DNA of 64,000 bases. It comes from a bacterium. GTDB lineage: Bacteria; Desulfobacterota; DSWW01. The stretch's first letter is position 1; every line of letters starts with the position of its first letter. The position numbers and the translations under genes were made by a program. The notes under the pieces were generated by a model. It worked only from the letters and a program-made list of their open reading frames with translations, was not told where the DNA came from and searched no databases. The stretch spans positions 21,493 through 85,492 of the forward strand of contig JBFLZG010000137.1 in the NCBI GenBank assembly GCA_040756235.1, written 5' to 3'. This document shows, one piece after another, positions 1 to 64,000 of this stretch.

Positions 1-654
1 TGCTTCGCGAACGAGATCGGCCGATTCTGCAAGAAGCTGGGGATCGACAGCCATGAGATCATGGACATCCTTTGCCGGGACACCAAGCTGAACCTGTCCG
101 CTTCCTACCTGAAACCGGGATTCGCCTTCGGCGGCTCGTGCCTTCCGAAAGACCTGCGCGCGCTCCTGCAGAGGGCGAGACAGCTCGATCTGGAGCTGCC
201 GGTCCTGGCGGCCCTCCTGCCGAGCAACGAGCTGCAGGTCCGGGAAGCTTTCGCGCTCGTGGAAAGGACGGGGAAGAGAAAGATCGGCGTGCTCGGGATG
301 AGCTTCAAGCCGGGCACCGACGATCTGCGTGAGAGCCCCATGGTCGAGCTGATCGAAAAGCTCATCGGCAAGGGTTACGAAATCGCCATTTACGACCGCG
401 AAGTCTCGCTGGCAAGGCTCGTCGGTGCCAACAAGAAATACATCGAGCTCGCCATCCCGCACATCGCATCGCTCATGAAAAGCTCCCTGAGCGAGGTGCT
501 GGAACACGGCGAGGTCATCGTCATCGGGAACAGAACCACGGAGATCGACAACGCCGCCGGTCGACTCGATCCGGGCAAGATCATTCTCGACCTGGTGCGA
601 GCTCCGGACGTGATGAGGCGCAAGGATGTCTTCTACCAGGGATTGTGCTGGTAA
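1..654 (+). CDS. algD: GDP-mannose 6-dehydrogenase (AlgD-type nucleotide-sugar dehydrogenase), C-terminal ~217 aa; 5' end outside window
   Basis: Frame 1 is open from nt 1 (CFANEIGRFCKKLGIDSHEIM...) into the listed 61..654 ORF. KPGFAFGGSCLPKDLRAL, GMSFKPGTDDLRESP, LIGKGYEIAIYDR, GANKKYIE..IPHI and the terminal GLCW follow the C-terminal half of Pseudomonas AlgD almost position for position (recalled, not searched). Confidence 0.85.
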   Translation, partial: CFANEIGRFCKKLGIDSHEIMDILCRDTKLNLSASYLKPGFAFGGSCLPKDLRALLQRARQLDLELPVLAALLPSNELQVREAFALVERTGKRKIGVLGMSFKPGTDDLRESPMVELIEKLIGKGYEIAIYDREVSLARLVGANKKYIELAIPHIASLMKSSLSEVLEHGEVIVIGNRTTEIDNAAGRLDPGKIILDLVRAPDVMRRKDVFYQGLCW

Positions 655-1915
655 GATCCTGATGCTGGCAGAAAGCGACTTCCCCCTGGACGGCAGGGTC
701 CGGAACGAGGCCCTCACCCTGTCACGGGAGGGGTACAAGGTAACGGTGATCTGCGGGAGGTCCAAGGGCCAGATGGCGAGGGAGGTGTTCCGCGGCATCG
801 AGGTCTACCGCGTGCCGCGCCTCTCGGTGTTCGACAAGGTCCCCGGGCTGCGTGCGCGGTCGTGGGGCAGGGCCCTGCACCTGGCGCTGGCCGCGGCCGG
901 ATATGTCGTGGAACATGCCTATTTTCCCGCGGTCTGCCTGCTGCTGTCTCCCTACATCCTGCTGCGGCAGGGATTCGACGTCATTCACGCGCACAATCCC
1001 CCGGACACGCTCTTCGTCGTGGGAGCCTTCTACCGGCTGTTCGGGAAGAAGTTCGTTTTCGATCATCACGACCTCTCTCCCGAGCTCTTCCTCTCCCGGT
1101 TCTCGGCCCGGGACGGGGTGTTGTATCGCGCCCTTCTGCTGCTCGAGAGGCTCTGCGTGGGCAGCGCGAACGCCTGCATCGCGACCAACGAGTCCTATCG
1201 GGAGATCGAGATCGCGCGCGCCAACAAGGACCCGAACGATGTCTTCGTCGTGCGCAACGGGCCCGATCTCGATGCGCTCGAGCGGACTCCCGACGAGAGC
1301 CTGCGGCCGCCCGGCAAGAAACTCCTCGTCTACGTGGGGGTCATGAATCCCCAGGACGGCCTGGAGTATCTGCTGCGGGCCATGCGCTGCCTCGTGGTCG
1401 AGCTGGGCAGAAGCGATTTCCGCTGCGTCCTCGTCGGCACGGGCGATTCGCTCGCTCGTCTGCGGGATCTGTCGGCGGAGCTCGGCCTGGCCGACTGTGT
1501 GCAGTTCACCGGCTTCATCCCCCGCGAGGAGGTGATGCGCTATCTCGCGACCGCGGACATCTGTCTGGACCCGGACCCTTCGAGCCCCCTCAACGACGTC
1601 TCCACGTGGATCAAGATCATGGAATACATGTCGTTCGGAAAACCGATCGTCAGCTTCGACTTGAAGGAGACGCGGGTTTCCGCGGGGGGCGCGGCAGTGT
1701 ACGTCGAGCCGAATGACGAGAAGGCCTTCGCCCGGGCCATCGCCTCCCTGATGGACGACCCGGAGCGGCGCCGTGCCATGGGCGCCTTGGGAGCCCGCAG
1801 GGTCGAACAAGAGCTCGCGTGGCAGCATGTCTCGCGCAACCTGATCCGCGCGTACCGGTCGATCCTCCCGGCAGGAAGGGCGCGGCGCGCCGACCCGAAA
1901 CCCTCGCCCTCGTGA
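626..1915 (+). CDS. glycosyltransferase family 4 (GT-B fold)
   Basis: 429-aa ORF. N-terminus ILMLAESDFPLDGRVRNEALTLSREGYKVTVI and C-terminal KIMEYMSFGKPIVSFD (E-x7-E-like) are typical of GT4. The start is ATG 626 (29-nt overlap with algD) or in-frame ATG 662. Confidence 0.8.
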   Translation: MSSTRDCAGKILMLAESDFPLDGRVRNEALTLSREGYKVTVICGRSKGQMAREVFRGIEVYRVPRLSVFDKVPGLRARSWGRALHLALAAAGYVVEHAYFPAVCLLLSPYILLRQGFDVIHAHNPPDTLFVVGAFYRLFGKKFVFDHHDLSPELFLSRFSARDGVLYRALLLLERLCVGSANACIATNESYREIEIARANKDPNDVFVVRNGPDLDALERTPDESLRPPGKKLLVYVGVMNPQDGLEYLLRAMRCLVVELGRSDFRCVLVGTGDSLARLRDLSAELGLADCVQFTGFIPREEVMRYLATADICLDPDPSSPLNDVSTWIKIMEYMSFGKPIVSFDLKETRVSAGGAAVYVEPNDEKAFARAIASLMDDPERRRAMGALGARRVEQELAWQHVSRNLIRAYRSILPAGRARRADPKPSPS

Positions 1916-1920
1916 GCGTG

Positions 1921-3327
1921 ATGGACCGAGCTGTCTTCTTCTGGCCGCTTATTGCGGCCGTGGCGGCCGTGATCGCCGCATCCTCGCTCCGCACGGCCGC
2001 CTACATCACCATCGGCTCGATTTTCTTCCCCCTCTACGTCGGCGCCCTGGGAAGAGACGTCGTCACCAGCACGACCCTCTTCATCCTGATCGTGTACGGG
2101 AAACACTTCATCCGATCCTATAACCGGCCGCGATCGGCCCTGGACGTCTTTGTCTTCCTGCTGCTCCTGTCCGGGACTGTCTCGGCCGTCCTCTCGGTGG
2201 TTTCCGTGTACCCGGACGTGTTCCGCATGGGCTACTCGGTCCGGCATTATCTCGGCTTCGCCAGTGCGATTCTGCTCTTTCTCCTGCTCGAGGACAGCGG
2301 CCGCGCCGCGCACGAGCCCGCGGCTGCGAGTCGCGGGCCGCGGGTGAACACGGTCCTCAGCCTGGTGCTCATCCTCACCGCGGTGCACGTCGTGATCTCC
2401 ATCGGGGTCAAGTACGTGCCGTCTCTCGGCAGCGCCTTCGCGCTGTTCGTCCCCAAAGGAGAGGTGTTCGACATACCGGGCAGGGGCTCGATCGAACGCA
2501 TGGGGAGCTTCGCACTGGGCGGTGCCGAGAACTACGGCGAGCTGCTGGCGGTGCTCGCGCCCATCGTGGTGTACAAGATGTTCTCGGGAAGGCTGTGGTG
2601 GGGCCTTTGTCTCATGCTCTTCGCCCTGGGGGAGATCTTCAGCGTCACCCGGTCCGGGATCCTGCTGATGGCGGCCGGCACGTTCATCGCGATCCTGGTT
2701 CACGGGAGGAGCAACGCCATGCGTTTTGCCGGCCTGGCGTACGTCCTGACCGGAGCGCTCCTCGGCCTCGTCTTCCTGCTTCCGGGCGTCGTGGGCGACA
2801 TGACGGAACGTTTCGGATTGGCCCTGCAGACCTACGACTCCACCGGCGACTTCTTCGAGGCGATCAACCGGGCCGAGCTCCCGCGGCGGTGGGAGGATCT
2901 GTGTTCCGAGCTTTCCCTGTTCGGCCGCGGCTTTGTCCCCACCCCCTTCGGCCACGGACCGGTTCATTTCCACAACCTGGTGCTCACCACCCTGTACCGC
3001 CTGGGAGCAGTCGGGTGTTTCCTGTTCCTGCTCGTGGCCGCCTGGCCGGCAGGCCGGCTGATGCGCCGGCTCGCGGCCGGCAGGCGGATGCATGCGCCTC
3101 TGGCCTTCTCGTGTCTGCTCTCCATGGCGCTCCTGGGCGTGAACGAAATGAAGTTCGAGTTCACCCGGGAGGCCCCCTACCAGCAGCTGATCTGGGCGCT
3201 CCTGGGAGTCTTCGCCAGCATCGGGCAGACGGAAGCTGCTTCGCTTCCGACCGGGGAGGATTCCGAGGGTGCACGGCCCGACGCTGCGGACCGGGCCGGG
3301 GCAGCGGCCGGCGCAGCGCCCGGGTGA
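1921..3327 (+). CDS. O-antigen polymerase/ligase-like (Wzy-type) polytopic membrane protein
   Basis: Start trimmed to ATG 1921 (MDRAVFFWPLIAAV...), just after the GT stop at 1915. There are about 10-12 hydrophobic segments with one large loop. The assignment rests on architecture plus Wzx/Wzy locus context, not on a strict motif. Confidence 0.6.
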   Translation: MDRAVFFWPLIAAVAAVIAASSLRTAAYITIGSIFFPLYVGALGRDVVTSTTLFILIVYGKHFIRSYNRPRSALDVFVFLLLLSGTVSAVLSVVSVYPDVFRMGYSVRHYLGFASAILLFLLLEDSGRAAHEPAAASRGPRVNTVLSLVLILTAVHVVISIGVKYVPSLGSAFALFVPKGEVFDIPGRGSIERMGSFALGGAENYGELLAVLAPIVVYKMFSGRLWWGLCLMLFALGEIFSVTRSGILLMAAGTFIAILVHGRSNAMRFAGLAYVLTGALLGLVFLLPGVVGDMTERFGLALQTYDSTGDFFEAINRAELPRRWEDLCSELSLFGRGFVPTPFGHGPVHFHNLVLTTLYRLGAVGCFLFLLVAAWPAGRLMRRLAAGRRMHAPLAFSCLLSMALLGVNEMKFEFTREAPYQQLIWALLGVFASIGQTEAASLPTGEDSEGARPDAADRAGAAAGAAPG

Positions 3328-3330
3328 GAC

Positions 3331-4272
3331 ATGGTGAGCTACGTCTACATCTGCTCGGCCAGGTACTCCGGAAGCACGCTCCTGGACCTGCTCATCGGAG
3401 CGCACTCCAGGGCGGCCTCGCTGGGCGAGATCTCTCATCTGCCCAAGAACCTGGCGTTGAACACGCCCTGTACGTGCGGAGCCGGGGTGCGGGCGTGCCC
3501 GCTGTGGACGCAGGTGGCGCGCCGGCTGAGCTCGAGTCTGGGGCGCGACCTCCTCGCCCATCCCTACGCCCTGGATCTGGGATACGTCAGCGCCAGGGTC
3601 GTGGTCGACCGGCACAGGCAGACACAGATATACGAGCTGCGCAGGACCGCGGCCCACGCCCTCTGGTTCCTGGAGCTCCGATCCGGCTTGCGGCGGCACG
3701 GGCCTTCGCTGATCCCGGCCGTGCGGCATGCCGTCGCCAACAACTGGCTCGTCTATGACGCGGTTCGGGAGATCCTCGACGTGGATCTGGTCGTGGACTC
3801 GACCAAGCACTACCTGAAGGCGGTGGAGCTCTACAAGGCCAGGCCCGGGCCGTTCCGCATCGTGCTGTTGACCCGCGACGGGCGCGGCGTGCTGCAATCC
3901 GGCCTCAAGAGAGGGGATGAGATCGAGCCGTCGATCCGCGGCTGGAAGAACCACTACCGCCGGGCGCTGCCGCTCATCGCGCGACACGTTCGCCCGGACC
4001 ACGTGCTGCGCCTGAAGTATGAGGAGCTGGCGGCTGCGCCTGCCCGGGTGCTCGAGCGCATCTGCTCCTTCCTGGGGGTCGCGTACGAGCCTTCCATGCT
4101 GAGCTTCACGGCCAAGACCCAGCACATGACCAACGGGAACGAGATGCGGTTCCGCAAGCAGCCCGACATTCGAGCCGATGAATCGTGGCGGACCGAGCTC
4201 ACGAAATCGCAGCTCGAACGATTCGACGAGCTCGCCGGAGAGCTGAACCGGGAGCTCGGATACCGGGAGTGA
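3331..4272 (+). CDS. PAPS-dependent sulfotransferase family protein
   Basis: N-terminal P-loop-like ICSARYSGSTLLDLLIG, central IVLLTRDGRGV and C-terminal LKYEELAAAPARVLERICSFLGV match the 5'-PSB / 3'-PB layout of bacterial sulfotransferases. Confidence 0.7.
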   Translation: MVSYVYICSARYSGSTLLDLLIGAHSRAASLGEISHLPKNLALNTPCTCGAGVRACPLWTQVARRLSSSLGRDLLAHPYALDLGYVSARVVVDRHRQTQIYELRRTAAHALWFLELRSGLRRHGPSLIPAVRHAVANNWLVYDAVREILDVDLVVDSTKHYLKAVELYKARPGPFRIVLLTRDGRGVLQSGLKRGDEIEPSIRGWKNHYRRALPLIARHVRPDHVLRLKYEELAAAPARVLERICSFLGVAYEPSMLSFTAKTQHMTNGNEMRFRKQPDIRADESWRTELTKSQLERFDELAGELNRELGYRE

Positions 4273-4274
4273 GC

Positions 4275-5078
4275 ATGACCGCAAAGCCGGCTGCGGAAAT
4301 CACGCGCTGGAAGGATTTTGCCGCCCGGGTGCGCTCCACCGGCCAGCCGCTGCTGCGCAGGCTGGAGGAGTTCCCGAGCTCGATCCTGGTGACCGGGTGC
4401 CAGAGGTCCGGGACCACGATGGTTGCGAGGCTGATCACGAACAGCGACGGCATGACCCGGTACTGGTTCGGCCCCGACGATGAGCTGGACGCGGCGTTGA
4501 TCCTTTCCGGCCGGGTGCCGCACCAGCCGAAGGGGCGCTACTGCTTCCAGACCACCTACTTGAACGAGCGCTATTACGAGTACTTCGACATGTCCGACTC
4601 TCACAAGGTCATATGGATCCTGCGCAACCCGTTCTCGGTCGTGCGCTCCATGCTCCATAACTGGAAGGACTTTGCCCTCAACGAGCTGTTCGATGCCTGC
4701 GGCACGCCCTACCTCACGCCCGGGGAATACCGTCGCTATCGGTGGCTGGGGGTGCACGGCGTCAGCCGGCTCGTCAGGGCTTGCTGCGCCTTCCAGGGAA
4801 AGGTCTCTCAGCTTTTCGAGCTGCGCGCCAGGCTGCCTGCCGGAAATCTCCTGATCCTGGAATACGAAGACCTCGTGCGCGAGAGAGAGGCGACACTGGC
4901 AGCGCTTTATCGCTTCGTGGACCTGCCGTTCCGGCCCGAGTACGGCGCCGAGGTGCGATCGAGCAGCATCGGTCTTGCAAAGCGCCTGTCCAGACGGGAG
5001 CGGGCCGCCATAGCAGACCGCTGCCAAGGGATTTACGAGCAGGCGCTGCCGTTTCGATGGAGGCCGCAAGGACCTTGA
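4275..5078 (+). CDS. PAPS-dependent sulfotransferase family protein (second copy)
   Basis: Start trimmed to ATG 4275, 3 nt after the previous stop. Motifs are ILVTGCQRSGTTMVARLI (5'-PSB loop), VIWILRNPFSVVRSM (3'-PB) and LEYEDLVREREATLAALYRFVDLPF. Confidence 0.7.
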   Translation: MTAKPAAEITRWKDFAARVRSTGQPLLRRLEEFPSSILVTGCQRSGTTMVARLITNSDGMTRYWFGPDDELDAALILSGRVPHQPKGRYCFQTTYLNERYYEYFDMSDSHKVIWILRNPFSVVRSMLHNWKDFALNELFDACGTPYLTPGEYRRYRWLGVHGVSRLVRACCAFQGKVSQLFELRARLPAGNLLILEYEDLVREREATLAALYRFVDLPFRPEYGAEVRSSSIGLAKRLSRRERAAIADRCQGIYEQALPFRWRPQGP

Positions 5079-6274
5079 ACTTCCTGTTCGTCTCCAGAGA
5101 CGAGTACCCGCCCTACCGCGTGGACGTCGCCGTGCTCTTCGGCGAGGAGATGGTGGCGCGGGGCCACCGGATCGAGTGGATCCTCCAATCCGGAAGCCCG
5201 GCGGAGCGCGCCTACCGGACGGTCTGGCGGTCCTGCCGGGTGTGGGTGGGAGCTGCGGACTACGGCAAGTCGGCGGCCCGCAGGTTGCGGCGGGTCTTGC
5301 TCGGGATCGCCAACGATCTGCGGGTGTTGCGCCTCGTCCGCAGGGGCCGCTACGACTTCATCCAGGTCAAGGACAAGTTCGTTTCGGCCTTGCCGGCCCT
5401 GGTCGCGGCGCGGGCCACCGGCACCCGGTTCTTCTACTGGTTGTCCTATCCCTTCCCGGAGGAAGATCTGCTTGCCGTGAGGGAGGGCGCGGCGCGCTAT
5501 CCCCGCTACCGGCTGGCTCGCGGCATGGTGAGGAAAGCGCTCCTTTACAGGCTCCTGCTGCCGGCGGCGGCCCATGTGTTCGTGCAGAGCGAACAGATGA
5601 AGAGCGACGTCGCCGCGCACGGCATACCCGCGACCAAGATCACCCCGGTTCCGATGGGGGTCCGGGCGGTGCCGTCCGCGCTTCCGCAGAGCGGAGAGGG
5701 CCCTGACGGTCCTCCCATCGTGCTGTATCTGGGCAGCCTCGATCGGATCCGCAGATTGGACTTCCTGCTGCGCGCCTTCCGCAGCGTCCTGGCGCGGGCG
5801 CCGGAGGCCAGGCTCCACCTGGTCGGGGGCGGGAGCGAGCCCGAGGACGAGGCTTTTCTCAGAGCCGAAGCGCGGCGCCTGGAGATTGCGGAGGCGGTCG
5901 ACTTCAAGGGCTTCGTTCCCATGGAGGAGGCGTGGTCCCATGTGCGGCGGGCCGCGGTGTGCGTTTCGCCGTTCCACCCTACGCCGATCCTCAATTCCAC
6001 GTCCCCGACCAAGATGATCGAATACATGGCCATGGGAAAACCGGTGGTGGCCAACGACCACCCGGAGCAACAGCTCGTGCTCGGCCGGAGCGGCGGCGGC
6101 CTGTGCGTGCGGTACGACGAACAGTCCTTTGCCGACGCCATCCTGGAGCTGCTCAACGACCGGGAGAAGGCGGCGGAGATGGGGCGCAGGGGCCGCTTCT
6201 GGGTGGAGCGCTACAGGACCTACAAGGTGATCGCGGATCGGGTCGAAGAGGTCTACTTGAATGCGTGCCGGTGA
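5057..6274 (+). CDS. glycosyltransferase family 4
   Basis: Start trimmed to ATG 5057 (MEAARTLNFLFVSRDEYPPYRVDV...), overlapping the sulfotransferase end by 22 nt. The C-terminal half carries GFVPMEEAW...VCVSP and PTKMIEYMAMGKPVVAND (E-x7-E). Confidence 0.8.
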   Translation: MEAARTLNFLFVSRDEYPPYRVDVAVLFGEEMVARGHRIEWILQSGSPAERAYRTVWRSCRVWVGAADYGKSAARRLRRVLLGIANDLRVLRLVRRGRYDFIQVKDKFVSALPALVAARATGTRFFYWLSYPFPEEDLLAVREGAARYPRYRLARGMVRKALLYRLLLPAAAHVFVQSEQMKSDVAAHGIPATKITPVPMGVRAVPSALPQSGEGPDGPPIVLYLGSLDRIRRLDFLLRAFRSVLARAPEARLHLVGGGSEPEDEAFLRAEARRLEIAEAVDFKGFVPMEEAWSHVRRAAVCVSPFHPTPILNSTSPTKMIEYMAMGKPVVANDHPEQQLVLGRSGGGLCVRYDEQSFADAILELLNDREKAAEMGRRGRFWVERYRTYKVIADRVEEVYLNACR

Positions 6275-6332
6275 GGGCACGGCCGAAGCCCGCGGCCAAG
6301 GAGATCCGGTGGGAAAGGACGCGGCAAGGCCG

Positions 6333-7631
6333 ATGGTCGTGGCGTATGTGCTGCTGCGGTTTCCCTACCTCACCGAGACCTTCATCGCCGACGAAGCGAG
6401 CGCCCTTCAGGGTCTGGGCGTGCCCATCCGCATCGTCTCGCTCCTCGGGCCGCGCCCGGGGCCGGTGCAGCCGCTCTCCAGGCGCCTGCAACGGGAAGCC
6501 TGGTATGCGCCGGGCTTGCTCTCTCCCGGGATCTGGCGGGCGCAGGCGCACTTCCTGAGAAAGTCGCCGCGCCTGTACCTCCGCCTCCTCCTCGACCTGT
6601 TGCGCTGCCCGTGCGCCGGCACGAGGCAAGCCCTCAAGCGGATCCTCATCTTCCTGAAGTCCGTTGCGGTCGCCTACAGGTTCCGGGCGGCCGGGATCTC
6701 GGTATTCCACAGCCACTTCGCCGGCCTGTCCGGCGCGGGCGCGGCGGTCTGCGCGCGCCTTCTCGGCCGGCCCTTCACCGTGACGGTGCACGCCTACGAT
6801 CTGTTCGTCCGGCAGGGCCTGCTGGGATACGTATTGGAGCGGGCCGCGCACGTCGTATGCGTGTCCCGCTACAACGCCGAGCGCATTCTCAGCCTGCGCC
6901 TGTGTGCAGGGGAAAGGGTCTCCGTCATCCGCTGCGGCCTGGATCTCTCTGAGTTCCCTTACCGCGGCCGCGCGGGCAGCGGCCGCGGGTCGAGGCAGGA
7001 CCCGATCCGGATCCTTTCGGTCGGATCCCTGATCGTGAAGAAAGGGCACAAACACCTGATCGATGCGTGCGGGCTGCTGCGCGATCGAGGGGTGTCCTTT
7101 GCGTGCAGCATCATCGGCGCGGGGCCGGAGGAGCGGAATCTCAGGAGGCAGGTCGGCTCTCACGGGCTGGAGAGCCGGGTCGCGCTCATGGGCGCGCGCA
7201 CGCGGCCCGAGGTCATCGAAGCGTATGCGCAGCACGATCTCTTCGTCCTCGCCTGCGTGGAGGCCGAAGACGGGGACAAGGACGGCATTCCCGTGGTCCT
7301 GATGGAGGCGGGCGCCACCGGTCTGCCGATGATCTCGACCGGCGTATCCGGGATCCCGGAGCTGATCGCCGACCGGCGCACCGGGCTGCTGGTCGCGCCC
7401 GGCGATCCGCTTCAGCTCGCGGACGCCGTCCTGAAGGTGGCCGGAGGCCCGGAGTTGGCGGAATCGCTGAGCCGCAGCGCGCGCAGACGGGTGGAGGAGG
7501 AGTTCGACATCCGCCGCAATGCAGCCTCTCTGAAGGAGGTATTCATCGGGGTGAGCGCGGAGGCGGGGGCGGCTGCAGACCGAGATCTTCCGGAAGACTT
7601 CCTCCGGCGAGCTGAAAGACCGTGCGCGTGA
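6333..7631 (+). CDS. glycosyltransferase family 4 (WcaL/colanic-acid-type)
   Basis: Start trimmed to ATG 6333 (MVVAYVLLRFPYLTETFIADE). Also KKGHKHLIDA and EDGDKDGIPVVLMEAGATGLPMISTGVSGIPELI (E-x7-E). The last ~30 codons overlap the convergent gene on the other strand. Confidence 0.8.
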   Translation: MVVAYVLLRFPYLTETFIADEASALQGLGVPIRIVSLLGPRPGPVQPLSRRLQREAWYAPGLLSPGIWRAQAHFLRKSPRLYLRLLLDLLRCPCAGTRQALKRILIFLKSVAVAYRFRAAGISVFHSHFAGLSGAGAAVCARLLGRPFTVTVHAYDLFVRQGLLGYVLERAAHVVCVSRYNAERILSLRLCAGERVSVIRCGLDLSEFPYRGRAGSGRGSRQDPIRILSVGSLIVKKGHKHLIDACGLLRDRGVSFACSIIGAGPEERNLRRQVGSHGLESRVALMGARTRPEVIEAYAQHDLFVLACVEAEDGDKDGIPVVLMEAGATGLPMISTGVSGIPELIADRRTGLLVAPGDPLQLADAVLKVAGGPELAESLSRSARRRVEEEFDIRRNAASLKEVFIGVSAEAGAAADRDLPEDFLRRAERPCA

Positions 7632-9069
7632 GGTCGACACCGCCCTTGCCGTCCACGCCTCCCTTGAAGGAGTAGCCGCTCTGGACCATCGCATCCGCAA
7701 TTCTCTCGTTCATGGGCCAAGGCCAGAGGGGCTCGCGGGTGAGCACTCCGTCCACGTACCGGTACTGGATCTGTGCTCCGACCGACCGCTCGGCCACGTG
7801 GGGCCGCAAATCCTCGGACAGACCGTGCTGCAGGACGTTCCTTCCGGGCCCGGTGATGCGGGGGTCGCGTACGGCGAAGTGGGCGGGGGCCGGGTCGGTG
7901 TAGTCGGCCGCGGCGTTGTCCCAGAAGAGCACGTAATCCAGGAGGGAACCCGGGTAGAGCCCGCGGCTGCGCGAGCCCATGACGATGGAGCTCTCGATCG
8001 GGCCGGTCTGGCCCGCGGCCAGCACTCCGGCCCCGGTGCTCCCATCACCCCCGCCGCCGATGCTGGTGAGATGGGACCCTGCGAACGACATCACCTGCAT
8101 GTTGAACGGGTTGACCCCGGGCTTCTCCGTGTAGGCGATGCAGTCGCGGATCAGGTAGCGCGTGCCCGGGTCGCAGTTGTTGTGATGGTAGAGCTGGTTC
8201 GGAGAGCCTCTCTGCCCCGACAGCTGGTAGGCGATGCAGCCCAGCAGGCGGTATCCGCCGTCCGCGAAGGTATCGTCGACGCCGAAGGCCCCGCTCTTGA
8301 TGACGGCGGACGGGGCGTCCGGGTATTCGTCCCAGGTGCTGATGCAATTCTCGACCAGGCTGCCGGTGGAGCGATACGACCAGGTGATTCCGATCGCATA
8401 GGTGTGGAGCGCATCGCCGTCGAGGTGGGTCCATCTGGCGAAGCACCTTCTGAAGGTGGTACGGGCATCTTGATGCCGGCCGAAGATCTTCCGCGCCGGT
8501 CCCCAGCCGGCGCAGTCCTCGATCAGGTTCCCGGCCGAATTGCCTACGAAGAAGATGTAGGAGTTGCGCTTGGCCGGCGCATCCCAGGCGCAGACGCGGC
8601 GGATGCGGTTGTGGTCGGAGCCCTGATCGATGTGCACGACCCCCCAGGAGCCGGAGCCGCCGGGCGGGCCCGCGCTGCAGGCGTTGATCCCTTCCACGAT
8701 GAAATAACCGTTGCCCCGGTCGAGTGCGACGGGCCTGCGCAGCATCTCCCCGTCGACCGTCACGCGGCCGTCGTGAAGGGCTGCGATCCGGATCAAGGCA
8801 TCGGCCCGGCCGCTCAGGCGCGCGGGCGGGCGGATCATCGCGCGCGCGCCGCGGTAGCGGCCGTCCGTCAGGTACAGCGTGTCTCCGGGGCCGGCGACGG
8901 CCCAGAAATCCGCAACCTCAAAAGGGGCGTCGGGAGAGCGGCCGTGGCCGCGGCCGTCGGGGGATGCGTAGAACGTGGCCGCCGTTGCGGGCCGCGGGAG
9001 CAGCAGGCCGGGGAGAAGCAGGACGGCGGCGAGGCGGACCGAAAGGAGCAAGGCGGGCCTCCGGATCAA
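7543..9069 (-). CDS. secreted right-handed parallel beta-helix protein (putative polysaccharide lyase/hydrolase/modifying enzyme)
   Basis: Signal peptide MIRRPALLLSVRLAAVLLLPGLLLPRPATA. The mature start FYASPDGRGHGRSPDAPFEVADFWAVAGPGDTLYLTDGRY is the classic opening of pectate-lyase-fold proteins. The 3' end overlaps the convergent GT gene by 89 nt. Confidence 0.6.
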   Translation of the reverse strand: MIRRPALLLSVRLAAVLLLPGLLLPRPATAATFYASPDGRGHGRSPDAPFEVADFWAVAGPGDTLYLTDGRYRGARAMIRPPARLSGRADALIRIAALHDGRVTVDGEMLRRPVALDRGNGYFIVEGINACSAGPPGGSGSWGVVHIDQGSDHNRIRRVCAWDAPAKRNSYIFFVGNSAGNLIEDCAGWGPARKIFGRHQDARTTFRRCFARWTHLDGDALHTYAIGITWSYRSTGSLVENCISTWDEYPDAPSAVIKSGAFGVDDTFADGGYRLLGCIAYQLSGQRGSPNQLYHHNNCDPGTRYLIRDCIAYTEKPGVNPFNMQVMSFAGSHLTSIGGGGDGSTGAGVLAAGQTGPIESSIVMGSRSRGLYPGSLLDYVLFWDNAAADYTDPAPAHFAVRDPRITGPGRNVLQHGLSEDLRPHVAERSVGAQIQYRYVDGVLTREPLWPWPMNERIADAMVQSGYSFKGGVDGKGGVDLTRTVFQLAGGSLPEDLGLQPPPPPRSPR

Positions 9070-9279
9070 GTGCCGGGCCTCCCGTCATCCTGCCCGGAGC
9101 GGATCGTGCAGGGTGGCAGAGAGTGGCGTGAGAGGCATGGCGCCTTTCGTATCAGAAGACGAAGCAGGGGTCAATGGCTCGGGGGCGCTCGAGAGGGTTC
9201 TGCGATGCCGCGTCACGCAGACGCCCGCGGTTGCGGAATCGTCCGTGCGCTGCTGCGCGCGATGCGGGATTGACGATCC

Positions 9280-10815
9280 ATGGGCTCAGAGCAGCAACAT
9301 TCCGGGGCAGAGAGGGCGAAGTCGGGCAGTTTCGCCGGCAACGTGGCGAGACTCTCTGCGGGCGAAGGGGTCGCCCAGATCATCGCCGTCCTCTCGCTCC
9401 CCGTCCTTGCGCGGCTCTACGCTTCGAGCGAGTTCGGCATCTTTTCCATTTTCACCTCCGTGCTGACGATTCTCTTTCCCCTCACCACGTTACGTTACAA
9501 CAATGCCATGATGCTGCCGGAGAAGGAGAGCGAGGCGGCAAACCTCCTGGCCCTGTCGATCGCTGCGGTGCTCGGTTTCGGCCTGCTCGCGGGGTGCGCC
9601 GTCGCGCTCTATGTGCTGCTGCCGTCCGTGCAGGCGCGCTGGCCAGTCCCGGCGGCTACGGCTTACCTGGCGCTCATGCCTCCTTCCATGATCATCGCCG
9701 GCTGCGCGCAGGCCATGATCTTCTGGGCCCTGCGCCAGAAGATGTTCACGCCCATGGCCGCGTCCAGGGTCGTCGAATCGGTTTCCGACAAGGCGCTGGC
9801 GATCACGGCGGGAGCGCTGCTCGGAGGAAGCGCGCTGTGGCTGATCGCGGCAAGAATGGTGGGGCCGCTGCTGGGCGCCTTCTACCTGGCCCGCACGGCG
9901 GTCCTCTCGTCCCTCGGACACTTGCGGCGCCAGGTTTCCCTCCGGGAAATGAGCCGGCTGGCGCGGCGCTACAAGGACTTTGCGCTCTTCTCCAATTTCG
10001 CCTTTCTGATCAACAACCTCTACCGGGAATTGCCGTTGATCTTCCTTGCCGGCCTGTTCTCGGTCGAGGTGGCCGGCTACTACGGGCTGGCGATGCGCGC
10101 GGTGAAGATGCCGACCCAGTTGCTCGGGGAGGCGATCAGCAGGGCTTTTTTCCAACTCGCTGCCGCGCAGGGCGGCCGCCGGGAAGGGCTTGCGAAAGAT
10201 ACGGTGAAGCTGCTGCGCTCCCTGCTGACCGCTTCTTTGCCCCTGCTCGCGGTGCTGATCCTGCTCGGCCGGCCGATCTTCGAGATCCTGTTCGGGTCCG
10301 AGTGGCGCGAGGCCGGGCGGTACTGCGAGATCCTGGCCGCCTATGTGCTGGTTTTCTTCGTCTTCCGGCCGTTGAGCGTCCTTTTCGACGTCTTCGAGAA
10401 GCAGCGGGAGAGATTGCTGTTCAACGTGGTCGTGCTGGCCGCTCAGAGCGGGGTGCTGCTGCTGGGAAGCCGGTGGACCGGGTCTGCCCCGGCCACTTTG
10501 ATGCTGTTCACCGCCGTCTCCGTGGTGATTCATGCCGCGGGTTGCGGATACTTGCTGCGGCTGGCGGGAGTGAGACTCGCGGAAGTCTGTGGAATCGTTG
10601 CATCCAAACTGGCCGGCATGCTGCCGCTGGCCGTTGGGCTCGGCGTCTCCAGAAGCCTGCTGCCCGGACATCCCGCAAGCAGCGCGATGGTCCTGGCCAC
10701 GTGCTTCCTGGCACAGGGCTGGTGGATGGTGCGCCATGACCCCGAAGCAAGAGAGGTGACAGGCCGGATTCTGCTCCGGTTCCGCCGGCCCGCTGACGGG
10801 CGCCCGAACCCGTGA
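9280..10815 (+). CDS. oligosaccharide/polysaccharide flippase (Wzx, MOP superfamily)
   Basis: 511 aa with about 12-14 TM segments. The N-terminus GNVARLSAGEGVAQIIAVLSLPVLARLY is typical of Polysacc_synt flippases, and the gene sits in an EPS locus. Confidence 0.8.
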   Translation: MGSEQQHSGAERAKSGSFAGNVARLSAGEGVAQIIAVLSLPVLARLYASSEFGIFSIFTSVLTILFPLTTLRYNNAMMLPEKESEAANLLALSIAAVLGFGLLAGCAVALYVLLPSVQARWPVPAATAYLALMPPSMIIAGCAQAMIFWALRQKMFTPMAASRVVESVSDKALAITAGALLGGSALWLIAARMVGPLLGAFYLARTAVLSSLGHLRRQVSLREMSRLARRYKDFALFSNFAFLINNLYRELPLIFLAGLFSVEVAGYYGLAMRAVKMPTQLLGEAISRAFFQLAAAQGGRREGLAKDTVKLLRSLLTASLPLLAVLILLGRPIFEILFGSEWREAGRYCEILAAYVLVFFVFRPLSVLFDVFEKQRERLLFNVVVLAAQSGVLLLGSRWTGSAPATLMLFTAVSVVIHAAGCGYLLRLAGVRLAEVCGIVASKLAGMLPLAVGLGVSRSLLPGHPASSAMVLATCFLAQGWWMVRHDPEAREVTGRILLRFRRPADGRPNP

Positions 10816-11031
10816 GTCAGCTCCGGCCTTCGGCTCGCCACACGAAACTCTACCGTCCTTTTCTCGACACCCACGTACGACCCCGCACGGAGAGCCGGCC
10901 CTGAAGGTTGCGGCCGACTCCGTGGGATGCGGCCGGTCCCGACGGACCGCGGCCGAGCGGCCACGGCTGCCGGCGGACCCTGCGACAACCCTTGCCGGCA
11001 CACACGCGGCAGCGCAACAGGGAGGTGCGAC

Positions 11032-11733
11032 ATGCTGGTTCATCGATGGCAGTTGTCCTGCAAGCGTCTTATGGACCTTCTGGCAGCAAGCATGGGAGTG
11101 ACTCTGCTCCTTCCCGTCCTGGCCGTGATCGCCGCGGCCATCAAGCTGACTTCGCCCGGGCCGATTCTGTTCAGGCAGTCACGCTCGGGGCTAAATGGCC
11201 GCCCGTTCCAGGTGCTCAAGTTCCGCACCATGACCACCGACACGCGGCCGGTGGTCGGCACGGAAACGCTGGAAGACGACCCGCGGATCACGGCGGTCGG
11301 ACGGTTCATGCGGAAGACGGGACTGGATGAGCTGCCTCAGCTGTTCAACATTCTTCGCGGCGAGATGAGCATCGTCGGCCCGCGGCCGCTGCTGCAATGG
11401 GAAAACGACATGTGCAACGCGCGCGAGAGGCGCCGTCTGGAGGTCAAACCGGGCATCACCGGCTTGTCGCAGATCCACGGGCGCAACGCGATTCCCTGGC
11501 ACGCGCGCGTGGAATGGGACGTCCGCTACGTGGAGCGGGCCGGCATCCGTCTGGACCTGTGGATCCTGCTCAAGACGGTCCCGCTCGTGCTCTTCGGCGA
11601 GAACGCCTATGCGGACCCGGGGATGGATATCTATTCCGACCCGGCCAATGACAATGACCCGGCATGCGCACGGGCGGCCGGGGCCGGGGACTCGCAGTGC
11701 CTGTCGGGCACCGCGGAACAGGCTCGGCGGTAA
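11032..11733 (+). CDS. undecaprenyl-phosphate sugar-phosphate transferase (bacterial sugar transferase, WbaP C-terminal type)
   Basis: Start trimmed to ATG 11032, preceded by GGAGG. One N-terminal TM, then PGPILFRQSRSGLNGRPFQVLKFRTM, DELPQLFNILRGEMSIVGPRP and KPGITGLSQI, the signature blocks of this family. Confidence 0.9.
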   Translation: MLVHRWQLSCKRLMDLLAASMGVTLLLPVLAVIAAAIKLTSPGPILFRQSRSGLNGRPFQVLKFRTMTTDTRPVVGTETLEDDPRITAVGRFMRKTGLDELPQLFNILRGEMSIVGPRPLLQWENDMCNARERRRLEVKPGITGLSQIHGRNAIPWHARVEWDVRYVERAGIRLDLWILLKTVPLVLFGENAYADPGMDIYSDPANDNDPACARAAGAGDSQCLSGTAEQARR

Positions 11734-11760
11734 GACGGACCGGATGCGGAGGGATGCCCC

Positions 11761-12891
11761 ATGAGTACCGTCCCCACCACCTCAGAAGACCCTTCGGTGG
11801 ACCGGGCCCGTACCGGCGCGACTCCGGCGGCAGGCCGCTCACCCGTCCGCCCGGCTGCGGAGATCGCAGATCATGCCGCAGAGAGCTACCAGATCGTTCG
11901 AGAGCTGCCGGTCGAGAAATGGCGCAGATTTGTTCTCGATCAGCCCGACGGCAACATTTTCCACACACCGGAGCTCTTCAAGGTTTTCGAACGCGCCAAG
12001 GGCCATGAATCGAGGGTGTGGGCCGTCGTGGACGGCAGATCGGAGGTCCTCGCGATCTTTCCGCCGGTGAGAATCAGTGTCGGCAAGGCGATGGGGATCT
12101 TCGCCAGGAGGGCGGTCGCTTACGGAGGCGCGCTGTGGAACGCGAGCGCCGCCGGCCGGAACGCTCTGGCCGCGCTGCTGAGGGCCTACAAGCGCGATCC
12201 CCGAAAGTCGGCGCTCTTCACCGAGGTGCGCAATCTTTCCGATGCTTCGGCCGGAGGGCCGATCTTCACCGGGCTCGGCTTCACCTACACGCCTCACCTG
12301 AATTACCTGATCGACCTCGACCGGCCCCCGGAAGCGGTCCTCGGCTCGATCGGGCGGCGCACCCGCAAGAAGATCCGCCATGCCCTGCGCAGCGGGGATG
12401 TGGTCGTCCGGGAGATTGCCTCCAGGGAAGAGCTGGCGCCGTGGTACGCCGTGCTTCAGACAACGTATCACCGCGCGCGAGTGCCCCTGCCGGACATTTC
12501 GCTGTTCGAGGCGGCCTACGATCTGCTTCACCCTCTCGGGATGGCCAAATTCCTGGTCGCCCAGACGAACGGATCCTACGCCGCCGTCTCGGTCGAGCTG
12601 CTTCACAAGGACGTGATCTACGGCTGGTACGGAGGCACCGACCGGAGGTTTTCCAGATACAGCCCGAACGAGGTGCTCACCTGGCATATCCTGCAGTGGG
12701 GAGCGACTCACGGCTACAAGGTCTACGACTTCGGCGGCGCAGGGGACCCGGATGAACCTTACGGGGTGCGCGATTTCAAGGCCAAGTTCGGCGGAGAGCT
12801 TGTCTCCTTCGGGCGCTATACCCTGGTGCATTCCTCGGTGCTGCTGCCGATCAGCAAGGTGGGGTATGAAATCTACCGGCGATTTCTCTGA
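11761..12891 (+). CDS. FemAB-like / GNAT-fold aminoacyl(acyl)transferase
   Basis: 376 aa. YGWYGGTDRRFSRYSPNEVLTWHILQWGATHGYKVYDFGGAG and VRDFKAKFGGELV are typical of the FemAB/FemX family. Confidence 0.7.
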   Translation: MSTVPTTSEDPSVDRARTGATPAAGRSPVRPAAEIADHAAESYQIVRELPVEKWRRFVLDQPDGNIFHTPELFKVFERAKGHESRVWAVVDGRSEVLAIFPPVRISVGKAMGIFARRAVAYGGALWNASAAGRNALAALLRAYKRDPRKSALFTEVRNLSDASAGGPIFTGLGFTYTPHLNYLIDLDRPPEAVLGSIGRRTRKKIRHALRSGDVVVREIASREELAPWYAVLQTTYHRARVPLPDISLFEAAYDLLHPLGMAKFLVAQTNGSYAAVSVELLHKDVIYGWYGGTDRRFSRYSPNEVLTWHILQWGATHGYKVYDFGGAGDPDEPYGVRDFKAKFGGELVSFGRYTLVHSSVLLPISKVGYEIYRRFL

Positions 12892-12962
12892 GGTCGTTCA
12901 AGCTGATGCCGTCGGAAACCCGCGGCACGCCGGCTGCGCCGGTGCGTGAATCACAGGGGCCG

Positions 12963-14069
12963 ATGCAAGTCACCCATCTCACGGATCGTCAGCGCGGCAC
13001 ATGGAGCGACTTTCTCGGCCGCGAGCCTGCTTTCGCGCTGCTGCAATCCTGGGAATGGGGCGACTTCAAAGAGAAGCTCGGCTGGAAGGCGTTTCGCATC
13101 GCGGTGACGCTCGCGGGCCAGATCGTTGCGGGAGCGCAGCTCCTGATCAAGCCGCTCCTTCCTGCGATCGCCAGCCTCGCCTACGTGCCCCGCGGGCCGG
13201 TCGGGCGCTGGACGACGGACGGGGAAGCTGCCTCCCTGCTCCTGGCCGAGCTCCACCGCGTCGCCCGAGAGCACCGAGCCGTCTTGTTGAAGCTCGAGCC
13301 GCCTCTGCCGGACGGGGAAGGAGCGGCGGAGGCCCTTGCAGGACGCGGCTTCCGCGCGAGCCCGTACAACAACCAGCCCCGATCCACGATCATACTCGAC
13401 CTGGGGGGGGAGCCGGACCGAATCCTGATGCAGATGCGCCAGAAGACGCGCCAGTACATTCGCAGCGCGGTGCGTCAGGGGGTTACCGTCCGGGCCGGCG
13501 AGGCCGCGGACCTCCCGGACGTCTGTGAGCTCATCCGGATGAGCGGAAAGCGCAAGCGCTACCCGACGCGCAGCTCCGGCTACTACCAGACCGAGTGGCA
13601 CTCGCTGCAAGGTCACATCGTGGTCCTCATGGCCTACCTGCACGGCAGGTTGCTGGCCCTGCGCACGATCTGTTCTTTCGGCAGGCATGCTGCCGAGCTG
13701 CACGCGGGATCCGTGGAACACGGCGGCAAGCTTCATCCCAATTACCTCCTCGTGTGGGAGGGGATCCGATGGGCCAAGTCGCGAGGCTGCCTGACTTACG
13801 ACTTCTGGGGCGTTCCCGAGCAGGTGGGACAGGACGCGTGCAGAGGCATGGGACCGACCGCGTCCGAACGGACCGATGATTTGTGGGGAGTGTACCGGTT
13901 CAAGCGGGGGTTCAGCAGGAATGTCGTGTCGTACGTGGGGTCGTACGACTATGTCTACAGACCGATGCTGTACAACCTGGCTTTCAACAGGTATCTGGGC
14001 TCGAAGAGAATGGACCTGATCGCCCCCTGGCTGGACCGCGTGCGGACCGCGCGCAGGGCAGGGCCATGA
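12963..14069 (+). CDS. FemAB family protein (second copy)
   Basis: Start trimmed to ATG 12963 (MQVTHLTDRQRGTWSDFL). ALLQSWEWGDFKEKLGWKAFRI, PNYLLVWEGIRWAKSRGCLTYDFWGV and YRFKRGFS are classic FemAB blocks. Confidence 0.8.
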   Translation: MQVTHLTDRQRGTWSDFLGREPAFALLQSWEWGDFKEKLGWKAFRIAVTLAGQIVAGAQLLIKPLLPAIASLAYVPRGPVGRWTTDGEAASLLLAELHRVAREHRAVLLKLEPPLPDGEGAAEALAGRGFRASPYNNQPRSTIILDLGGEPDRILMQMRQKTRQYIRSAVRQGVTVRAGEAADLPDVCELIRMSGKRKRYPTRSSGYYQTEWHSLQGHIVVLMAYLHGRLLALRTICSFGRHAAELHAGSVEHGGKLHPNYLLVWEGIRWAKSRGCLTYDFWGVPEQVGQDACRGMGPTASERTDDLWGVYRFKRGFSRNVVSYVGSYDYVYRPMLYNLAFNRYLGSKRMDLIAPWLDRVRTARRAGP

Positions 14070-14716
14070 GAATCCTGCCGCCGAACAATCCGTGGATCGA
14101 CCGCGTGACAGATCTGGCTGCGGACTGGCGCTTCGTGCACCTCAGCCGGGGATGGAAGCCCGGCCTGTCCTGGCTGGGCAGGCAGCTGGCCATGCTGCCG
14201 TACCGGCAGCTCCGGTTCTTCGTCCTGTCGCGGTCGCTGGCCGAGCCGATGCCGGAGCCAGCCCAGAAGATCGCGCTGAAGGTGCGGCCGTTCGCGCCCG
14301 GCGACCTCGAGTGGGTGCGGCGGGAGATCTTCCCTTCCGAGGCCCGGTTGTTCCAGCGGCGGCTGGAACGGGGGCACATGGGCTTCGTGGCCTGTCACGG
14401 CGAGCGGATCGTCGGGTACAGCTGGGCCTGCACGGACACCACCCTGGAGCGGCTGGAGCTGCGGCTCGAACCCGGGGACGTGCTCTTCACCGACTCGTTC
14501 ACGGTCCCGGCCTTCCGCGGCCGGGGCGTGCAGACGATGCTGTCCCTGGAGCGCCTGTGCGCGTTTCGCGAGCGGGGATACGCACGGGCGATCTTGTACA
14601 TCGAGGTGCACAACACGCCCTCCCTGGCGGTCTGGCGCAAGCTCGAGGCGCAGGTTCTCGCCCGCGTCCGCTTCCGGCGCGTCGGCTGCTGGCGCAGCAC
14701 GCAACACGACCCCTGA
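14066..14716 (+). CDS. GNAT family N-acetyltransferase
   Basis: Start ATG 14066 overlaps the previous stop (ATGA). FTVPAFRGRGVQTMLSLERLCAFRERGYARAILYIE matches the acetyl-CoA-binding R/Q-x-x-G-x-G/A block. Confidence 0.7.
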   Translation: MRILPPNNPWIDRVTDLAADWRFVHLSRGWKPGLSWLGRQLAMLPYRQLRFFVLSRSLAEPMPEPAQKIALKVRPFAPGDLEWVRREIFPSEARLFQRRLERGHMGFVACHGERIVGYSWACTDTTLERLELRLEPGDVLFTDSFTVPAFRGRGVQTMLSLERLCAFRERGYARAILYIEVHNTPSLAVWRKLEAQVLARVRFRRVGCWRSTQHDP

Positions 14717-14723
14717 GACGCAG

Positions 14724-16064
14724 ATGTCGGCAGCGATACGGCGACTGGTGTTGAGGGTGCACCGGCTGACGGGGCGGCGCGTGCTGGAGCGCCTGGAGGA
14801 GCTCAACCGCACGCAGTGGCTGGGACGGGAGAGCCTGCTGCGCCTGCAACGGGCCCGCCTGCAACAGGTGGTCGCATACGCGCACCGGCATGTGCCCTAC
14901 TACCGGCGAGTATTCGAGGAGGCGGGATTTCGGCCGGACGATGCGCCCATCGATCCTGAGGCGTGGCTTCGGATCCCGGTCCTGACCAAGGCGATCGTCC
15001 GCGCCCGTTTCCACGATCTCATGACCACCGAGCCGGAGCGCCGCAGAGAGCTGACTGAGGTGAGGACGTCCGGGTCTACCGGATATCCCCTGGTGTTCAT
15101 GCAGGACCGCGGCTACCGCGACAGCGTCACCGCCGATATCCAGCGCCACCTCGGCTGGGCGGGATGGAGGCTGGGCGAGCCGCACGCGTACATCTGGGGC
15201 GCGAGCTTCGACGCCAGCCTGCAGCATTCGCTGCGGGCTCGTCTCCTGGACTGGACCTGGAACCGTTGCGTGACGAACGCCTACCTGATGACCGAGGACT
15301 CGATGGCGGCCCTGGCCGGGCATGTACGCCGCAGACGCCCCCGCATCCTCTTCGGCTACGCTTCCAGCCTGCAGCGGTTCGCCCGGTTCGTCCGGCGGCA
15401 GGCCCTGCAGGACATCTCGTTCGACGGCGTCTTCTCGTCGGCCGAGGTGCTGTTTCCGGACGTGCGCCGGCTCATCGAGGAAACGTTCCGCTGCCGGGTC
15501 TTCGACCGCTACGGCTCGAAGGATCTGGGCGGCATTGCCTGTGAGTGCGAGGCACACGCGGGAGTGCACGTCAGCGCGGAAAACAATTACGTGGAGATCC
15601 TGCGCGACGGGCGCCCATGCCGCCCGGGGGAGGTCGGCGAAATCGTCGTCACGAACCTGAACAATCTCGGGATGCCCTTCATCCGGTACGGCATCGGGGA
15701 TTACGGCGCGTGGAAGAGCGCCGGAGAGTGTCCGTGCGGCCGCGCCGCGCCCATGCTGGAGGCGGTGCAAGGGCGCATCGGGGACTCGTTCAAGACGCGC
15801 GACGGCCGCACGGTCGGGAGCGTATTCGCCGGCTTGCTGGCCGACCCCGGGATCGAGCAGTTTCAGATCGTCCAGAAGTCGCTCGACCTGGTGGTCGTCC
15901 GGCTGGTGAAGCGGGGGGAAATTTCCCCGCGCACCCTGGATCGGATCGCGCGCGCGCTCCGCACCAGCCTGGGCGAGGGCGTCCGGGTCGTATACGAGTA
16001 CCCGGAAGCGATCCCGGTGCTGCCCTCGGGGAAGCACCGCGCCATGTTTTCGGACTGTGAATAG
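14724..16064 (+). CDS. phenylacetate-CoA ligase (PaaK)/coenzyme F390 synthetase-like adenylate-forming enzyme
   Basis: 446 aa. The TSGSTGYPLVF P-loop, a GYASSL..F block and the C-terminal LPSGKHRAM fit the PaaK-like family that recurs in EPS loci. Confidence 0.8.
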   Translation: MSAAIRRLVLRVHRLTGRRVLERLEELNRTQWLGRESLLRLQRARLQQVVAYAHRHVPYYRRVFEEAGFRPDDAPIDPEAWLRIPVLTKAIVRARFHDLMTTEPERRRELTEVRTSGSTGYPLVFMQDRGYRDSVTADIQRHLGWAGWRLGEPHAYIWGASFDASLQHSLRARLLDWTWNRCVTNAYLMTEDSMAALAGHVRRRRPRILFGYASSLQRFARFVRRQALQDISFDGVFSSAEVLFPDVRRLIEETFRCRVFDRYGSKDLGGIACECEAHAGVHVSAENNYVEILRDGRPCRPGEVGEIVVTNLNNLGMPFIRYGIGDYGAWKSAGECPCGRAAPMLEAVQGRIGDSFKTRDGRTVGSVFAGLLADPGIEQFQIVQKSLDLVVVRLVKRGEISPRTLDRIARALRTSLGEGVRVVYEYPEAIPVLPSGKHRAMFSDCE

Positions 16065-16153
16065 GGCCGCGTGGCCGGCCGCGCGCCGCACGGGCCTGCG
16101 GCTCTCGGCTCTCCGGACCCATGACCGAGATCTTCGATCTTCTCAGGGGGTGA

Positions 16154-16840
16154 ATGATGAAACGAGATCTGCTTGTGCTGCGATCGTTGCTCCGGCTCGC
16201 CGCCGCGATCGTGTTCCTGTTGCTCCCGGCCGCCGAGCTGGCGGGCGAATCCGAGCTTCCTCCCGTGCCGCTGGGCAGCCCGGGAACGGACTGGCAGCCC
16301 GATGCAGGAGACGCCTTGCCCGAGGCGGAGACCGGCGTCCCCGCGGCCCCCGCTCCGCCGGACTACGTCGTCGGGGCCGGGGACGAGCTCGAGATCTTCG
16401 TCTGGCGCAACGACCAGCTCTCCCGCCGCGTGACCGTCATGCCGGACGGCACGATCTCGCTCCCGTTGATCCAGAAGGTGTCGGCTGCCGGCTTTACGGC
16501 CGAGCAGATCCGGGACCGCATCACCGAGCTCTTGAGCGACGACCTCGAGCGCCCCCGGGTCAACGTGATCGTCAGCGCGACCCGGAGCTGCCGGGTCACC
16601 GTCCTCGGACGCGTGGTCAAGCCCGGGGTCTACCCCCTCACCGGCACCACCACGGTGATCGAGGCGATCTCCATGGCCGGCGGGCTCACCGAGTGGGCCA
16701 AGAAGCGCAAGATCACGGTCATCACGCGGCGGAACGGGAAAGAGGAGAGCGTCCGGATCAACTACAATAAGATCGTTTCCGGTGAAGACCTTTCCCAGAA
16801 TCTGGTGCTGCAGCGCGGCGACACGATCGTGGTGCCGTAG
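16154..16840 (+). CDS. polysaccharide export protein (Wza/EpsE-like; Poly_export + SLBB)
   Basis: Signal peptide, then DYVVGAGDELEIFVWRNDQLSRRVTVMPDGTISLPLI and VTVLGRVVKPGVYPL..TTVIEAISMAGG. Confidence 0.85.
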   Translation: MMKRDLLVLRSLLRLAAAIVFLLLPAAELAGESELPPVPLGSPGTDWQPDAGDALPEAETGVPAAPAPPDYVVGAGDELEIFVWRNDQLSRRVTVMPDGTISLPLIQKVSAAGFTAEQIRDRITELLSDDLERPRVNVIVSATRSCRVTVLGRVVKPGVYPLTGTTTVIEAISMAGGLTEWAKKRKITVITRRNGKEESVRINYNKIVSGEDLSQNLVLQRGDTIVVP

Positions 16841-16853
16841 TCCTGCCTCTTAC

Positions 16854-16926
16854 GAGCTCTTCTCCCCCCTTTCGCAAAGGGGGGGTGGGGGGATTTCGGA
16901 TGGAGCAGCCGAGCTCGAAAATCCCC
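16854..16926. repeat. 73-bp intergenic repeat, copy 1 (contains 9-bp-stem hairpin CCCCCCTTT-cgc-AAAGGGGGG)
   Basis: gagctcttctcccccctttcgcaaaggggggg...ggatggagcagccgagctcgaaaatcccc. It is 68/73 identical to 16982-17054. A third solo hairpin (cccccctttttcaaagggggg) lies at ~16932-16952. Confidence 0.9.
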
Positions 16927-16981
16927 CCTGACCCCCCTTTTTCAAAGGGGGGCAAAGAAACCGGCGTCAGGCTCTTTCCCT

Positions 16982-17054
16982 GAGCTCTTCACCCCCCTTT
17001 CGCAAAGGGGGGCCGGGGGGATCTTGGATGGAGCAGCCGAGCTCGAAAATCCCC
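16982..17054. repeat. 73-bp intergenic repeat, copy 2
   Basis: Direct repeat of 16854-16926 with 5 mismatches, in the same orientation and 128 bp downstream. It ends 24 nt before the predicted start of the OM barrel gene. Confidence 0.9.
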
Positions 17055-17078
17055 ACCAACCGGAGCGATACCCAGCTC

Positions 17079-18383
17079 ATGAAAAACTCGTCTCCTGTGT
17101 ATGTCCTCTTTCTGGCCGGCGTTGCCGCCTGCCTGTCCGCTGCGCCGGTCGAAGCGCGCTGGAGTCTGAAGCCTCGCGTGTATGCCGAAGCACAGTACGA
17201 CGACAACATCCTCCTCTCTGCAGAGAACGAGCAGGATGATCTCATCACGACCGTTGCGCCCGGGCTCAGCCTGGCGCACGAGAGCCCGACCGACGAGGTG
17301 AACCTCGACTATCAATTCCTGCACTCCTTTTTCCGGGAAAACTCCGAGCTCGACTACTCGGGTCACATCGGCCGCCTCCGGGCGCACAAGGACTTCGGCC
17401 GCCTCGGCTTCGATCTGGCGGAGGTGTTCCTCCGTTCCGAGAACCCGGTCGAGCTTACCGGGCTCGTCACCTTCGAGCGCCCTTCCCTCCGCCGCGGGGA
17501 GAGGTTCCGCTACACCCGCAACATCGTGGCTCCCGAGCTCCGCTTCCGTTTCGGCGAGGGGCGTTCCGTCCGCCTCTATTACCGGAACAACCTTCTCAGG
17601 AACCAGGCCGGGGACGTGGCCGACCAGGACGCACACGCGTACGGCGCCGCCCTGGCATTCCGGATCAACATACGCAACCGCTTCGACCTTTCCTACGAGC
17701 GAGCGGACCGCGACTACGGAGAGATCGTGCCGCCGCAGCCTTCGCGCGACTCCGAGGGGGACATCGGCCGCATCCGGTACACCCATGCCTTTGACCCGAG
17801 GATCGCCGTCTTCACCGAGTACCGCTACGACGGAAGGGATTTCGAGCGGGAGACTCCGGGGTTTTTCGACTACACGACCCATGACCCGAGGCTCGGGGTG
17901 ACCTACGAGCTTGACGATCGCACGCGCCTCAGCGCGTCCGCCGGCTATGCCGTTCGGGAGGCGGAGGAAGGCAGAGACCAGGAGACCTTCTCCGGCCGGG
18001 TCGACCTCACGGGGCAGCGCGGGCGCCTGGAGCTCGAGGCATACGGGGAGACCGGCTTCGACGAGGATTTCGTGAGCGCGGAGCTTCTGGGGTTCTACGA
18101 GTTCTGGCGCGCAGGCCTGCGTGCGACCTTCCCGCTACTGGAGCGCCTGTCCCTGGAAGGATACTTCTACTTCGAGCGTGACGAGTTCGACGACATGGAC
18201 CGCCGCGACCGGATCCTGAGCGGCCGGGCGACCCTGAGCTATCAGCTTCTCCGGTGGTTGTCCGTGTCGCTCCACTACCAGCGCATCGAACGGAGCTCCG
18301 ACGTCTCCTCCGAAGAGTTCGAAGACAACCGCGCCCTCGCCCGGGTCACGGTCGAACATGACTTCCTCCAAGAGGCCCCCTGA
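17079..18383 (+). CDS. outer-membrane beta-barrel protein associated with the EPS export genes
   Basis: Start trimmed to ATG 17079, giving signal peptide MKNSSPVYVLFLAGVAACLSAAPVEA. The body has an alternating Y/R/D/F-rich beta-strand pattern throughout. It sits directly after the Wza-like gene, as EpsL-type barrels do in exosortase-type EPS loci. Confidence 0.6.
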   Translation: MKNSSPVYVLFLAGVAACLSAAPVEARWSLKPRVYAEAQYDDNILLSAENEQDDLITTVAPGLSLAHESPTDEVNLDYQFLHSFFRENSELDYSGHIGRLRAHKDFGRLGFDLAEVFLRSENPVELTGLVTFERPSLRRGERFRYTRNIVAPELRFRFGEGRSVRLYYRNNLLRNQAGDVADQDAHAYGAALAFRINIRNRFDLSYERADRDYGEIVPPQPSRDSEGDIGRIRYTHAFDPRIAVFTEYRYDGRDFERETPGFFDYTTHDPRLGVTYELDDRTRLSASAGYAVREAEEGRDQETFSGRVDLTGQRGRLELEAYGETGFDEDFVSAELLGFYEFWRAGLRATFPLLERLSLEGYFYFERDEFDDMDRRDRILSGRATLSYQLLRWLSVSLHYQRIERSSDVSSEEFEDNRALARVTVEHDFLQEAP

Positions 18384-18533
18384 ACCCCGGCCTTCCCGCA
18401 GAGCTTCCCGCCCGCAGCTTCGCCGGTCCGTAATAGCGCCTGCCTCTTCCTGACCCAACAAGAACCCGAACAGACCGTCTTCCCGCATCCTCTGACAGAA
18501 CGATGCCCTCGCTCGTTCATGCGAGGCGGCGCT

Positions 18534-19331
18534 TCAATCCGCCCGGGGAGCACGAGGGCGCATGCCGCACGGAAGGACGCGAACGATCTTCAGGAAGCCG
18601 CCTTGCACGAGCAAGCCGAGCTTGACCATCGCCACGCAGGCCATGCCCCAGAGGGGCGCGATCAGGATGGGCATCCCCTCGCCGGTTGCGTACTGCCAGT
18701 TCCCGGTGGCCGTGCCCATGTACTCATAGAGCGCCCCTAGCAGCGTGCCGCAGAGAAACAGCCAGAAGGTCTCGTGCCAGTCGAAGTCCTCGAGGATCAG
18801 GAAGCACGTGACGAGCACGCCCCCAAGAACGTGGACGTCCATGGCCCTTGCCCAGTCGACCCGGAGGATCCCTTTCCACGTCAGGGCAAGACCGATCGCG
18901 GGGAGAGCGAAGAAGCTCGCCTTCTGGATCCACGTTACGCGCCCCTCGCCTCGTGTCCTCTTTCGCCCGCCCAGAAGCAGGTAGAGGTGATAGACGGTCA
19001 GCAGGCAGACCCCCCATGTGAACACGACGTAGATGGGCGGTGTTTCCCGGGTCGCGTACGCCCAGACGCCCCTGGTCGTTCCCCACCACTCGCCCCAGTA
19101 GGCGAGAGCAAAGGCGGACAGGAAGAGCGGGACATCCTTTCTGGAATCGCTCTTCAGGAGCGTGAGACAAATCACGACCAGAAGCTCCAGCCAGACCGCG
19201 AGCCCCTGGGAGGGAAGGAGGCGCACCGTTCGCTGCCATCCTCCCATGGCGAAGTGGAGAACGCCCCAGAGCAGGAAGAGATCGAACAGGACGGTGGCGA
19301 GGGTCGCGTAATGTTTCCTCGGAAATCTCAT
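18534..19331 (-). CDS. 8-TM integral membrane protein with internal 4-TM duplication (unknown function)
   Basis: Start trimmed to ATG 19331 (MRFPRKHYATLATVLFDLFLLWGV). The two halves carry the same motif: AYWGEWWGTTRGVWAYATRE and ALYEYMGTATGNWQYATGE. Confidence 0.6.
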   Translation of the reverse strand: MRFPRKHYATLATVLFDLFLLWGVLHFAMGGWQRTVRLLPSQGLAVWLELLVVICLTLLKSDSRKDVPLFLSAFALAYWGEWWGTTRGVWAYATRETPPIYVVFTWGVCLLTVYHLYLLLGGRKRTRGEGRVTWIQKASFFALPAIGLALTWKGILRVDWARAMDVHVLGGVLVTCFLILEDFDWHETFWLFLCGTLLGALYEYMGTATGNWQYATGEGMPILIAPLWGMACVAMVKLGLLVQGGFLKIVRVLPCGMRPRAPRAD

Positions 19332-19613
19332 GACGGAGCCTGACTTCAGGGTGCCAGGTCCGGCCTTCACGTCCGGAACGCCCCCGGGCCCCTGGTGTGG
19401 GCCCTTGTGCGAGAGGGTCGTCGGGGTGCCGTGACTCGGGTGCGGGCAGGATAAGCGAGAGGGTCCAGGCGGGTCAACGCGAAAAGTGACCCGCACATTG
19501 AAGGTTCCTTCATAGGGTGCTTCAACCGGAAGAGTTCGTGGGTATACGCATCGGTCATCCGAAGGAGCTCAGAATCCAGCTCGCTGTCGGAGATAGCGAA
19601 GGTCGCCCGCACT

Positions 19614-21833
19614 TCAGGGGGAATCATCCTGGAGGTCGCTTTTCCTGCCCGACCTCCTCGGGAAGAGTCTGGCCGCGAGAGGGGCCAGAAGTAGGAACGC
19701 GAAGTTGCCGATGTCCGAGAGCGTCTTGCTCTCTGCGCCGACCCCCTCTGTCGACGCGAGCGTATCCCAGCCGACCGGGGGCGGGGTCGCGCCGGTCCCG
19801 GAGGTGAACAGCAGCGTTCCGTCGTTGCCGTGGCTGCTCATGTAGATCGAGCCGCTCCCGCTGAGCGCCATGCTGCTGAAGTCACCGCTTCCGAATAGCC
19901 GGTCACAGGCAGTCTCGGTCACCCAGGAACCTGACGCGTTTGTTGCCATCCTGAGTTGTGAGCTCGTCCCCGACCCGTAGGCGATATAGACCTGGTCCGA
20001 GTCATTCAGCGCAATGGAGCTCTGCTGGCACGGTTCTTCACCCGTCATGGGGTCCAGAGTCGTCGTCAGCCACAAACCCAAGGCGTTGGTCGCATACCTC
20101 AGCCCCTCGGCGGCCGTATAGCTGACATGAGCTCTGGCGGCGCTGTCCAGGGCGATGGAGGTGGCTCCCAGGTATACCTGAGCGACAGGTATGGCGACCC
20201 AGCTGCCAGAGGCATTCGTCGCCACTTTGAGACCGTATTGACTCAGGCCGTAAAGCCCCATGTAGCTGATGTAAGCATGACCGGCCCTGTCCAGGGCAAG
20301 GGAAGCATTCCGTTCCGCCAGCCCGGAGCTTTCCACCGTGGTCGTCACCCAGGTACCCGACGCATTGGTTGCGTATTCGAGGCCGTTGCCGTTTCCGTAT
20401 GCGATGTGGACCTTGCTCGACCCATCCAGGGCGATGGATGTGTACTGCCGGAGCCAGCCGGAATCCACCACGGTGGTTGCCCAGATTCCAGACGCGTTCG
20501 TCGCGTACTTGAGATTCGCAGAATCGCCACTGGGGTCGACTTCGAGGTAGCTGATGTGGACCTTGCCCGACCGGTCAACGGCGATGGAGCCAAAGGATCC
20601 GACGTTTCCCTCTGAGTCCACGGTAGCTTTGACCCAGGAGCCCGACGCATTGGTCGCGTATCTGAGATCCTGGTTGGTTTCGTCATAGTAGCAGATGTGG
20701 GCCTTTTCGGAGCCATCCAGAGCAATGGACGTGTACCATCCAAGATCGCCCGCAGAATCCAGGGTGGCCTTCATCCAGGAGCCCGAGGCGTCGGTCACGA
20801 CCACGAGATCCCCGTCCGTATCGTCGCGGTAACTGATGTGGACCTTTCCCGAATCGTCCAAAGCGATGGAAGTGTAATGGGTCACGGCTGCCGCGGAGTC
20901 GAGCCTCCGCCTTACCCAGGAGCCCGACGCATTGGTCGCGTACTTGAGATCCTCATTCGTTTCGTCCACGTAGCTGATATGGACTTTGTTCGAGCCGTCG
21001 ACGGCGATGCAGCTATTGGTCCCCACCAGGCCCGTGGAGTCCAGCGTTGTCGCGACCCAGGACCCCGAAACATTGGTCGCATACTTGAGGTCATAGTTGG
21101 CGTCGTAGGCGATGTGGGCCTTTCCCCAGCTGTCCAGGGCGATCGTTGTGTGCGAGCCCATTTCTCCGGCCGAGTCCAGCCTTGTCGCGACCCAAGACCC
21201 CGAAACATTGGTCGCGTACTTGAGATCGGCGTTTGTACTGTCGAGGTAGCTGACGTGGACTTTCCCCAATCCATCGAGTGCGATGGAGCTGGATCCCCCC
21301 ACGAAGCCCTCGGAGTCCACCGTGGTCGCGACCCAGGACCCCGAAGCGTTCGTCATGTACATCAGATCGCCAGTCGGGTAATCGTTGTAGCTGATATGAG
21401 CTCTACCCGAGCCATCCACGGCAATCGAGCTTTGCTCCACGTGACCCGTAGAAGTCAGCGGGATGATGACCCAGGAGCCCGAAGCGTTCGTCGCGTATTT
21501 CAGAATGCCGCCGCTGGTGCCTCCCACGTGGGTGATGTGGATCTTGTCCGAGCCGTCCACTGCGATCGAGGTCCGGTATCCGCAGTCGGCATCCAACATG
21601 GTCGTGACCCACGTCCCGGACGCATTCGTGCTGTACTCCAGCGCGCCCAAGGTCTCGTTTCGGGAGCTGACGTGAATCGCTCCGGCAGAGTCGATCGCCA
21701 GAGATGAGCCTTGCCCTCCCATTCCACCCGATGGCAGTCTGTCCACCACCTCCGTGACCCAGGCTCCGGCAGGAAGGGGGAAAAGACACAGAACCCAGAG
21801 GCATGCGCAAGAGAGAAGAAGCTTGCCCTTCAT
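19614..21833 (-). CDS. secreted tandem-repeat protein (~13 x 44-47 aa YATNASGSW repeats, beta-propeller-like) with C-terminal TM + basic tail
   Basis: Start trimmed to ATG 21833 (signal peptide MKGKLLLSCACLWVLCLFPLPAGA). The repeat unit is L.YATNASGSWV..(T)LDS.G.VG..TSIALD.SGKVHISY. The C-terminus is LSDIGNFAFLLLAPLAARLFPRRSGRKSDLQDDSP. Confidence 0.8.
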   Translation of the reverse strand: MKGKLLLSCACLWVLCLFPLPAGAWVTEVVDRLPSGGMGGQGSSLAIDSAGAIHVSSRNETLGALEYSTNASGTWVTTMLDADCGYRTSIAVDGSDKIHITHVGGTSGGILKYATNASGSWVIIPLTSTGHVEQSSIAVDGSGRAHISYNDYPTGDLMYMTNASGSWVATTVDSEGFVGGSSSIALDGLGKVHVSYLDSTNADLKYATNVSGSWVATRLDSAGEMGSHTTIALDSWGKAHIAYDANYDLKYATNVSGSWVATTLDSTGLVGTNSCIAVDGSNKVHISYVDETNEDLKYATNASGSWVRRRLDSAAAVTHYTSIALDDSGKVHISYRDDTDGDLVVVTDASGSWMKATLDSAGDLGWYTSIALDGSEKAHICYYDETNQDLRYATNASGSWVKATVDSEGNVGSFGSIAVDRSGKVHISYLEVDPSGDSANLKYATNASGIWATTVVDSGWLRQYTSIALDGSSKVHIAYGNGNGLEYATNASGTWVTTTVESSGLAERNASLALDRAGHAYISYMGLYGLSQYGLKVATNASGSWVAIPVAQVYLGATSIALDSAARAHVSYTAAEGLRYATNALGLWLTTTLDPMTGEEPCQQSSIALNDSDQVYIAYGSGTSSQLRMATNASGSWVTETACDRLFGSGDFSSMALSGSGSIYMSSHGNDGTLLFTSGTGATPPPVGWDTLASTEGVGAESKTLSDIGNFAFLLLAPLAARLFPRRSGRKSDLQDDSP

Positions 21834-21907
21834 GTTGTGGCCCCCCCCGGATCGTGAACTCGGCCCCATAACGCCTGCAAATGCTGCTCGCCCTGCTTCG
21901 CGGCGGC

Positions 21908-21937
21908 AGGATAGGTCAAAGCCGGTTGGTCAGTCAA
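21908..21937 (-). promoter_or_regulatory. candidate sigma70-type promoter for the repeat-protein gene
   Basis: On the minus strand: TTGACT (complement of 21932-21937), an 18-nt spacer, then TATCCT (complement of 21908-21913). It lies at the edge of the only AT-rich stretch (~21925-21990), about 75 nt upstream of ATG 21833. Confidence 0.3.
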
Positions 21938-22101
21938 TGAATAAAAATATTTGACTTGACATATTGCTCATTTTTCAACTCTCGGAAGGCCTCGAAGCCT
22001 CATGTGACTCCAGGCCGCCCCCGCCCGCTTTCACGATCGGTTTCGCCGCGAGCGGCGGGGTGGTACCACCCCGTTTTGAGAGGGTGGTCGCCACCACCTA
22101 C

Positions 22102-22555
22102 TCAGGGTTTACGCTCTGCAAGCCGTGCCGCCGGATTGTGGATGACGGAGCCTGCTTGATAGTAGCCGAGACCTACGCCCACGGATCGGCGGCCCGAGAG
22201 CGCCATGACGTCGCCGAGTGTTACCCCCCGTCGTCCTCCCTCGGTCACAAAGCCGGAACGGAGGCTGTGCCCCCCCAAAGGGAGCTGAATTCAGACTGGC
22301 CAGTGCCGCCCTTCGCTTCACGATCTCGGTCACACTCTTCTCCGAGAGGGGGCCTAACGATTTGCCGCTTTTTGAAAGGCGTCTGAAGAGAGTCCCTTCC
22401 GAAATCCCGCTCGCTTTGAGCCACGCCTCCAGTGCGATCGCCGCGCGTCCAAGGACCGGAAACTCCACTCCCTCGCCCTCCTGGTCCGTCTTGGCGGTGG
22501 CGAGATGATATAGGTAGAGCTTGTCCCACAAGCTCTGGTTCGGGAGCCTGTTCAA
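22102..22555 (-). pseudogene. tyrosine recombinase/phage integrase remnant (N-terminally truncated, frameshifted)
   Basis: Translation: ...ATAKTDQEGEGVEFPVLGRAAIALEAWLKASGISEGTLFRRL...SVTEIVKRRAALA. After a 7-nt homopolymer (C7 on the plus strand, 22270-22276) the conserved C-terminus continues in another frame: HSLRSGFVTEGGRRGVTLGDVMALSGRRSVGVGLGYYQAGSVIHNPAARLAERKP. Only about 150 of the usual 300+ aa are present. Confidence 0.8.
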
Positions 22556-22668
22556 AAATGCTCAGATGCCAGGCGCGCGAAATCCCGAGGAATGAGGCGT
22601 ACATTTCAGTACGCCGCAATGACGAGGGACGAGTGCAACGCCGCAGATGGGCGTTTTGGGACAGGCTC
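22544..22668 (+). mobile_element. MITE-like repeat, copy A (left end truncated)
   Basis: gagcctgttcaaaaatgctcagatgcc...caacgccgcagatgggcgttttgggacaggctc, followed by TA. It aligns with 46027-46153 and abuts the truncated end of the integrase remnant. Confidence 0.8.
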
Positions 22669-22740
22669 TAGCTAGGGGCGACCGGCCGGCGCACCTGGGC
22701 GGGATGGACAAAGCCGTCAGGCGTGTCCACCAACCAGGGC

Positions 22741-22959
22741 TCAGGCAAACAGCTCATCGCTTGCCTCTGCATCCATCTCCAGCTGTTCCTTCTGGCTCCA
22801 ACGGCAGCCGCTTCTGCAGGCCGCGACGGCGCGGATTCCGCAAAAGGGAGTACTGAATGCCAGCCTGACCTCCAGCCCGCCGCCGCACTGCGGGCAGCGG
22901 AGCTCCGTCTCGACCGTACCGCCCGCAAGTTCCGGTCTTTGCGTATCCGACTCTTTCAC
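22741..22959 (-). CDS. small Cys-rich (zinc-ribbon-like) hypothetical protein
   Basis: 72 codons from a GTG start. Contains CPQCGG ... C..(8)..C...C. Third-position GC looks coding-like. Its start codon lies inside the 16-bp direct repeat at 22953-22968. No family recognised. Confidence 0.3.
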   Translation of the reverse strand: MKESDTQRPELAGGTVETELRCPQCGGGLEVRLAFSTPFCGIRAVAACRSGCRWSQKEQLEMDAEASDELFA

Positions 22960-23019
22960 GATCGGTTTGCCTCCCGGGTTTGCAGGCGCACCGTTGCGGC
23001 GGCGGCTGAGCGGAGTCGG

Positions 23020-24174
23020 TCAGTCATAGGTCTTCAAGAGCTCCCGCGCGATGATCATGCGCTGGATTTCGCTGGTGCCGCCGCCCAGCGTGTTGGCAAT
23101 CGAGTCCCGTATGTCTCTTTCGATCGGGTACTCCTTCATGTAGCCGTAACCGCCGTGAATCTGGAAGGCGTCCAGCGCGTCGAGGCGGCTCGTCTCGCCG
23201 AAGAACAGCTTGGCCAAGGAAGCTTCCATCGTGGCCGGCATGCCCCGGGATTTCATCCAGGCGACCTTGTAGAAGAGGGTCTTGTAGATCTCCAGGTGCA
23301 TCCTCATGTTGGCGAGCTTGTGCTGGATCTCCTGAAAGTGCGCGATCGGCTGGCCGAACTGGACGCGGCCCTTGGCGTAGCGCACCGCCTCCTCGAGGCG
23401 CGCCTCGGCCACTCCGACCAGAGCCGGCAGCATGGCCGCCCTTTCCCAGACCAGGGTGCCCATGGCGACCTGGAAGCCCTTGCCGACGGCGCCGAGCACG
23501 TTCTCCTCGGGAACGACGCAGTCCTCGAAGATCAGCTCTCCGGTCGGCGACGAGCGCATGCCCATCTTCTCGAGCTTGCGGCCCCGCAGGAACCCCTCGA
23601 AGGTGCTTTCCACCAGGAAAGCGGTGATGCCCTTGTGTCCGAGGGAGCGGTCCACGGTGGCCAGGACCACGAATAGGTCGCCAATGGGGGCGTTCGTGAT
23701 GAAGGTCTTGGAGCCGTTGAGGACCCAGCGGTCTTTCTTCTTTTCGGCCCGGGTGGCGATGCTCGCGACATCGCTTCCTGCGCCCGGCTCGGTCTGGCCG
23801 TACCCGCCGATCCATTCGCCGGAGGCCAGCCTCGGCAGGTATTTCTCCTTCTGCCGGTCGGTGCCGGCCTCGACGATCGGGATCTCACAGATCACCATGT
23901 GAGCGCCCAGGGAGGTGACGAAGCCGACGTCCCTGGAGCCGTGGCCGAGCCCTTCCATGGTGATGCAGATGGTCAGGGGGTCCAGATCCAGGCCGCCGTA
24001 TTTCTCCGGGACGAGCATTCTCTGGAACCCGAAGTCCGCTGCCTTCGTCCACGCATCCCGATCCAGCTCTTCCTTTGCATCCATCTCGGCAGACCGGGGG
24101 GCGACCACTTCCTTGCCGAACTTGTAGGCCTGATCCCTCATGGCGAGCTGTTCCGATGTCCAGGAAAAATCCAC
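23020..24174 (-). CDS. acyl-CoA dehydrogenase
   Basis: Start trimmed to GTG 24174 (VDFSWTSEQLAMRDQ...), preceded by GGAGGGA; this gives a canonical 384 aa and removes the overlap with the upstream gene. Motifs are GGYGQTEPGAGSD, IHGGYGYMKEYPIERDIRDS and GGTSEIQRMIIAREL. Confidence 0.9.
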   Translation of the reverse strand: MDFSWTSEQLAMRDQAYKFGKEVVAPRSAEMDAKEELDRDAWTKAADFGFQRMLVPEKYGGLDLDPLTICITMEGLGHGSRDVGFVTSLGAHMVICEIPIVEAGTDRQKEKYLPRLASGEWIGGYGQTEPGAGSDVASIATRAEKKKDRWVLNGSKTFITNAPIGDLFVVLATVDRSLGHKGITAFLVESTFEGFLRGRKLEKMGMRSSPTGELIFEDCVVPEENVLGAVGKGFQVAMGTLVWERAAMLPALVGVAEARLEEAVRYAKGRVQFGQPIAHFQEIQHKLANMRMHLEIYKTLFYKVAWMKSRGMPATMEASLAKLFFGETSRLDALDAFQIHGGYGYMKEYPIERDIRDSIANTLGGGTSEIQRMIIARELLKTYD

Positions 24175-24250
24175 GTTCTCGTCCCTCCGTTCCGGGTTGA
24201 GGGGCTCGTCCCCTTCTGCCGCGGATGAATCTTCGGGCGTGCCTGCCCGG

Positions 24251-25762
24251 TCAGAAGATCTCCTTCTCTCTGTCCACGAAATCCGGGATGCTGAGGTAGT
24301 ACTCCTTCGGTTGAGTCCTATCGAGTCCCTCGTAGGTAGCCTTGGCCAAGGCGATCCTCTGCCTGATCCTATGGAGGGCAACGAGCGCCTCTTTCTCCAG
24401 GGCCACGAGCGTCTGGTCCAGGGCCTCGTCTCCCAGCCCCAGTCTCTCCTTGAGGTCCTCCCGGCGCATGTACAGGCCCGGATGCCGCTTGTAGTCCTCG
24501 GCGAGGGCGTCCATCAGCGCTTTCTTGGCCTCCTCCTCGGTCAGGGGGCGTTCCAGAACCGCAGAGCGGGCAGCCTGTTCGTGGGCCTGTGCCTCCTTCT
24601 CCCACTGCTTCCAGACGAGGGTGCGCAGGATTTCGTTGGAGCCTGCACCGATCTGGATGAGCTTGGAATCCCGCATGTGCCTCTCCACGGGGTACTGCGT
24701 GGTGTATCCGTCCCCGCCGTGACATTGCACCGCGTCGAGCGTCGTCTTCATCAGGCTGTCGGTGGCGAAAAGTTTGGCCGCGGAGGCGCCCAGCGGGACG
24801 TCTGCTCCTGAGTCCAGCATGCGGGCCGTGTAGTACGTGAGCGTGTGCCCGAGAAGGATGCCCGTGATCATGTCGCTCCCCATGAACTGGACGGCCGGAA
24901 TCTCGGAGAGGGTCTTGCCAAACTGAACCCGTCTGTGGGTGTAGTTCAGCGTTTCGTTGAGGGAAGAGCGCGCCACGCCGATGGCGCCGGCCGCGACGCC
25001 CAGGCGCTCGATGTTCAGGGCGTCGGCCATGATCTTCCAGCCGTCCCCTTCATCCAGAATCCGGTTCTCTTTGGGGACGCGTACGTCCCGGAACCGCAGC
25101 GCCGCGTGCCGGGACCCGAAGCGACCCATGACGTCGTGGATCGCCTCGACCGAGAAGCCCGGCGTACCCTTTTCCACCAGGAACGCGCTCATGTGACGGT
25201 GCGTGGCGCGCTCCTTGGGGTCATCGCTGGTCTTGCAGTACACGCAGTAAAGGTTGCCCACGCCGCCCACCGTGATGAACCGCTTGCGGCCGTTGATCAC
25301 GTACTCGTCTCCGTCCGGAACAGCCGTGGTCTGCACGGCGGCAGCGTCCGAGCCGCAGAAAGGTTCGGTGATGGCGATGCAGGCGAAGCGTTCCCCTGTC
25401 GCGAGTCCGGGAAGAAATCGCCTTTTCTGCTCCTCGGTACCGAAACGGACGATGGGCGAGTACCCGTAGATGGTGGTTTCGTAGAAGTCCACGGCCACGG
25501 CGGCTCCGCGCGCGATCTCCTCCAGCACGATGCACATGCCTGTCGTTCCGTAACCATTGCCCATCCCCCCGTACTTCTCGGGGATCAGGATGCCGAACCA
25601 CCCCTTTCTGCCGATCTCGCTCATGAACTCCCAGGGGAACTTCTTGGTCCGCTCGATCTCCTTGATGCGGGGAGCGATGACGGCATCGGCAAAGGCGGCT
25701 GCCTCATCTGCCAGTGCTTTCTGCTTCTCGTTCCACCAGAAGTACTTTTCCATCGTGTACAT
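24251..25762 (-). CDS. acyl-CoA dehydrogenase with ~110-aa C-terminal extension
   Basis: Start at ATG 25762 (MYTMEKYFWW), preceded by GAGGGAG. Motifs are CIAITEPFCGSDAA and CHGGDGYTTQYPVERHMRDSKLIQIGAGSNEILR. An extra helical tail follows: ...EEEAKKALMDALAEDYKRHPGLYMRREDLKERLGLGDEALDQTLVALEKEALVALHRI... Confidence 0.85.
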   Translation of the reverse strand: MYTMEKYFWWNEKQKALADEAAAFADAVIAPRIKEIERTKKFPWEFMSEIGRKGWFGILIPEKYGGMGNGYGTTGMCIVLEEIARGAAVAVDFYETTIYGYSPIVRFGTEEQKRRFLPGLATGERFACIAITEPFCGSDAAAVQTTAVPDGDEYVINGRKRFITVGGVGNLYCVYCKTSDDPKERATHRHMSAFLVEKGTPGFSVEAIHDVMGRFGSRHAALRFRDVRVPKENRILDEGDGWKIMADALNIERLGVAAGAIGVARSSLNETLNYTHRRVQFGKTLSEIPAVQFMGSDMITGILLGHTLTYYTARMLDSGADVPLGASAAKLFATDSLMKTTLDAVQCHGGDGYTTQYPVERHMRDSKLIQIGAGSNEILRTLVWKQWEKEAQAHEQAARSAVLERPLTEEEAKKALMDALAEDYKRHPGLYMRREDLKERLGLGDEALDQTLVALEKEALVALHRIRQRIALAKATYEGLDRTQPKEYYLSIPDFVDREKEIF

Positions 25763-25837
25763 GGCTGCTCCCTCTGGGTGCCCGGGCATTCAGGCGATTC
25801 AAGGAAACCGGCTCGTTCTTGCTCCCCCTGGCACGGG

Positions 25838-26644
25838 TCACCTGCCCCGGAACACAGGGGTTCTCTTCTCCCGAAACGCCCGGACTCCCTCCCTGTAATC
25901 CTGCGTGGTGATCAGGAAGGACTGCGCATTCATGACCTCCTCCAGACCGGTCTCTACATCTCCATGCTGAGCGGCCCGGTTGATGAGCTGCTTTCCGAGC
26001 CCCAGGGCCAGCGGGGACTTGCGGGCCATCCTGGCGGCGATCTTGCGGACCTCTTCGGAAAAGGTCTCCGGAGGGAAGACTCGATTCACCAGCCCCTGGC
26101 CGACCGCATCCGCCGCTGTCAGAGGCTCGCCGGTGAGAATGAACTCTTTGGCCCTGGCCAGGCCCATCAGTCGCGGCAGCCGGACGATCGCCCCGGCGTC
26201 GGGCAGGAGACCGAAATCGGTCTGGGGCATCCGCAGGGTCGCGCCTTCCACGGCGTATCTCAGATCGCAGCACAGGGCCAGCTCCACCCCGCCCCCCACG
26301 GCAGGCCCGTTCAGGGCCGCGATGGTCAATTTCTGGATGTCTTCCAGGCCGCCGAACACCCGGTTCCAGCGACGCTGCTGGTTCAGCCGGAACTCCGCCG
26401 GTGTCAGCGTAGAGAGAATCTCCAGGTCCGCACCGGCCGTGAAGTATCTGCCGGCTCCGGTCAGGAGAACCACTCGCACCTCGTCGTCCGCCATGAGCTC
26501 CTGAAGGACGGTCCACAGCTCATGCAGCATCTCGAAGTTGATGGCGTTCAGCTTCTCCGGGCGGTTCAGCCTGATGGTGGCGATCGCTTCGGCCTTCTCG
26601 TACGAGACCGTCTGGAACGGCATCTTTTTGCCCTCTGCGGTCAA
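25838..26644 (-). CDS. enoyl-CoA hydratase/isomerase (crotonase family)
   Basis: IATIRLNRPEKLNA, LTGAGRYFTAGADL and ALNGPAVGGGVELALCCDLR. Confidence 0.9.
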   Translation of the reverse strand: MTAEGKKMPFQTVSYEKAEAIATIRLNRPEKLNAINFEMLHELWTVLQELMADDEVRVVLLTGAGRYFTAGADLEILSTLTPAEFRLNQQRRWNRVFGGLEDIQKLTIAALNGPAVGGGVELALCCDLRYAVEGATLRMPQTDFGLLPDAGAIVRLPRLMGLARAKEFILTGEPLTAADAVGQGLVNRVFPPETFSEEVRKIAARMARKSPLALGLGKQLINRAAQHGDVETGLEEVMNAQSFLITTQDYREGVRAFREKRTPVFRGR

Positions 26645-27411
26645 GCCAGGGCCCCTCCGTCCACCGCCAGGATCTGGCCTGTGATGTAATCAGCGGCGGC
26701 AGAGGCCAGGAAAACCGCCACCCCTTTGATCTCATCTTTCTCGCCGAGCCTCTGCATCGGAATGGTGTTCAGGATCGCTTCGCGGCGGTGCTCGAGAATG
26801 TATCGGGACATGCGGGTGGCAAAGTAGCCGGGCGCGATTCCGTTGACCGTGACATGGTACCGGCACCACTTGCGGGCCAGGTCTCTGGTGAATGCCGCAA
26901 TCGCTCCTTTGCTCGTCGAGTAGGGAACGGAGTCGGCCACCCGCGGGTCCACGGAGGCCAGACCGGCGACAGACAGGATGTTGATGATCTTGCCCGCCCT
27001 CTGCTCGATCATCCGCCTGCCTGCCTCCCGGGAACAGAGGAAGGTGCCGGTGGTGTTGACCGCCAGGGTCTGCTCCCACTTCTCCAGGGAAAACTCCTCG
27101 AGCGGGGCTTCCCAGGCGTAGCCGGCATTGTTGATGAGCACGTCGATGCGATCGAAGTGCTGCAAGGTCTGCTCCACCAGGCCTCTGACTTCCTCCGGCT
27201 CGGACACGTCGCATCTGAGCGCCACGGCCGGCACGCCTATGTCACGGACCTTCTCAGCCGCCGCCTCACACCGTTCCAAGTTGCGGGCGGCGAGAACCAC
27301 GCTCGCGCCGGCCTCGGCAAGTCCCTCGGCCATCATGAGACCCAGTCCGCTGGACCCACCGGTCACGATGGCCACTTTCCCGGACAGGCTGAAAAGCTCG
27401 GGAGCTTTCAT
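26641..27411 (-). CDS. SDR family oxidoreductase (3-hydroxyacyl-CoA/3-oxoacyl reductase-like)
   Basis: TGGSSGLG, NNAG and YSTSK (YxxxK). There is a 4-nt overlap with the downstream hydratase gene. Confidence 0.9.
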   Translation of the reverse strand: MKAPELFSLSGKVAIVTGGSSGLGLMMAEGLAEAGASVVLAARNLERCEAAAEKVRDIGVPAVALRCDVSEPEEVRGLVEQTLQHFDRIDVLINNAGYAWEAPLEEFSLEKWEQTLAVNTTGTFLCSREAGRRMIEQRAGKIINILSVAGLASVDPRVADSVPYSTSKGAIAAFTRDLARKWCRYHVTVNGIAPGYFATRMSRYILEHRREAILNTIPMQRLGEKDEIKGVAVFLASAAADYITGQILAVDGGALA

Positions 27412-27437
27412 GGGCCGAATCCCCCTGTTCCCGCCCA

Positions 27438-27627
27438 GAGGCTATCCCAAAACGCCCATCTGCGGCGTTGCACTCATGCGGCGTGGAGGTCCTGGGGCAG
27501 CCTGCCCCGGCGAAAGCCGGGGTCACTGCGGCGTACTGCCATGTACGCCTCGTTCCTCAGGATTTCGTGCGCCTGGCATCTGGGCATTCTTGAACAGCCT
27601 CTGAACTGAGCCTGTTGGGACGGGCTC
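27438..27627 (-). mobile_element. MITE-like repeat, copy B (reverse orientation, ~45-bp internal insertion)
   Basis: gaggctatcccaaaacgcccatctgcggcgttgc...gtacgcctcgttcctcaggatttcgtgcgcctggcatctgggcattcttgaacagcctctgaactgagcctgttgggacgggctc. It is the reverse complement of the 46002-46153 element. Confidence 0.8.
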
Positions 27628-27644
27628 TCCCGACAGCGCCGGGA

Positions 27645-28997
27645 TCAGCCGGAGGGAAAGAGCCTCTCCATCAGGCTCAGGGCAACGCTGGCTGCGGCCT
27701 GCATGCCCACGCCGCGAGCTTCACGGACCGTATCGCTCGCCATGAAGAGGTTCTGAATACCGGGCGGAACCATGGACGGCCTGTGCCGGCCCGAGATCCC
27801 GGGCGATTCGGAAAGGCCGTATGCCGCCGCGGTGCGGACCTCCCAGCGCGTGGCCTGGGCAAGACCCGGGAGCAGCTCCCGGCCGTCTTCCATGAGATTG
27901 TCCAGGACGTGCCGGACGGCCCTGCGGGTCCGCGCCCACTCAAGCTCGGAGAGGTCGGGCAAGTCCTGGTAACTGCCCTGGATGCACAGGTTGACCTGTG
28001 TCTGTCCGGCCTTGTCCCCGTAGGATTGGTGCTGGAAGAAGATCCCGTAGGTGCCGGTTCTGGGAAGATAGGGGTGCCACCGGAAGAGCCTGATGTCCCA
28101 CAGGGGCTCGTCCACTGCGCACACGATGGTCCACACGTGGCAGATCTTTTTTTCCAGCCTGCGGATCCAGTCCCGGTACCAGATCGGGAATTCGTCCTCG
28201 GAGATCACCTTGAACAGGTCCCAGACGGGCAGCGTGCAGATGACCAAGGGAGCCTTGACGACTTCGGTGGGTCTGATGTGCGAAGGGAACAGACGTTCCC
28301 CGACCTCCAGCTCGACCCCCCGCGCCACCCCCTGCTCGATCACGATGTCGCTCACCGGGGTGCTCAGCCGGATCTCGCCTCCGTGGGTCTCGATGTAATT
28401 CCTCAGAGGCTCGGTGAGCGCTCGAAGCCCGCCCTGCAACGTGCCGCCGATCTGGTTCAACTTGAGGCCGCGCTGAAAGTGCTCCCGGAAGAAATGGATC
28501 ATCTCCCCCAGGGAGAGATCCTCGGTCTTGTTTCCCACGTCGGCGATCTGCGCCAGATAGGTCCAAAGGAGCTCCCACCCCCTCTCTTCGCTCCGGCCGC
28601 CGTACCAGTCCCTCACGGAAACGTCATAGAGCCGCTCGACCTCCTCCCGCGGCATGGTGGCAAACGAGTGCAACACCTCTCTCGCCTCCGCCATGGGGAA
28701 GACGTCCTTCATCGGTCTCCAGGCCTCGTCCTGATAGACTTCGCCGCCCGGATACCGGTGGAGCTTGGGGAAGTCGAGGCCCAGCTTCTCGAAGATCCTC
28801 TCCAGGTGGCCCGCCTCGCTCGGCATGTGAGCCCCGTCGTCCAGCACATGCCTCCGGTGCTCGAGACAGCCCGCCCTGCCGCCCACGCCAGGCCGCTTGT
28901 CGAGCAGCAGGACCTTCTGGCCCCGGCAGGCCAGCAGGGCGCCCGTGCAAAGGCCCGTGAATCCCGCGCCGATCAGGATGGCATCATATTGCGGCAT
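27645..28997 (-). CDS. NAD(P)/FAD-dependent oxidoreductase, CrtI/phytoene-desaturase (amine oxidase) superfamily
   Basis: N-terminal YDAILIGAGFTGLCTGALLACRGQKVLLLDKRPGVGGRAG (GxGxxG...D/E....GG). 450 aa, and the C-terminal LFMASDTV..GVGM fits the family. Confidence 0.75.
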   Translation of the reverse strand: MPQYDAILIGAGFTGLCTGALLACRGQKVLLLDKRPGVGGRAGCLEHRRHVLDDGAHMPSEAGHLERIFEKLGLDFPKLHRYPGGEVYQDEAWRPMKDVFPMAEAREVLHSFATMPREEVERLYDVSVRDWYGGRSEERGWELLWTYLAQIADVGNKTEDLSLGEMIHFFREHFQRGLKLNQIGGTLQGGLRALTEPLRNYIETHGGEIRLSTPVSDIVIEQGVARGVELEVGERLFPSHIRPTEVVKAPLVICTLPVWDLFKVISEDEFPIWYRDWIRRLEKKICHVWTIVCAVDEPLWDIRLFRWHPYLPRTGTYGIFFQHQSYGDKAGQTQVNLCIQGSYQDLPDLSELEWARTRRAVRHVLDNLMEDGRELLPGLAQATRWEVRTAAAYGLSESPGISGRHRPSMVPPGIQNLFMASDTVREARGVGMQAAASVALSLMERLFPSG

Positions 28998-29043
28998 GGC
29001 TCGCTCTCCTGCGCGCTTCCGCGCGAACCGCTCCCCGGGGATC

Positions 29044-29694
29044 CTACGGTTTGAACCGGTCCCCGATTCCGTGAAACACGAACTCGATGACCTCTTTCTT
29101 CCGTTCTTCGATCATTCTTGCGCTGTAGACATCCTTCTTCCACAGCTCCCGGATCGTGGAGGCCGCCACGAAGAACATGGTCGTGCAGCCGAGGATGCTG
29201 GAGATGAGATGGACGGTGTCATTGGGGTGCCTCTCCCGGTCCCGGAGGTTCGAGTAAACGAACCGGTCCGCCATCTCGAAGGTTTCCTTGAGATAGGGCT
29301 TGGAGAGCATTTCGTTTACGTACCGGCCGCCGTCGACGGATTCCCGGAGAAGGATTCTTGCTACGTGATCCTTCTCGGCCAGGATGTCGATGCCCGACGA
29401 GATCAGCTTTCTCAGCTTCGCGGGAGGTGAGGCCTCTTCCATCATGATCGGGAAAAGGCGCCGCTGCAGGCTCACGTAGAAATTCTCGATCACCGTTCTG
29501 TAGAGGTTTTCCTTGCTGCCGTAATGGTAATTGATCTGGGAGGGGGGGACCTGGGCGAGCGCTGCGACTTCGACGATACGGGCCCCCTTGAGCCCTTTTT
29601 CAGCGAATACCTTCTCTGCAGCGGCCAGGATCCGGGCTTCCGTGCTGCCCGGTGGTTTCTGGCCCCTGCGCTGCTTGTGTTTCTGTCTCTTCAT
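29044..29694 (-). CDS. TetR/AcrR family transcriptional regulator (paralog 1)
   Basis: HTH block ILAAAEKVFAEKGLKGARIVEVAALAQVPPSQINYHYGSKENLY. It is about 70% identical by eye to the 33421..34089 product. Confidence 0.9.
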   Translation of the reverse strand: MKRQKHKQRRGQKPPGSTEARILAAAEKVFAEKGLKGARIVEVAALAQVPPSQINYHYGSKENLYRTVIENFYVSLQRRLFPIMMEEASPPAKLRKLISSGIDILAEKDHVARILLRESVDGGRYVNEMLSKPYLKETFEMADRFVYSNLRDRERHPNDTVHLISSILGCTTMFFVAASTIRELWKKDVYSARMIEERKKEVIEFVFHGIGDRFKP

Positions 29695-29745
29695 CTATCG
29701 TGCCTTCAGCGGCCAGCCGATGTTCCGTCGAGATTGGGATCATAG

Positions 29746-29763
29746 TTCGAATGATTGTTCGAA
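29746..29763. promoter_or_regulatory. palindromic operator candidate TTCGAA-N6-TTCGAA
   Basis: ttcgaatgattgttcgaa, 52 nt upstream of the TetR paralog 1 start, in the 312-bp divergent intergenic region. Confidence 0.45.
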
Positions 29764-29854
29764 ATTAGCCGACCCTGAAGGAAGTGTCAAGCAAAAATTG
29801 GATGAAGATACGCCTTTAAATATTGGCCACAGTGCATCTGCAGGAAGATTTTTG

Positions 29855-29905
29855 TTGCATCCACCGACCGAAATGGTTTAATCTCCGATTCGAACGTTTG
29901 TTCGA
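29855..29905 (+). promoter_or_regulatory. candidate sigma70 promoter (TTGCAT-16-TTTAAT) plus operator TCGAAC-GTTT-GTTCGA
   Basis: The -35 is at 29855-29860 and the -10 at 29877-29882. A perfect 6+4+6 inverted repeat at 29890-29905 lies immediately downstream, about 100 nt before ATG 30007. Confidence 0.45.
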
Positions 29906-30006
29906 TATCCGAGAGCCGGGTGGAGACGGACACGAGAGGGGGAGGTGCGCGCCCACCGTGTGAGATCCTGCGGACTCCGGGTGGGAAAACGAAAGGAGAT
30001 GCCCGG

Positions 30007-31521
30007 ATGAGTGGCAAACAGGTCGATGTCGTCGTGGTCGGCGGAGGCATCGGGGGGCTGATGACGGGGGCCATCCTCGCCAAGAGAGAGGGGCTGCGCG
30101 TGCTGCTGCTGGAGCAGGAACGATTTCTCGGAGGGAAGATCTTTTCCTTCGAGCACTCCGAGTTTGAGCCGGCCGAGTTCCGGCACCTGCTGTACGCGTT
30201 GACCCGGAGCCGCGTCATCCGAGCCGACCCTCCGCTGGAAGATCTCCTCGGACAGAAAGCGTTCCGCGACTTCATTTTCGAAGGCGGATGGCACGGGTTC
30301 ATCGCTGCGGACAGGAGCCGGGCGTCCTTCATCCTCAAGGCCCTGGGTCGCGACCTCAAGGTCATCCCGAACCGCGGTTTCCGGTGGTGGCAGAACAACG
30401 GCTGGCATGAGCTCCGGGACCGCATGCGCGACTGGACGGCGGAGGAGCTTCAGGAAGGCAAAGAGGTCTCCCGCCAGATGAACCTCATGTCGGCCGATGA
30501 AGCCAGCGCTTTCGACCACGTGGACATGCGTGCCTACATGCAGTCCCGGGCCCGGAGCCCGAGGGTCCGCCAGTTCCACGAGGTCCTGGCCGGGTGGGAG
30601 ACGGGCCTGAACGACCCGGCCCTGGTTTCCGCCGGCGAACATATCAAGACGGTCAACCTCGTCCATTGCTCGGGCCGGGACTTTCAGGCCGGAGGCGCCG
30701 GCGAGCCGGCGGGCGGGTTCAACTCCTTGACGCGGGCCTTTGCCGGGATCATCGAGGAAGCCGGAGGAGAGATCCGCACCGGAACGCCGGTGCGGGAAGT
30801 CCTGCTGGAGGATCACGCTGCCCGGGGCGTCAGGGCCGAGACCGCGGACGGCGCCCTGGAGGTCACGGCCCGCGCGGTCGTCTGCAACGTGCCCGTGCAA
30901 AGGGCTTTCTCTCTGATCCCGCGCTCGTACTGGCCGCTCGAGCTCACCGAGCGGATCTCGAGGGTCTGGCCTCTGTCGGGCATCCTGGGCTGGGTCTGCA
31001 CGAAACCTCCGATGGACCCCGGCTTTTCCGGAATCTATGTGGTCCCTGTTCTTCCGGGCTGCAGCGCCGCGGACGGCTTCCGGGGAGACGTCTTGTTCTC
31101 CTTCGAGGACGCGGGCGTGATCGATTCATCACGCGTGCCTCCCGGGCACGGTTTGCTGGCGGTCTGGGCCGGGCTGCTGTGCCGTGACCCGGACGAGATT
31201 CACAACCCGGCGCTCGTGGAACGGGTGGTCGAAGGGATCGCCGACTTCCTGAAGGTCCTGATGCCGGATTTCGAGCAGCAGGTGAAGTGGTATTTCTTCA
31301 CCATGGCCGAGGAGCTCTACAGCGTCTCCATCTCCCCGGGGCTGGTGGGCGACCGTCGCCTCCCGGTCACCCATCCGACGGTGAAGAACCTCTACTTCAC
31401 CGGCGATTCCGCGGCCCAGTGGGGGTTCGGCATTTCCGGGGTTGCGCTCAGCGCGGTGCGCTGCGCCACGGCGGTCTCCGGAAGGGACCAGTCGGTGATG
31501 TTGCCCTTCTACATGCGCTGA
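30007..31521 (+). CDS. NAD(P)/FAD-dependent oxidoreductase, CrtI/phytoene-desaturase superfamily (second member)
   Basis: Start ATG 30007, preceded by AAAGGAG. The N-terminus is VDVVVVGGGIGGLMTGAILAKREGLRVLLLEQERFLGGK and the C-terminus has NLYFTGDSAAQWGFGISG. Confidence 0.75.
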   Translation: MSGKQVDVVVVGGGIGGLMTGAILAKREGLRVLLLEQERFLGGKIFSFEHSEFEPAEFRHLLYALTRSRVIRADPPLEDLLGQKAFRDFIFEGGWHGFIAADRSRASFILKALGRDLKVIPNRGFRWWQNNGWHELRDRMRDWTAEELQEGKEVSRQMNLMSADEASAFDHVDMRAYMQSRARSPRVRQFHEVLAGWETGLNDPALVSAGEHIKTVNLVHCSGRDFQAGGAGEPAGGFNSLTRAFAGIIEEAGGEIRTGTPVREVLLEDHAARGVRAETADGALEVTARAVVCNVPVQRAFSLIPRSYWPLELTERISRVWPLSGILGWVCTKPPMDPGFSGIYVVPVLPGCSAADGFRGDVLFSFEDAGVIDSSRVPPGHGLLAVWAGLLCRDPDEIHNPALVERVVEGIADFLKVLMPDFEQQVKWYFFTMAEELYSVSISPGLVGDRRLPVTHPTVKNLYFTGDSAAQWGFGISGVALSAVRCATAVSGRDQSVMLPFYMR

Positions 31522-32366
31522 TGCGCGAACTCATGGGGGATGCCATGAAAGAAATCAGGGACAAGATCGTCGTGATCACGGGCGCCGGCAGCGGGATCGG
31601 GCGGGCGACCGCTATCCAGTTTGCCGGGCAGGGAGCTGATCTGGTCGTCTCGGACGTAAATGAGACGGGGCTGGCCGATACGGTGGCGGCGATTGAGTCT
31701 CAGGGCAGGAAGGCTCTGGCGCTGCGCACCGATGTGTCCAAGCGCGCCGAGGTGGCGGCCATGGTCGAAAAGGCCGTGGCCACCTACGGCCGCATCGACA
31801 TCTTCATGAACAATGCCGGGATCGGGATCACGGGCGAGATGCGGCATCTGACGCTCGAGGACTGGGAAAGGATCGTGAGCATCAACCTGTGGGGGGTCAT
31901 CTACGGCATCCATTTCGCGTTGCCCCACCTGATTCGGGAGCGGAGCGGCTATATCGTCAACGTCGCCTCCTCGGCCGGCCTGATCGCAAGCCCGGGGATG
32001 TCCGCCTACACGACCACCAAGTTCGGAGTGGTCGGCCTCTCGGAAGTGCTGCGCAACGAGCTGGCTCCCTACGGGATCGGCGTTACGGTCGTCTGCCCCG
32101 GATTCGTGCGCACGAACATCTTCAGCACCGCCGAGGTGAGAGGGATAAAGGACCCCGAGGAGGCCAGGAAGGTTCCACCCTGGCTGGGCATATCCGCCGA
32201 GGCCTGCGCGCGAGACATCGTCAAGGCGGTCCGGAAGAACAAGTTTCTGATCATTCCGGGTCCCGAGATGAAGGTGGTTTACGGCTTCAAACGGTTCGTT
32301 CCACCGCTCTACAACGGCTTCAACAGATTGATGGGCAGGCATATCCGGCGGATCAGCGTGGAATGA
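31521..32366 (+). CDS. SDR family oxidoreductase
   Basis: TGAGSGIG, NNAG and YTTTK. The start is ATG 31521 (TGATG overlap with the previous stop), or in-frame ATG 31533 or 31545. Confidence 0.85.
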   Translation: MRELMGDAMKEIRDKIVVITGAGSGIGRATAIQFAGQGADLVVSDVNETGLADTVAAIESQGRKALALRTDVSKRAEVAAMVEKAVATYGRIDIFMNNAGIGITGEMRHLTLEDWERIVSINLWGVIYGIHFALPHLIRERSGYIVNVASSAGLIASPGMSAYTTTKFGVVGLSEVLRNELAPYGIGVTVVCPGFVRTNIFSTAEVRGIKDPEEARKVPPWLGISAEACARDIVKAVRKNKFLIIPGPEMKVVYGFKRFVPPLYNGFNRLMGRHIRRISVE

Positions 32367-32394
32367 GAGCCCCGGGAGAGAGGGAGGTGGGAGG

Positions 32395-33201
32395 ATGGCC
32401 GAAAAAGAGGTCCTGTACGATTTGGAGGGCCCGATCGCGATCGTGACCCTGAACCGGCCGGCCAGGATGAACGCCCTGACGCTCGCCGCGCACCGGGAGT
32501 TGGCCGACGCCATCGAGCAAGCCGACAGGGATGAACGAATTCGGGCGATCGTGATCACCGGCGCAGGGAAGGGATTCTGCTCCGGGGATGACGTGGGAGA
32601 CGTGTTCCTGAGCCCGGAGGAAGACGCCTTCAAGACCCGGGAAGCCAGACTCAGACAAATTCAGGGCGAGCACCCTTTCCCGGGAGGGGGTCACCGGTTG
32701 CTGGCGATCAACAAGCCTTCCATCGCAGCCGTGAACGGCCCTGCCGTGGGGTACGGCTGCGAGCTGGCCCTTCTGTGCAACATGCGGGTCGCCTCGGAAA
32801 GAGCCCGCTTCAGCGAGATCTTCCTCAGGGTCGGCCTGATGCCGGACGAAGGCCTGCTGATTCTGCCGAGGCTGATCGGGCTCGCGAAGACCTACGAGAT
32901 GGTCCTCACCACGGACTTCGTCGACGCCCGGGAGGCCGAGCGAATCGGTCTGGTGAACAAGGTGGTTCCCCACGAGGAGCTCATGCCCGCAACCCTGGAG
33001 CTGTGCCGAAAGATCGCCGCCAAGCCTCCCGTCGCGACGCGGCTGGCCATGGAGGGGATCCGAAGGGGCCTTGGATGGCCGCTGGAGTCTTTCATGCGCT
33101 ACCAGGCGGTGGCTTCACCCTTCTGCGCAGAGACGGAAGACCACAAGGAGGGGGCCCGGGCATTCCTGGAAAAACGGGACCCGGTCTTCAAGGGCAGGTA
33201 G
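32395..33201 (+). CDS. enoyl-CoA hydratase/isomerase (crotonase family)
   Basis: IAIVTLNRPARMNA, ITGAGKGFCSGDDV and AVNGPAVGYGCELALLCNMR. Confidence 0.9.
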   Translation: MAEKEVLYDLEGPIAIVTLNRPARMNALTLAAHRELADAIEQADRDERIRAIVITGAGKGFCSGDDVGDVFLSPEEDAFKTREARLRQIQGEHPFPGGGHRLLAINKPSIAAVNGPAVGYGCELALLCNMRVASERARFSEIFLRVGLMPDEGLLILPRLIGLAKTYEMVLTTDFVDAREAERIGLVNKVVPHEELMPATLELCRKIAAKPPVATRLAMEGIRRGLGWPLESFMRYQAVASPFCAETEDHKEGARAFLEKRDPVFKGR

Positions 33202-33376
33202 AGGCTGTCCCAAAACGCCCATCTGCGGCGTTCGGCTCGTTCTTCGTTCCCGGCCTTCGCCGGGACGGGCTCCCCGCCCGTCCGCCGGATTTTCAAGTAC
33301 GCCGCATTCCTCAGAACGTCGCCTGCCTTGCATCTGGGCATTTTTGAACAGCCTCTGAAATCGAGGCTCTTGGGAC
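33201..33376 (-). mobile_element. MITE-like repeat, copy C (reverse orientation, distal end degenerate)
   Basis: It starts at the last base of the hydratase stop codon: TA|gaggctgtcccaaaacgcccatctgcggcgtt ... catctgggcatttttgaacagcctctgaaatcgaggctcttgggac. Confidence 0.8.
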
Positions 33377-33420
33377 GCGAAGGCGGTCCGGGCGCCGCCA
33401 GGCCTCCTCGCGGGAGCTGC

Positions 33421-34089
33421 TCATCGGAAGCGGGAGCCGATCCCGTTGAAGACGAAGTCGACGACTTCTTCCTTTCTCTCCTCGATCATCTTCCTGGCGT
33501 AGACATCCTTCTTCCAGAACTCGCGGATGGTCGAAGAGGCGATGAAGAACATGGTCATGCAGCCGAAGATGTTGGAGATGAGGTGGATGGTGTCGTTGCG
33601 GGAGTGCCGATTGCCCTTCATGTTCGAAAAGACGAACCGCTCCGAGAGCTCGAACATCTCGCGCAGGTAAGGCTTGGAGAGGACCTCGTTCACATACTTG
33701 CCCTTGTCGATGGACTCGCGCAGGAGGATCCTGGCCACGTGATCGTTCTCGGCCAGCATGTCGATGCCGATCTCGATCAATTTTCTGAGCTTTTCCTGCG
33801 GCGCGATGTCGTCCTTCATCATGATCGGGAACAGGCGCCGCTGCACGTTCGAATAGTAGTTCTCGATCACGGTCTTGTAGAGGTTCTCCTTGCCCCGGTA
33901 ATGATAGTTGATCAGGGACGGAGTCACCCGGGCGAGGGCAGCGATCTCTGCAGTCCGAGCGCCTTTGAGGCCCTTTTCCGCAAACACCCTCTCCGCCGCC
34001 GCCAGGATCCTCGCCTCGGTATCCTGCGAGTCGTTCCGGTTTCCATCCGACCACCACGGTTGCCTCATCCTGCTTGTCGAGCCCGCCAT
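33421..34089 (-). CDS. TetR/AcrR family transcriptional regulator (paralog 2)
   Basis: ILAAAERVFAEKGLKGARTAEIAALARVTPSLINYHYRGKENLY. It is collinear with paralog 1 over the whole length. Confidence 0.9.
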   Translation of the reverse strand: MAGSTSRMRQPWWSDGNRNDSQDTEARILAAAERVFAEKGLKGARTAEIAALARVTPSLINYHYRGKENLYKTVIENYYSNVQRRLFPIMMKDDIAPQEKLRKLIEIGIDMLAENDHVARILLRESIDKGKYVNEVLSKPYLREMFELSERFVFSNMKGNRHSRNDTIHLISNIFGCMTMFFIASSTIREFWKKDVYARKMIEERKEEVVDFVFNGIGSRFR

Positions 34090-34162
34090 GAGAAATCCCC
34101 CGCGCCCCCGAGGAGGGCAAAGCCCCTCGTCTCGAAGGAACCGCCAGTTGGGTCCAAACAGA

Positions 34163-34178
34163 TTGAACGTTTGTTCAA
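34163..34178. promoter_or_regulatory. operator candidate TTGAAC-GTTT-GTTCAA
   Basis: Perfect 6+4+6 inverted repeat 74 nt upstream of the TetR paralog 2 start. Its core GAACGTTTGTTC is identical to the site at 29892-29903. Confidence 0.5.
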
Positions 34179-34291
34179 ATTTAGCGGAGGCGTCGACCTC
34201 CTGTCAAGAGGGAAAAGGATCAAAAGATCGATCCAAACTCATCTTCTTTTCAGTCTATTCTGGATCCTGGCAGGGGCGCGCAAAAAAGTTG

Positions 34292-34336
34292 TTGACAGAG
34301 ATCTGGGATCCTGAAATACTTCGAACGGTTCTTCAA
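34292..34336 (+). promoter_or_regulatory. candidate sigma70 promoter (TTGACA-17-AATACT) plus imperfect operator TCGAAC-GGTT-CTTCAA
   Basis: The -35 is at 34292-34297, the -10 at 34315-34320 and the operator-like site at 34321-34336, 30 nt before ATG 34367. Confidence 0.45.
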
Positions 34337-34366
34337 AAGTAGACCCCTTCCGTGGAGTGACGAGCG

Positions 34367-34840
34367 ATGAGAATCGAGCAGGGCGAGCTGATTCTGGAGG
34401 ATGGCGAGGTCCCGGTCCGACCGGGGGCCTTCACCCGCGTCCCGGGAGATCCGGCGCCTCATCTGATGGGGCGGCAGTGCCCGGACTGCGGGGACATTTC
34501 CTTCCCGCCTTTCCGGCACTGCCTGCGGTGCGGAAGCGACCGGGAGACGGTGGAGAAGGTCCTGGGCAACGAAGCACGGCTGCTCGGGTACACCGTCGCC
34601 AGGCAGGTCATGCCCGGGTTCCACCCCGGATACGTGCTGGCCAAGGTGCGCATGAAGGATGATCCGACGCTGGTGCTGACTGCCCAGCTTGCGGATGTAA
34701 AAGAGGAGGATGTCGCGATCGGGATGGAGCTGGTCATGGTGCCGAGGATCATCAAGTCCCTCATGACAGGGGAAAAGGTCGTATCCTACTGCTTCCGCCC
34801 CAAGGACCCGGCCAGGGTGACGCCGGACACAGCGGGGTAG
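34367..34840 (+). CDS. Zn-ribbon/OB-fold protein (DUF35 family; thiolase partner)
   Basis: CPDCGDISFPPFRHCLRCGS (CxxC...CxxC rubredoxin-like), followed by an OB-fold segment. It lies directly upstream of a thiolase, the canonical pairing. Confidence 0.85.
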   Translation: MRIEQGELILEDGEVPVRPGAFTRVPGDPAPHLMGRQCPDCGDISFPPFRHCLRCGSDRETVEKVLGNEARLLGYTVARQVMPGFHPGYVLAKVRMKDDPTLVLTAQLADVKEEDVAIGMELVMVPRIIKSLMTGEKVVSYCFRPKDPARVTPDTAG

Positions 34841-34922
34841 GGGCGAAAGGATTTTTCCCTACAGCTCGCAACAGGCTCCGCAGATGGGCCTTTTTCAACG
34901 GCCTGCCAAGGAGGAGGCTTGA

Positions 34923-36086
34923 ATGAGAGACGTAGCAATCATCGGCGCCGGCATGATCCGGTTCGGCAAGTTTCCTGACTACCCGGCCGCCCGCATGGGA
35001 GGGGACGCGGCGGAGATAGCCCTCAAACAGGCGGGAGTCAAGCCCACCCAGATCGAAGCCACCTTCGTCGGGAATACCGGCGGGAACGCGCCCAACCTGG
35101 GGCAGCGGGTCAACGGCGAGATCGGGGTGACGGGAATCCCCGCATTCAATCACGAGAACGCCTGCGCCAGCTCTTCGGCCGCCTTCCGCCAGGCGGCCCT
35201 CGCGGTCGCGAGCGGCATTCACGACTACGTGCTCGTGGTGGGCGTCGAGAACATGACTTCCCACATCGCTTCGGGCCGCGTGCCTGCAGGCCCTCTCGTC
35301 CTTCCGCACGGAGCCAACATCGAGGCGGACAACGGGATGATGATGCCGGCCGTGTTTGCGCTCCTCGGGAGCCATCACATGGCCGAGTACGGAACCACAC
35401 CGGAGCAGTTCGCCAAGGTGGCGGTCAAGAACCACGCCCATTCCGTGCACAACCCGTACGCCCAGTACCAGAAGGCGTTCACGCTGGAGGAGGTGCTGAG
35501 CTCCCGGATGGTCTGCGATCCTCTGACGCTCCTGCAGTGCTGCCCGATCGGGGACGGCGCGGCGGCCGTGGTCGTCACGACCGCCGCGAACGCGGCGAAA
35601 CACACGACCAAGCCGGTCCACGTCGCGGGCTCGGTGCTGACGTCGGGAAAGTACAAGGCTTCGGTGGAAGGGCCGGTTCAGCTCGAGGCCTGCGTGCGGG
35701 CCGCCAGGCAATGTTACGAGGTAGCCGGCGTCGGGCCCGAAGATCTGGACGTGGTGGAGCTCCATGACTGCTTCAGCATCCACGAGCTGGTGGCCTACGA
35801 GGACCTCGGTCTCTGCCCCAAGGGCGAGGGCGGGCGCTTCATCGACGAGGGGCAGTCGGGTTACGGGGGCAAGGTGGTGGTGAACCCGTCGGGCGGGCTC
35901 CTGTGCAAGGGCCACCCGATCGGGGCCACGGGCGTGGCCCAGCTCGTAGAGGTGGTCTGGCAGCTCCAGGGTGTGTGCGGCGCCCGGCAGGTCCCGAATG
36001 CGAAGGTCGGCCTCACGCACAACGGGGGAGGCTTCGGACCCGGCAACGAGCCCGGCGCCATGAGCATCACGATCGTGAAGATCTGA
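34923..36086 (+). CDS. thiolase-fold protein (SCP-x/nonspecific lipid-transfer-type thiolase)
   Basis: Preceded by AAGGAGGAGG. Motifs are NACASSSAAFRQA (nucleophilic Cys), GHPIGATGVAQ and THNGGGFG. Confidence 0.9.
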   Translation: MRDVAIIGAGMIRFGKFPDYPAARMGGDAAEIALKQAGVKPTQIEATFVGNTGGNAPNLGQRVNGEIGVTGIPAFNHENACASSSAAFRQAALAVASGIHDYVLVVGVENMTSHIASGRVPAGPLVLPHGANIEADNGMMMPAVFALLGSHHMAEYGTTPEQFAKVAVKNHAHSVHNPYAQYQKAFTLEEVLSSRMVCDPLTLLQCCPIGDGAAAVVVTTAANAAKHTTKPVHVAGSVLTSGKYKASVEGPVQLEACVRAARQCYEVAGVGPEDLDVVELHDCFSIHELVAYEDLGLCPKGEGGRFIDEGQSGYGGKVVVNPSGGLLCKGHPIGATGVAQLVEVVWQLQGVCGARQVPNAKVGLTHNGGGFGPGNEPGAMSITIVKI

Positions 36087-36191
36087 TGAGACTCAGCGGA
36101 TGACATCTTCGGTTTCTGAGCCAGCCTGCTTGCAGGAGGAGATCTTTCGGGTTCCGGGGGCCGAAGGATGGCCGGATGCAAGGCGCGCGAC

Positions 36192-36268
36192 AATTCCGCA
36201 GGACAGCGGAATTGGACGCATCATCCGCGAGGATGATGCGCCCGTAGGGCGAGGGCCATGGATGGCCC
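36192..36268 (+). other. four consecutive perfect stem-loops in a 323-bp intergenic region (structured RNA / REP-like cluster)
   Basis: The four hairpins are: aattccgc-aggaca-gcggaatt (36192-36213); gcatcatcc-GCGA-ggatgatgc (36218-36239, GNRA loop); gccc-gta-gggc (36240-36250); gggcca-tgga-tggccc (36253-36268). Confidence 0.6.
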
Positions 36269-36409
36269 GAGTCAAATTTGAGGAGTGAGACGTAACCGGG
36301 AGTCACAGTGGACCCCGGCCTTCGCCGGGGCAGGCTCCCCCCGCCACATGCGCCATGCGGGCAGTACAGCGGATGTGCGTTTATCGACAGCTCATTACGG
36401 AGGGGAGCG

Positions 36410-37789
36410 ATGGCCTTTGCCGACTACTTCGACGAGAAGCTCTACCGAATCCAGAACACGCCCGAGGTGAAACAGATCCAGCTTGAGAAGCTCAGGCGCC
36501 ACCTGGCCAGGTTCTACCAGCAGAGCCCGGCTGTGCGCATGTTCGTGGATTCGCAGGGGATCGCGCCCGAGAAGATGACACTGGAGGCCTTCCGGCTGGG
36601 CTTCCCCCTGCTCGGCCAGGGAACGCTACGGGGATCTGTGGCCTCCGAAGGCTCCCGGGAACCGGGATACATCGTGCAGGTGATCTCCGGCATGCTGGGC
36701 ATCGACCCATCCGAGTACGTACTGATGTGCGCCACCTCCGGCACCACGGGAGAGCCCACGCCCTACTTCTTCACGGCCGAGGACCTCGATTTCATGCCGA
36801 GGGGCACGAGCCGCGGCATGTACATGGTGACCCAAGGCAACCTGGAAGAGATCAAGCGGATGCGGGCCGTGCAGGCCTTCGGGCTGAGCATGTTCGGAGC
36901 CGGTGTTCCGCTGGTGGAGTGCCTGATCCGGCTGGGCGTGGGCTGCATTCCGGTGGGCGCCGAGGCCGGTACGGACCGCATCCTCAAGTTCGCCGAACGG
37001 TTCGCCGCCAACTGCATCTGGTGCACGCCTTCCCTTGCGGAGTACATGGTGGACACCGCCCTCGAGCGGATCCGGGCCATCGGGTTCAAGTACGTCTTCT
37101 GCGGCGCGGAGCCGGGAGCGGGAATTCCCGAGGTGCGCCAGAAGATCGAATCCGGCTTCCAGACCAAGCTCTACGACGGCATGGGCCTGATCGGCGGCCT
37201 GACCCTCTTCTCCTGCGGAGAAGAGGAGTACGCGGGGATGCACCACCTGACGGACGACATGTTCCTGTTCGAGCTGGTGGACCCCGAAACCAAGGAGACG
37301 ATCCCCTGGGAGGACCAGGCGGTCGGCGAGATGGTGATGACGCCGCTCCAGGGGTGCACGATCCCTCCGGGACGCTTCTCCTCCGGCGACGTCGCTCAGC
37401 TGTTCCTTGCCCCGTGCAAGTGCGGCGCTCCGGGATGGCGGATCAAGATGCGGGGGCGCACGGACGACATGCTGAAGGTCAAGGGGGTCATCGTCTATCC
37501 GGCCGCGGTCGATGGCGTGATCACCGGGTTCGTGCCGCGCCTGACGGGCGAGTTCCGCATCGTCCTCGATGCGCCGCCGCCCCGGGTGGAGCCGCCCCTG
37601 AAGCTCAAGGTCGAGTACGGCGAGGGCGTTCGCGAGGAGGACCTGGAAGGGCTCGGCAAGGAGCTCGAGGCCGAGATGCACGCCAAGCTCAAGGTCCGCC
37701 CGCGGATCACCTGGGTGCCGCCCATGACGCTCGAGCGGGCGGCCCACAAGACCAAGTTCATCGAGAAGGCCTACGAAGAGAAGAAATAA
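36410..37789 (+). CDS. phenylacetate-CoA ligase (PaaK)-like adenylate-forming acyl-CoA ligase
   Basis: Start trimmed to ATG 36410, preceded by GGAGGGGA. It has the CATSGTTGEPTPYFFT P-loop and KVKGVIVYPAAV, and is 459 aa. Confidence 0.8.
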   Translation: MAFADYFDEKLYRIQNTPEVKQIQLEKLRRHLARFYQQSPAVRMFVDSQGIAPEKMTLEAFRLGFPLLGQGTLRGSVASEGSREPGYIVQVISGMLGIDPSEYVLMCATSGTTGEPTPYFFTAEDLDFMPRGTSRGMYMVTQGNLEEIKRMRAVQAFGLSMFGAGVPLVECLIRLGVGCIPVGAEAGTDRILKFAERFAANCIWCTPSLAEYMVDTALERIRAIGFKYVFCGAEPGAGIPEVRQKIESGFQTKLYDGMGLIGGLTLFSCGEEEYAGMHHLTDDMFLFELVDPETKETIPWEDQAVGEMVMTPLQGCTIPPGRFSSGDVAQLFLAPCKCGAPGWRIKMRGRTDDMLKVKGVIVYPAAVDGVITGFVPRLTGEFRIVLDAPPPRVEPPLKLKVEYGEGVREEDLEGLGKELEAEMHAKLKVRPRITWVPPMTLERAAHKTKFIEKAYEEKK

Positions 37790-37801
37790 GGGGAAGACCA
37801 G

Positions 37802-38605
37802 ATGCCCGAGATCTACATGAACGACTGGCCTCCGTTCGCGCCCGACGACCAGAACCGGCGCGAGGCCACGCTCGTGGCGGTCAAGCTCATGGCCAACGCG
37901 GCGCAGACCGCGCCGAACGCCGGGGGCGTCTCCCAGATCGAGGCCTCCATCGTTTACGGCTACCGCGAGCAGGACCAGATCGCACGGAAGATGGAGGAAA
38001 TTGCCCACACGCGCTACGCCGACACGATGCTCGGCCGCCGCTTCCTGTACGAAGCCGTCATGGTGAGAGAGTCGGACGCCGTGCTGCTGCTCGGGAATTT
38101 CCGCGCCAAGGACACGCCCATGGACGCCAAATGCGGCGCCTGCGGCGGCCGTCGCGATTGCTCTTTCCTGTACAGCAGGCGCGATGCGCCGAGCGGCATC
38201 ATCGATCACACCCGCCGGCAGCACGAGACGTTCATCGATGGTCCCCTCTGCGGTGTGCGCTGCCAGGATTTCGGGTATGCCATGGGCTCGGCCCTCTGGA
38301 TGGCCAACCGGCTGATGATCGACGCCAGGGCCTATATGACGGTGGGGATGGCCGCGCTCCTGGTCGGCTATCTGAAGGACTCCTCGATCTGCATCGGGGT
38401 CCTGGCTGCCGCGCTTTCCAAGAACCCGTACGTGGACGTCAACACCGACTACCACGTGCTCAATCTGGGCCGGCACGTGGACGGTCTCCGCAAGCACTAT
38501 GCCCTGGGCCGGCAGGCGGGCGGCGACTACCGGGTCTCGGATCCGGGCTTCGATGCCGCCAAAGCCAGAAAGAAGGCTCTCAAGGCGGACCAGGATTCCG
38601 AGTGA
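37802..38605 (+). CDS. DUF2148-type Cys-rich (putative Fe-S) protein, paralog 1
   Basis: AVKLMANAAQTAPNAGGVSQIE, CGACGGRRDC and GPLCGVRCQDFGYAMGSALWMA match my recollection of the DUF2148 layout. Confidence 0.55.
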   Translation: MPEIYMNDWPPFAPDDQNRREATLVAVKLMANAAQTAPNAGGVSQIEASIVYGYREQDQIARKMEEIAHTRYADTMLGRRFLYEAVMVRESDAVLLLGNFRAKDTPMDAKCGACGGRRDCSFLYSRRDAPSGIIDHTRRQHETFIDGPLCGVRCQDFGYAMGSALWMANRLMIDARAYMTVGMAALLVGYLKDSSICIGVLAAALSKNPYVDVNTDYHVLNLGRHVDGLRKHYALGRQAGGDYRVSDPGFDAAKARKKALKADQDSE

Positions 38606-38615
38606 GGGGGACCCC

Positions 38616-39443
38616 ATGCCTGTCTACGATGCCAATCAACTCGCTCAGGAAAAGCTCTTCGATGTGGCCGTCTCGTGCGCCCAGGCAGCTCTCAAGGCGC
38701 CCCAGATCACCGGCAAGGTCGAGATCAAGATGCAGATCCTGACCGGTGAGGAGCTCAACCCGATCATGGAAGCCCTGACCATCCTGGGGCGGATCGACAT
38801 GTTCAACTTCCTGAGCTTCGCCACCTGGCAGAGCGCGGCCGCCCAGGGCAAGATGCCGGTCTTGCTCCTCATCGGTGCGGACGTGCGCCACAGCGACCTC
38901 AACTACAACTGCGGGGCGTGCGGCTTTCCGACCTGCGGCGAGTTCAACAAACACTCCAAATCCGTGACTCCGCCCCCTTACATCATGGTGAAAGGACCGG
39001 TCTGCATCTGGCGCCTGATCGATTATGCAGGGGCCTGCGACTGGGCCTGCGCGACCGCCTGGCAGCACAATGTCACGAACCGGATCGAGATCGCCTCGGG
39101 CTGGGCGTCCCGCGAGGTGGGATACCTGGAGGATTGCGACGTGGTCCACGGCCTGCCGCTGGGGCCGTGCACGGACCTGCACTGGTACTCCCGTGAGGCC
39201 GTCTCTGCCATGATGGACTACGACCTCTGGCTCGGCCGCACCCACCAGAACTATCCCACCATGTTCGGCACCTTCCCGGGAGAGGGCAGGCCCGACATCA
39301 AGATCCGGCCCGACTGGTGGAAGCAGCCGGCCGAGGTCGAGATCAAGCACATCCCTCCGGAGCAGTTCGAGGAGCTCTACGCCGGGGTGGAGAACGACCT
39401 GAAGGAGCTGAAAGGACGGGTGAAGGCCGCAAGAGCCGAGTGA
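38616..39443 (+). CDS. DUF2148-type Cys-rich (putative Fe-S) protein, paralog 2
   Basis: Start trimmed to ATG 38616, preceded by GAGGGGGA. AVSCAQAALKAPQITGKVEIK, NYNCGACGFPTCGEF and GPVCIWRLIDYAGACDWACATA give the same architecture as the preceding gene. Confidence 0.55.
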   Translation: MPVYDANQLAQEKLFDVAVSCAQAALKAPQITGKVEIKMQILTGEELNPIMEALTILGRIDMFNFLSFATWQSAAAQGKMPVLLLIGADVRHSDLNYNCGACGFPTCGEFNKHSKSVTPPPYIMVKGPVCIWRLIDYAGACDWACATAWQHNVTNRIEIASGWASREVGYLEDCDVVHGLPLGPCTDLHWYSREAVSAMMDYDLWLGRTHQNYPTMFGTFPGEGRPDIKIRPDWWKQPAEVEIKHIPPEQFEELYAGVENDLKELKGRVKAARAE

Positions 39444-39476
39444 GCGCGGGAGGCTTCACCCTTGAGGAGAGAGGAT

Positions 39477-42425
39477 ATGGAAATCCATAAGAGCACCGTG
39501 TCCGCGGCAGCGCCGGAAGGCGGCACGCTGCCCGAAAGACTCAGCCGGATCGTGGGACCGGAGCGGGTCACGACCGACCCCGGGCGGATCGCGTCTCGTC
39601 TCGGGCGGCCTGCCGGTGCGGCGCCGGCCCTGATCTGTGTGGAGCCGGCCGATGCCGGCGAGGTGCAGGAGGTCGTCGCACTGGCCGCTCGCCTAGGCTC
39701 GGCGGTGTTCACGCTCACCGACCGCACGCCGGACCCCTCCCTGGAGCTCGGCCGGGGCGGCATCCTGCTGGATCTGAGCCGGTTGCAGGGAATCGAGCGC
39801 GTGGACAAGCGCAACTTGCTGGCCCACGTCGAACGCGGGGTGACGTTCGCGGCCCTGAAGGAAGCCCTGGACGGTCAGGGGGTCAAGATCGCGGCGCCGC
39901 TGGCGGCCACGTCGGACTCGGTGCTGCAGAACTTCGTCAATCGAGCGCCGCTCAAGAAGGCGACGCTCTACCCGGAGGTGCACGTCTACAACCTGCAGGT
40001 GGTCATGGCCGACGGCAGGCTCTTCAGGACCGGCAGCCACGCCCTGAACGAGCTGGAGGACTGTCGGGAAGACGGCGGGCCGAGCCTGAGCCGCTGGCAC
40101 ATCGGGAGCGAGGACGTCTTCGGCATCGTGACCCGCGCGACGGTGTGGCTGTACCCCAAGGCCGAGAGCCGGGACGCACTCCTGTTCGGGTTCGACCGGC
40201 TGGAGGATGCGGTCCGGGTGCTGCGCAACGTCCCGCGGACCGAGCTCGGGTGGGAGTGGCTGGCGCTGGACCGGCGGTTCGCCGCGCACCTGCTCGGGGA
40301 GAAGGAGCCTCGTCTGCCGGCCTGGACGGTGGTGGTCGGGTTCGATCACCGCCGGAAGATGGTGGAGTATCAGAAGCGACGAGTGGCGGAGCTCGTGGGC
40401 GGGCTGGACGGCCGGCCTCTGGAGGATTACCGGGAGGCGTTTGCGCGGCTTCTGGACGAGGTCTGGTTCCAGGCTTCCCCTTTGCACACGGGATATTACT
40501 GCGCGTGCAACCGCGCCGCCGACCTGGACCGCGTGGCCCGGAGCCATTTTTCCGGAGCCGGCGCCACCGGGGACGAGTTGGGCCGCTGTCTGCTTTCCGT
40601 CAACCGGGGCCGCTGCCTGTACGCGCAGCACGATCTGTTCATGGACGCCGGGGGGCGCGAGGCTCTCATGGAGGGCCTGGAACGTGAGCTTGCGGGCCTG
40701 GGAGCATTTTTCGACCGCCCCCGCGGGGCCGTGGCCGACGACGTGCTCGCCCGGGTGCCGAACCTGCGCAAACAGCTGGCCACGATCAAGGCGGTGGTGG
40801 ACCCGCAGGGAATCCTCAACCCGGGCCGGTACGTGCGCCGGGAAGATCCCGTTTACGCGCCCCTGGCGGTGGCATATTCGTGCGCCGAAGACACCGGGGT
40901 CGAGGCGGCCAACCTGGAGGAGGTGGAAGGCAAGGTCAAGGCGGCGTTGGGGACGGAGTGGGTGAGCTCGAACCGTGCGGACCTGTCCGCCTACGGGCGG
41001 GACTTCACCGTCTTCTCCGGGGAACGGCCGAACATCGTGGTCCTGCCGCGCACGACCGAAGAGGTGCAGGCGGTGGTGCGGATTGCCTACGCGCACAAGA
41101 TCCCCGTGGTACCCCTCTCGACCGGGTTCAACCACGGCGGGCTCACGGTGCCGAGGAAGGGCGGGATCCTGGTCGACCTGAAGCGGATGAACCGGCTGGT
41201 GTCGATCGACGAGGAGACGATGACGGCCACCTTCGAGCCGGGAGTGCGGATGCGCTCGTTGTGGTACGAGACGCACAACGTGGAGACCTTCGGCGGGATC
41301 CGGCTCAAGCCGATTCTTCCCCTGACCCTTGGAAGCGTCTCCCTCCTGAGCAACTACGTTTCCCGGGGGGGACCCGGCAGCGCCGTCAAGTACGGCTTCG
41401 GCTCCGACCTCACGGTCAACATGACCTGGGTTCTGCCCAACGGCGAGATCTTCAGGACCGGGCCGTCTTCGGTCCCGGGTGTGGGGGACCTCGGGCTCAA
41501 CTGGGGGCCGGGGCCGGACGTGACCGGCATGTTCTTCAACGCGGACGGCGCCTTCGGGATCTGTACCGAGATCACGGCCAAGCTCTATCCGGACATGCCC
41601 AAGGAACAGATCGTCCAGACCGCAGTCTTCGACGAAGACCCGGTCGGCTGCCGCAAGGCGTGCGACATCATGTACGACGTCTGCCAGGACAACCTGGTCG
41701 AGTTCATCTACAAGAGCCATCCGGGGGTCATGTGCGTGACCCTGGCCGGTCTCATGGGGGGCAAGCCTCAGGACTACATGATGATGACCCCCAGGCATCC
41801 GCTCTTCATGATCTTGACCGGAATGGACGAGGAGGAGCTGGCGATCCGGGCCGAGTTGGTGAGAGAGATCTTTGCCAGGCACGAGGTCCTGGAGCTCGAC
41901 GTGAGCATGCTGCCGCCCGAGTTTGCGGACTTCATGTCCACCGAGCCGATGAAGGCGAGCCTCGGGCTCAAGAACACGACCGTAGGGGCCTATCGGGGTG
42001 CCTTCCAGTGGCAGGCCGGCTACATACAGGTGGACAAGGTGCCGGGGATCAATCAGGAATACAAGAAGCTCATCCGGAAGTACTGGAAAACCTCGGACAT
42101 CTCCATGACCGAGGAGTCCGCGCTGACCGGGACCGATATCCAGGGTCCGCTCCCTTACGCCCGGATGGGGACCGTGGAGTTCGACTACTGGTGGGACCAG
42201 GGGAATCCGGAATCGGTCAAGCGGGCAGGGGTCATGATCCGCAAGACCACGGAGCTCATGTTCCGGCACGGGGTCATCCCGATCCGGAACATGTTCGGGT
42301 TCGGCGAGCTGCTGCTGCCGAGGCTCACCGTGTACAACGAGATCCTGAAGAAGGTGCGAGCCGTCTTCGACCCGGCCAACCTCATGCACCCGGACGTGCT
42401 GCCGGCGACCGAAGACTATGTGTGA
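39477..42425 (+). CDS. fused double FAD-binding PCMH/VAO-type flavoprotein (982 aa)
   Basis: There are two tandem FAD_binding_4-like modules. The C-terminal one is canonical (IPVVPLSTGFNHGG, GGILVDLKRMNRLVSID, VLPNGEIFRTG). The N-terminal one is collinear, but its glycine-rich FAD loops are replaced (FTLTDRTPDPSLELGRGGILLDLSRLQGIERVD; SDSVLQNFVN). Start is ATG 39477 after GAGGAGAGAGG. Confidence 0.75.
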   Translation: MEIHKSTVSAAAPEGGTLPERLSRIVGPERVTTDPGRIASRLGRPAGAAPALICVEPADAGEVQEVVALAARLGSAVFTLTDRTPDPSLELGRGGILLDLSRLQGIERVDKRNLLAHVERGVTFAALKEALDGQGVKIAAPLAATSDSVLQNFVNRAPLKKATLYPEVHVYNLQVVMADGRLFRTGSHALNELEDCREDGGPSLSRWHIGSEDVFGIVTRATVWLYPKAESRDALLFGFDRLEDAVRVLRNVPRTELGWEWLALDRRFAAHLLGEKEPRLPAWTVVVGFDHRRKMVEYQKRRVAELVGGLDGRPLEDYREAFARLLDEVWFQASPLHTGYYCACNRAADLDRVARSHFSGAGATGDELGRCLLSVNRGRCLYAQHDLFMDAGGREALMEGLERELAGLGAFFDRPRGAVADDVLARVPNLRKQLATIKAVVDPQGILNPGRYVRREDPVYAPLAVAYSCAEDTGVEAANLEEVEGKVKAALGTEWVSSNRADLSAYGRDFTVFSGERPNIVVLPRTTEEVQAVVRIAYAHKIPVVPLSTGFNHGGLTVPRKGGILVDLKRMNRLVSIDEETMTATFEPGVRMRSLWYETHNVETFGGIRLKPILPLTLGSVSLLSNYVSRGGPGSAVKYGFGSDLTVNMTWVLPNGEIFRTGPSSVPGVGDLGLNWGPGPDVTGMFFNADGAFGICTEITAKLYPDMPKEQIVQTAVFDEDPVGCRKACDIMYDVCQDNLVEFIYKSHPGVMCVTLAGLMGGKPQDYMMMTPRHPLFMILTGMDEEELAIRAELVREIFARHEVLELDVSMLPPEFADFMSTEPMKASLGLKNTTVGAYRGAFQWQAGYIQVDKVPGINQEYKKLIRKYWKTSDISMTEESALTGTDIQGPLPYARMGTVEFDYWWDQGNPESVKRAGVMIRKTTELMFRHGVIPIRNMFGFGELLLPRLTVYNEILKKVRAVFDPANLMHPDVLPATEDYV

Positions 42426-42436
42426 AGCAGGTTCTA

Positions 42437-42535
42437 GGTGTCAGGTTTCAGGTGTCGGACCCCCTCTTTCGCCCCTGAGAACTGGCCACTGAAAGCTGAC
42501 ACTGGGCAACTGAAAACGGGTAACTGACAACTCCT
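42437..42535 (+). repeat. short tandem repeats in the 137-bp gap before the CCG gene
   Basis: AGGTGTC/AGGTTTC/AGGTGTC at 42437-42457. Then about 2.5 copies of a ~21-bp unit rich in ACTGA (aactggccactgaaagctgac / actgggcaactgaaaacgggta / actgacaactcc) at 42481-42535. Confidence 0.7.
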
Positions 42536-42562
42536 CCAATCTTGACCGAGAGGGAGTCGACC

Positions 42563-43801
42563 ATGGCCAGGGATGCCAGGATCGCCCGGGACATCAAGCC
42601 CCTGATGGAATACCGGAACATGGCCTGGAAATGCTGGAAGTGCGGCTTTTGCCGCATGTCCCACCCGGACGAGCAGTTCACCCACAAATACGCGGACAAC
42701 TGCCCCCGGGGGACTCGGTACCGGTTCGAGTCTTTCTACGGAGCCGGAACGCAGGAGCTCGTTCGCGCCCTGACGTGTGATCCTCCCGAACTGGACCTGG
42801 CGGATCCGGAGACCGCGCAGAGGATTCAGAAGATCGTCTATACCTGCCCGCAATGCGGGGCCTGCCAGGTGAACTGCAACCCCACCAAGTTCCTGGAGCC
42901 GGCCAACGCCTCGATGGCGCTCAGGCAGTGGCTCGTGAAACAGGGGCTCGGGCCGCTTCCGGAGCACCAGCCGCTGGTCAAGAGCATCCTCAATTACGAC
43001 AACCCCTGGATGCAGCCGCGGGCGGCGCGCCAGAAGTGGGCGAAGAAGAGGAAGGTCAAGGACGCCGGCACGGAAAAGGTCGAAGTGCTTTACTACCCCG
43101 GATGCACGGCTTCCTATGACCCCTACATCCAGCCGGTGGCCGGCTGGGTGACCGAAGTGCTGAACGCGGCGGGCGTGGATTTCGGCATCCTGGGCAAGAA
43201 CGAGATCTGCTGCGGGTCCACGGTCCTGCGGGTCGGGGACCTGGATTCCTTCCGCACCATCCGGCGGCGCAACCTGGAATCCCTGAACTCCACCTCTGCC
43301 CGGGTGATCGTCACGGCATGCGCGGGCTGCTTCAGCACACTCACCCACGAGTACGAGGGAGATCTGAAGGCAGAGGTCAAGCACATCGTCCAGTTCGTGG
43401 ACGAGCTCATCCAGGCTGGGAAATTACAATTCAGAAAGGACCTTAATCTTAAAGTAACTTATCATGATCCATGCCATGTAGGCCGATATTGCGACGTTTA
43501 TGAACCGCCTCGCAACATCCTGAAGGCGTTGCCTGGCGTAACCCTCAAGGAGATGAACCGCATCCGTCAGTGGAGCTGGTGCTGCGGCGCTGGGGGCGGG
43601 TGCAGGACCGCCTTCCCGGAGGAGGTGGCCGGGTTCGCCGCCGAGGCGAGGCTGGAAGAGGCGCACGAGACCGGCGTCAGGACACTGGTCACGGCCTGTC
43701 CGTTTTGCGAGCAGAACCTCGGTGAGAACGCGAAGCGGACCCACGAGCGCTACGGCATGGAGGTGCAAGACATCATGGAGCTAGTCTATCAGGCGTTGTG
43801 A
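42563..43801 (+). CDS. (Fe-S)-binding protein with two CCG domains (HdrD/GlcF-like)
   Basis: Start ATG 42563 after GAGAGGGAG. It has CPQCGACQVNC, CKCGFCRMS-type clusters and two CCG motifs (NEICCGST, WSWCCGAGGG) with YYPGCTASY / YHDPCHVGR. Confidence 0.85.
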   Translation: MARDARIARDIKPLMEYRNMAWKCWKCGFCRMSHPDEQFTHKYADNCPRGTRYRFESFYGAGTQELVRALTCDPPELDLADPETAQRIQKIVYTCPQCGACQVNCNPTKFLEPANASMALRQWLVKQGLGPLPEHQPLVKSILNYDNPWMQPRAARQKWAKKRKVKDAGTEKVEVLYYPGCTASYDPYIQPVAGWVTEVLNAAGVDFGILGKNEICCGSTVLRVGDLDSFRTIRRRNLESLNSTSARVIVTACAGCFSTLTHEYEGDLKAEVKHIVQFVDELIQAGKLQFRKDLNLKVTYHDPCHVGRYCDVYEPPRNILKALPGVTLKEMNRIRQWSWCCGAGGGCRTAFPEEVAGFAAEARLEEAHETGVRTLVTACPFCEQNLGENAKRTHERYGMEVQDIMELVYQAL

Positions 43802-43840
43802 GAGGCTGTCGATAAACGGCCATCTCAGGCGTTGCGCTCT
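43802..43840 (-). mobile_element. solo end fragment of the MITE-like repeat
   Basis: gaggctgtcgataaacggccatctcaggcgttgcgctc lies directly after the TGA of the CCG gene. Compare gaggctgtcccaaaacgcccatctgcggcgtt at 33201. Confidence 0.55.
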
Positions 43841-43863
43841 GCGGGCCCGAAAGGAGAATCGCA

Positions 43864-44844
43864 TTGCCCGAGAAAGGTGTGGGTGATCGGAAAGGGCTCT
43901 TGCTCCTGCGCCTGGCCTTTCTGGCCTGTGCGCTGACCGCCGCGCTGGCTTCGCCTCCGGCCGCCCGCGCCGCCGAGGGCGCGGGGGCGATCTGGCGGTT
44001 CGATTTTCGTGATGTGTTTTATGACGCCACCTTCGTGCGGCCGGACTGGGGGGTGGTCGTGGGAGCCCGGGGCCGGATCCTCACCTCTCACGAGCGTTAC
44101 CCCAACCTGTGGGCCGTGCGGGAATCCGGCACGACCGAGCTGTTGACCTGCCTGAGCTTCGCGGATGAACGGCACGGGTGGGCGGCCGGGCACGGAGGCA
44201 TCATCCTCGGCACGACAGACGGCGGGCGCACCTGGGAGGTCCAGAGGGAGTCCGCGCCGGAGAACCAGCCCCTCTTCGACATCCAGTTCCCGACGTTCCA
44301 GGCCGGATACGCCTGCGGCGCCTTCGATACTTTCCTGAAAACCGCTGACGGAGGCAAGAGTTGGGAGGAGATCCCGACCGGCCTGGACATCATGCTCAAC
44401 GGGATGGCTTTTGCGGATGAACTACAGGGGTACATGGTGGGTGAGTTCGGGACCGTGGTTCGCACCCGGGACGGGGGAGCCTCGTGGGAGAAGCTCGATA
44501 CGGGAGACTACCAGGGGTCTCTCTTCGGCATCACGCTCCTGTCGGAGCAGGAAATCCTGGTTTGCGGGATCGCCGGCAAGATCCTGCGGAGCGAGGACGC
44601 GGGCGAGACGTGGAGCGGGATCCCGTCGGCCACAGACCAGTCCCTGTTCCGGGGGGCCGCCCAGGGGGAGGAGGTCGTCCTGGCGGGCAACTCCGGAACG
44701 ATCCTCTGCAGCCGGGATCGCGGGAAGCATTTCATCCCAAGGAAGGACGAGGATCTCACGAGCTTTGCAGGCGTGTGCCCACACCCGGGCGGAGGCTTCC
44801 TCTGCCTCGGAGACACGGGGAAGATCGTTCATCTGCAGCCCTGA
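43864..44844 (+). CDS. Ycf48/BNR-like beta-propeller protein, secreted
   Basis: TTG start 8 nt after AAGGAG. Signal peptide LLLLRLAFLACALTAALASPPAARA. Repeated T.DGG.SWE blocks (TTDGGRTWEV, TADGGKSWEE, TRDGGASWEK, SEDAGETWSG). Confidence 0.8.
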   Translation: MPEKGVGDRKGLLLLRLAFLACALTAALASPPAARAAEGAGAIWRFDFRDVFYDATFVRPDWGVVVGARGRILTSHERYPNLWAVRESGTTELLTCLSFADERHGWAAGHGGIILGTTDGGRTWEVQRESAPENQPLFDIQFPTFQAGYACGAFDTFLKTADGGKSWEEIPTGLDIMLNGMAFADELQGYMVGEFGTVVRTRDGGASWEKLDTGDYQGSLFGITLLSEQEILVCGIAGKILRSEDAGETWSGIPSATDQSLFRGAAQGEEVVLAGNSGTILCSRDRGKHFIPRKDEDLTSFAGVCPHPGGGFLCLGDTGKIVHLQP

Positions 44845-44900
44845 TCGGCTCATCCGGCCAGTCGGGATGAGGGGGCGGTTCGAACTCGCCAGAGGAGTCC

Positions 44901-45998
44901 ATGATGAGCCAGGATGCCTATTTCCAACTCGGTGAGCGGCTGAACGAGTATCAGGTGAAGATGATGCTGGTGGAGCCCTATCTGAAGATTCTCCGAGAGA
45001 TCTACACGGATGAAGAAGCGCAGCTCGGTGCTGAATTCCCCCTGGGAGCGCACACGGCTCCGGAGCTCGGCCAAAAGCTCGGCCGGCCGGAGAAGCCGCT
45101 CGCGGAGTTGCTGGAGAGGATGGCGGACAAGGGCACGATCTTTGTTACGAAGAGCGATGACGGAGTGAGCCGATACGCCCTGACGCCGTTCGTTCCCGGC
45201 GTGGTCGAATTCCAGCTCATGCGGGGCACGGATACGCCCAAAGACCGGAAGTTTGCCAAGATGCTGGAAGAGTTCATGGAGGGGGAGATGGCCGACCTGG
45301 CCCGGGCGGCATTCAAGGACCCGGAAGTGGCCAAACAGATGATCCCCGTTCCACCGGCTCGGACGGTCACGGTGCAGAAGGAGCTACCTCCCAATACCCA
45401 GGTCTATTCCTTCGAGAAGCTGAGCCAGCTCGTCGAGCAGGAAAACTTCTTTGGCGCGGCGAAGTGCTACTGCAGGCACCACGCATACCTGGTGGGAAAA
45501 CCGTGCAAGGTCCCGGGCGTCCCGGAGTATTCGTGCCTCATGTTCGGCAAGACAGCCGAGTATGTAACGGAACGAGGTTTCGGCAAGAGGATCACCAAGG
45601 AAGAAGCGTACCGGATCCTGGAGGCCACGGAGAAGGCGGGCCTCGTGCACAATACGAGCAACCTGCTCGACAGCACGGTTTTCGTGTGCAACTGCTGCGG
45701 TTGCTGCTGCGGCTTTTTGAAGAGCATGCAGCTCATGGGCACGAATGCGATGCTGTCCTTCTCGAACTTCAGGGTCCAGGCTGACACGGCGGAGTGCGTG
45801 GGGTGCGGGGATTGTGTGGAGCGCTGCCAGGTGGGTGCACTGAGTCTGGCCGAGGACGTAATTTCCGTGGCAGAGTCCAAGTGCCTGGGCTGTGGCAACT
45901 GCGTATCGGCTTGCCCTACGGAGTGTCTGACCATGGTCAGGCGTTCTGAGTGGATCCCTCCTGAGGCCGGAGATTCCCTGGGGGGGCTGGGGATGTAG
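44901..45998 (+). CDS. 4Fe-4S dicluster protein with N-terminal winged-helix-like domain and CNCCGCCC motif
   Basis: CVGCGDCVERC and CLGCGNCVSACP ferredoxin motifs. Upstream are CYCRHH...CKVPG...C and VCNCCGCCCGF. The N-terminal ~100 aa look wHTH-like (ELGQKLGRPEKPLAELLERMADKGTIF). Confidence 0.7.
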   Translation: MMSQDAYFQLGERLNEYQVKMMLVEPYLKILREIYTDEEAQLGAEFPLGAHTAPELGQKLGRPEKPLAELLERMADKGTIFVTKSDDGVSRYALTPFVPGVVEFQLMRGTDTPKDRKFAKMLEEFMEGEMADLARAAFKDPEVAKQMIPVPPARTVTVQKELPPNTQVYSFEKLSQLVEQENFFGAAKCYCRHHAYLVGKPCKVPGVPEYSCLMFGKTAEYVTERGFGKRITKEEAYRILEATEKAGLVHNTSNLLDSTVFVCNCCGCCCGFLKSMQLMGTNAMLSFSNFRVQADTAECVGCGDCVERCQVGALSLAEDVISVAESKCLGCGNCVSACPTECLTMVRRSEWIPPEAGDSLGGLGM

Positions 45999-46001
45999 TT
46001 A

Positions 46002-46153
46002 GAGCCTGTCCCAACAGGCTCGATTTCAGAGGCTGTTCAAAAATGCCCAGATGCAAGGCGCACGAAGTCCTGAGGAACGAGGCGTACATGGAAGTACGCC
46101 GCAGTGACGAAGGACGAGCGCAACGCCGCAGATGGGCGTTTTGGGACAGGCTC
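46002..46153 (+). mobile_element. MITE-like repeat, copy D (complete, with target-site duplication)
   Basis: Terminal inverted repeats GAGCCTGTCCCAA ... TTGGGACAGGCTC (15 bp if the flanking TA is included). TAGTTA flanks both sides (45996-46001 and 46154-46159); the left copy contains the TAG stop of the upstream gene. Internal hairpins are ggcgtac-atggaa-gtacgcc and aacgcc-gcagatg-ggcgtt. Confidence 0.85.
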
Positions 46154-46169
46154 TAGTTACGCCTTGCTC

Positions 46170-46188
46170 TTGTCCCGGAGCGGGACAA
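46170..46188 (+). terminator. stem-loop TTGTCCCG-gag-CGGGACAA (possible terminator; no T-tract)
   Basis: Perfect 8-bp stem, 17 nt after the MITE and 133 nt before the MMPL start. Confidence 0.25.
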
Positions 46189-46320
46189 TACCGTTGGGCT
46201 GTGGCGGGAAGGGCTTGTCAAACCGCGCTCAGAGGGGAGGAAAGACAGGGAGGGGTATTCTATCAACGAGAGCATGCCTGGCAAGCCGGTTGTGAGACAC
46301 CACACTAGACGGGGGGGCCT

Positions 46321-48684
46321 TTGAAACGAATTGCAGCGACCATCTTCAAGATTCGACTGCCTTTGCTCATCGTGCTGGCTCTGGCCACGCTTCTGCTCGG
46401 CTACGAAGCGAGCCGCCTCCAGGTGGTGACCGACTTCTCCAAGATGGTCCCGGACGACCATGCATACATCGTCGATTACGGGCCCTACAAGCAGATCTTC
46501 GGCGGCGGCAACCTGATCCGGGTGGAGGTCTCCAGCAAGCAGGGCACGATCCTGACGACCCGGTTCCTCGAGCTGCTCCGGAAGGTCAACGAAGATGTGA
46601 TGTTCGTCAAGGGCGTCGACCGGCTGACCGTCCGGTCCCTGGTCTCGCCGGAGACCCGCTTCGTCATGATCAACGAGGAGGGGTTCGACCTGGGGCCGGT
46701 CGTTCCGCCCAGGATCCCGGACACGGACGAAGGCCTGGCCAAGATCCATGACAACATCCTGCTGGCCCAGCTCAAGGGCCGGCTGGTCTCGATGGACCTG
46801 GAGTCGGCCCTGATCACGGGCGAGATCTACGAGAGCGGCGTCGATTATCTTTCGGTTTACAGGCAGCTCAACGAGATCCGCAGGACCTACACGAGCGACG
46901 AGGTCGGGATCCATATCAACGGCTTCGCCATGGTCGTCGGCTTCGTGAGAGACGCCCTGCCCAAGATCCTGGGGCTGTTCGGCGCTTCCATCTTCATCAC
47001 GATCCTGATCCTGTACCGCTGCTTCCGCTACCTGAGGCTGGCGGTGCTGCCCCTGGCCTCCGGCGCGCTGAGCGTGCTCTGGTCTCTGGGGATCGCCCGC
47101 GCGCTGGGGTTGAGCCTGGATCCGATGACGACGATCGTGCCGTTCCTCGTGCTCGCGATCGGGGTGAGCCACGGCATCCAGATGGTGAAGCGTTATCTGG
47201 AGGAGTGCGCGGTCCACAAAGAGGGGTACGACGCCGCGATGCACGCGCTGGCCGGCCTGATCGTGCCCGGCGTCGTGGCTCTCGGGACCGATGCCTTCGG
47301 CTTTCTGACCATCCTGCTCGTGCCGATCGGCGTGATCCGCGAGCTGGCGCTCACGGCGACCCTGGGCGTCCTCTGCATCATCGTGGCCAACATCCTGGTG
47401 CTGACCCTGGTCCTTTCCTTCTTTCCCAACCTGCTCACGTGGAGTGTGGAACCGGCCGAAAAGCAGACCCGGCCCCTGGTGGGCCGCCTGCTCACGCGCG
47501 TCGCCGCCCTCACGCACGGCCGCAACGCTTACCGGGTCGGGGTCGTGTGCCTGGCGCTGCTGGTGATGGGATTCCTCTACGCCCGCGACATGACGGTCGG
47601 CGACGTCAATCCCGGGGAGCCGCTCCTGTGGAAGGACTCGGTCTACAACCAGGACGCGGCCAAGATAATGGCGGACTTCATGCTGGGGATCGACTGGCTC
47701 TCGGTCGTGGTGACGGGCGCGGAGGAAGGGCTCTGCAAGGATTACGGCGTGCTGCAGAAGATGGAGGACTACGAGTGGGAGATCGGCTCGATACCCGGGG
47801 TCACGGTCGTGCTCTCCCCGCTGATCCTGGCGAAGGCGGTCAACGAGATGCTCCATGAAGGGGACATCCGCTGGAGGGGCCTTCCCAAGCAGCCCAAGGA
47901 CCTGGGTTACGCCATGCACTACGCGGGCTCGCACGAAGACAGCGAGTTCATGAGCATGGGGTGCCAGTCCATGAACATCCGGATCTTCCTCAGCGATCAC
48001 AAGGGAGACACGATCCGGCGGGTGGTCGCCAGGACCAAAGAGTTCATTGCCGGCCATCCCATGGACAGGGCCCGGTTCGTCCTCGCCGGCGGCAATGCCG
48101 GGGTGATGGCGGCGACCAACGAGGTCGTGGGCCGGGAGCAGGTCCCGATGCTCGCGCTCGTCTACGCTTCCGTGTTCCTGCTCTGCGTCGTCATGTTCCG
48201 GGAGGTGAAGGGCGCACTTTTCATCATGGCGCCGCTGTTTCTCGTCTCGGTGCTCTCGACCGCCTTCATGAAGGCCGTGGGCCTGGGGCTGAACGTCAAT
48301 ACCCTTCCGGTGGCCTCGCTCGGCGTGGGGGTGGGTGTGGACTACGGGATCTACATCTACTCGCGGCTGAGAGAGGAGAGAAAGGTCCACGCGCGCTTCG
48401 CGGATGCCGTGCAGGCCACCCTGCACACGACCGGCGCGGCCGTGCTCTACACCGCCATGACCCTGACCGCAGGCGTGTTCACCTGGATCTTCTCGGACCT
48501 GAAGTTTCAGGCCGACATGGGCATCCTGACCGGGTTTCTGTTCATCGGCAACATGATCGGGGCGGTGGTGCTGATGCCCACCCTGGTGTACATCTTCGAC
48601 GCCAGAACCAAGGAAGCGGGTCCCGCGATGTGCGCACCGAGCGCGGCTCCGGTCCGCAAAGCATCCGGAGACGGGCGGGAGTGA
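46321..48684 (+). CDS. MMPL/RND-superfamily (COG1033-type) lipid transporter
   Basis: 787 aa from a TTG start. It has two 6-TM bundles, each preceded by a large soluble loop. The layout and length are typical of HpnN-like MMPL exporters. Confidence 0.85.
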   Translation: MKRIAATIFKIRLPLLIVLALATLLLGYEASRLQVVTDFSKMVPDDHAYIVDYGPYKQIFGGGNLIRVEVSSKQGTILTTRFLELLRKVNEDVMFVKGVDRLTVRSLVSPETRFVMINEEGFDLGPVVPPRIPDTDEGLAKIHDNILLAQLKGRLVSMDLESALITGEIYESGVDYLSVYRQLNEIRRTYTSDEVGIHINGFAMVVGFVRDALPKILGLFGASIFITILILYRCFRYLRLAVLPLASGALSVLWSLGIARALGLSLDPMTTIVPFLVLAIGVSHGIQMVKRYLEECAVHKEGYDAAMHALAGLIVPGVVALGTDAFGFLTILLVPIGVIRELALTATLGVLCIIVANILVLTLVLSFFPNLLTWSVEPAEKQTRPLVGRLLTRVAALTHGRNAYRVGVVCLALLVMGFLYARDMTVGDVNPGEPLLWKDSVYNQDAAKIMADFMLGIDWLSVVVTGAEEGLCKDYGVLQKMEDYEWEIGSIPGVTVVLSPLILAKAVNEMLHEGDIRWRGLPKQPKDLGYAMHYAGSHEDSEFMSMGCQSMNIRIFLSDHKGDTIRRVVARTKEFIAGHPMDRARFVLAGGNAGVMAATNEVVGREQVPMLALVYASVFLLCVVMFREVKGALFIMAPLFLVSVLSTAFMKAVGLGLNVNTLPVASLGVGVGVDYGIYIYSRLREERKVHARFADAVQATLHTTGAAVLYTAMTLTAGVFTWIFSDLKFQADMGILTGFLFIGNMIGAVVLMPTLVYIFDARTKEAGPAMCAPSAAPVRKASGDGRE

Positions 48685-48692
48685 GGACGACC

Positions 48693-49718
48693 ATGACACG
48701 AGGAGTTGCAGAGGCAGGGCAGCCGGGACGCGAAGCGGTGCCTGCGGAGACCCGGATGCACGGCAGGACGCATGCGCCTGCGGAGTCCGCCTTCGATCGG
48801 AAGTTCATCTCCACGGTCCTGGCTCTTCTCGGCGCGGCGATCGTGTTTTTCACCTATCTCCATTTCTATCAGCCTCAGATCCTGCGCGTTCCCAGCAACA
48901 CCGACGTCTCGAGCTGGACGAACCCCGCGTTCGAGCAGACCTGCATTTACGACCGCATGACTGCGGAAGAGCGACAAAGGGTACTGGAGCAGGGGATCCC
49001 GCTCAACACCGTCTCCAACCTGATCGTGGCCGCGCTCTTCTCGGTCGTCTGCTCCTGGCTCTGTTTCGCTCACGCCCGGAAGCACTACGGCCGCTGGATG
49101 GCCTGGTGCTTCCTGTTCGGCTCCTTTGTCTTCACCGGCGCGCAGGAATCGATGTGGATCCTATTCGGCCGGTTCATGGGGCGCTCGGCCATGAGCGGTC
49201 TGGCGCAGGACCCGAGCGTGGGGACCTACTGGTTCACGCGCGGCGCCCTGTGGTTCATCGAGACGCCCGTGGAAGTCTGCCTGGGCTGGTTCTTTGTCGC
49301 CTACGGATGCGTGTGGATAGCTTCGAGGGTCTTCCCGGCTACGAGGCTGCTGGGCCGGGCCGCCGTGGGAGGCCTCATTGCCATGACCATCGACCTGTGG
49401 GAAGACCCGGTCGCGACCTCGCCGGAGCTCATGAGCTGGGTTTGGGCCAAAGGGGATTTCCTGCGGATCTTCGGGATTCCCCACACGAACTTCCTGGGAT
49501 GGTTTCTCCTCATTTTCCTGTTCGCGATCTTCTGGGAATGGCTGCCCTCCATGGAGCGCCGCTGGGGTCGGGGGAGGGCGACTCTGGCGTTTTTCGGCAT
49601 TGTCGTGGCCACGGAGGCGGCGATTCTGATCTTCATGCTGGTATGGTGCAGCGCCTTTCAGTCCCTGCTCGCTGCTTTGGGCTTCCAGCAGGGCATCCAG
49701 ATACCGCAGGGCTGGTGA
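48693..49718 (+). CDS. CruF/DUF422-like polytopic membrane protein, paralog 1
   Basis: Only the 3' part of the listed 47961..49718 ORF is credible. The start is ATG 48693 (after GGAGTGAGGA) or ATG 48756. The motif is IDLWEDPVATSPELMSWVWAKGDFLRIFGIPHTNFLGWFLLIFLF. Confidence 0.65.
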   Translation: MTRGVAEAGQPGREAVPAETRMHGRTHAPAESAFDRKFISTVLALLGAAIVFFTYLHFYQPQILRVPSNTDVSSWTNPAFEQTCIYDRMTAEERQRVLEQGIPLNTVSNLIVAALFSVVCSWLCFAHARKHYGRWMAWCFLFGSFVFTGAQESMWILFGRFMGRSAMSGLAQDPSVGTYWFTRGALWFIETPVEVCLGWFFVAYGCVWIASRVFPATRLLGRAAVGGLIAMTIDLWEDPVATSPELMSWVWAKGDFLRIFGIPHTNFLGWFLLIFLFAIFWEWLPSMERRWGRGRATLAFFGIVVATEAAILIFMLVWCSAFQSLLAALGFQQGIQIPQGW

Positions 49719-49747
49719 GACCTCTCGCAATCAGACAGGAGCGCTCC

Positions 49748-49954
49748 ATGTGGAAGAAGATCTGGAGGAACCGGGTGGAGTTCTATCCCTATTTTGCCAT
49801 TTATCTCTTCTGGTTCATGGGTGCCTTCCTGGGATCGCTCGGGATCCAGAACCGGCCGGGGATCGTCGCCCTGGGCGTGGTGACCGTCCCTTCGCTCACG
49901 CTGATCACGATCGCAGCGGTCCGCACGTACAGAGGGCTCCCCGGGTCTGCCTGA
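49748..49954 (+). CDS. small 2-TM membrane protein (68 aa)
   Basis: ATG 49748 after CAGGAG. MWKKIWRNRVEFYPYFAIYLFWFMGAFLGSLGI...GIVALGVVTVPSLTLITIAAV. It fills the gap between paralogs 1 and 2. Confidence 0.45.
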   Translation: MWKKIWRNRVEFYPYFAIYLFWFMGAFLGSLGIQNRPGIVALGVVTVPSLTLITIAAVRTYRGLPGSA

Positions 49955-50000
49955 GCCGCCTCACTTGACCCTTTCCCCGTGACCAGGGAGGCAGGACCGA

Positions 50001-50981
50001 ATGAAGCCGGCACCCTCCGTTCCCCTCGCGTTCCCGGCGCCTCCGCGGCCTTCTTATGACCGGAGCTTCGGCGCCGTGGCTTACGGATCGCTCGTGGCGG
50101 TCCTGCTCCTCTTCAGCTACCTGCATCATTTTCAGCCGCAAGTCCTGCGTGTGCCCGACAACGGCAGCGTGTCCTCCTGGCAGCGTCCGGCCTTCGAGGA
50201 GACCCTGATCCACGACCAGATGACCGCAGCTCAGAGGCAGGAGATCCGGTCACGGGGCGTGGTCCTGGGTAAGGATTTCGGCATGCAGCTCGCGGGCGAC
50301 CTCTTCACCATGGCCCTGGCCTGGGTCTGTTTCAGCCACGCCCTGCGGCACTTCGGCTTTTGGATGGCCTCGTGCTTTCTCATGGGGTCCTTCGTCTTCA
50401 CCGGCCTGGAGGAGACCCTCTGGATCCTCTCGGGACGGTTTTTCGGCGGGATGGTCCACAACCCTCTGGGAGAGACCTTTCACGGCACCTACTGGTTCAC
50501 CCGCGGGATCTTCTGGTTTCTGGAAACCCCGATCACCGCGTGCCTCGGCTGGTTCTTCATCGCTTACTCGTGCGTGCTCACCGCAGGAAAGGTCTTCCCC
50601 CGCATGGGCCTCTGGGGACGGGCCACCGTGGGCGGGCTGATCGCCATGTCCATCGATCTCTGGATCGATCCGGTGCAGACGGCGCCCGAGGTCACCTCGT
50701 GGGTCTGGGCCAAGGGCGATTTCCTGCTGTTCTTCGGTATTCCCCACTACAATTTCATCGGCTGGTTCCTCCTGATCTTCCTGTTCGCCATCTTCTGGGA
50801 GAAACTGCCCGGCATGGAGGCGCGGTACGGCCGAGCCGGAGCGACGAACCGTTTCTTTGCCATCGTGCTCGGCGTTCCCTGGCTCGTTCTCTTCTTCATC
50901 TGGCTGTGGCTCTTCGTACTCGGGAGCCTCTTCTCCTGGGCGGGAGTGGAACAGGCGGTGCACGTGCCCAGGGGCTGGTAA
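50001..50981 (+). CDS. CruF/DUF422-like polytopic membrane protein, paralog 2
   Basis: Collinear with paralog 1 (HFQPQVLRVPDNGSVSSWQRPAFEE vs FYQPQILRVPSNTDVSSWTNPAFEQ). The motif is IDLWIDPVQTAPEVTSWVWAKGDFLLFFGIPHYNFIGWFLLIFLF. Confidence 0.7.
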   Translation: MKPAPSVPLAFPAPPRPSYDRSFGAVAYGSLVAVLLLFSYLHHFQPQVLRVPDNGSVSSWQRPAFEETLIHDQMTAAQRQEIRSRGVVLGKDFGMQLAGDLFTMALAWVCFSHALRHFGFWMASCFLMGSFVFTGLEETLWILSGRFFGGMVHNPLGETFHGTYWFTRGIFWFLETPITACLGWFFIAYSCVLTAGKVFPRMGLWGRATVGGLIAMSIDLWIDPVQTAPEVTSWVWAKGDFLLFFGIPHYNFIGWFLLIFLFAIFWEKLPGMEARYGRAGATNRFFAIVLGVPWLVLFFIWLWLFVLGSLFSWAGVEQAVHVPRGW

Positions 50982-51004
50982 CGGACCTGAAACCGGGAGA
51001 AGCC

Positions 51005-51976
51005 ATGAACGACGACAAGCTGGGTCGAGGCGCTTTCTTTTACATGACGGCCGTCACCGTCTTCAACGTGGGCAACGTCCTGTACAACTACTTCTTCGTG
51101 GACCCGGTTCAGTTCCAGCAGTCCTACCAGCGCGCCGGCGACGCGCCCGGACCGCTGGAGTACTCGGCCCTGGTCAACATCTGCCTGAACCTGGTGTTCC
51201 TTTTCTGGAGCTCCTCGCTGGCCAAGGGTTGGGGGCGCACCCTGTCGGCCTTCTTCATCACGGTCCTCATCGCCTTCGTGGCCGAGGGGCTGGGCGTGCA
51301 TTACGGCTACGTGTTCGGCCACTATCACTACTCCGGAATCCTCGGGGTGCAGGTATGGGCCGTGCCGATCATCGTGTGCATGGCCTGGGAGCCCATCCTC
51401 TACGCCGCCTATTGCCTCACCGACTTCCTGATCCCGTCGGACTTGAAGAAATCCGGCTCCTTCGTACGGCGGATCTTCCCCTACCTGATCATGGCGGCCT
51501 TCGGCGGCATGGCCACCACGGCCTGGGACCTCATGATCGACCCGTTCGCCGTGGATCAGGGCTGGTGGATCTGGGAACAGGGCGGCCCGTACACTCCGTA
51601 CATTGCGACCGGCGTTCCGATCAGCAACTTCTTCGGGTGGTGGAAGGTGGCCTTCGTGTGTCACCTCGTCTATCGCCTCATCCTGGAGACGCACCCCAAG
51701 CCCCGCCGTTCTCTTTACCTGAGCGTCTACGGTCCCCTTATGCTCTATCTGCACCTGTTCCTGGGCGCCCTGAGCTCGATGCTGCTCTTCCTGAAACGGC
51801 CGGAAGTGGCGATGATCGGGGTCATGTGCATGGGAGGATTCCTGGTCCTGGCTTTCGGAAAGATCTTTCTGCTGAAGCAGCGCGTGGCGCCGCACCCGGC
51901 TGACCGCTGGCTCGCGGGAGAGGCCGGGGAGCCGGCCGCGGAGATCTCGCGCGAGCACGGGCGAGCAGTGGGCTGA
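51005..51976 (+). CDS. DUF422 (carotenoid biosynthesis protein / CruF hydratase family) membrane protein, paralog 3 (most canonical)
   Basis: Start trimmed to ATG 51005. First half: AFVAEGLGVHYGYVFGHYHYSGILGVQVWAVPIIVCMAWE. Second half: AWDLMIDPFAVDQGWWIWEQGGPYTPYIATGVPISNFFGWW. Both match the E..G...G.PFG.Y.Y / D...DP....W.W...GVP..NF.GW pattern I recall for PF04240. Confidence 0.65.
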   Translation: MNDDKLGRGAFFYMTAVTVFNVGNVLYNYFFVDPVQFQQSYQRAGDAPGPLEYSALVNICLNLVFLFWSSSLAKGWGRTLSAFFITVLIAFVAEGLGVHYGYVFGHYHYSGILGVQVWAVPIIVCMAWEPILYAAYCLTDFLIPSDLKKSGSFVRRIFPYLIMAAFGGMATTAWDLMIDPFAVDQGWWIWEQGGPYTPYIATGVPISNFFGWWKVAFVCHLVYRLILETHPKPRRSLYLSVYGPLMLYLHLFLGALSSMLLFLKRPEVAMIGVMCMGGFLVLAFGKIFLLKQRVAPHPADRWLAGEAGEPAAEISREHGRAVG

Positions 51977-52140
51977 GGTGCTCATTCGTAGCAGGGAGGC
52001 CACGGTGGCGGCCGGAGCGAGCACCATGAGCACTCGGTAGGGTGGACCAAGCCGAAGGCGTGTCCACCAACCACGGCTGCCGCATCGCGAGCGTGGCACT
52101 TGCGCGAAGTACAACCCGCCGGAGGTAAACAGGCAAGCAC

Positions 52141-53007
52141 ATGAGACTGGATTCCTGGGTAATGGAGCTGTTCTTCCTGCCCCTCGTGTACCTGGTCATG
52201 CGCGAGGCGCGGATCGTTTACGGCCGGGAGCGGGCCAGCATCTTTTTCTGGGGCTCGATCCTGTGGACCGGAACGATCGAGAACCTGGCGGTCATGTTGG
52301 GGGCCTACGACTACTTCGCCTACGCCAACTACTATTCCTTCGGTGGCAGGGTGATCCAGGGCTACGGCGGCTGGGTCGCCTGGATTCTGTTCGTCCCGGT
52401 CTCGATCTGCCTGGGCTGGTTCTTCCTGAGCTTTCCGGCCCTGATGGTCTCCATCCGCCTGCTGGGTGACCGGGCCAACATCTGGCTCAAGGCCGCCTTC
52501 GCGGGGCTCATCTTGGTGAGCTACGACGTGTTCTTCGACCCCCTGGCCGTGGTCAACCAGTGGTGGCGCTGGACCACGCCGGCCTTGTACATCCGCGGGG
52601 TCCCCTTGAGCAACTGGATCGGCTGGTTCTTCCTGCTGTTCTTTTTCGGCGCCCTCTACGAGCGCACCGTGCTGCAGCAGAAGGGGGTGAGAGGGCTTGT
52701 CTGGCTGGAGAGAATGCTGTTCCGGGCCGACACCACGGACCTTTCCGGCATGGACACCTGGAGAATCGGGAGGATCTTCTACTTCCGCCTGGCGGCCTAT
52801 CTGCCGGTGTTCTTCGCCGTCTCCATGATCGCCTCGCTGCTCACGACGACCCTCTGGAACAATCGGTGGGGTCCCTACCACAACGTCTTTCCGGCCACGG
52901 CCATTCACGAAAAGTACACGATTCCTGCAGCGGGACAGGCCGGCTCGCCCCGGCAGGAGCCGGCCATCCTCTCGGTCGGAGAGCAGCCATCGGGAGCAGA
53001 CAGATGA
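52141..53007 (+). CDS. CruF/DUF422-like polytopic membrane protein, paralog 4
   Basis: GTIENLAVMLGAYDYFAYANYY... and YDVFFDPLAVVNQWWRWTTPALYIRGVPLSNWIGWFFLLFFF. Confidence 0.65.
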   Translation: MRLDSWVMELFFLPLVYLVMREARIVYGRERASIFFWGSILWTGTIENLAVMLGAYDYFAYANYYSFGGRVIQGYGGWVAWILFVPVSICLGWFFLSFPALMVSIRLLGDRANIWLKAAFAGLILVSYDVFFDPLAVVNQWWRWTTPALYIRGVPLSNWIGWFFLLFFFGALYERTVLQQKGVRGLVWLERMLFRADTTDLSGMDTWRIGRIFYFRLAAYLPVFFAVSMIASLLTTTLWNNRWGPYHNVFPATAIHEKYTIPAAGQAGSPRQEPAILSVGEQPSGADR

Positions 53008-53252
53008 ATCATGCGGACCCTGTTGCGGATGCGGATTCGGCCGGCGCCGACAGAGCCCGGCGGAGAATGGCTTTCTGGCCTCTGCTCATGTACCTGATCG
53101 GGCTCGTCTGGGCGTACCTGAGCGTCCCTTTCGAGGGCCACACCTCCGCCCCGGAGAACGTCGTCTACAGCGTGCTGGTGGCAGGCCCCTTTTGGATCGC
53201 CATGCTCGTTTTCCTGGTCGTCGTCCGGCGGGATGGACGTGCGAAACCGTGA
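53004..53252 (+). CDS. small 2-TM membrane protein (82 aa)
   Basis: ATG 53004 overlaps the paralog 4 stop (ATGA). MAFWPLLMYLIGLVWAYLSV ... VVYSVLVAGPFWIAMLVFLVVV. Confidence 0.45.
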   Translation: MNHADPVADADSAGADRARRRMAFWPLLMYLIGLVWAYLSVPFEGHTSAPENVVYSVLVAGPFWIAMLVFLVVVRRDGRAKP

Positions 53253-53264
53253 TCTCCGGAGGGG

Positions 53265-54341
53265 ATGCAGATGGCCGAAAAGATCCATATTCTCGGGGCA
53301 GGCTTGTCGGGGATGGTTGCGGCGATCAACCTCGCTCGGCAGGGCCGGGAGGTTCTGGTGCTGGAGGGGGCGAAGGGCCTGGGCGGCATGGGCGGGCTGC
53401 ACCCCTCGGTGCACACGACCCCGATCGATCCGGCCTGGATGAGCCGGGAGATCGGTATCGACGTGACCCCGGTCTTCCACAGACCTAAAGGGTTCATGCT
53501 CGGCCTCGGCGACAAGACCTTCAAGCTCGACCCCGGCCCCATGCATTCCGTGGAGCGGGGCGCAAGGAAGACCTCGATCGACACCTTGCTCTACGAGGAG
53601 GCCCAAGCGGCCGGGGTCGCGTTCCAGTTCGGGGTCTACCTCAAGGACCTGCGCCAGCTTCCGAAGGGCTCGATCATCGCCACCGGACTCCACCACGAGA
53701 TGTACGACTACCTGGCCATACCCTCCGAAGTCCCGCGCGGCTTTGCCTCCACCCGCAAGATCGACTGGGAGAACTGGTGCGCGGGCAGTATGGCCTCTTA
53801 CACGGACGACTACTTTTACGCCAACTGCGTCAACCAGCTCATGTACGGGCTCCTGTTCGGCCGCAGGAAGGTGACGGTGGAGGGGCTGGAGGCCTGCAAG
53901 CTGGACATCCGGAAGAAGTTCGGCCTGGAGCTCGAGAACTGGGAGTACTTCACGGTGCGGGTGCCCACGGCCTCTGCCACCAACCCGAGGCTGTTCCAGG
54001 ACGGCTACATCCTGGCCGGCACCCTGGCCGGCGCCATGGACCCGATCGCCCTGTTCGGCATCCATGGCGCGCTGCTCTCGGGCAAGGTCGCGGCGACGGC
54101 GGTGGAGAGCCCGGATCAAGGCCTCGCGGAGTTCCGCAGGATCACGCGCTACTACCGGATCGCGTACTACGTGAAGCAGTTTCAGAAGAGCCTGCCGCCC
54201 AACCTGGCCGCGATGGAGTTCTCCCTCCGTCACCCGCGTCTGTTCTACCCGATGATGGCGATCTCCTCCGTCTCCGTACCGGGGTACCGTCAAGGCAACT
54301 GGAACTACGAGGTCATGAAGAAGTTGGAGAGGGTGCAGTAG
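53265..54341 (+). CDS. FAD-dependent oxidoreductase, geranylgeranyl-reductase-like
   Basis: KIHILGAGLSGMVAAINLARQGREVLVLE (Rossmann GxGxxG...E). LAGTLAGAMDPIALFGIHGALLSGKVAATA resembles the GDAAG.VDP.TG.GI..A..SG..AA block of the GGR/FixC family, with GT in place of GD. Confidence 0.55.
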   Translation: MQMAEKIHILGAGLSGMVAAINLARQGREVLVLEGAKGLGGMGGLHPSVHTTPIDPAWMSREIGIDVTPVFHRPKGFMLGLGDKTFKLDPGPMHSVERGARKTSIDTLLYEEAQAAGVAFQFGVYLKDLRQLPKGSIIATGLHHEMYDYLAIPSEVPRGFASTRKIDWENWCAGSMASYTDDYFYANCVNQLMYGLLFGRRKVTVEGLEACKLDIRKKFGLELENWEYFTVRVPTASATNPRLFQDGYILAGTLAGAMDPIALFGIHGALLSGKVAATAVESPDQGLAEFRRITRYYRIAYYVKQFQKSLPPNLAAMEFSLRHPRLFYPMMAISSVSVPGYRQGNWNYEVMKKLERVQ

Positions 54342-54423
54342 CCTCGAGCCTGCCCTCTACGACTCGGTCTATGTCGGGCGGAGGTTACATCACCGGGTCT
54401 TTCCGGGGTCCCGGGGAGAAACC

Positions 54424-57084
54424 ATGGAGCACTTCAGGCTATTCATCGATGGCGAGTTCGTCGAGGCCGAAAGCGGCGCCAGGCGCCCGTCCCTGGACCC
54501 GGGCAATGGCCAGCCCGTCGCCACCGTGGCCTGGGCCGGCGTGAGAGACGCCGATCGGGCCGTAATGGCCGCGCGGCGCGCTTTCGACAAAGGCGACTGG
54601 AGCGGTCTCGCTCCCAAGGACAGATCCCGATTCCTCTTCGACCTCGCGGACCGGCTGGGGAAGATGGCGCTGCGCATCATCCAGTACGAGTGCCAGGACT
54701 CCGGCGCCACGGTACGCCGCATCGGCGGGGAAGTGCTCGTGACGTCGGTGGTGATCCGGGACCTGGCCTGGTACGCGGCCGAGAAATTCGCCTGGCGGGA
54801 AGAGGTTCGTCTGAGCAGCTTCATTCCGACCCCGTGCCGGGACTACGTCGTTCGAGAACCCGTCGGCGTCTGCGCCGGCATCGCCCCCTGGAACGCTCCC
54901 TTCTCCATGGCGATCCTGAAGATCGTTCCCGCCGTCATCATGGGCAATGCGGTGGTTCTGAAGACCGCCTCCGACACGCCGATCAGCGCGCTCCTGTTGG
55001 CCGAGGCGGTGGCCGCCAGCGGCATACCGAAGGGAGTGGTCAACGTGATCACGGGTCCCGGTCCGGAAGTCGGCGAGGCCCTCTGCCGCCACCCGGGGGT
55101 CGACAGGATCAGCTTCACCGGCAGCACCGAGGTGGGGCGCAGGATCCTCGAGATGGGCGCCGACTCCGTCAAGAGAGTGACCGTGGAGCTGGGCGGCAAG
55201 TCGGCCGGCATCGTGCTGCCGGACGCAGACCTGGACATCGCCGTCGATGGTTCCGTCTTCGGCATCTTCCTCCACTCGGGCCAGGTCTGTGCCGCAGCCA
55301 GCCGGCTGCTCGTGCACCGGGACGTCTATGAGCCGTTCGTCGAACGGTTGAAGGCGCGCATTCCGGCCCTGAAGCTCGGCTACCAGCTGAACCCCGAAGT
55401 GCACATGGGACCTCTCATCTCCGAACGGCAAAGGGAGCGGGTCGAGCGGTATGTCGAGATCGGCAGGCGGGAAGGGGCGCGGCTCGTCTGCGGCGGCAGG
55501 CGTCCCGAGGGGCAGGAGTTCAGCAGCGGATTCTATTACGAACCCACGGTGTTCGCGGATGTCGACAATCGAATGACCATCGCCCGGGAGGAAATCTTCG
55601 GCCCCGTGGCCTGCGTCATACCCTTCGCAAGCGACGAGGAGGCGCTTCGGTTCGCCAACGACTCGGATTACGGGCTGGTCGGCGCGGTCTGGAGCCGTGA
55701 CACCGCACGGGCCGAACGCATCGCCGCGCGCATTCGGGCCGGCACGGTCTGGGTCAACGACTGGAACGCCTTCAACCAGTTCACGCCCTTCGGCGGATAC
55801 AAGCGGAGCGGCCTGGGACGGGAATTCGGACACGAGGGGCTCGCCGCGTACACCGAGGTCAAGCATCTGCACGTCTCCGGGGTGGCGGACAAGGAGAGCC
55901 GCGTCACGTATCAGCTCATGTTCGACTACCCGGCGAGCAAGGCCTTCCAGTTTCAGAGCCCCACCAGGATCGACGTCGGACCGGGAGCGGTTCAGAACAT
56001 CGGCAGCGAGATGTTCCAACTGGGCTGCCGACGGGCGGTCATCTTGTCTGACAAAGGGGTCCGGGACGCCGGCCTCGTGGACGTCGTCCAAAAAGCCGTG
56101 GGCGACTCGTGCGCGGGAGTTTTCGATGGTTGCGAGGAGGACCCCAGCTTCGAATCGGTCGACCGGGCCGCGGAGTTCTGCCGAAAGGCAGGCGCCGACT
56201 GTCTGATCAGCCTCGGCGGCGGCAGCTGCATCGACACCGCCAAATCGGTGTCGGTGATTCTTACGGTGGGAGGCAGGGCTCTCGATCATATCTTTGCCAG
56301 CCGCCTCGAGGGGCCGGTCACGCCGCACATCGCGGTCCCCACCACCGCGGGGACCGGTAGCGAGGTGACCTGCGGAGCGATCCTCACCCACAGGAAGCTG
56401 GGCCGCAAGCTGGGCTTCATGGACAAGGCCGTTTTTCCCCGGGCCGCGATCCTGGACCCGGTGCTCACCCGAACGCTTCCGCGGGGCCTTACCGTCGGCA
56501 GCGGGATGGACGCCCTCTCCCACGCCATCGAGGCGATCCTCTCCAAGCTCAGGAACCCGGTGGCAGAAGCCCACGGCCTCCACGCGATTCGCCTGATCGT
56601 GGAGAACCTTCCGCGGGCCGCGGAGCACCCGGACGATCTCGACGCGCGACTCAACATGCAGATTGCCTCCTCCATGGCCGGCATCGCGGTGTGCTCTGCA
56701 GGGGCGGGCGTGGGACACGCCATGGCGCACACGCTCGGGGCCTTGTATCACGTGCATCACGGAACCGGCTGCGGTATCTGCCTGCCCGTGGCCATGCGCT
56801 ACAATAAGGAGGTTTGCGCCCCGGAGCTGGCCCGTGTCGCCCAGGCCCTGGGCGTCGATACGCGCGGCCTCACAGAGAACGAAGCTGCGGATTCCGCTGT
56901 AACCGAGGTCGAGGGATTCATGCAACGTATCGGCCACCCGATCCGGATGAGCGAGGTGGGGGTGGACGAGACGGACTACGTGGTCCTGGCCCTGGAATGC
57001 ATGCTCGAGTTCTGCTGCCTCCTCAACGCCCGGCCGGTCACCAACCCCCTGGAGGTGGCTCACATGTTCCAGGCGGTGGCCTGA
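54424..57084 (+). CDS. fusion of a classical NAD(P)-dependent aldehyde dehydrogenase and an iron-containing alcohol dehydrogenase
   Basis: The N-terminal ~480 aa carry both ALDH signatures (VELGGKSA; FLHSGQVCAAASR) plus EEIFGPV. The C-terminal ~390 aa are Fe-ADH (GGGSCIDTAKS; HAMAHTLGALYHVHHGTGCGICLP). Confidence 0.85.
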   Translation: MEHFRLFIDGEFVEAESGARRPSLDPGNGQPVATVAWAGVRDADRAVMAARRAFDKGDWSGLAPKDRSRFLFDLADRLGKMALRIIQYECQDSGATVRRIGGEVLVTSVVIRDLAWYAAEKFAWREEVRLSSFIPTPCRDYVVREPVGVCAGIAPWNAPFSMAILKIVPAVIMGNAVVLKTASDTPISALLLAEAVAASGIPKGVVNVITGPGPEVGEALCRHPGVDRISFTGSTEVGRRILEMGADSVKRVTVELGGKSAGIVLPDADLDIAVDGSVFGIFLHSGQVCAAASRLLVHRDVYEPFVERLKARIPALKLGYQLNPEVHMGPLISERQRERVERYVEIGRREGARLVCGGRRPEGQEFSSGFYYEPTVFADVDNRMTIAREEIFGPVACVIPFASDEEALRFANDSDYGLVGAVWSRDTARAERIAARIRAGTVWVNDWNAFNQFTPFGGYKRSGLGREFGHEGLAAYTEVKHLHVSGVADKESRVTYQLMFDYPASKAFQFQSPTRIDVGPGAVQNIGSEMFQLGCRRAVILSDKGVRDAGLVDVVQKAVGDSCAGVFDGCEEDPSFESVDRAAEFCRKAGADCLISLGGGSCIDTAKSVSVILTVGGRALDHIFASRLEGPVTPHIAVPTTAGTGSEVTCGAILTHRKLGRKLGFMDKAVFPRAAILDPVLTRTLPRGLTVGSGMDALSHAIEAILSKLRNPVAEAHGLHAIRLIVENLPRAAEHPDDLDARLNMQIASSMAGIAVCSAGAGVGHAMAHTLGALYHVHHGTGCGICLPVAMRYNKEVCAPELARVAQALGVDTRGLTENEAADSAVTEVEGFMQRIGHPIRMSEVGVDETDYVVLALECMLEFCCLLNARPVTNPLEVAHMFQAVA

Positions 57085-57142
57085 TGAGAGCCCGCTGAAG
57101 AACAGGCACCGTGGCAGGCGAGCGGAAGCAGCGGATCGGCTT

Positions 57143-57161
57143 CTTCAACAGCCTGTTGAAG
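57143..57161 (+). promoter_or_regulatory. perfect 9-bp-arm palindrome CTTCAACAG-c-CTGTTGAAG abutting the RBS of the CrtC-like gene
   Basis: It ends 13 nt before ATG 57175. Its 3' arm runs into GGGGAG, the likely Shine-Dalgarno. Confidence 0.4.
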
Positions 57162-57174
57162 GGGAGCAAGCGTC

Positions 57175-58164
57175 ATGGCCCACGAGAAGACCGCGCAGAT
57201 CATCAAAGACCCGCCCGGCGTGGATGAAACGGCCCATCCCTTCGAGCCGGTCGAGTGGTGGTACGCCAATGCGCTGCTCGATGCGCCCGGCTCCCCCATC
57301 GACGGCTGCGCTCTGGTCGGGACATTCACGATCCAGAGGCAAATGGCCGAGTATTGCCATGGCCTGATCGTTTCGCCCGAAAAAGGGTCCTTGGCAGATT
57401 TTTCAGGCTACGAGCTGCCACCCGGGACCATTTCGAGCAGCCAGGAGGAGCTGCGCGTGGGCTGCCGCAAGAACTACCTGCGCGGCCGCTACCCCCGATG
57501 GAGGCTGCACCTGGAGGGAGAGGACTCGGGGCGTCTCTGCAGGGCCGATCTCGAATACCAGGCCGGGGTGGACGCGGACCGCCGCACCTACGACATTCCC
57601 CCTTCCTACATGCATCACTACGTCGTCTATCGGAGCCGGGTCCGGGGAGCGATCACCCTGGGAAAGGAGAGCTGGGAGGTCCGGGGAACGGGCTACTACG
57701 AGCATTTCTTCGGTTTCCTGAATCCGCTCGAGTCGAGCGGGTGGATCTGGTACTGGTGTCCCGCGGCCGGACCGCACCGGCTGGCCTTCAACCTGGGGGT
57801 GAGCGCCTTCCGGGGCGGCCGCAAGCCCCTGAGCTTCGTGTTTCTTACGGAAGACGGCAAGACCTTCGCCGACTTCACGTCGGCGTCGCTCGAGGTGCTG
57901 GAAGAGAGGAATCTCGGGGGGATCGTCTACCCGCACAAGATCCGTGTGACCGAAAGAAGCGAACAAGGGAAGCTCGACGCGGTGGTCACCCGGATGGAGG
58001 CCCATTATCACAGGGTGAACCGCAGCCCCCTGGCCACGTCCATATTCGTCACCGGCTTCTCGCTTCTGGAGGGGAGGGCCGCCTGGATGGGCCGGGGCTA
58101 CGACCTCACGGGCCGCGCCTTCGGCAGCGTCATGCGGGTGGAGCTGCCCGAGACGAACCCGTAG
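57175..58164 (+). CDS. CrtC/AttH-like lipocalin-fold hydratase (carotenoid 1,2-hydratase superfamily)
   Basis: HPFEPVEWWYANALLDAPG near the N-terminus and GTGYYEHFFG mid-protein are the two blocks I associate with the hydroxyneurosporene synthase (CrtC)/AttH family. 329 aa, with no signal peptide. Confidence 0.5.
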   Translation: MAHEKTAQIIKDPPGVDETAHPFEPVEWWYANALLDAPGSPIDGCALVGTFTIQRQMAEYCHGLIVSPEKGSLADFSGYELPPGTISSSQEELRVGCRKNYLRGRYPRWRLHLEGEDSGRLCRADLEYQAGVDADRRTYDIPPSYMHHYVVYRSRVRGAITLGKESWEVRGTGYYEHFFGFLNPLESSGWIWYWCPAAGPHRLAFNLGVSAFRGGRKPLSFVFLTEDGKTFADFTSASLEVLEERNLGGIVYPHKIRVTERSEQGKLDAVVTRMEAHYHRVNRSPLATSIFVTGFSLLEGRAAWMGRGYDLTGRAFGSVMRVELPETNP

Positions 58165-58215
58165 GAGCCCGCTGCAGGAACCCGGGGAGATGTTCCTGTC
58201 CGCCGCGTTGGCCGA

Positions 58216-59637
58216 TCAGCAACCCGAAGGCTGACGGCATTCGATCCAGTTGAGGATCCACTCGGTCACGTTGCGCGTCTTGTCCTCCGGCCCCAGGGGT
58301 ACGTAGCAGGCATCGTAGTCGCCGTAGTCGCCGAACGGTGCGCGCTCAGGCTCGACTGTGGCGCTCTCGTATTCCAGGGAAGCCACCGAGCTCGCGTGGC
58401 CGTAGCCGTCCATCACCCGGCTGGTGACCCTGGCACCGTACCCGTTCCCCTCCATCTCGGCCACGAAACGATCGACGTCTTGTTTGAGACAAGGCATGTC
58501 GCGATCGAGCAGCTCATCCGTTCCGCTGCCTCCTTGCATGACCAGGAAGTCCGGCAGGTCGGCCATTCCGGGCACGATCTGCCGGGTCGGAGAAGCGGCG
58601 TCCAGGTCGGCCCGGGTGCAGGATGCGGCCCGATGACCCGGGTCGATGTCCGGCGTCAGGGTCGTGCACGGCTCGAAGAAGTTGTTGAACAGAGCCCGGT
58701 AGAGCAAACCGCAGGGCTGCGGCGGGTCCAGGTTGACGTCGACCGGGTCGGTTCCATAGATCAGCCAGAAGGGGTCGGACGGCGGGCTCATGGTCACGAC
58801 ACCGCGGATGCGCGACCGGACGGAAGCATAATCCGCGTGGAGCGCCAGCATGGAGACCAGGTTCCCGCCGGCCGATTGCCCGGCGATGTAGATGTCGTTC
58901 GCGTCTCCCCCGTATGCGGCGATGTTCTGCACGGTCCAGCTGAACGCATCCGCCACGTCCTGCATGGCGTCCGGATACCAGGCAGCCTTGTCCATGAATC
59001 CCAGCTCGCCCGCGTCGAGCTTCAGCCGGCACTCCTCCTTGGTCTTGCAGGCCGCCGCGGAGAAGATCTTCGGATCAACCTCACGGTACTCCGTGACCAC
59101 CGTGATCCACTTCCTGGCTCCGGTGAAGACCTTCGGTATCCAGGAGTACATCTCCTTGGTCGAATCGGCCCAGGCCCCCCCGTGGACCCAGAACAAGACC
59201 CTTCTGGGGCCTGCGGCCGGCGCGTCGGAAGGAACGTAGATGTCCAGTTTCCTGGTTGGTTTGTTTTCCCAGTTCCTGTAGTGCTCCTGGTCCTGGGGGT
59301 CAGCCGAGCTCCCGTCCGCGTGCGCCTCTCCCTGGATGTTGCCCAGGACGCTCGAGCAGTTCTTGGGTTCTTCTTGTCCCCCGTCGGTCCAGTACGTGTC
59401 GATGCGCGTGACGGGGAAGTCGCCCGCATCTCCTCCGAACGGACCTTGGTAGGAACGGTCGAGATAGCAGCGAATGGTTGACCCGTCCAGGGAGTCCGGG
59501 CAGTCGTTGGCCGCGAGGAGCGCCTGCGGGTCAGCGCTTTCGAGCTGGCCGGAATCCGAGTGGCAACCGGCAAGACATGTGGCGGCGAGGAGGGCAAGAA
59601 GAAATCCAGGCGGCGAAATCCGTCGGCCAGCCGTCAT
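58216..59637 (-). CDS. alpha/beta-hydrolase (esterase/lipase) lipoprotein
   Basis: Start trimmed to ATG 59637. The lipobox is LLAATCLAGC. It has an HGG oxyanion motif (LFWVHGGAWADS) and a nucleophile elbow (IAGQSAGGN). Confidence 0.8.
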   Translation of the reverse strand: MTAGRRISPPGFLLALLAATCLAGCHSDSGQLESADPQALLAANDCPDSLDGSTIRCYLDRSYQGPFGGDAGDFPVTRIDTYWTDGGQEEPKNCSSVLGNIQGEAHADGSSADPQDQEHYRNWENKPTRKLDIYVPSDAPAAGPRRVLFWVHGGAWADSTKEMYSWIPKVFTGARKWITVVTEYREVDPKIFSAAACKTKEECRLKLDAGELGFMDKAAWYPDAMQDVADAFSWTVQNIAAYGGDANDIYIAGQSAGGNLVSMLALHADYASVRSRIRGVVTMSPPSDPFWLIYGTDPVDVNLDPPQPCGLLYRALFNNFFEPCTTLTPDIDPGHRAASCTRADLDAASPTRQIVPGMADLPDFLVMQGGSGTDELLDRDMPCLKQDVDRFVAEMEGNGYGARVTSRVMDGYGHASSVASLEYESATVEPERAPFGDYGDYDACYVPLGPEDKTRNVTEWILNWIECRQPSGC

Positions 59638-59898
59638 CCGAGCTTCCCTTCGCGCGGGTGGTGAAAGCAAGGCGCTCCTGCCAGAAGTTGATCGATTCAC
59701 GAGCCTATGGATCGGCGGGCTCCGTCCAAAAGTTGATCAAGACACCTGAAGAGTCGCCCCCGGGGCGCGGACCCGATCCGGCGGAAATCAGGCGGTTCCC
59801 GGTCGCTGCACCCATCGAATCGGATGAGAATGAGCTGTCGCGCGGAAGCTGCGGCAACCGCTCATCATCTGATGTATACATGCCGATGACAGGGAGGC

Positions 59899-60981
59899 AT
59901 GTCGGATGCCCTTGCCCTTGCCTTCCGGAGACCGCAGGCAAACGAACGAGCCGATTTGCGGGGGAAACGAGACGTGGATCTCTTGACCTGCAGCCCTCTC
60001 CCGAATCGATGCGCATGCCGTCTTTTCACTGCCCTTTCGGTCGTGGCGCTGACGGTCTGTGTGCCCGCCTGCGGCGGTGGGGACGGCCCGTCGATAGCCG
60101 CGGGGCCCGAGGCAGAAGGGATTTTCTGGTGGCCCTACGCCCAGACCGCTTGGTGCAACACGCATCACGACCCCTCCCTTTCCGACTACACCCGGTACGA
60201 CCCGGCAGACCGGTTCGAGGCGTCGGTCGTGCGTTTCGAGGAAATCACCGGCGACGCGCTCTTCACGGGCATGTCTTTCGACGATGCGAACGACCGCGTT
60301 TACGTGACGACCGGCCAGGCGGAGCAGCCCAACCTCTTCGCTTTCAACATGGCGGGGAAGCTCCAGTGGACCTCGGACGGCTGGGACCCGTCGAACTGGG
60401 ACCCGGGGGCCCGGCTCGGCTCCGGGGCGACCAGCGGCACCGCGATCGTGGACGTAGACGGGAACATCTACCTGTGCGACGCCGAGCGCGCCTGGTCCTC
60501 CACCCGCGACGGCCGCCTGCGCTGGTTAGCGCCTCTCCCGGTGGAAGAGAGTGACGGCAAAAGCTACCCGTTCATCACCCCGTTCTTCACCCGCACCGGA
60601 CAGGTCGGCGGCGTGACCGCAGCCGGGCGGGTCGTGATCCTGGACCGCGCGACCGGCACGTCCGTCCCGGGAAACGAGGGCGGGCTCCTGCTGCCGGGGC
60701 TGGTGGAGGTTCAGGACGAGACCGAATTCTCCGTTCCCGGCTTTCTGATGAGCCGGCTCCTCTGGAACACCTGCGACCCCGAGAACCCCTACATGATGGA
60801 CCCGACGCTCATCGCAGCCCTCGGTCAGGCCTTTCTGGGGCGGGCAGCCCCGTGGCCAACGCCGCGGCGGTCCTGCCCGACCCGGACGACCCGACGCGCA
60901 CGCGGGTCTATGTCGCAGCACGGCTCGCGCCGGAAAGCCCGGAGAGCCCTGTTTCGGTCCGGCTCTTCCGCGTGGACGTGA
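59899..60981 (+). CDS. PQQ-like beta-propeller lipoprotein, 5' part (reading frame breaks near 60840-60852)
   Basis: ATG 59899 after GGGAGG. The lipobox-like segment is SVVALTVCVPACGGG. The sequence is meaningful up to ...DPTLIAALGQAFLGRAAP and then becomes R/P/T-rich junk (WPTPRRSCPTRTTRRARG). Confidence 0.6.
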   Translation: MSDALALAFRRPQANERADLRGKRDVDLLTCSPLPNRCACRLFTALSVVALTVCVPACGGGDGPSIAAGPEAEGIFWWPYAQTAWCNTHHDPSLSDYTRYDPADRFEASVVRFEEITGDALFTGMSFDDANDRVYVTTGQAEQPNLFAFNMAGKLQWTSDGWDPSNWDPGARLGSGATSGTAIVDVDGNIYLCDAERAWSSTRDGRLRWLAPLPVEESDGKSYPFITPFFTRTGQVGGVTAAGRVVILDRATGTSVPGNEGGLLLPGLVEVQDETEFSVPGFLMSRLLWNTCDPENPYMMDPTLIAALGQAFLGRAAPWPTPRRSCPTRTTRRARGSMSQHGSRRKARRALFRSGSSAWT

Positions 60982-61769
60982 GCTATGATGCGCGTGCGCA
61001 GAGGGTTGCCGTATCGGTGCAGGAAGATTTCGATGGGCTCATGGCGGGCGCCGAGGGGTGCGCGACGAGCCCCACGATCTCCCCGGACCGTTCGGCCGTC
61101 TACGCGGGGGACAGCCGCGGCTCGTTCTACGCTTTCGACGCGGAGGACGGACACCGACTCTGGCAGAATCCCCCGCAGCTGGGGAACATGCTCGGCAGCC
61201 CCACGGCGGCCGGCGACGACGGATCGATCTACGTGGCGACCGACGAGCGCCTGCACAAACTCCTGCCGGACGGAACGGTCCTCTGGTCCAAGACCTACCA
61301 CGAGTACGCCCGGCGGGAGGAGTGGGTGAAGAAGGTGGACGAGAACGGGGACGGCGTCGAGGATTACGTACGGTTCGCCATGCCGGCCGGACTGGCCGTC
61401 ACCTCGCCCAACCGGGTGCTCCTGCCCCTGACGCTGGGGTACCTGCTCCCCGACCAGGGGAGCAGCGTGGCCCTCTGGCCGACCCAGGCCGTGCTGGCCG
61501 TGCTCGACAGAGACGGGGAGATGGCGGCCGGCCCCTTCCCGGTCCCGGACGTTGTGGAGACCACGGCCTGCGCCGACAGGCACGGGAACGTGTATGTCGC
61601 GCACGTGTCGGCACTGAGCTCGGTTTGCAGCACCCTTTACTGCAAGCTGCATCTGGACCGCCTCGGGCTGCCCCTGGATGCGCCCATCGAGCCCGTGGGC
61701 GGCCTGAGCGTGCTTCGCGCCGCCGGCGCTGCGGGGGCGCCGCCGGCGAGAGGAAAGCAGCATCCGTGA
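60852..61769 (+). CDS. PQQ-like beta-propeller protein, 3' part (continues the previous ORF after a -1 shift)
   Basis: VANAAAVLPDPDDPTRTRVYVAA... and GSFYAFDAEDGHRLWQ, GSIYVATDERLHKLLPDGTVLW (BamB/PQQ-type blades). One extra base in the C4 run at 60848-60851 or the nearby G runs would fuse both parts into one ~620-aa protein. Confidence 0.6.
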   Translation: MANAAAVLPDPDDPTRTRVYVAARLAPESPESPVSVRLFRVDVSYDARAQRVAVSVQEDFDGLMAGAEGCATSPTISPDRSAVYAGDSRGSFYAFDAEDGHRLWQNPPQLGNMLGSPTAAGDDGSIYVATDERLHKLLPDGTVLWSKTYHEYARREEWVKKVDENGDGVEDYVRFAMPAGLAVTSPNRVLLPLTLGYLLPDQGSSVALWPTQAVLAVLDRDGEMAAGPFPVPDVVETTACADRHGNVYVAHVSALSSVCSTLYCKLHLDRLGLPLDAPIEPVGGLSVLRAAGAAGAPPARGKQHP

Positions 61770-61872
61770 GACCGCGGGTCCGACCGGAGCACCCCGGATT
61801 GCCGTCCGGAGCGAGATGGTCTAGTCTGCCATGGGATGACCATCCAATAGCTGTCGTTGAGGAAACGCACCC

Positions 61873-62688
61873 ATGCCCGAGCTGCCCGAAGTGGAGACCG
61901 TGCGGCGGAGCATCACACCCCTGATTCTCGGCAAGACCGTCGATTCCGTCGTGGTGCGCAGCCCGCAGCTCCGCTGGCCCGTGCCCCGGGGAATCGCCTC
62001 CCTGCTGGCCGGGCAGCGGGTGCGGGGGGTGGAACGGCGCGGCAAGTATCTGATCCTGAGGTTTGCAGCCGGCAGCGTCATCCTTCACCTGGGCATGTCC
62101 GGCCGCATTCTGATCTGCTCTCGAGACGCCGTGTACGATCGTCACGACCATATCGATTTGGTTTTCAAGGGCGGCCGGGCCTTGCGGCTGCGCGATCCGC
62201 GCCGCTTCGGGGCCCTGCTGTGGACCCGCGAAGACCCTCTTCGCCACCAACTGCTGTCGAGTCTCGGCCCCGAGCCTCTGGGCGACGGCTTTTCCGGATC
62301 CCATTTGTACCGGTGCGCCAGGGGCCGCAAGGCGCCGGTCAAGCACCTGATCATGGACGGCCGGGTGGTGGCCGGGGTCGGAAACATCTATGCCGCGGAG
62401 GCGCTTTTTGCCGCAGGCATCCACCCCGGCCGCGCCGCCGGACGCATCTCCCGGCCGCGCTGCGAGCGGCTCGCCGGGGCCATCCGCGAGGTGCTGGAAG
62501 AGGCCGTGGATTGCGGCGGCACCACGCTGCGCGATTTTCACGACCCCTCAGGGAGCCCTGGCCTGTTTCAGCCGAGACTGATGGTATACGGCAGGGAGGG
62601 GCAACCCTGCCGCGTCTGCGCCTCACCGGTCGCCAAGATCGCCCAGGGACAGCGCTCCACGTACTTCTGCAGGAGATGCCAGCGCTGA
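61873..62688 (+). CDS. mutM: formamidopyrimidine-DNA glycosylase (Fpg/MutM)
   Basis: MPELPEVETVRR N-terminus, the H2TH block, and the C-terminal zinc finger CRVCASPVAKIAQGQRSTYFCRRCQ. Confidence 0.95.
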   Translation: MPELPEVETVRRSITPLILGKTVDSVVVRSPQLRWPVPRGIASLLAGQRVRGVERRGKYLILRFAAGSVILHLGMSGRILICSRDAVYDRHDHIDLVFKGGRALRLRDPRRFGALLWTREDPLRHQLLSSLGPEPLGDGFSGSHLYRCARGRKAPVKHLIMDGRVVAGVGNIYAAEALFAAGIHPGRAAGRISRPRCERLAGAIREVLEEAVDCGGTTLRDFHDPSGSPGLFQPRLMVYGREGQPCRVCASPVAKIAQGQRSTYFCRRCQR

Positions 62689-62906
62689 ACGGATGCCGAG
62701 CCGGGCACATCCTTCTCCGGGAATGCTCGGGCCGCGGCCAACGGGACCGGGCTGAGGTGCTCGTGACCGAGCGCGGAGAGTCCGGCTGCGGCCGCCTTCG
62801 CCTGCCACCCCGGATACCGGAACAAGGCCGTCCTCCCCATCAGCACCGCCGACCGAGCGCGACAAAGATCGGGGCCCGAGGGCAAGTCGATACCTTCAGA
62901 TTTTTA

Positions 62907-62966
62907 TTGACAAGAGCTGAGGCGGGGCCGTATGCTGCCTCGGCCTTGAATAATGAAATTTCATTA
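62907..62966 (+). promoter_or_regulatory. sigma70-type promoter (TTGACA-18-TATGCT) with 16-bp perfect palindrome TAATGAAATTTCATTA as likely TetR operator
   Basis: The -35 is at 62907-62912, the -10 at 62931-62936 and the palindrome at 62951-62966, 25 nt before ATG 62991. Confidence 0.5.
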
Positions 62967-62990
62967 CTGTGTCGCGCCGGCGGGAGCGGA

Positions 62991-63629
62991 ATGGCCAAGG
63001 GAGCAGAGCAGAGAAGAGAACAAACGCGCGCGAAGATCCTGAGCGCGGCCGGCCGGCTCTTCAGCAGGAAGGGATACCACAATACGCAAGTCATGGATAT
63101 CTGCCACGAGGCACGCATCTCCGCCGGTACCTTCTACCTCTACTTTCAAAACAAGAGGGACCTTTTCGAGCACATCGCCAGGGAGACCCTGGAGGATGTG
63201 CGCACGAACCTGAAGAGGCTGAGGCAGCCGCGCGCGTCCGGAGACCTGCGGGAGCGTATGCAGCGGATCCGGGACACGTACACGACCTACTTCGACTACA
63301 TCGAGGCCAACCCGGAGCAGCTCCTGATGGTGCTCAGGGGCAGCTACGGCATCGACGAGGACATGGACGGGGCCGCATGGCGCTACCTGACCCGGTTCGC
63401 CGATGACATCGCCGAGGACTTCCAGAGCTGGCAGAAGCTGGGCGTTCTGCGCAAGTGCAACCCCGCCGTGCTGGGCCACATGGTGAACGGGATGACGCTG
63501 CAGGTGGCTCACAGCTACATCGTGGAGAAGAAGTTCACCCGGGAAGAGGCGCTGGAGACGCTGGTCGAAGTGAGCACGGCCATGCTGCGCTACTACCTGA
63601 CCGCGAAGGGCAGGAGGCTTCTCGGGTGA
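62991..63629 (+). CDS. TetR/AcrR family transcriptional regulator
   Basis: Start trimmed to ATG 62991 after GGGAGCGGA. The HTH block is ILSAAGRLFSRKGYHNTQVMDICHEARISAGTFYLYFQNKRDLF. Confidence 0.9.
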   Translation: MAKGAEQRREQTRAKILSAAGRLFSRKGYHNTQVMDICHEARISAGTFYLYFQNKRDLFEHIARETLEDVRTNLKRLRQPRASGDLRERMQRIRDTYTTYFDYIEANPEQLLMVLRGSYGIDEDMDGAAWRYLTRFADDIAEDFQSWQKLGVLRKCNPAVLGHMVNGMTLQVAHSYIVEKKFTREEALETLVEVSTAMLRYYLTAKGRRLLG

Positions 63630-63699
63630 CTCAGGGGCATCGGTCGGGTCTCCTCCCGGGTCTTTACCAGGCTACCCCTCTGCAGGAAGGAGTCGAGTG

Positions 63700-64000
63700 A
63701 TGGCAATCTTCAATGACGTCGAGCTCATCCGAAAAGTCTTCATCGATCTGTGGAATCACCTCATCGAAAAGACCGATTTCGGTCCGCAGATGCGGGAGGC
63801 CGGCCTGTCCGTGCTCTACGTGACCAAGGATCCGGACGTCTACATGTACGTCGACGGGAACGGGGTTTTGTTCGGTGAAGAGGCGCGGACCAAGGACGCC
63901 GTGATCACGATGTCCATGTCCGGGGACACGGTCCACAAGTTCTGGCTGAAGAAGCTCAACGTCACCAAAGCGCTCGCCCTGAGGCAGATCAAGGCCAAGG
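63700..64000 (+). CDS. SCP2 (sterol carrier protein 2-like) lipid-binding domain protein, 3' end outside window
   Basis: My own translation from ATG 63700 (after AGGAG): MAIFNDVELIRKVFIDLWNHLIEKTDFGPQMREAGLSVLYVTKDPDVYMYVDGNGVLFGEEARTKDAVITMSMSGDTVHKFWLKKLNVTKALALRQIKAK. The MSGDT.HKFW..KLN...A.....IK block is SCP2-like. The frame is open to the window end. Confidence 0.7.
   Translation, partial: MAIFNDVELIRKVFIDLWNHLIEKTDFGPQMREAGLSVLYVTKDPDVYMYVDGNGVLFGEEARTKDAVITMSMSGDTVHKFWLKKLNVTKALALRQIKAK

Follow-up and report, generated by a model that had tools for sequence, protein, structure and literature searches.

The question raised by the present locus is whether a run of genes combining a membrane transporter, CruF-like membrane proteins, a flavoprotein, a dehydrogenase fusion and a CrtC-like protein forms a module of its own for the hydration of isoprenoids, as was suggested in the original prediction. 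The run occupies positions 46321-58164 of the window, i.e. of the whole stretch of 64,000 nucleotides analysed, and originates from an uncultured anaerobic bacterium of the Thermodesulfobacteriota, which may be a relative of Syntrophia. It is indeed a single co-directional run on the forward strand (as are all features given below, unless indicated otherwise), and the genes exist at, or close to, the positions expected for them: an HAE3/MMPL transporter, four CruF-family proteins (M1-M4), two micro-ORFs (mic1 and mic2), a flavoprotein, an ALDH/Fe-ADH fusion and a soluble protein designated here T. The gaps from the transporter gene to that of T are, in gene order, 71, 29, 46, 23, 164, -4, 12, 82 and 90 bp, the negative value corresponding to the ATGA at 53004-53007, where the start of mic2 overlaps the stop of M4.

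The assignment of the four membrane proteins as CruF/DUF422-like was borne out. Three of them score above the PF04240 gathering threshold in Pfam—M1 (48756-49718) with 36.1 bits at a cutoff of 25, the canonical member M3 (51005-51976) with 106.5 bits, and M4 (52141-53007), representing a third subtype, with 48.3 bits—and M2 (50001-50981), giving no direct Pfam match, is a close paralogue of M1 (54% identity), many homologues of which have precomputed PF04240 matches. M1 is N-terminally extended and probably starts at 48756, yielding the 320-aa product P0096 of the collection, with 48693 as an alternative start. Although all four are related, they are not four equivalent paralogues but one close pair (M1/M2) and two distant family members, the similarity being E = 5e-5 between M2 and M3 and E = 4e-9 over 113 aa between M3 and M4. 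The residues E131, D213 and D217-P218 (M1 numbering) are invariant in all three CruF-like subtypes; the family-invariant positions, listed for M2, include H42, H113, E138, E175, D219 and D223-P224. In the family-model scan, none of M1-M4 reached the CruF equivalog cutoff, M3 giving 62 bits with TIGR03460 (cutoff 154.7).

Both micro-ORFs encode conserved proteins with two transmembrane segments. The 68-aa mic1 (49748-49954), exhibiting two hydrophobic segments, is a conserved partner of the M1/M2-type proteins, with copies at 60-78% identity in 18 related loci (17 contigs). Eight other loci have weaker copies (28-46%) directly 3' of CruF-like genes that are more distant; distant single-copy CruF-like genes, too, are followed by a mic1-type gene. 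An overlapping frame from 49750 was rejected as the first micro-ORF. The 82-aa mic2 (53004-53252) has copies (44% identity) after the M4 orthologues of the loci L004, L012 and L013, which are 55-61% identical to M4.

Concerning the transporter (46321-48684; 787 aa), Pfam recognizes the MMPL and sterol-sensing domains and the best family is TIGR00921 (152 bits). It is thus an MMPL protein of the HAE3 class of RND transporters, as expected, but it is not HpnN, for which it scores 70.9 bits against a cutoff of 751.85. Upstream of it lies the gene for a Ycf48/BNR-like periplasmic protein (43864-44844; PSII_BNR, 99.6 bits). This pair resembles AmeC and AmeD of Castellaniella defragrans, in which AmeABCD—a DUF1302 protein, a DUF1329 protein, a Ycf48-like protein and a 787-aa HAE3 RND protein—is encoded beside geoA in the island for anaerobic monoterpene degradation (PMC6394551). 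A cluster of Ycf48 and MMPL proteins, named "Nanopod", has also been proposed for anaerobic benzene degradation (PMC13101534). Among the related loci, a Ycf48-like gene adjoins an RND gene in L007, L009 and L021 and a CruF-like gene in L016, and MMPL homologues are found beside CruF-like arrays or core genes in L007, L009, L021 and L036.

The flavoprotein (53265-54341; 358 aa) adopts, in a confident AF2 model (pLDDT 93), the PHBH/GR2 fold, its Pfam match being confined to the N-terminal Rossmann region. Its proposed likeness to geranylgeranyl reductases (GGR) stands at the level of structure, the best Foldseek match being the GGR-like 3oz2 (E = 6.8e-16, TMq 0.65), with group-A monooxygenases and FixC close behind, but not at the level of family, since only 34 bits were obtained with the GGR model (cutoff 158). 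The 886-aa fusion (54424-57084) was confirmed as well, consisting of Aldedh (541 bits), Fe-ADH and ADH_Fe_C; the score with the BADH-type ALDH model (507 bits) exceeds that with the AdhE model (267 bits, cutoff 951), and with a non-acylating ALDH half the predicted oxidation of an alcohol to the free acid is plausible.

The last protein, T (57175-58164), had been considered CrtC-like. It matches no sequence model of Pfam, NCBIfam or the PDB, the CrtC/AttH models being silent even at E <= 10; its structure model, however, retrieves 2ich (E = 1.6e-10), kievitone hydratase 7a0t (TM 0.65) and the 25-phosphosteroid lyase 9g4c in Foldseek, the profile comparison in hhalign links it to a PF07143-positive protein with 95.5% probability, and 11 of its 40 profile relatives carry PF07143. 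The structure model, profile-profile match and remote relatives together place T in the two-barrel AttH/CrtC fold, near kievitone hydratase and the 25-phosphosteroid lyase. The subfamily is rare, with only 18 clusters at E <= 1e-30 among 1.84 billion representatives. In a low-identity alignment, residues of T coincide with the catalytic His and Tyr of CrtC (PMC4717167), whereas the CrtC Asp is replaced by Glu and the Trp is missing. In the characterised AttH-family enzymes CrtC, kievitone hydratase and Hgs, the reaction takes place at a tertiary carbon of an isoprenoid (bioRxiv 10.1101/2025.10.20.683597). Two unrelated families to which hydratases belong, PF04240 and the AttH/CrtC fold, are thus present, as predicted, but a hydratase activity and an isoprenoid substrate are what we infer from them.

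Nevertheless, the run is not the conserved unit. Its upstream neighbourhood starts with a TetR-family regulator (TetR_N and TetR_C_29 in Pfam) at 33421-34089 on the reverse strand, divergent from the genes for a ChsH2-type DUF35 protein with OB fold and zinc ribbon (34361-34840), an SCPx/Ltp-type thiolase matching thiolase-domain and lipid-transfer-protein models (34923-36086; 289 bits with BbsB, below its cutoff), a PaaK-like acyl-CoA ligase with AMP-binding_C_2 (36308-37789; 126-138 bits with the PaaK models, below their cutoffs), a pair of DUF2148 ferredoxin-domain proteins assigned by Pfam (37802-38605 and 38499-39443, the second start being uncertain), a 987-aa flavoprotein with two fused FAD_binding_4 domains (39462-42425) and its partner, a CCG/HdrD-like Fe-S protein (42542-43801). 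The latter two show likeness to GlcDEF/PCMH-type dehydrogenases, the C-terminal half of the flavoprotein matching best p-cresol methylhydroxylase 1dii (E = 4e-25), followed by VAO/eugenol oxidase and then D-lactate dehydrogenase. A Cys-rich 365-aa protein with two [4Fe-4S] clusters (44901-45998; Fer4 matches), a homologue of which occurs in none of the related loci, is an uncertain member of the island. The window further contains two acyl-CoA dehydrogenases, two enoyl-CoA hydratases and SDRs, and its TetR regulators number three; the CoA ligase and thiolase belong to the same catabolic surroundings.

In MAGs of uncultured Thermodesulfobacteriota—all related loci come from MAGs—the genes found at 33.4-43.8 kb in the window are met again together with the CruF-like arrays, the strongly conserved micro-ORF and the flavoprotein, all of which also recur with the AmeCD-type Ycf48 and RND pair. 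L004 and L013 share the order TetR-DUF35-thiolase-ligase-flavoprotein-CCG-M-mic-M...M4-mic2, which in L012 lacks DUF35, thiolase and ligase; the TetR homologues (63-69% identity) are placed alike in all three, and the pair of 987-aa flavoprotein and CCG protein lies directly 5' of the array. In L012 and L013, TetR and the gene for a 356-aa flavoprotein are divergently oriented, and homologues of the 53265-54341 flavoprotein occur in L007, L012, L013, L021, L035 and L036. Since L004, L012 and L013 are 55-84% identical to the window, part of this synteny may come from common descent. L007 and L021 are more distant, and their genes, though shuffled, have stayed together, with thiolases/DUF35, ligase, thioesterase, flavoprotein, Ycf48, MMPL, an AttH-like gene and four to five M1/M2 paralogues plus M3 (and DUF1302 in L007), and M3 orthologues come after M1/M2 arrays in L006, L007, L014, L018, L021, L022, L024 and L027. 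L035 and L036 keep the core, including DUF35, thiolase, ligase and the flavoprotein-CCG pair (in L035 also the DUF2148 pair, at 51-59% identity), without any CruF-like gene, and the arrays are therefore accessory to it. Aldehyde-oxidising functions recur there via unrelated enzymes, namely AFOR and an SDR in L035 and an SDR in L036. The fusion and T constitute a separable two-gene module rather than the integral part once assumed: an 84% identical fusion adjoins a T homologue in L001, an ALDH adjoins one in Nocardia nova (operon TetR / T-ALDH-SDR-P450-MpaB/Lcp-like-acyl-CoA ligase), and only in the window is a CruF-like array adjacent, other AttH-like genes lying beside such arrays in L007, L018 and L021. 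Conservation applies to arrays, micro-ORF and flavoprotein together with the upstream genes, not to the order from MMPL to T; the run is the downstream half of an island that spans roughly 33.4-58.2 kb, about 25 kb at the least, and to which the genes for beta-oxidation, starting near 23 kb, probably belong as well.

That these genes are mere neighbours from unrelated operons of a gene-dense genome is very improbable. The fusion with T does occur elsewhere without the others (L001, Nocardia), the Fer4 gene is unique to the window, and promoter and terminator scans were uninformative, but the same families recur together in varied orders and at 27% to 84% identity in many MAGs, and the gaps in the run are tiny, with one start overlapping a stop. 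Nor is it likely that a biosynthetic cluster is involved, in which the CruF-like and AttH-like hydratases and the GGR-like reductase would hydroxylate or saturate the cell's own membrane isoprenoid or another lipid, and an HpnN-like MMPL protein export it to the outer membrane. In favour of such a cluster, the sole activity on record for PF04240, to our knowledge, is carotenoid end-group hydration, within carotenoid biosynthesis; the characterised CrtC members are biosynthetic, too, and the best fold match of the flavoprotein is a lipid-saturating GGR-like protein. Hgs is an AttH-family lipid hydratase (bioRxiv 10.1101/2025.10.20.683597), and the HAE3 members characterised besides AmeD are hopanoid exporters (PMC6394551). 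No prenyltransferase, phytoene or squalene synthase or cyclase was, however, found in the scanned ORFs of the window or of the neighbouring loci. The arrays are consistently accompanied by TetR, CoA ligases, thiolases/DUF35, thioesterase, acyl-CoA dehydrogenases and enoyl-CoA hydratases; with as many as seven in tandem (L014), the paralogues fit breadth of substrate better than a single lipid product, and a fusion making free acid is atypical for lipid tailoring. For crtB, crtE and cyclases, the claimed lack of carotenoid genes was confirmed in all window ORFs scanned, but two weakly CrtI/CrtD/HpnE-like flavoproteins, at 27645-28997 (reverse strand) and 29920-31521, had been missed.

A rather unlikely, though weightier, possibility is that the same catabolic island serves a non-isoprenoid compound (an alkylphenol, aryl-alkanoate, PAH-derived acid or long-chain alkene), with the CruF-like proteins adding water to C=C bonds of a different kind or acting as membrane partner, i.e. 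anchor or quinone site, of the flavoprotein and CCG protein. HdrD/GlpC-type CCG proteins usually require such a partner, and M-mic-M follows immediately after the CCG gene in L004, L012 and L013; the same pair in L035 and L036, however, dispenses with CruF-like genes and so does not require them. The likeness to p-cresol methylhydroxylase and VAO/eugenol oxidase, the PaaK-like ligase and the resemblance of the thiolase to BbsB favour such a substrate, as do the OYE-type reductase gene near the L036 core (Oxidored_FMN and Pyr_redox_2, 670 aa) and the GlcDEF-like complex of the "Magic" cluster proposed for anaerobic benzene activation (PMC13101534). Against it stand the recorded chemistry of PF04240, the AttH-like genes beside arrays in four independent settings, and the SCP2 and SCPx-type thiolases and sterol-sensing-like RND protein, which suit lipids; nor was a haem or quinone motif seen.

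We tentatively prefer, with a probability of about 0.45, an island for the anaerobic catabolism of an unsaturated hydrophobic substrate, probably of the isoprenoid type, that would be activated by hydration; no published description of such an island was found. The absence of synthesis genes and the catabolic surroundings agree with the original idea of O2-independent functionalisation instead of pigment synthesis, its hydration step and substrate being deduced, like every activity and the direction of transport, from gene content, families, folds and neighbourhoods. Several points count against this preference: PF04240 activity is recorded only in carotenoid biosynthesis and M1-M4 stay below the CruF cutoffs, the fusion and T meet a CruF-like array only in the window, and T has Glu for Asp and lacks the Trp of CrtC. 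The flavoprotein-CCG pair, which comes nearest to enzymes acting on 4-alkylphenols and 2-hydroxy acids, and the PaaK-like ligase suit an aromatic or other substrate as much as an isoprenoid. Moreover, the products of CruF/CrtC-type hydration are tertiary alcohols, not open to oxidation by an ADH, so that the link to the fusion would need a putative isomerisation or another regiochemistry.

In the catabolic island preferred here, the hydrophobic compound would be dealt with at the cell envelope by an AmeC/AmeD-type pair, the HAE3 RND pump and its Ycf48-like neighbour. Complexes embedded in the membrane, formed by M1-M4 with a 2-TM micro-subunit for each type, would use the invariant membrane Glu and the DxxxDP aspartates to protonate a C=C bond and then hydrate it, or for the reverse reaction; the PHBH/GGR-fold flavoprotein would reduce or introduce a C=C bond, and at a tertiary carbon T may catalyse another hydration, an elimination or an isomerisation. 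The primary alcohol so formed would be oxidised by the fusion, first to the aldehyde and then to the free acid, and the PaaK-like ligase would make the CoA thioester, to be degraded by the PCMH/GlcDE-like flavoprotein with its CCG partner, the SCPx-type thiolase with DUF35, the acyl-CoA dehydrogenases and the enoyl-CoA hydratases. With expression of the island controlled by TetR repressors, the bacterium would thus achieve, through the M/mic step, an O2-independent functionalisation of its substrate within the bilayer.

The stretch 46321-58164 is a single co-directional gene run, located in a window of 63-66% GC, in which a gene for an RND/MMPL transporter is followed by those of the membrane protein M1, the micro-protein mic1, the membrane proteins M2, M3 and M4, the micro-protein mic2, a 358-aa flavoprotein, an ALDH-ADH fusion and a soluble protein of the AttH/CrtC fold, designated here as T. 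The gaps between successive genes, from the transporter to T, amount to 71, 29, 46, 23, 164, -4, 12, 82 and 90 bp. This run had been recognised in the original prediction, and the observation stands with corrected coordinates; the ATGA start/stop overlap at 53004-53007 is real. Scans for promoters and terminators gave the same picture for the real sequence as for a shuffled one, and the window scan found no tRNA genes.

The four membrane proteins M1 (48756-49718), M2 (50001-50981), M3 (51005-51976) and M4 (52141-53007) had been proposed as members of the CruF family PF04240, and this assignment holds, M1 (36.1 bits), M3 (106.5 bits) and M4 (48.3 bits) all passing the Pfam gathering score of 25 bits; M2 gives no direct match, yet it is 54% identical to its close paralogue M1, and many of its homologues have precomputed PF04240 matches. 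M3 and M4 are remote relatives of one another and of M1/M2; in all three subtypes, a membrane Glu is invariant and the motifs DxxxDP and G-[IV]-P-x-x-N-x-x-G-W are present. They resemble CruF (carotenoid C-1',2' hydratase or bisanhydrobacterioruberin hydratase) in being polytopic membrane proteins of PF04240 with these two motifs. The identity with the CruF equivalogs was, however, rejected, the best score, that of M3, being 62.1 bits vs 154.7 for TIGR03460, 46.4 vs 400 for NF045693 and 45 vs 300 for NF041333; M1 and M2 exhibit no match at all to these three models, and a PDB sequence/profile search with the M1/M2 family returned only noise (E >= 0.14).

In contrast to CruF, the proteins of the M1-M4 type are encoded in tandem arrays, this layout being the rule for the CruF-like genes (2 to 7 paralogues per array), and are accompanied by an apparently dedicated 2-TM micro-subunit; M1 and M2 have, in addition, an extra N-terminal TM helix and a loop of ~60 residues. 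The hosts of the arrays are strict-anaerobe MAGs, in which the neighbours are catabolic and carotenoid genes are not nearby. The M1/M2 family counts 240 members in a large sequence collection and 27 loci among the GTDB species representatives, all from MAGs labelled as Thermodesulfobacteriota, Deltaproteobacteria, Syntrophobacteria, Syntrophaceae, Desulfobacteraceae or unclassified bacteria. A crtB/crtI/lyeJ/crtY neighbourhood was absent from the scanned ORFs of both the 64-kb window and the related loci, where only weak CrtI-family-like flavoproteins were seen. The earlier statement that the crt synthesis genes are missing was borne out, since prenyltransferase, phytoene/squalene synthase and cyclase were all absent from the scanned window ORFs. 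The loci with distant single-copy M-like genes (L026, L028 and L032-L034), the contexts of which are unrelated, also yielded no carotenoid genes.

Both micro-ORFs of the run encode real 2-TM proteins. The first of them, mic1 (49748-49954, forward strand, 68 aa, two TM helices, no Pfam match), shows 60-78% identity across loci, which exceeds the conservation of the M proteins around it, and a weaker homologue is found directly 3' of the distant single-copy CruF-like genes in unrelated contexts; examples of the homologues are L009:6761-6955, L021:9146-9346, L026:10811-10987 and L033:10732-10878. The frame 49750-49957, possibly the one implied in the original prediction, was rejected as the micro-ORF, its weak cross-locus matches being a by-product of the far better conserved frame 49748-49954. 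Because mic1 is conserved across loci and its homologue trails even distant M-like genes, the M gene with its mic gene represents an old two-gene unit, and mic1, judged from this conservation, looks like an obligate small subunit of the CruF-like proteins. Such a 68-aa partner, easily missed by automatic annotation, offers a new testable subunit.

When all proteins of the window were compared by tblastn with the fetched loci, and the gene tables were consulted as well, the synteny gave module boundaries different from those of the run 46321-58164, which had been put forward as one module: the array travels with the upstream core, and the ALDH-ADH and T genes are separable. Immediately ahead of the array, L004 and L013 both have genes for TetR, DUF35, thiolase, PaaK-like ligase, a 981-aa double FAD_binding_4 protein and CCG, in the same order as at 33.4-43.8 kb of the window; L012 has TetR, the flavoprotein and CCG without the DUF35, thiolase and ligase genes. 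The pair M4-mic2 is positioned at the array end in all three (L004, L012 and L013), and in L012 and L013 a 356-aa homologue of the flavoprotein is transcribed divergently from TetR. The more distant L007 and L021 present a reordered set of thiolases/DUF35, AttH-like protein, four to five M genes, M3, ligase, thioesterase, flavoprotein, Ycf48 and MMPL, with DUF1302 added in L007. The core exists also without any CruF-like gene, namely in L035 (FAD_binding_4, CCG, FAD_binding_4, flavoprotein, two DUF2148, SCP2, ligase, DUF35, thiolase, SDR and AFOR) and in L036 (the core plus DUF1302-MMPL). Since the core persists in these array-less loci, the conserved unit consists of the upstream core, the flavoprotein and the RND set, and the CruF-like arrays are an accessory added by a subset of lineages.

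It should be noted that AttH-like genes of a subfamily other than that of T accompany the arrays in L007, L018 and L021; the co-occurrence of two hydratase-type families is, therefore, recurrent rather than accidental. In the closest syntenic loci, the place of M3 is occupied by a gene (L004:11056-12375, with homologues of 74% identity in L012 and L013) for a 439-aa soluble protein without a Pfam match, having a duplicated P-C-G-S-G-G-R-L motif and followed downstream by two further micro-ORFs (91 and 69 aa). Near the array of L013 there is a gene for a B12-binding radical SAM protein (18271-20097, reverse strand), and a 702-aa gene with a weak B12-binding match is close to the core genes in L035 (16164-18272). 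Both recall the pairing of Ted, a B12-radical SAM desaturase, with Hgs, an AttH hydratase, in archaeal lipid modification; among the scanned window ORFs, no B12-binding radical SAM gene was found.

Concerning the upstream core, it includes two DUF2148 proteins (37802-39443) and, at 39462-43801, a double FAD_binding_4 flavoprotein with a CCG/HdrD-like protein. The former of this pair is a 987-aa fusion, the C-terminal half of which is closest to p-cresol methylhydroxylase (PCMH) and VAO, i.e. enzymes that hydroxylate 4-alkylphenols with water. In Ca. Anaerobenzenivorax ORM2a, the 'Nanopod' cluster, with YCF48-related and MMPL proteins, and the GlcDEF-like 'Magic' cluster supply the most abundant proteins in anaerobic benzene degradation and have been proposed to serve benzene activation and transport (PMC13101534). 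The window, likened by description to this member of the Desulfobacterota, shares with it a GlcDEF-like complex of two flavoproteins and Hdr/CCG, an acyl-CoA synthetase and the YCF48-related and MMPL proteins; it differs in that its two flavoproteins are fused and in that the main text of the paper names no PF04240/carotenoid-family protein for those clusters (PMC13101534).

The island is flanked by beta-oxidation-type genes (23020-27411 and 31287-33201), which encode acyl-CoA dehydrogenases, enoyl-CoA hydratases and SDRs, two of each. Two CrtI-family/amine-oxidase flavoproteins, not mentioned in the original prediction, are encoded at 27645-28997 (reverse strand) and 29920-31521 (forward strand), near a TetR gene (29044-29694, reverse strand), and resemble the CrtD, HpnE and carotenoid isomerase models weakly, with scores far below the cutoffs; flavoproteins of a similar kind, together with SCP2, are encoded in the vicinity of the L006 arrays and of the L036 core genes. 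The segment 1-18383 is an exopolysaccharide/glycan cluster with four glycosyltransferases, two sulfotransferases, a Wzy-like polymerase, a flippase, Bac_transf, two FemAB-like proteins, Poly_export/SLBB and a beta-barrel porin. At the other side, the run faces a convergent gene (58216-59700, reverse strand) for a 494-aa carboxylesterase/alpha-beta-hydrolase, in which a hydrophobic N-terminal stretch and a subsequent Cys have the look of a lipoprotein signal; an alpha/beta hydrolase is found also 3' of the array in L013.

The last two genes of the run form a module separate from the rest of it. The ALDH half of the 886-aa fusion (54424-57084) best matches non-acylating types (BADH with 507 bits, HpaE and StyD), all of them below the equivalog cutoffs, the other half being an Fe-ADH; the AdhE-type identity was rejected, as NF010378 scored 267 bits vs the cutoff of 951 and matched over the ADH half. 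In L001, the ALDH-ADH and T pair, with 80-84% identity, is located beside an acyl-CoA dehydrogenase and an SDR, the CruF-like genes being absent, and among the fetched loci compared, the pair adjoins an array in this window only. The Nocardia homologues of T, exemplified by Nocardia nova SH22a (L003, CP006850.1 3913507-3934604), belong to an operon TetR / T-ALDH-SDR-P450-MpaB/Lcp-like-acyl-CoA ligase. Since N. nova SH22a figures in the rubber-degradation literature, that operon may be an aerobic isoprenoid-aldehyde pathway; no paper mentioning the N. nova locus tag was found.

T itself (57175-58164) has no match in Pfam or NCBIfam at E <= 10, nor in the PDB sequences, regardless of whether the single sequence or the profile was used; the direct match to the CrtC/AttH models PF07143 and PF17186 expected from the original prediction is thus missing at E <= 10, and the protein was, therefore, placed by fold and profile methods. 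Its AF2 model (pLDDT 86) is all-beta and two-barrelled (two-domain lipocalin-like), and Foldseek against the PDB retrieved AttH NE1406 (2ich; E = 1.6e-10, TM 0.63), kievitone hydratase (7a0t; TM 0.65), fungal Diels-Alderases and 25-phosphosteroid lyase (9g4c). With hhalign, the T profile aligned to a 337-aa protein that adjoins a CruF-like array (L007:964-1977) with 95.5% probability (E = 1.5e-8), and that protein scores 27.5 bits vs the cutoff of 22.5 for PF07143, the N-terminal domain of CrtC. Among 40 remote matches of the T profile, PF07143 was present in 11, DA_N in five and Lipocalin_9 in four. At the level of fold, the proposal of a CrtC-like protein is thus upheld by the two-barrel model, the Foldseek matches and transitive homology. 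The family is tiny: 14 clusters (90% identity), most of them hypothetical proteins from Nocardia, among 5.8 billion sequences, 18 clusters (50%) with E <= 1e-30 among 1.84 billion representatives, and only two distant relatives from a metagenome scan with the profile.

As a CrtC reference for the alignment of T, a Novosphingobium photosynthesis gene cluster (L038), found by tblastn against plasmids, was used, the CrtC of which has H-R-W and then, 27 residues later, Y-L-D; the catalytic residues of CrtC are H239, W241, Y266 and D268 (PMC4717167). The invariant Y174-x-E176 of T falls on the Y266-x-D268 site, the invariant H148 lies near H239 and no Trp occupies the position of W241, these equivalences being tentative because the identity is just 16-22%. 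T as a true CrtC was rejected, with Glu in place of Asp, the Trp unconserved and the family models silent; T is a divergent protein of the AttH/CrtC fold, for which an acid-catalysis site is plausible. It shares the two-barrel fold (TM 0.63-0.65 to 2ich and 7a0t) and a G-x-G-Y-x-[DE] motif with the AttH/CrtC hydro-lyases, i.e. CrtC, kievitone hydratase, Hgs and 25-phosphosteroid lyase; like the last-named enzyme, which acts in anaerobic sterol/cholesterol side-chain degradation, T is associated with alcohol/aldehyde oxidation. Unlike CrtC, it always adjoins an ALDH and never carotenoid genes, and its subfamily is very rare. Tertiary isoprenoid carbons are where characterised enzymes of the AttH family act, for example CrtC, kievitone hydratase and Hgs, a hydroxy-GDGT synthase (bioRxiv 10.1101/2025.10.20.683597).

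The flavoprotein (53265-54341) is matched by sequence models only in its Rossmann N-terminus, and its label as a geranylgeranyl reductase (GGR) survives in part: TIGR02032 reaches 34.3 bits vs 158.8 over residues 9-125 only, while the model (pLDDT 93) places the GGR-like Ta0516 first in Foldseek (3oz2; E = 6.8e-16, TMq 0.65). Group-A flavin monooxygenases and the Sulfolobus GGR follow closely behind, with VioD, 3HB6H, KMO and FixC within about two orders of magnitude. Since the family model fails, and the monooxygenases and FixC are nearly equal by fold, 'GGR-like' is valid at the fold level only. In contrast to GGR, the flavoprotein is ~40-100 residues shorter, and its GD-type motif, as read from the sequence, is AGTLAG with the Asp missing.

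As far as the transporter is concerned, the gene at 46321-48684 encodes an MMPL/HAE3 RND protein with a sterol-sensing-like domain, the best family being TIGR00921 with 152 bits (cutoff 351.9). The suggestion of an HpnN-type hopanoid transporter was not sustained, as the HpnN models remained far below their cutoffs (TIGR03480 70.9 bits vs 751.85; NF052374 39.1 vs 1100), and no hopanoid genes were found. Instead, a Ycf48-like gene (43864-44844) is located upstream of the RND gene, with one Fe-S gene between them, and the pair recurs in L007, L009 and L021. The product of the intervening gene (44901-45998), 365 aa long, has a 2x[4Fe-4S] domain at its C-terminus and an unusual stretch rich in Cys (VFVCNCCGCCCGFL); none of the related loci has a homologue of it. 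AmeABCD of Castellaniella defragrans consists of one protein each of DUF1302 and DUF1329, a Ycf48-like protein of 316 aa and an HAE3 RND protein of 787 aa, sits in an anaerobic monoterpene island and is required for growth on monoterpene hydrocarbons (PMC6394551). The arrangement of AmeCD-type cassettes, an HAE3 RND gene preceded by a COG4447/Ycf48-like gene in a catabolic island, is present in the window apart from the intervening Fe-S gene, and, likened by architecture and description, the Ycf48-like protein (326 aa vs 316 in AmeC) and the RND protein (787 aa, as AmeD) agree in length as well. DUF1302 (AmeA) and DUF1329 (AmeB) were absent among the scanned window ORFs, DUF1302 being present in L007 and L036. 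The Ycf48-like and RND pair fits the Ame architecture better than HpnN.

The resemblance extends to the surroundings, since the window set lies within a hydrophobe-catabolic island and adjoins alcohol/aldehyde dehydrogenases. The Castellaniella Ldi/GeoA/GeoB pathway proceeds by hydration followed by oxidation, and a logic of water addition, ADH, ALDH and CoA may be common to both islands. They differ in that the hydratase candidates of the window are not of the Ldi family, the ADH is of the Fe-type and fused to ALDH, and the host belongs to another phylum.

Based on the above results, the island is best explained as serving a strict anaerobe in the catabolism of a hydrophobic unsaturated compound. 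The RND and Ycf48-like proteins would handle this compound at the envelope, the complexes of CruF-like proteins with micro-subunits would add or eliminate water within the membrane, the GGR-fold flavoprotein would contribute C=C redox chemistry and the AttH-fold proteins chemistry at tertiary carbons; the alcohol would then be oxidised to the acid and activated with CoA, with subsequent beta-oxidation- or retro-aldol-type degradation via the SCPx-type thiolase/DUF35. An isomerisation or other regiochemistry would be needed, because hydration of the CruF/CrtC type gives tertiary alcohols, which are not oxidisable by ADH. The suggestion of an isoprenoid substrate comes from the hydratase families, for which no other chemistry is known, from the SCP2/SCPx and sterol-sensing-like parts, from the CrtI-like flavoproteins and from the Ame precedent. 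The PCMH-like flavoprotein and the PaaK-like ligase would equally indicate an aromatic or aryl-alkyl moiety. The most specific form of the isoprenoid reading, in which tandem CruF-family proteins with their 2-TM micro-subunits are an O2-independent membrane hydratase/dehydratase machine that, together with the GGR-fold flavoprotein acting on C=C bonds and AttH-fold enzymes, starts anaerobic isoprenoid-lipid breakdown, is a bold one, to which we would give roughly one chance in five; its candidate substrates are squalene, carotenoids, polyprenyl/quinone side chains, phytol-derived chains and archaeal lipid chains.

With regard to the original interpretation as a whole, the presence of two hydratase-type families, a catabolic and not a biosynthetic character and the lack of a published description were retained. 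Its module boundaries were not, nor were the labels HpnN and GGR or the implied grouping of the last two genes with the others. The literature search by the PF04240 accession and family names, judged by titles, found no description of this kind of cluster; for anaerobic squalene/isoprenoid hydratase genes it found reviews only, and for methanogenic pristane/squalane degradation no gene-level data. The gene island, built from known families, is probably new, and the mechanism is moderately supported.

The attack of strict anaerobes on unactivated isoprenoid/alkene chains is poorly understood; to our knowledge, the few enzyme systems are linalool dehydratase-isomerase, the Mo-dependent steroid C25 hydroxylases with the kinase/lyase route and fumarate addition. 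By uniting two independent hydratase-type families with a hydrophobe-handling RND system and a CoA-dependent degradation set, the island gives clonable candidates for a hydration-based route. If the bold reading above is true, it would be the first to assign enzymes to a process that has so far been traced by metabolites and geochemistry alone, and two enzyme families hitherto seen only in biosynthesis would gain a role in catabolism. Confirmation of the island's proposed role would bear on lipid-biomarker turnover in anoxic sediments, supply new regio-selective alkene hydratases for biocatalysis and give both PF04240 and a new AttH subfamily a function unconnected with pigments.

Follow-up and report, generated by a model that had tools for sequence, protein, structure and literature searches.

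CruF is a cofactor-free, membrane-associated carotenoid 1,2-hydratase, and its Pfam family, PF04240, is known only for carotenoid 1,2-hydratases, the characterised members of which are all biosynthetic; CruF orthologs occur in carotenoid producers without crtC (PMC6013536). CrtC is likewise a cofactor-free isoprenoid hydratase, from an unrelated family, the AttH-like lipocalins (PF07143), and is a soluble or peripheral protein rich in beta structure. In Castellaniella defragrans, an anaerobic monoterpene island encodes linalool dehydratase-isomerase (Ldi), the CrtI-family limonene dehydrogenase CtmAB, the dehydrogenases GeoA/GeoB, a CoA ligase, and a beta-oxidation-like ring cleavage. In steroid side-chain degradation, the thiolase-like aldolase Ltp2 binds ChsH2 through the latter's DUF35 domain, and such thiolase/DUF35 pairs cleave the C-C bond beside a tertiary alcohol made by hydration.

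In the window, the 64-kb stretch of DNA analysed here, four consecutive genes encode homologous PF04240 (Caroten_synth/DUF422) membrane proteins, interleaved with two genes for microproteins:

48693/48756-49718, + strand: P1, P1-subclade member of the paralog set, of the type independent of m1 (PF04240 36.1 bits, E 8e-9)
49748-49954, + strand: m1, 68-aa 2-TM microprotein, putative partner of P2-type proteins
50001-50981, + strand: P2, P2-subclade paralog related to PF04240; proteins of this type follow m1 or are fused to it
51005-51976, + strand: P3, most canonical PF04240 paralog (106.5 bits)
52141-53007, + strand: P4, divergent PF04240 paralog, its N-terminus short and its C-terminal half unique (48.3 bits)
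53004-53252, + strand: m2, 82-aa 2-TM microprotein, its start overlapping the P4 stop codon as ATGA (translational coupling)

P1, P3, and P4 are placed in the family by scores above the Pfam cutoff for PF04240 (25 bits), the match of P4 spanning profile positions 20-158. P2 gave no Pfam match, even at E<=10; its membership follows via P1, to which it is 54% identical (BLASTP E 1e-132), and from the match of the P1/P2 family profile to the P3 family profile (hhalign probability 94.5%). The P4 family matched the P3 family with a probability of 98%, so that all the families are connected by profile-profile matches, and the other BLASTP comparisons gave 29% identity for P1-P4 (E 1e-22), 30% for P2-P4 (E 4e-24), 26% for P3-P4 (E 4e-13), and 24% for P1-P3 (E 1e-8). 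An earlier note on this DNA, whose quoted sequence strings are all present as written, had described four DUF422-like genes, with P1 and P2 as close paralogs, a canonical first half in P3, and P4 as divergent, and the scores, with P3 the most canonical copy, agree with it. The second-half motif that it had reported, D[LV]..DP...W.W...G[IV]P..N[FW].GW, has exactly four matches when the window is translated in all six frames, one per gene, and none in 200 codon-shuffled windows. An invariant core of polar and aromatic residues, E / G.Y / D...DP / W.W / G.P..N..GW, is common to all four paralogs and their subfamilies, and the first half of P3 carries AEGLGVHYGYVFGHYHY.

The start of P1 is ambiguous, with Shine-Dalgarno-like sites at both 48693 and 48756; the public gene call begins at 48756 (320 aa; identical to P0001), and P2 is matched to the database protein P0077 by its length of 326 aa and by the 93,351-bp contig common to both. 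Specific to the P1/P2 family are an additional TM helix at the N-terminus and a loop, HxxQPQ(I/V)LxVP...W.NP.FE, both recognised in the earlier note and nearly invariant in 21 homologs; His36, Cys103, His106, and Cys175 are also invariant in this family. The AF2 model of P1 (pLDDT 87, pTM 0.84) contains 7 TM helices, with short K/R-rich helix connectors on one membrane face and the conserved motif on the opposite face. From this we infer an orientation that would put a conserved Glu/Asp/Asn/Trp cluster near the outer membrane face.

The P proteins share with CruF (Synechococcus PCC 7002, Deinococcus; haloarchaeal bisanhydrobacterioruberin hydratase) the Pfam family, a polytopic membrane architecture of about 290-330 aa, and the motifs E..G, G.Y.Y, D...DP, W.W, and G.P..N..GW, and no cofactor-binding domain was detected. 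Going by the family, a CruF-type activity is putative for P1 to P4. However, the P proteins score 3-9 fold under the curated NCBIfam CruF equivalog cutoffs (for P3, 62 versus 154.7, 46 versus 400, and 45 versus 300), which falls short of making them orthologs of a proven hydratase. They also differ from CruF in forming tandem sets of four to seven paralogs rather than a single gene, in the extra helix and conserved 45-residue loop of P1/P2, in having dedicated 2-TM microprotein partners, in neighbours of the beta-oxidation type instead of crt genes, and in their hosts, which, going by MAG taxonomy labels, belong to strictly anaerobic, non-phototrophic lineages.

The small open reading frames that the earlier note had placed after P1 and P4 are real: both are subject to purifying selection and keep their place in syntenic loci. 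An AGGAG lies 7 nt upstream of the m1 ATG; GC3 is 0.83 in m1 and 0.77 in m2, compared with 0.85-0.90 in the neighbouring genes, and comparison with orthologs gave a dN/dS of 0.09-0.23 in m1 and of about 0.24-0.34 in m2. m1 is kept in about 20 loci with the motif W.NR.EFYPY...FWF.G...S..VQNRPGIV.LG..T.PS, and makes up only 16 representative clusters among 1.84 billion proteins. It also occurs naturally fused to the N-terminus of five P2-type proteins (P0031, P0053, P0073, P0093, and P0115) of four distinct lineages, P0115 being near-identical to an ORF of L015; all five fall in the P2 clade together with the P2 of the window. In the AF2 model of a fusion protein (pTM 0.87 for the whole protein), the m1 hairpin has a pLDDT of 85-95. 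These fusions support a physical association of m1 with P2-type proteins. m2, for which neither m1 nor any P family gave a significant match, is paired with P4 in 5/5 P4-carrying loci (the window, L009, L012, L014, and L035), a strict co-occurrence that suggests an association of these two as well.

At least 12 loci carry arrays of two to seven paralogs, every one of them from a MAG of uncultured Thermodesulfobacteriota, Syntrophaceae or Desulfobacteraceae. Their composition is modular. The closest relative, L035, has P1-P3-P4-m2 without P2 or m1; L009, L012, and L014 have P2-m1-P2...P4-m2 without P1 or P3; in L001, P3 is joined by six genes of the P1/P2 type; and P3 stands alone in L029 and L031, with P3-type singletons occurring in other phyla. 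Orthologous subclades keep the same positional order across genomes, and the distant P+m1 pairs and archaeal relatives lie in unrelated gene contexts. The earlier note had counted it against itself should tandem arrays turn out to be common and already annotated. This objection applies by half: they are recurrent within one uncultured clade, and the existing annotation is by machine, as "carotenoid biosynthesis protein" or "hypothetical". We found no description of the array system in the open-access literature searched.

The array has an operon-like layout with tight spacing, no intergenic terminators above chance, and the following neighbours:

33421-34089, - strand: TetR2, TetR-family regulator (Pfam TetR_N, TetR_C_29)
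34367-37789, + strand: DUF35 protein (ChsH2-type OB-fold), SCP-x/Ltp-type thiolase, and PaaK-like CoA ligase (Pfam, NCBIfam)
37802-43801, + strand: two DUF2148 ferredoxin-domain proteins, 987-aa double FAD_binding_4 (GlcD-like) fusion, and CCG-domain Fe-S protein
43864-48684, + strand: Ycf48/BNR-like beta-propeller, 4Fe-4S protein, and HAE3/MMPL RND transporter
53265-54341, + strand: FAD oxidoreductase, weakly geranylgeranyl-reductase-like (Pfam NAD_binding_8)
54424-57084, + strand: aldehyde dehydrogenase-iron alcohol dehydrogenase fusion, 886 aa (Pfam Aldedh 541 bits plus Fe-ADH; NCBIfam)
57175-58164, + strand: 329-aa remote relative of CrtC (lipocalin-type carotenoid hydratase family)

The window also holds two acyl-CoA dehydrogenases, two enoyl-CoA hydratases, two SDRs, and two CrtI/CrtD-like flavoproteins, and its TetR regulators total two. 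Many of these neighbours recur with arrays elsewhere. TetR2 orthologs (64-78% identical) adjoin arrays in L009, L012, L014, and L035, in the last of which the gene is divergent from P1. The DUF35/thiolase/CoA ligase set is syntenic with arrays in L009 and L014, with paralogous sets in L034, L036, and L037; the best NCBIfam matches of DUF35 and thiolase were generic thiolase, lipid-transfer protein, and BbsB models, all below cutoffs, and the resemblance to Ltp2/ChsH2 is at the domain level only. The BNR+MMPL pair accompanies arrays in L006/L034, L010, L013, L036, and L037; in the last two, a DUF1302 gene lies downstream. Orthologs of the FAD oxidoreductase (38-64% identical) adjoin arrays in L006, L009, L012, and L014; its score with NCBIfam GG-red-SF was 34 bits, far below the cutoff. 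The protein at 57175-58164 had no Pfam match of its own; it is 26% identical (E 8e-7) to L003:4395-5519, with the common motifs EWWY, GTGY..H..G, and WYW, and L003:4395-5519 itself and L034:378-1370 score 26.4 and 27.2 bits with PF07143 (CrtC), above its gathering score of 22.5 bits. CrtC-like genes accompany arrays in L003, L034, L036, and L037, so that the CruF-like and CrtC-like families, though without sequence relation, co-occur at these loci, unlike in the carotenoid producers that have CruF orthologs and lack crtC. Across independent loci, the recurrent neighbours are CrtC-like, thiolase/DUF35, AMP ligase, thioesterase, FAD reductase, BNR, MMPL, and DUF1302 genes.

The context is not one of carotenoid biosynthesis. 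No phytoene/squalene synthase or cyclase was found in the 64-kb window, no SQS_PSY or polyprenyl synthase was among its scanned ORFs, the remaining gaps holding no further large ORF, and none of these was noted in the syntenic loci bearing Pfam annotation. The locus looks like a TetR-controlled catabolic island, a setting that the earlier note had not anticipated.

We tentatively propose, at a little under even chances, that the four CruF/PF04240-family membrane enzymes, with the m1-P2 and m2-P4 pairs, form a hydratase-type battery in the anaerobic catabolism of a lipophilic unsaturated, probably isoprenoid, substrate. Each paralog would begin by protonating an isolated C=C bond in a substrate that is dissolved within the cytoplasmic membrane; water would then be added, or the bond shifted or dehydrated, without a cofactor; the paralogs would differ in the bond or substrate accepted, and m1 and m2 would serve P2-type proteins and P4 as dedicated 2-TM subunits. 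The genes would be part of a TetR-associated island, co-directional and about 24-35 kb long, in which the MMPL/BNR system may handle the hydrophobic compound, the CrtI-like and GG-reductase-like flavoproteins and the CrtC-like protein may act further on its double bonds, and the ALDH-ADH fusion, CoA ligase, thiolase/DUF35 pairs, and beta-oxidation enzymes may carry out an oxygen-free breakdown. Such a route would resemble that of C. defragrans, likewise oxygen-independent, where water-derived hydroxyls and CrtI-family flavoproteins functionalise an isoprenoid hydrocarbon before alcohol/aldehyde dehydrogenases, CoA activation, and beta-oxidation take over; Ldi and the P proteins, however, have no sequence relationship, and the substrate here is presumably larger and membrane-resident. 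The tertiary alcohols expected from hydration of trisubstituted isoprenoid bonds are not directly oxidisable, so the link to ALDH/ADH and beta-oxidation is not straightforward. The unrelated surroundings of the distant P+m1 pairs and of the archaeal relatives also weigh against this reading.

The CrtI-like, GG-reductase-like, and HpnN-like MMPL neighbours could equally serve lipid remodelling. The paralogs might act on isoprenoid lipids of the cell's own membranes, by hydroxylation or another modification, such as a carotenoid-like pigment, a hopanoid or squalene-derived lipid, or a polyprenyl quinone side chain, with the flavoproteins tailoring the same lipid and MMPL/BNR exporting it to the outer membrane. 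This would agree with the biosynthetic role of all characterised PF04240 members, the weak HpnN/BstA-like matches of the MMPL protein, the weak GG-reductase and MenJ matches of the FAD reductase, the presence of CrtI/CrtD/HpnE-like flavoproteins, and an Anaerolineae P3-type singleton that adjoins a CrtI-like Fe-S flavoprotein with no catabolic genes there. We nevertheless consider it rather unlikely, given the lack of the synthases and cyclases named above in the window and the annotated syntenic loci, main neighbours typical of degradation (TetR, acyl-CoA dehydrogenases, enoyl-CoA hydratases, thiolase/DUF35, CoA ligases, thioesterase, and ALDH-ADH), and biosynthetic-equivalog matches that are all far below cutoffs.

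To explain the four-fold expansion, the earlier note had weighed a hetero-oligomeric complex against a set of regio- or substrate-specific hydratases. A single enzyme of P1-P4, m1, and m2, in which only some subunits are catalytic, would account for the constant order of positional subclades, the tight spacing and translational coupling, and the association of m1 with the P2 type. Such an obligate assembly is improbable, because composition varies between related genomes, P3 stands alone in other phyla, and no paralog resembles a degenerate scaffold, the putative catalytic core being complete in each; the set of hydratases fits better, its activity being putative from the family. We give still less credence to the P proteins as lipid transporters/flippases or as membrane anchors/quinone partners of the GlcD-like flavoprotein/CCG dehydrogenase. 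CCG proteins commonly dock on membrane subunits, in L009, L012, L014, and L007 the FAD-oxidase/CCG pair immediately precedes the array, in the archaeal contig L027 it is close to a P-like gene, and P1/P2 have their invariant His and Cys residues. However, this pair is absent from Syntrophaceae-type loci and L035, in the window the CCG gene and P1 have three other genes between them, and the invariant His residues, found only in P1/P2 and on opposite membrane faces in the model, are a poor fit to bis-His heme ligation, and the family-wide core consists of acidic and aromatic residues, which would suit carbocation chemistry.

Under the proposed hydratase battery, these diverged relatives of carotenoid hydratases, lying in an apparent fat-breakdown island, would probably add water to the double bonds of an oily compound without oxygen.

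We searched a six-frame translation of the 64-kb window for the second-half motif D[LV]..DP...W.W...G[IV]P..N[FW].GW, which an earlier note had reported in four consecutive genes, and found exactly four matches, compared with none in the codon-shuffled windows (0/200). All sequence strings quoted in that note were likewise found in the window. The four genes, P1 to P4, belong to a run of six closely spaced plus-strand genes at 48.7-53.3 kb, the other two of which encode microproteins with two transmembrane (TM) helices, m1 and m2:

P1, 48693 or 48756 (alternative starts) to 49718, plus strand, PF04240-type membrane protein
m1, 49748-49954, plus strand, 68-aa microprotein
P2, 50001-50981, plus strand, close paralog of P1
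P3, 51005-51976, plus strand, canonical PF04240-type protein
P4, 52141-53007, plus strand, divergent PF04240-type protein
m2, 53004-53252, plus strand, 82-aa microprotein

Pairwise BLASTP indicated that P1 to P4 are mutually homologous, with identities of 54% for P1-P2 (E 1e-132), 29% for P1-P4 (E 1e-22), 30% for P2-P4 (E 4e-24), 26% for P3-P4 (E 4e-13), and 24% for P1-P3 (E 1e-8). The description of P1 and P2 as close paralogs with an additional N-terminal TM helix and loop was borne out by this identity and by the P1/P2 family alignment, in which both features are present. P3, P4, and P1 scored 106.5, 48.3, and 36.1 bits against PF04240 (Caroten_synth/DUF422), all above its gathering threshold of 25 bits. 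P2 gave no direct PF04240 match in a Pfam search, even at E 10, and joins the others via its identity to P1 and a profile comparison (hhalign) between the P1/P2 and P3 families (probability, 94.5%; E 8e-8); the P3 and P4 family profiles matched with a probability of 98%. By score and conserved core, the P proteins are thus assignable to the PF04240 superfamily, P2 through the P1/P2 relationship, as the proposed DUF422 kinship had it.

The only characterized members of PF04240 are the CruF enzymes, membrane-associated, cofactor-free proteins that hydrate the terminal double bond of carotenoids (PMC6013536). The window proteins scored 3- to 9-fold below the curated cutoffs of the NCBIfam CruF equivalogs TIGR03460 (154.7), NF045693 (400), and NF041333 (300): P3 scored 62.1, 46.4, and 45.0, respectively, P4 scored 47.8 against TIGR03460, and P1 and P2 matched none of the three models. 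A position in or beside a carotenoid biosynthesis cluster (crtB/crtE/crtI, lyeJ, cruG) would be expected of a CruF ortholog; the window P genes lie outside any carotenoid cluster. These comparisons place the window P proteins within the PF04240 superfamily and outside the CruF orthologous groups.

Alignments of the P1/P2, P3, and P4 families, combined with hhalign, brought a set of invariant or nearly invariant core residues into register across all four subfamilies. The core comprises a Glu in a TM helix (E131 in P1, E94 in P3, and E47 in P4), a G.Y element, P..C..W where the next helix begins, D...DP closing a helix, W.W in the loop after it, and G(I/V)P..N..GW opening the helix beyond that loop. 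Since these residues are kept in all four subfamilies, none of P1 to P4 looks degenerate or noncatalytic. The P1/P2 family adds to its N-terminal TM helix a conserved loop of ~45 residues, and His36, Cys103, His106, and Cys175 (P1 residues) are invariant in this family and absent from P3 and P4. The predicted structure of P1 (pLDDT, 87; pTM, 0.84) consists of seven long helices, in which short K/R-rich connectors (FDRKF, HARKHYGRW, SRVFPATRLLGR, and MERRWGRGR) alternate with long loops bearing the motifs, so that, by the positive-inside rule, the conserved motif would lie close to the outer surface of the cytoplasmic membrane. Searches of the PDB found nothing below E 0.1 with the P1/P2 family profile, nothing below E 0.5 with the confident P1 model in Foldseek, and no PF04240-family protein by sequence; the modeled fold appears to be without a counterpart among the solved structures covered by these searches.

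Both microprotein genes, proposed in the earlier note from the sequence alone, proved to be real by several measures. The m1 ATG is preceded by an AGGAG box 7 nt upstream, and the m2 start overlaps the P4 stop codon (ATGA). Their GC3 values (0.83 for m1 and 0.77 for m2) are similar to those of the flanking genes, and comparison with orthologs gave dN/dS values of 0.09-0.23 (m1) and about 0.24-0.34 (m2). They are also conserved in syntenic loci, with m1 homologs adjoining P-type genes in about 20 fetched loci, and m2 following P4 in 5/5 P4-bearing loci (the window, L009, L012, L014, and L035). The m1 homologs share the strongly conserved pattern W.NR.EFYPY..FWF.G...S..VQNRPGIV.LG..T.PS. Among 1.84 billion representative proteins, a full HMMER scan yielded only 16 m1 clusters, indicating that the family is small and dedicated; the search also returned a 402-aa representative. 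Neither m1 nor m2 matched a Pfam family at or above its cutoff, and the Pfam matches of m2, all subthreshold, were dismissed as TM noise.

The strongest evidence on m1 is its natural N-terminal fusion to a P domain, found in five database proteins (P0031, P0053, P0073, P0093, and P0115) that represent four lineages, since P0115 and the fused ORF L015:1281-2525 differ very little. All five fusions (5/5) belong to the P2 superclade, most unfused members of which have a separate m1 gene upstream, and no m1 gene stands ahead of the P1-superclade members. AlphaFold2 modeled the P0031 fusion with a pLDDT of 85.5 and a pTM of 0.87, the m1 hairpin reaching a pLDDT of 85-95. Based on the fusions, the pairing with the P2 clade, and this model, the most fitting interpretation of m1 is that of a subunit belonging to the P2-type protein. 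Membrane carotenoid enzymes that are split or heterodimeric, such as the CrtYc/CrtYd lycopene cyclase, offer a possible analogy for the micro-ORFs. A weak hhalign match of m1 to the C-terminal two-helix hairpin of P3-type proteins (probability, 50%; E 1.7e-4), with an Arg-Pro loop common to both, is only suggestive of kinship. An R..F.Y motif seen by eye in both had made m1 a candidate counterpart of the P3 N-terminal helices; this was not supported by hhalign, which placed m1 weakly on the C-terminal hairpin instead. Comparisons of m2 with m1 and with the P1/P2, P3, and P4 families were not significant (E 0.09-0.33).

Queries with P1/P2, P3, and P4 each returned their own family, with the matches being almost entirely metagenomic and the few named ones labeled "carotenoid biosynthesis protein" or "hypothetical." A scan covering a single genome for each GTDB species recovered 26 loci, every one of them from metagenome-assembled genomes (MAGs), belonging to Syntrophaceae, Syntrophobacteria, Thermodesulfobacteriota, and Desulfobacteraceae, together with distant single copies in contigs labeled Deferrimicrobium, archaeon, and Helarchaeota. 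In the bacterial core group, arrays are the usual arrangement:

Composition of arrays in database loci
L001: six P1/P2-type genes, two m1, one P3
L003, L006/L034, L036: four P1/P2-type genes, two m1, one P3 each
L037: five P1/P2-type genes, two m1, one P3
L033: three P1/P2-type genes, one m1, one P3
L009, L012, L014: P2-m1-P2, then P4-m2 2-4 kb downstream

The closest relative of the window array, L035 (P1, 79% identical), has P1, P3, a truncated P4 duplicate, P4, and m2, without P2 or m1, and P3-type singletons were found in an Anaerolineae MAG and another metagenome contig; array composition is modular. Positional orthologous subclades were retained across genomes in a neighbor-joining tree, indicating that the duplications are old and have been retained. 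As to whether such arrays are common and already annotated, they recur in the bacterial core group under the automatic labels, but no description of them was found in full-text literature searches.

Several loci carried further features. The truncated duplicate in L035 is an 83-aa ORF (L035:11964-12215) just upstream of P4, with a 4-nt overlap; it matches the P4 N-terminus (69% identity over 61 residues) and is homologous to neither m1 nor m2. Between the P2 pair and P4-m2, L009 (14039-15633), L012 (13189-14777), and L014 (12246-13834) encode a conserved 440-aa Cys-rich soluble protein with two PCGSGGRL motifs and one CIHCAATNRDQFEGKPW motif, followed by a 91-aa TM protein; the window has no counterpart of either. 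The complete Deltaproteobacteria MAG chromosome CP070770.1 (L021) has a short single P-type gene with an m1-like gene (L021:9986-10911), directly followed by an 841-aa glycyl-radical enzyme (PFL-like plus Gly_radical; L021:11059-13584) and with a CrtI-like Fe-S flavoprotein nearby, and this pair may be linked to radical hydrocarbon activation. The distant P-like genes (L022, L023, and L026-L028, including archaeal ones) have unrelated neighbors, which look housekeeping in the archaeal loci. Contig L026 (DATKTP010000004.1, labeled Candidatus Deferrimicrobium) has 35% GC and, like the Helarchaeota contig L028, a PfkB kinase upstream of its P-like gene, which clusters with the archaeal copies; the contig may be archaeal and misbinned.

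All genes at 34.4-58.2 kb are closely spaced on the plus strand, and no intergenic terminators stood out above chance in this interval. The surroundings of the array are as follows:

1-17000 (first 17 kb), unrelated exopolysaccharide locus: UDP-glucose dehydrogenase fragment, GT4 glycosyltransferases, Wzy-like protein, two sulfotransferases, flippase, sugar transferase, FemAB-like proteins, Wza-like exporter
23-34 kb: two acyl-CoA dehydrogenases, two enoyl-CoA hydratases, two SDRs, two CrtI/CrtD/HpnE-like flavoproteins, two TetR regulators
34.4-48.7 kb, plus strand (upstream): DUF35 OB-fold protein, SCP-x-type thiolase, PaaK-like CoA ligase, two DUF2148 proteins, 987-aa double GlcD-like flavoprotein, CCG Fe-S protein, Ycf48/BNR beta-propeller, 4Fe-4S protein, HAE3/MMPL transporter
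53.3-58.2 kb, plus strand (downstream): weakly GG-reductase-like flavoprotein, ALDH-FeADH fusion, 329-aa remote CrtC-like protein

Scanning of the ORFs in the 64-kb window found no phytoene/squalene synthase (SQS_PSY), polyprenyl synthase, or cyclase; the window also had no RNA families or tRNAs, and DNA repeats in the region were only paralogous coding segments. Orthologs of TetR2 (33421-34089, minus strand) recur around arrays elsewhere. Neighbors of the Syntrophaceae-type arrays include a CrtC-family protein that exceeds its Pfam gathering threshold, three thiolases accompanied by DUF35 proteins, an AMP ligase, a thioesterase, an FAD reductase, BNR, MMPL, and DUF1302. An envelope lipid-transport cluster would combine an MMPL/HAE3 permease beside a BNR beta-propeller with DUF1302/DUF1329 outer-membrane partners; the window transport genes scored 79 bits (MMPL), 152 bits (HAE3 subfamily model, below its 351.9 cutoff), and 99.6 bits (PSII_BNR), and DUF1302 was found only in L036 and L037, not beside the window MMPL/BNR pair.

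Among individual neighbors, the 987-aa protein (39462-42425, plus strand) carries two FAD_binding_4 (GlcD-like) modules in a single chain and is followed by the CCG-domain Fe-S protein (42542-43801, plus strand), whose best NCBIfam match was TfrB-like, below cutoff; the archaeal contig L027 has split versions of these genes near a P-like gene. The tandem DUF2148 (ferredoxin-domain) ORFs (37802-38605 and 38499-39443, plus strand) overlap by about 100 nt in their maximal frames, so the second probably starts further downstream; neither was detected in the related loci searched. The 886-aa fusion (54424-57084, plus strand) joins an ALDH resembling betaine-aldehyde/phenylacetaldehyde dehydrogenases to an iron alcohol dehydrogenase; its domain order is like that of AdhE, but the ALDH is of another kind and, by its best matches, looks nonacylating. 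The CrtI/CrtD/HpnE-like flavin amine-oxidase-family proteins (27645-28997, minus strand, and 29920-31521, plus strand), scoring 41-48 bits against the crtI_fam cutoff of 238, flank a TetR gene and adjoin the acyl-CoA dehydrogenase, enoyl-CoA hydratase, and SDR genes; comparable CrtI-like genes occur close to the arrays of L033 and L021.

CrtC (PF07143) is a second carotenoid 1,2-hydratase family, unrelated to CruF, and CruF orthologs occur in carotenoid producers without crtC (PMC6013536). At the arrays, in contrast, CrtC-like and PF04240 genes are colocated, with a CrtC/AttH-like lipocalin protein encoded at window 57175-58164 (plus strand), L003:4395-5519, L034:378-1370, L036:318-1331, and L037:964-1977. 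Two of these exceeded the PF07143 cutoff of 22.5 bits (L034, 27.2 bits; L003, 26.4 bits). The window protein is too diverged for a Pfam match; it aligns to the L003 protein (E 8e-7), with which it shares EWWY, GTGY..H..G, and WYW motifs.

The earlier note had offered either one hetero-oligomeric membrane complex or a set of hydratases. The best-supported reading is the latter, which fits better with the core kept in all four and the modular composition; the paralogs would be hydratase-type proteins, as we infer from their family, differing in bond or substrate specificity. A single obligate complex of the P paralogs ranks as a rival. Two of the four paralogs would then be two-component enzymes, each with a microprotein. 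The substrate of the set would be a lipophilic, unsaturated compound, probably an isoprenoid, and its setting an anaerobic catabolic island under TetR control. As another rival, the P proteins could be a nonenzymatic anchor for the GlcD/CCG dehydrogenase; the FAD-oxidase/CCG pair lies immediately upstream of the P-arrays in L009, L012, and L014, with 64-83% conservation, and has the same position in L007. Counting against this rival, the family-wide core is acidic and aromatic, which fits carbocation chemistry.

The most serious rival is endogenous isoprenoid lipid biosynthesis or remodeling, because the CrtI-like, GG-reductase-like, and HpnN-like proteins would be equally at home in lipid tailoring. 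In steroid catabolism, thiolase/DUF35 pairs cleave next to tertiary alcohols. Such pairs and the colocated CrtC-like proteins agree with the catabolic hydratase reading and prove nothing. A bolder version of the catabolic reading, which we consider rather unlikely, is that the arrays and CrtC-like proteins are the missing O2-independent hydratases that initiate the anaerobic breakdown of polyunsaturated isoprenoid hydrocarbons, with each paralog hydrating a different double bond in the membrane and the thiolase/DUF35 pairs then cutting the chain at the tertiary alcohols. In hydrocarbon-rich sediments without oxygen, the candidate substrates would be squalene, carotenoids, and highly branched isoprenoids.

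Adding water regioselectively to unactivated C=C bonds is chemically demanding, and only a handful of enzyme families can do it (PMC6013536). Full-text literature searches found no description of tandem PF04240 arrays, the P1/P2 subfamily, or the m1 microprotein, and a paper on a limonene methanogenic enrichment made no mention of such genes. What is new here are the PF04240 subfamilies, the microprotein subunit with its fusion evidence, and the nonpigment genomic context in uncultured anaerobes, the function being one that we infer. To our knowledge, the mechanism of the PF04240 family is uncharacterized, and the anaerobic degradation of isoprenoid hydrocarbons that begins with hydration, known from the chemistry of cultures, has no assigned enzymes. 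In uncultured anaerobic Thermodesulfobacteriota, PF04240 has diversified into three or more additional subfamilies, forming conserved multi-paralog arrays with dedicated microprotein subunits in a genomic context that points toward degradation and away from pigment synthesis. The automatic label "carotenoid biosynthesis protein" is misleading, and is corrected here for organisms without a carotenoid pathway at these loci. If the catabolic reading is true, the arrays would provide candidate genes for this degradation and a panel of natural regio-variants for biocatalysis, and, if they are indeed isoprenoid hydratases, they would define a new catabolic pathway and, in the PF04240 core with its 2-TM microprotein, a new type of two-component enzyme.
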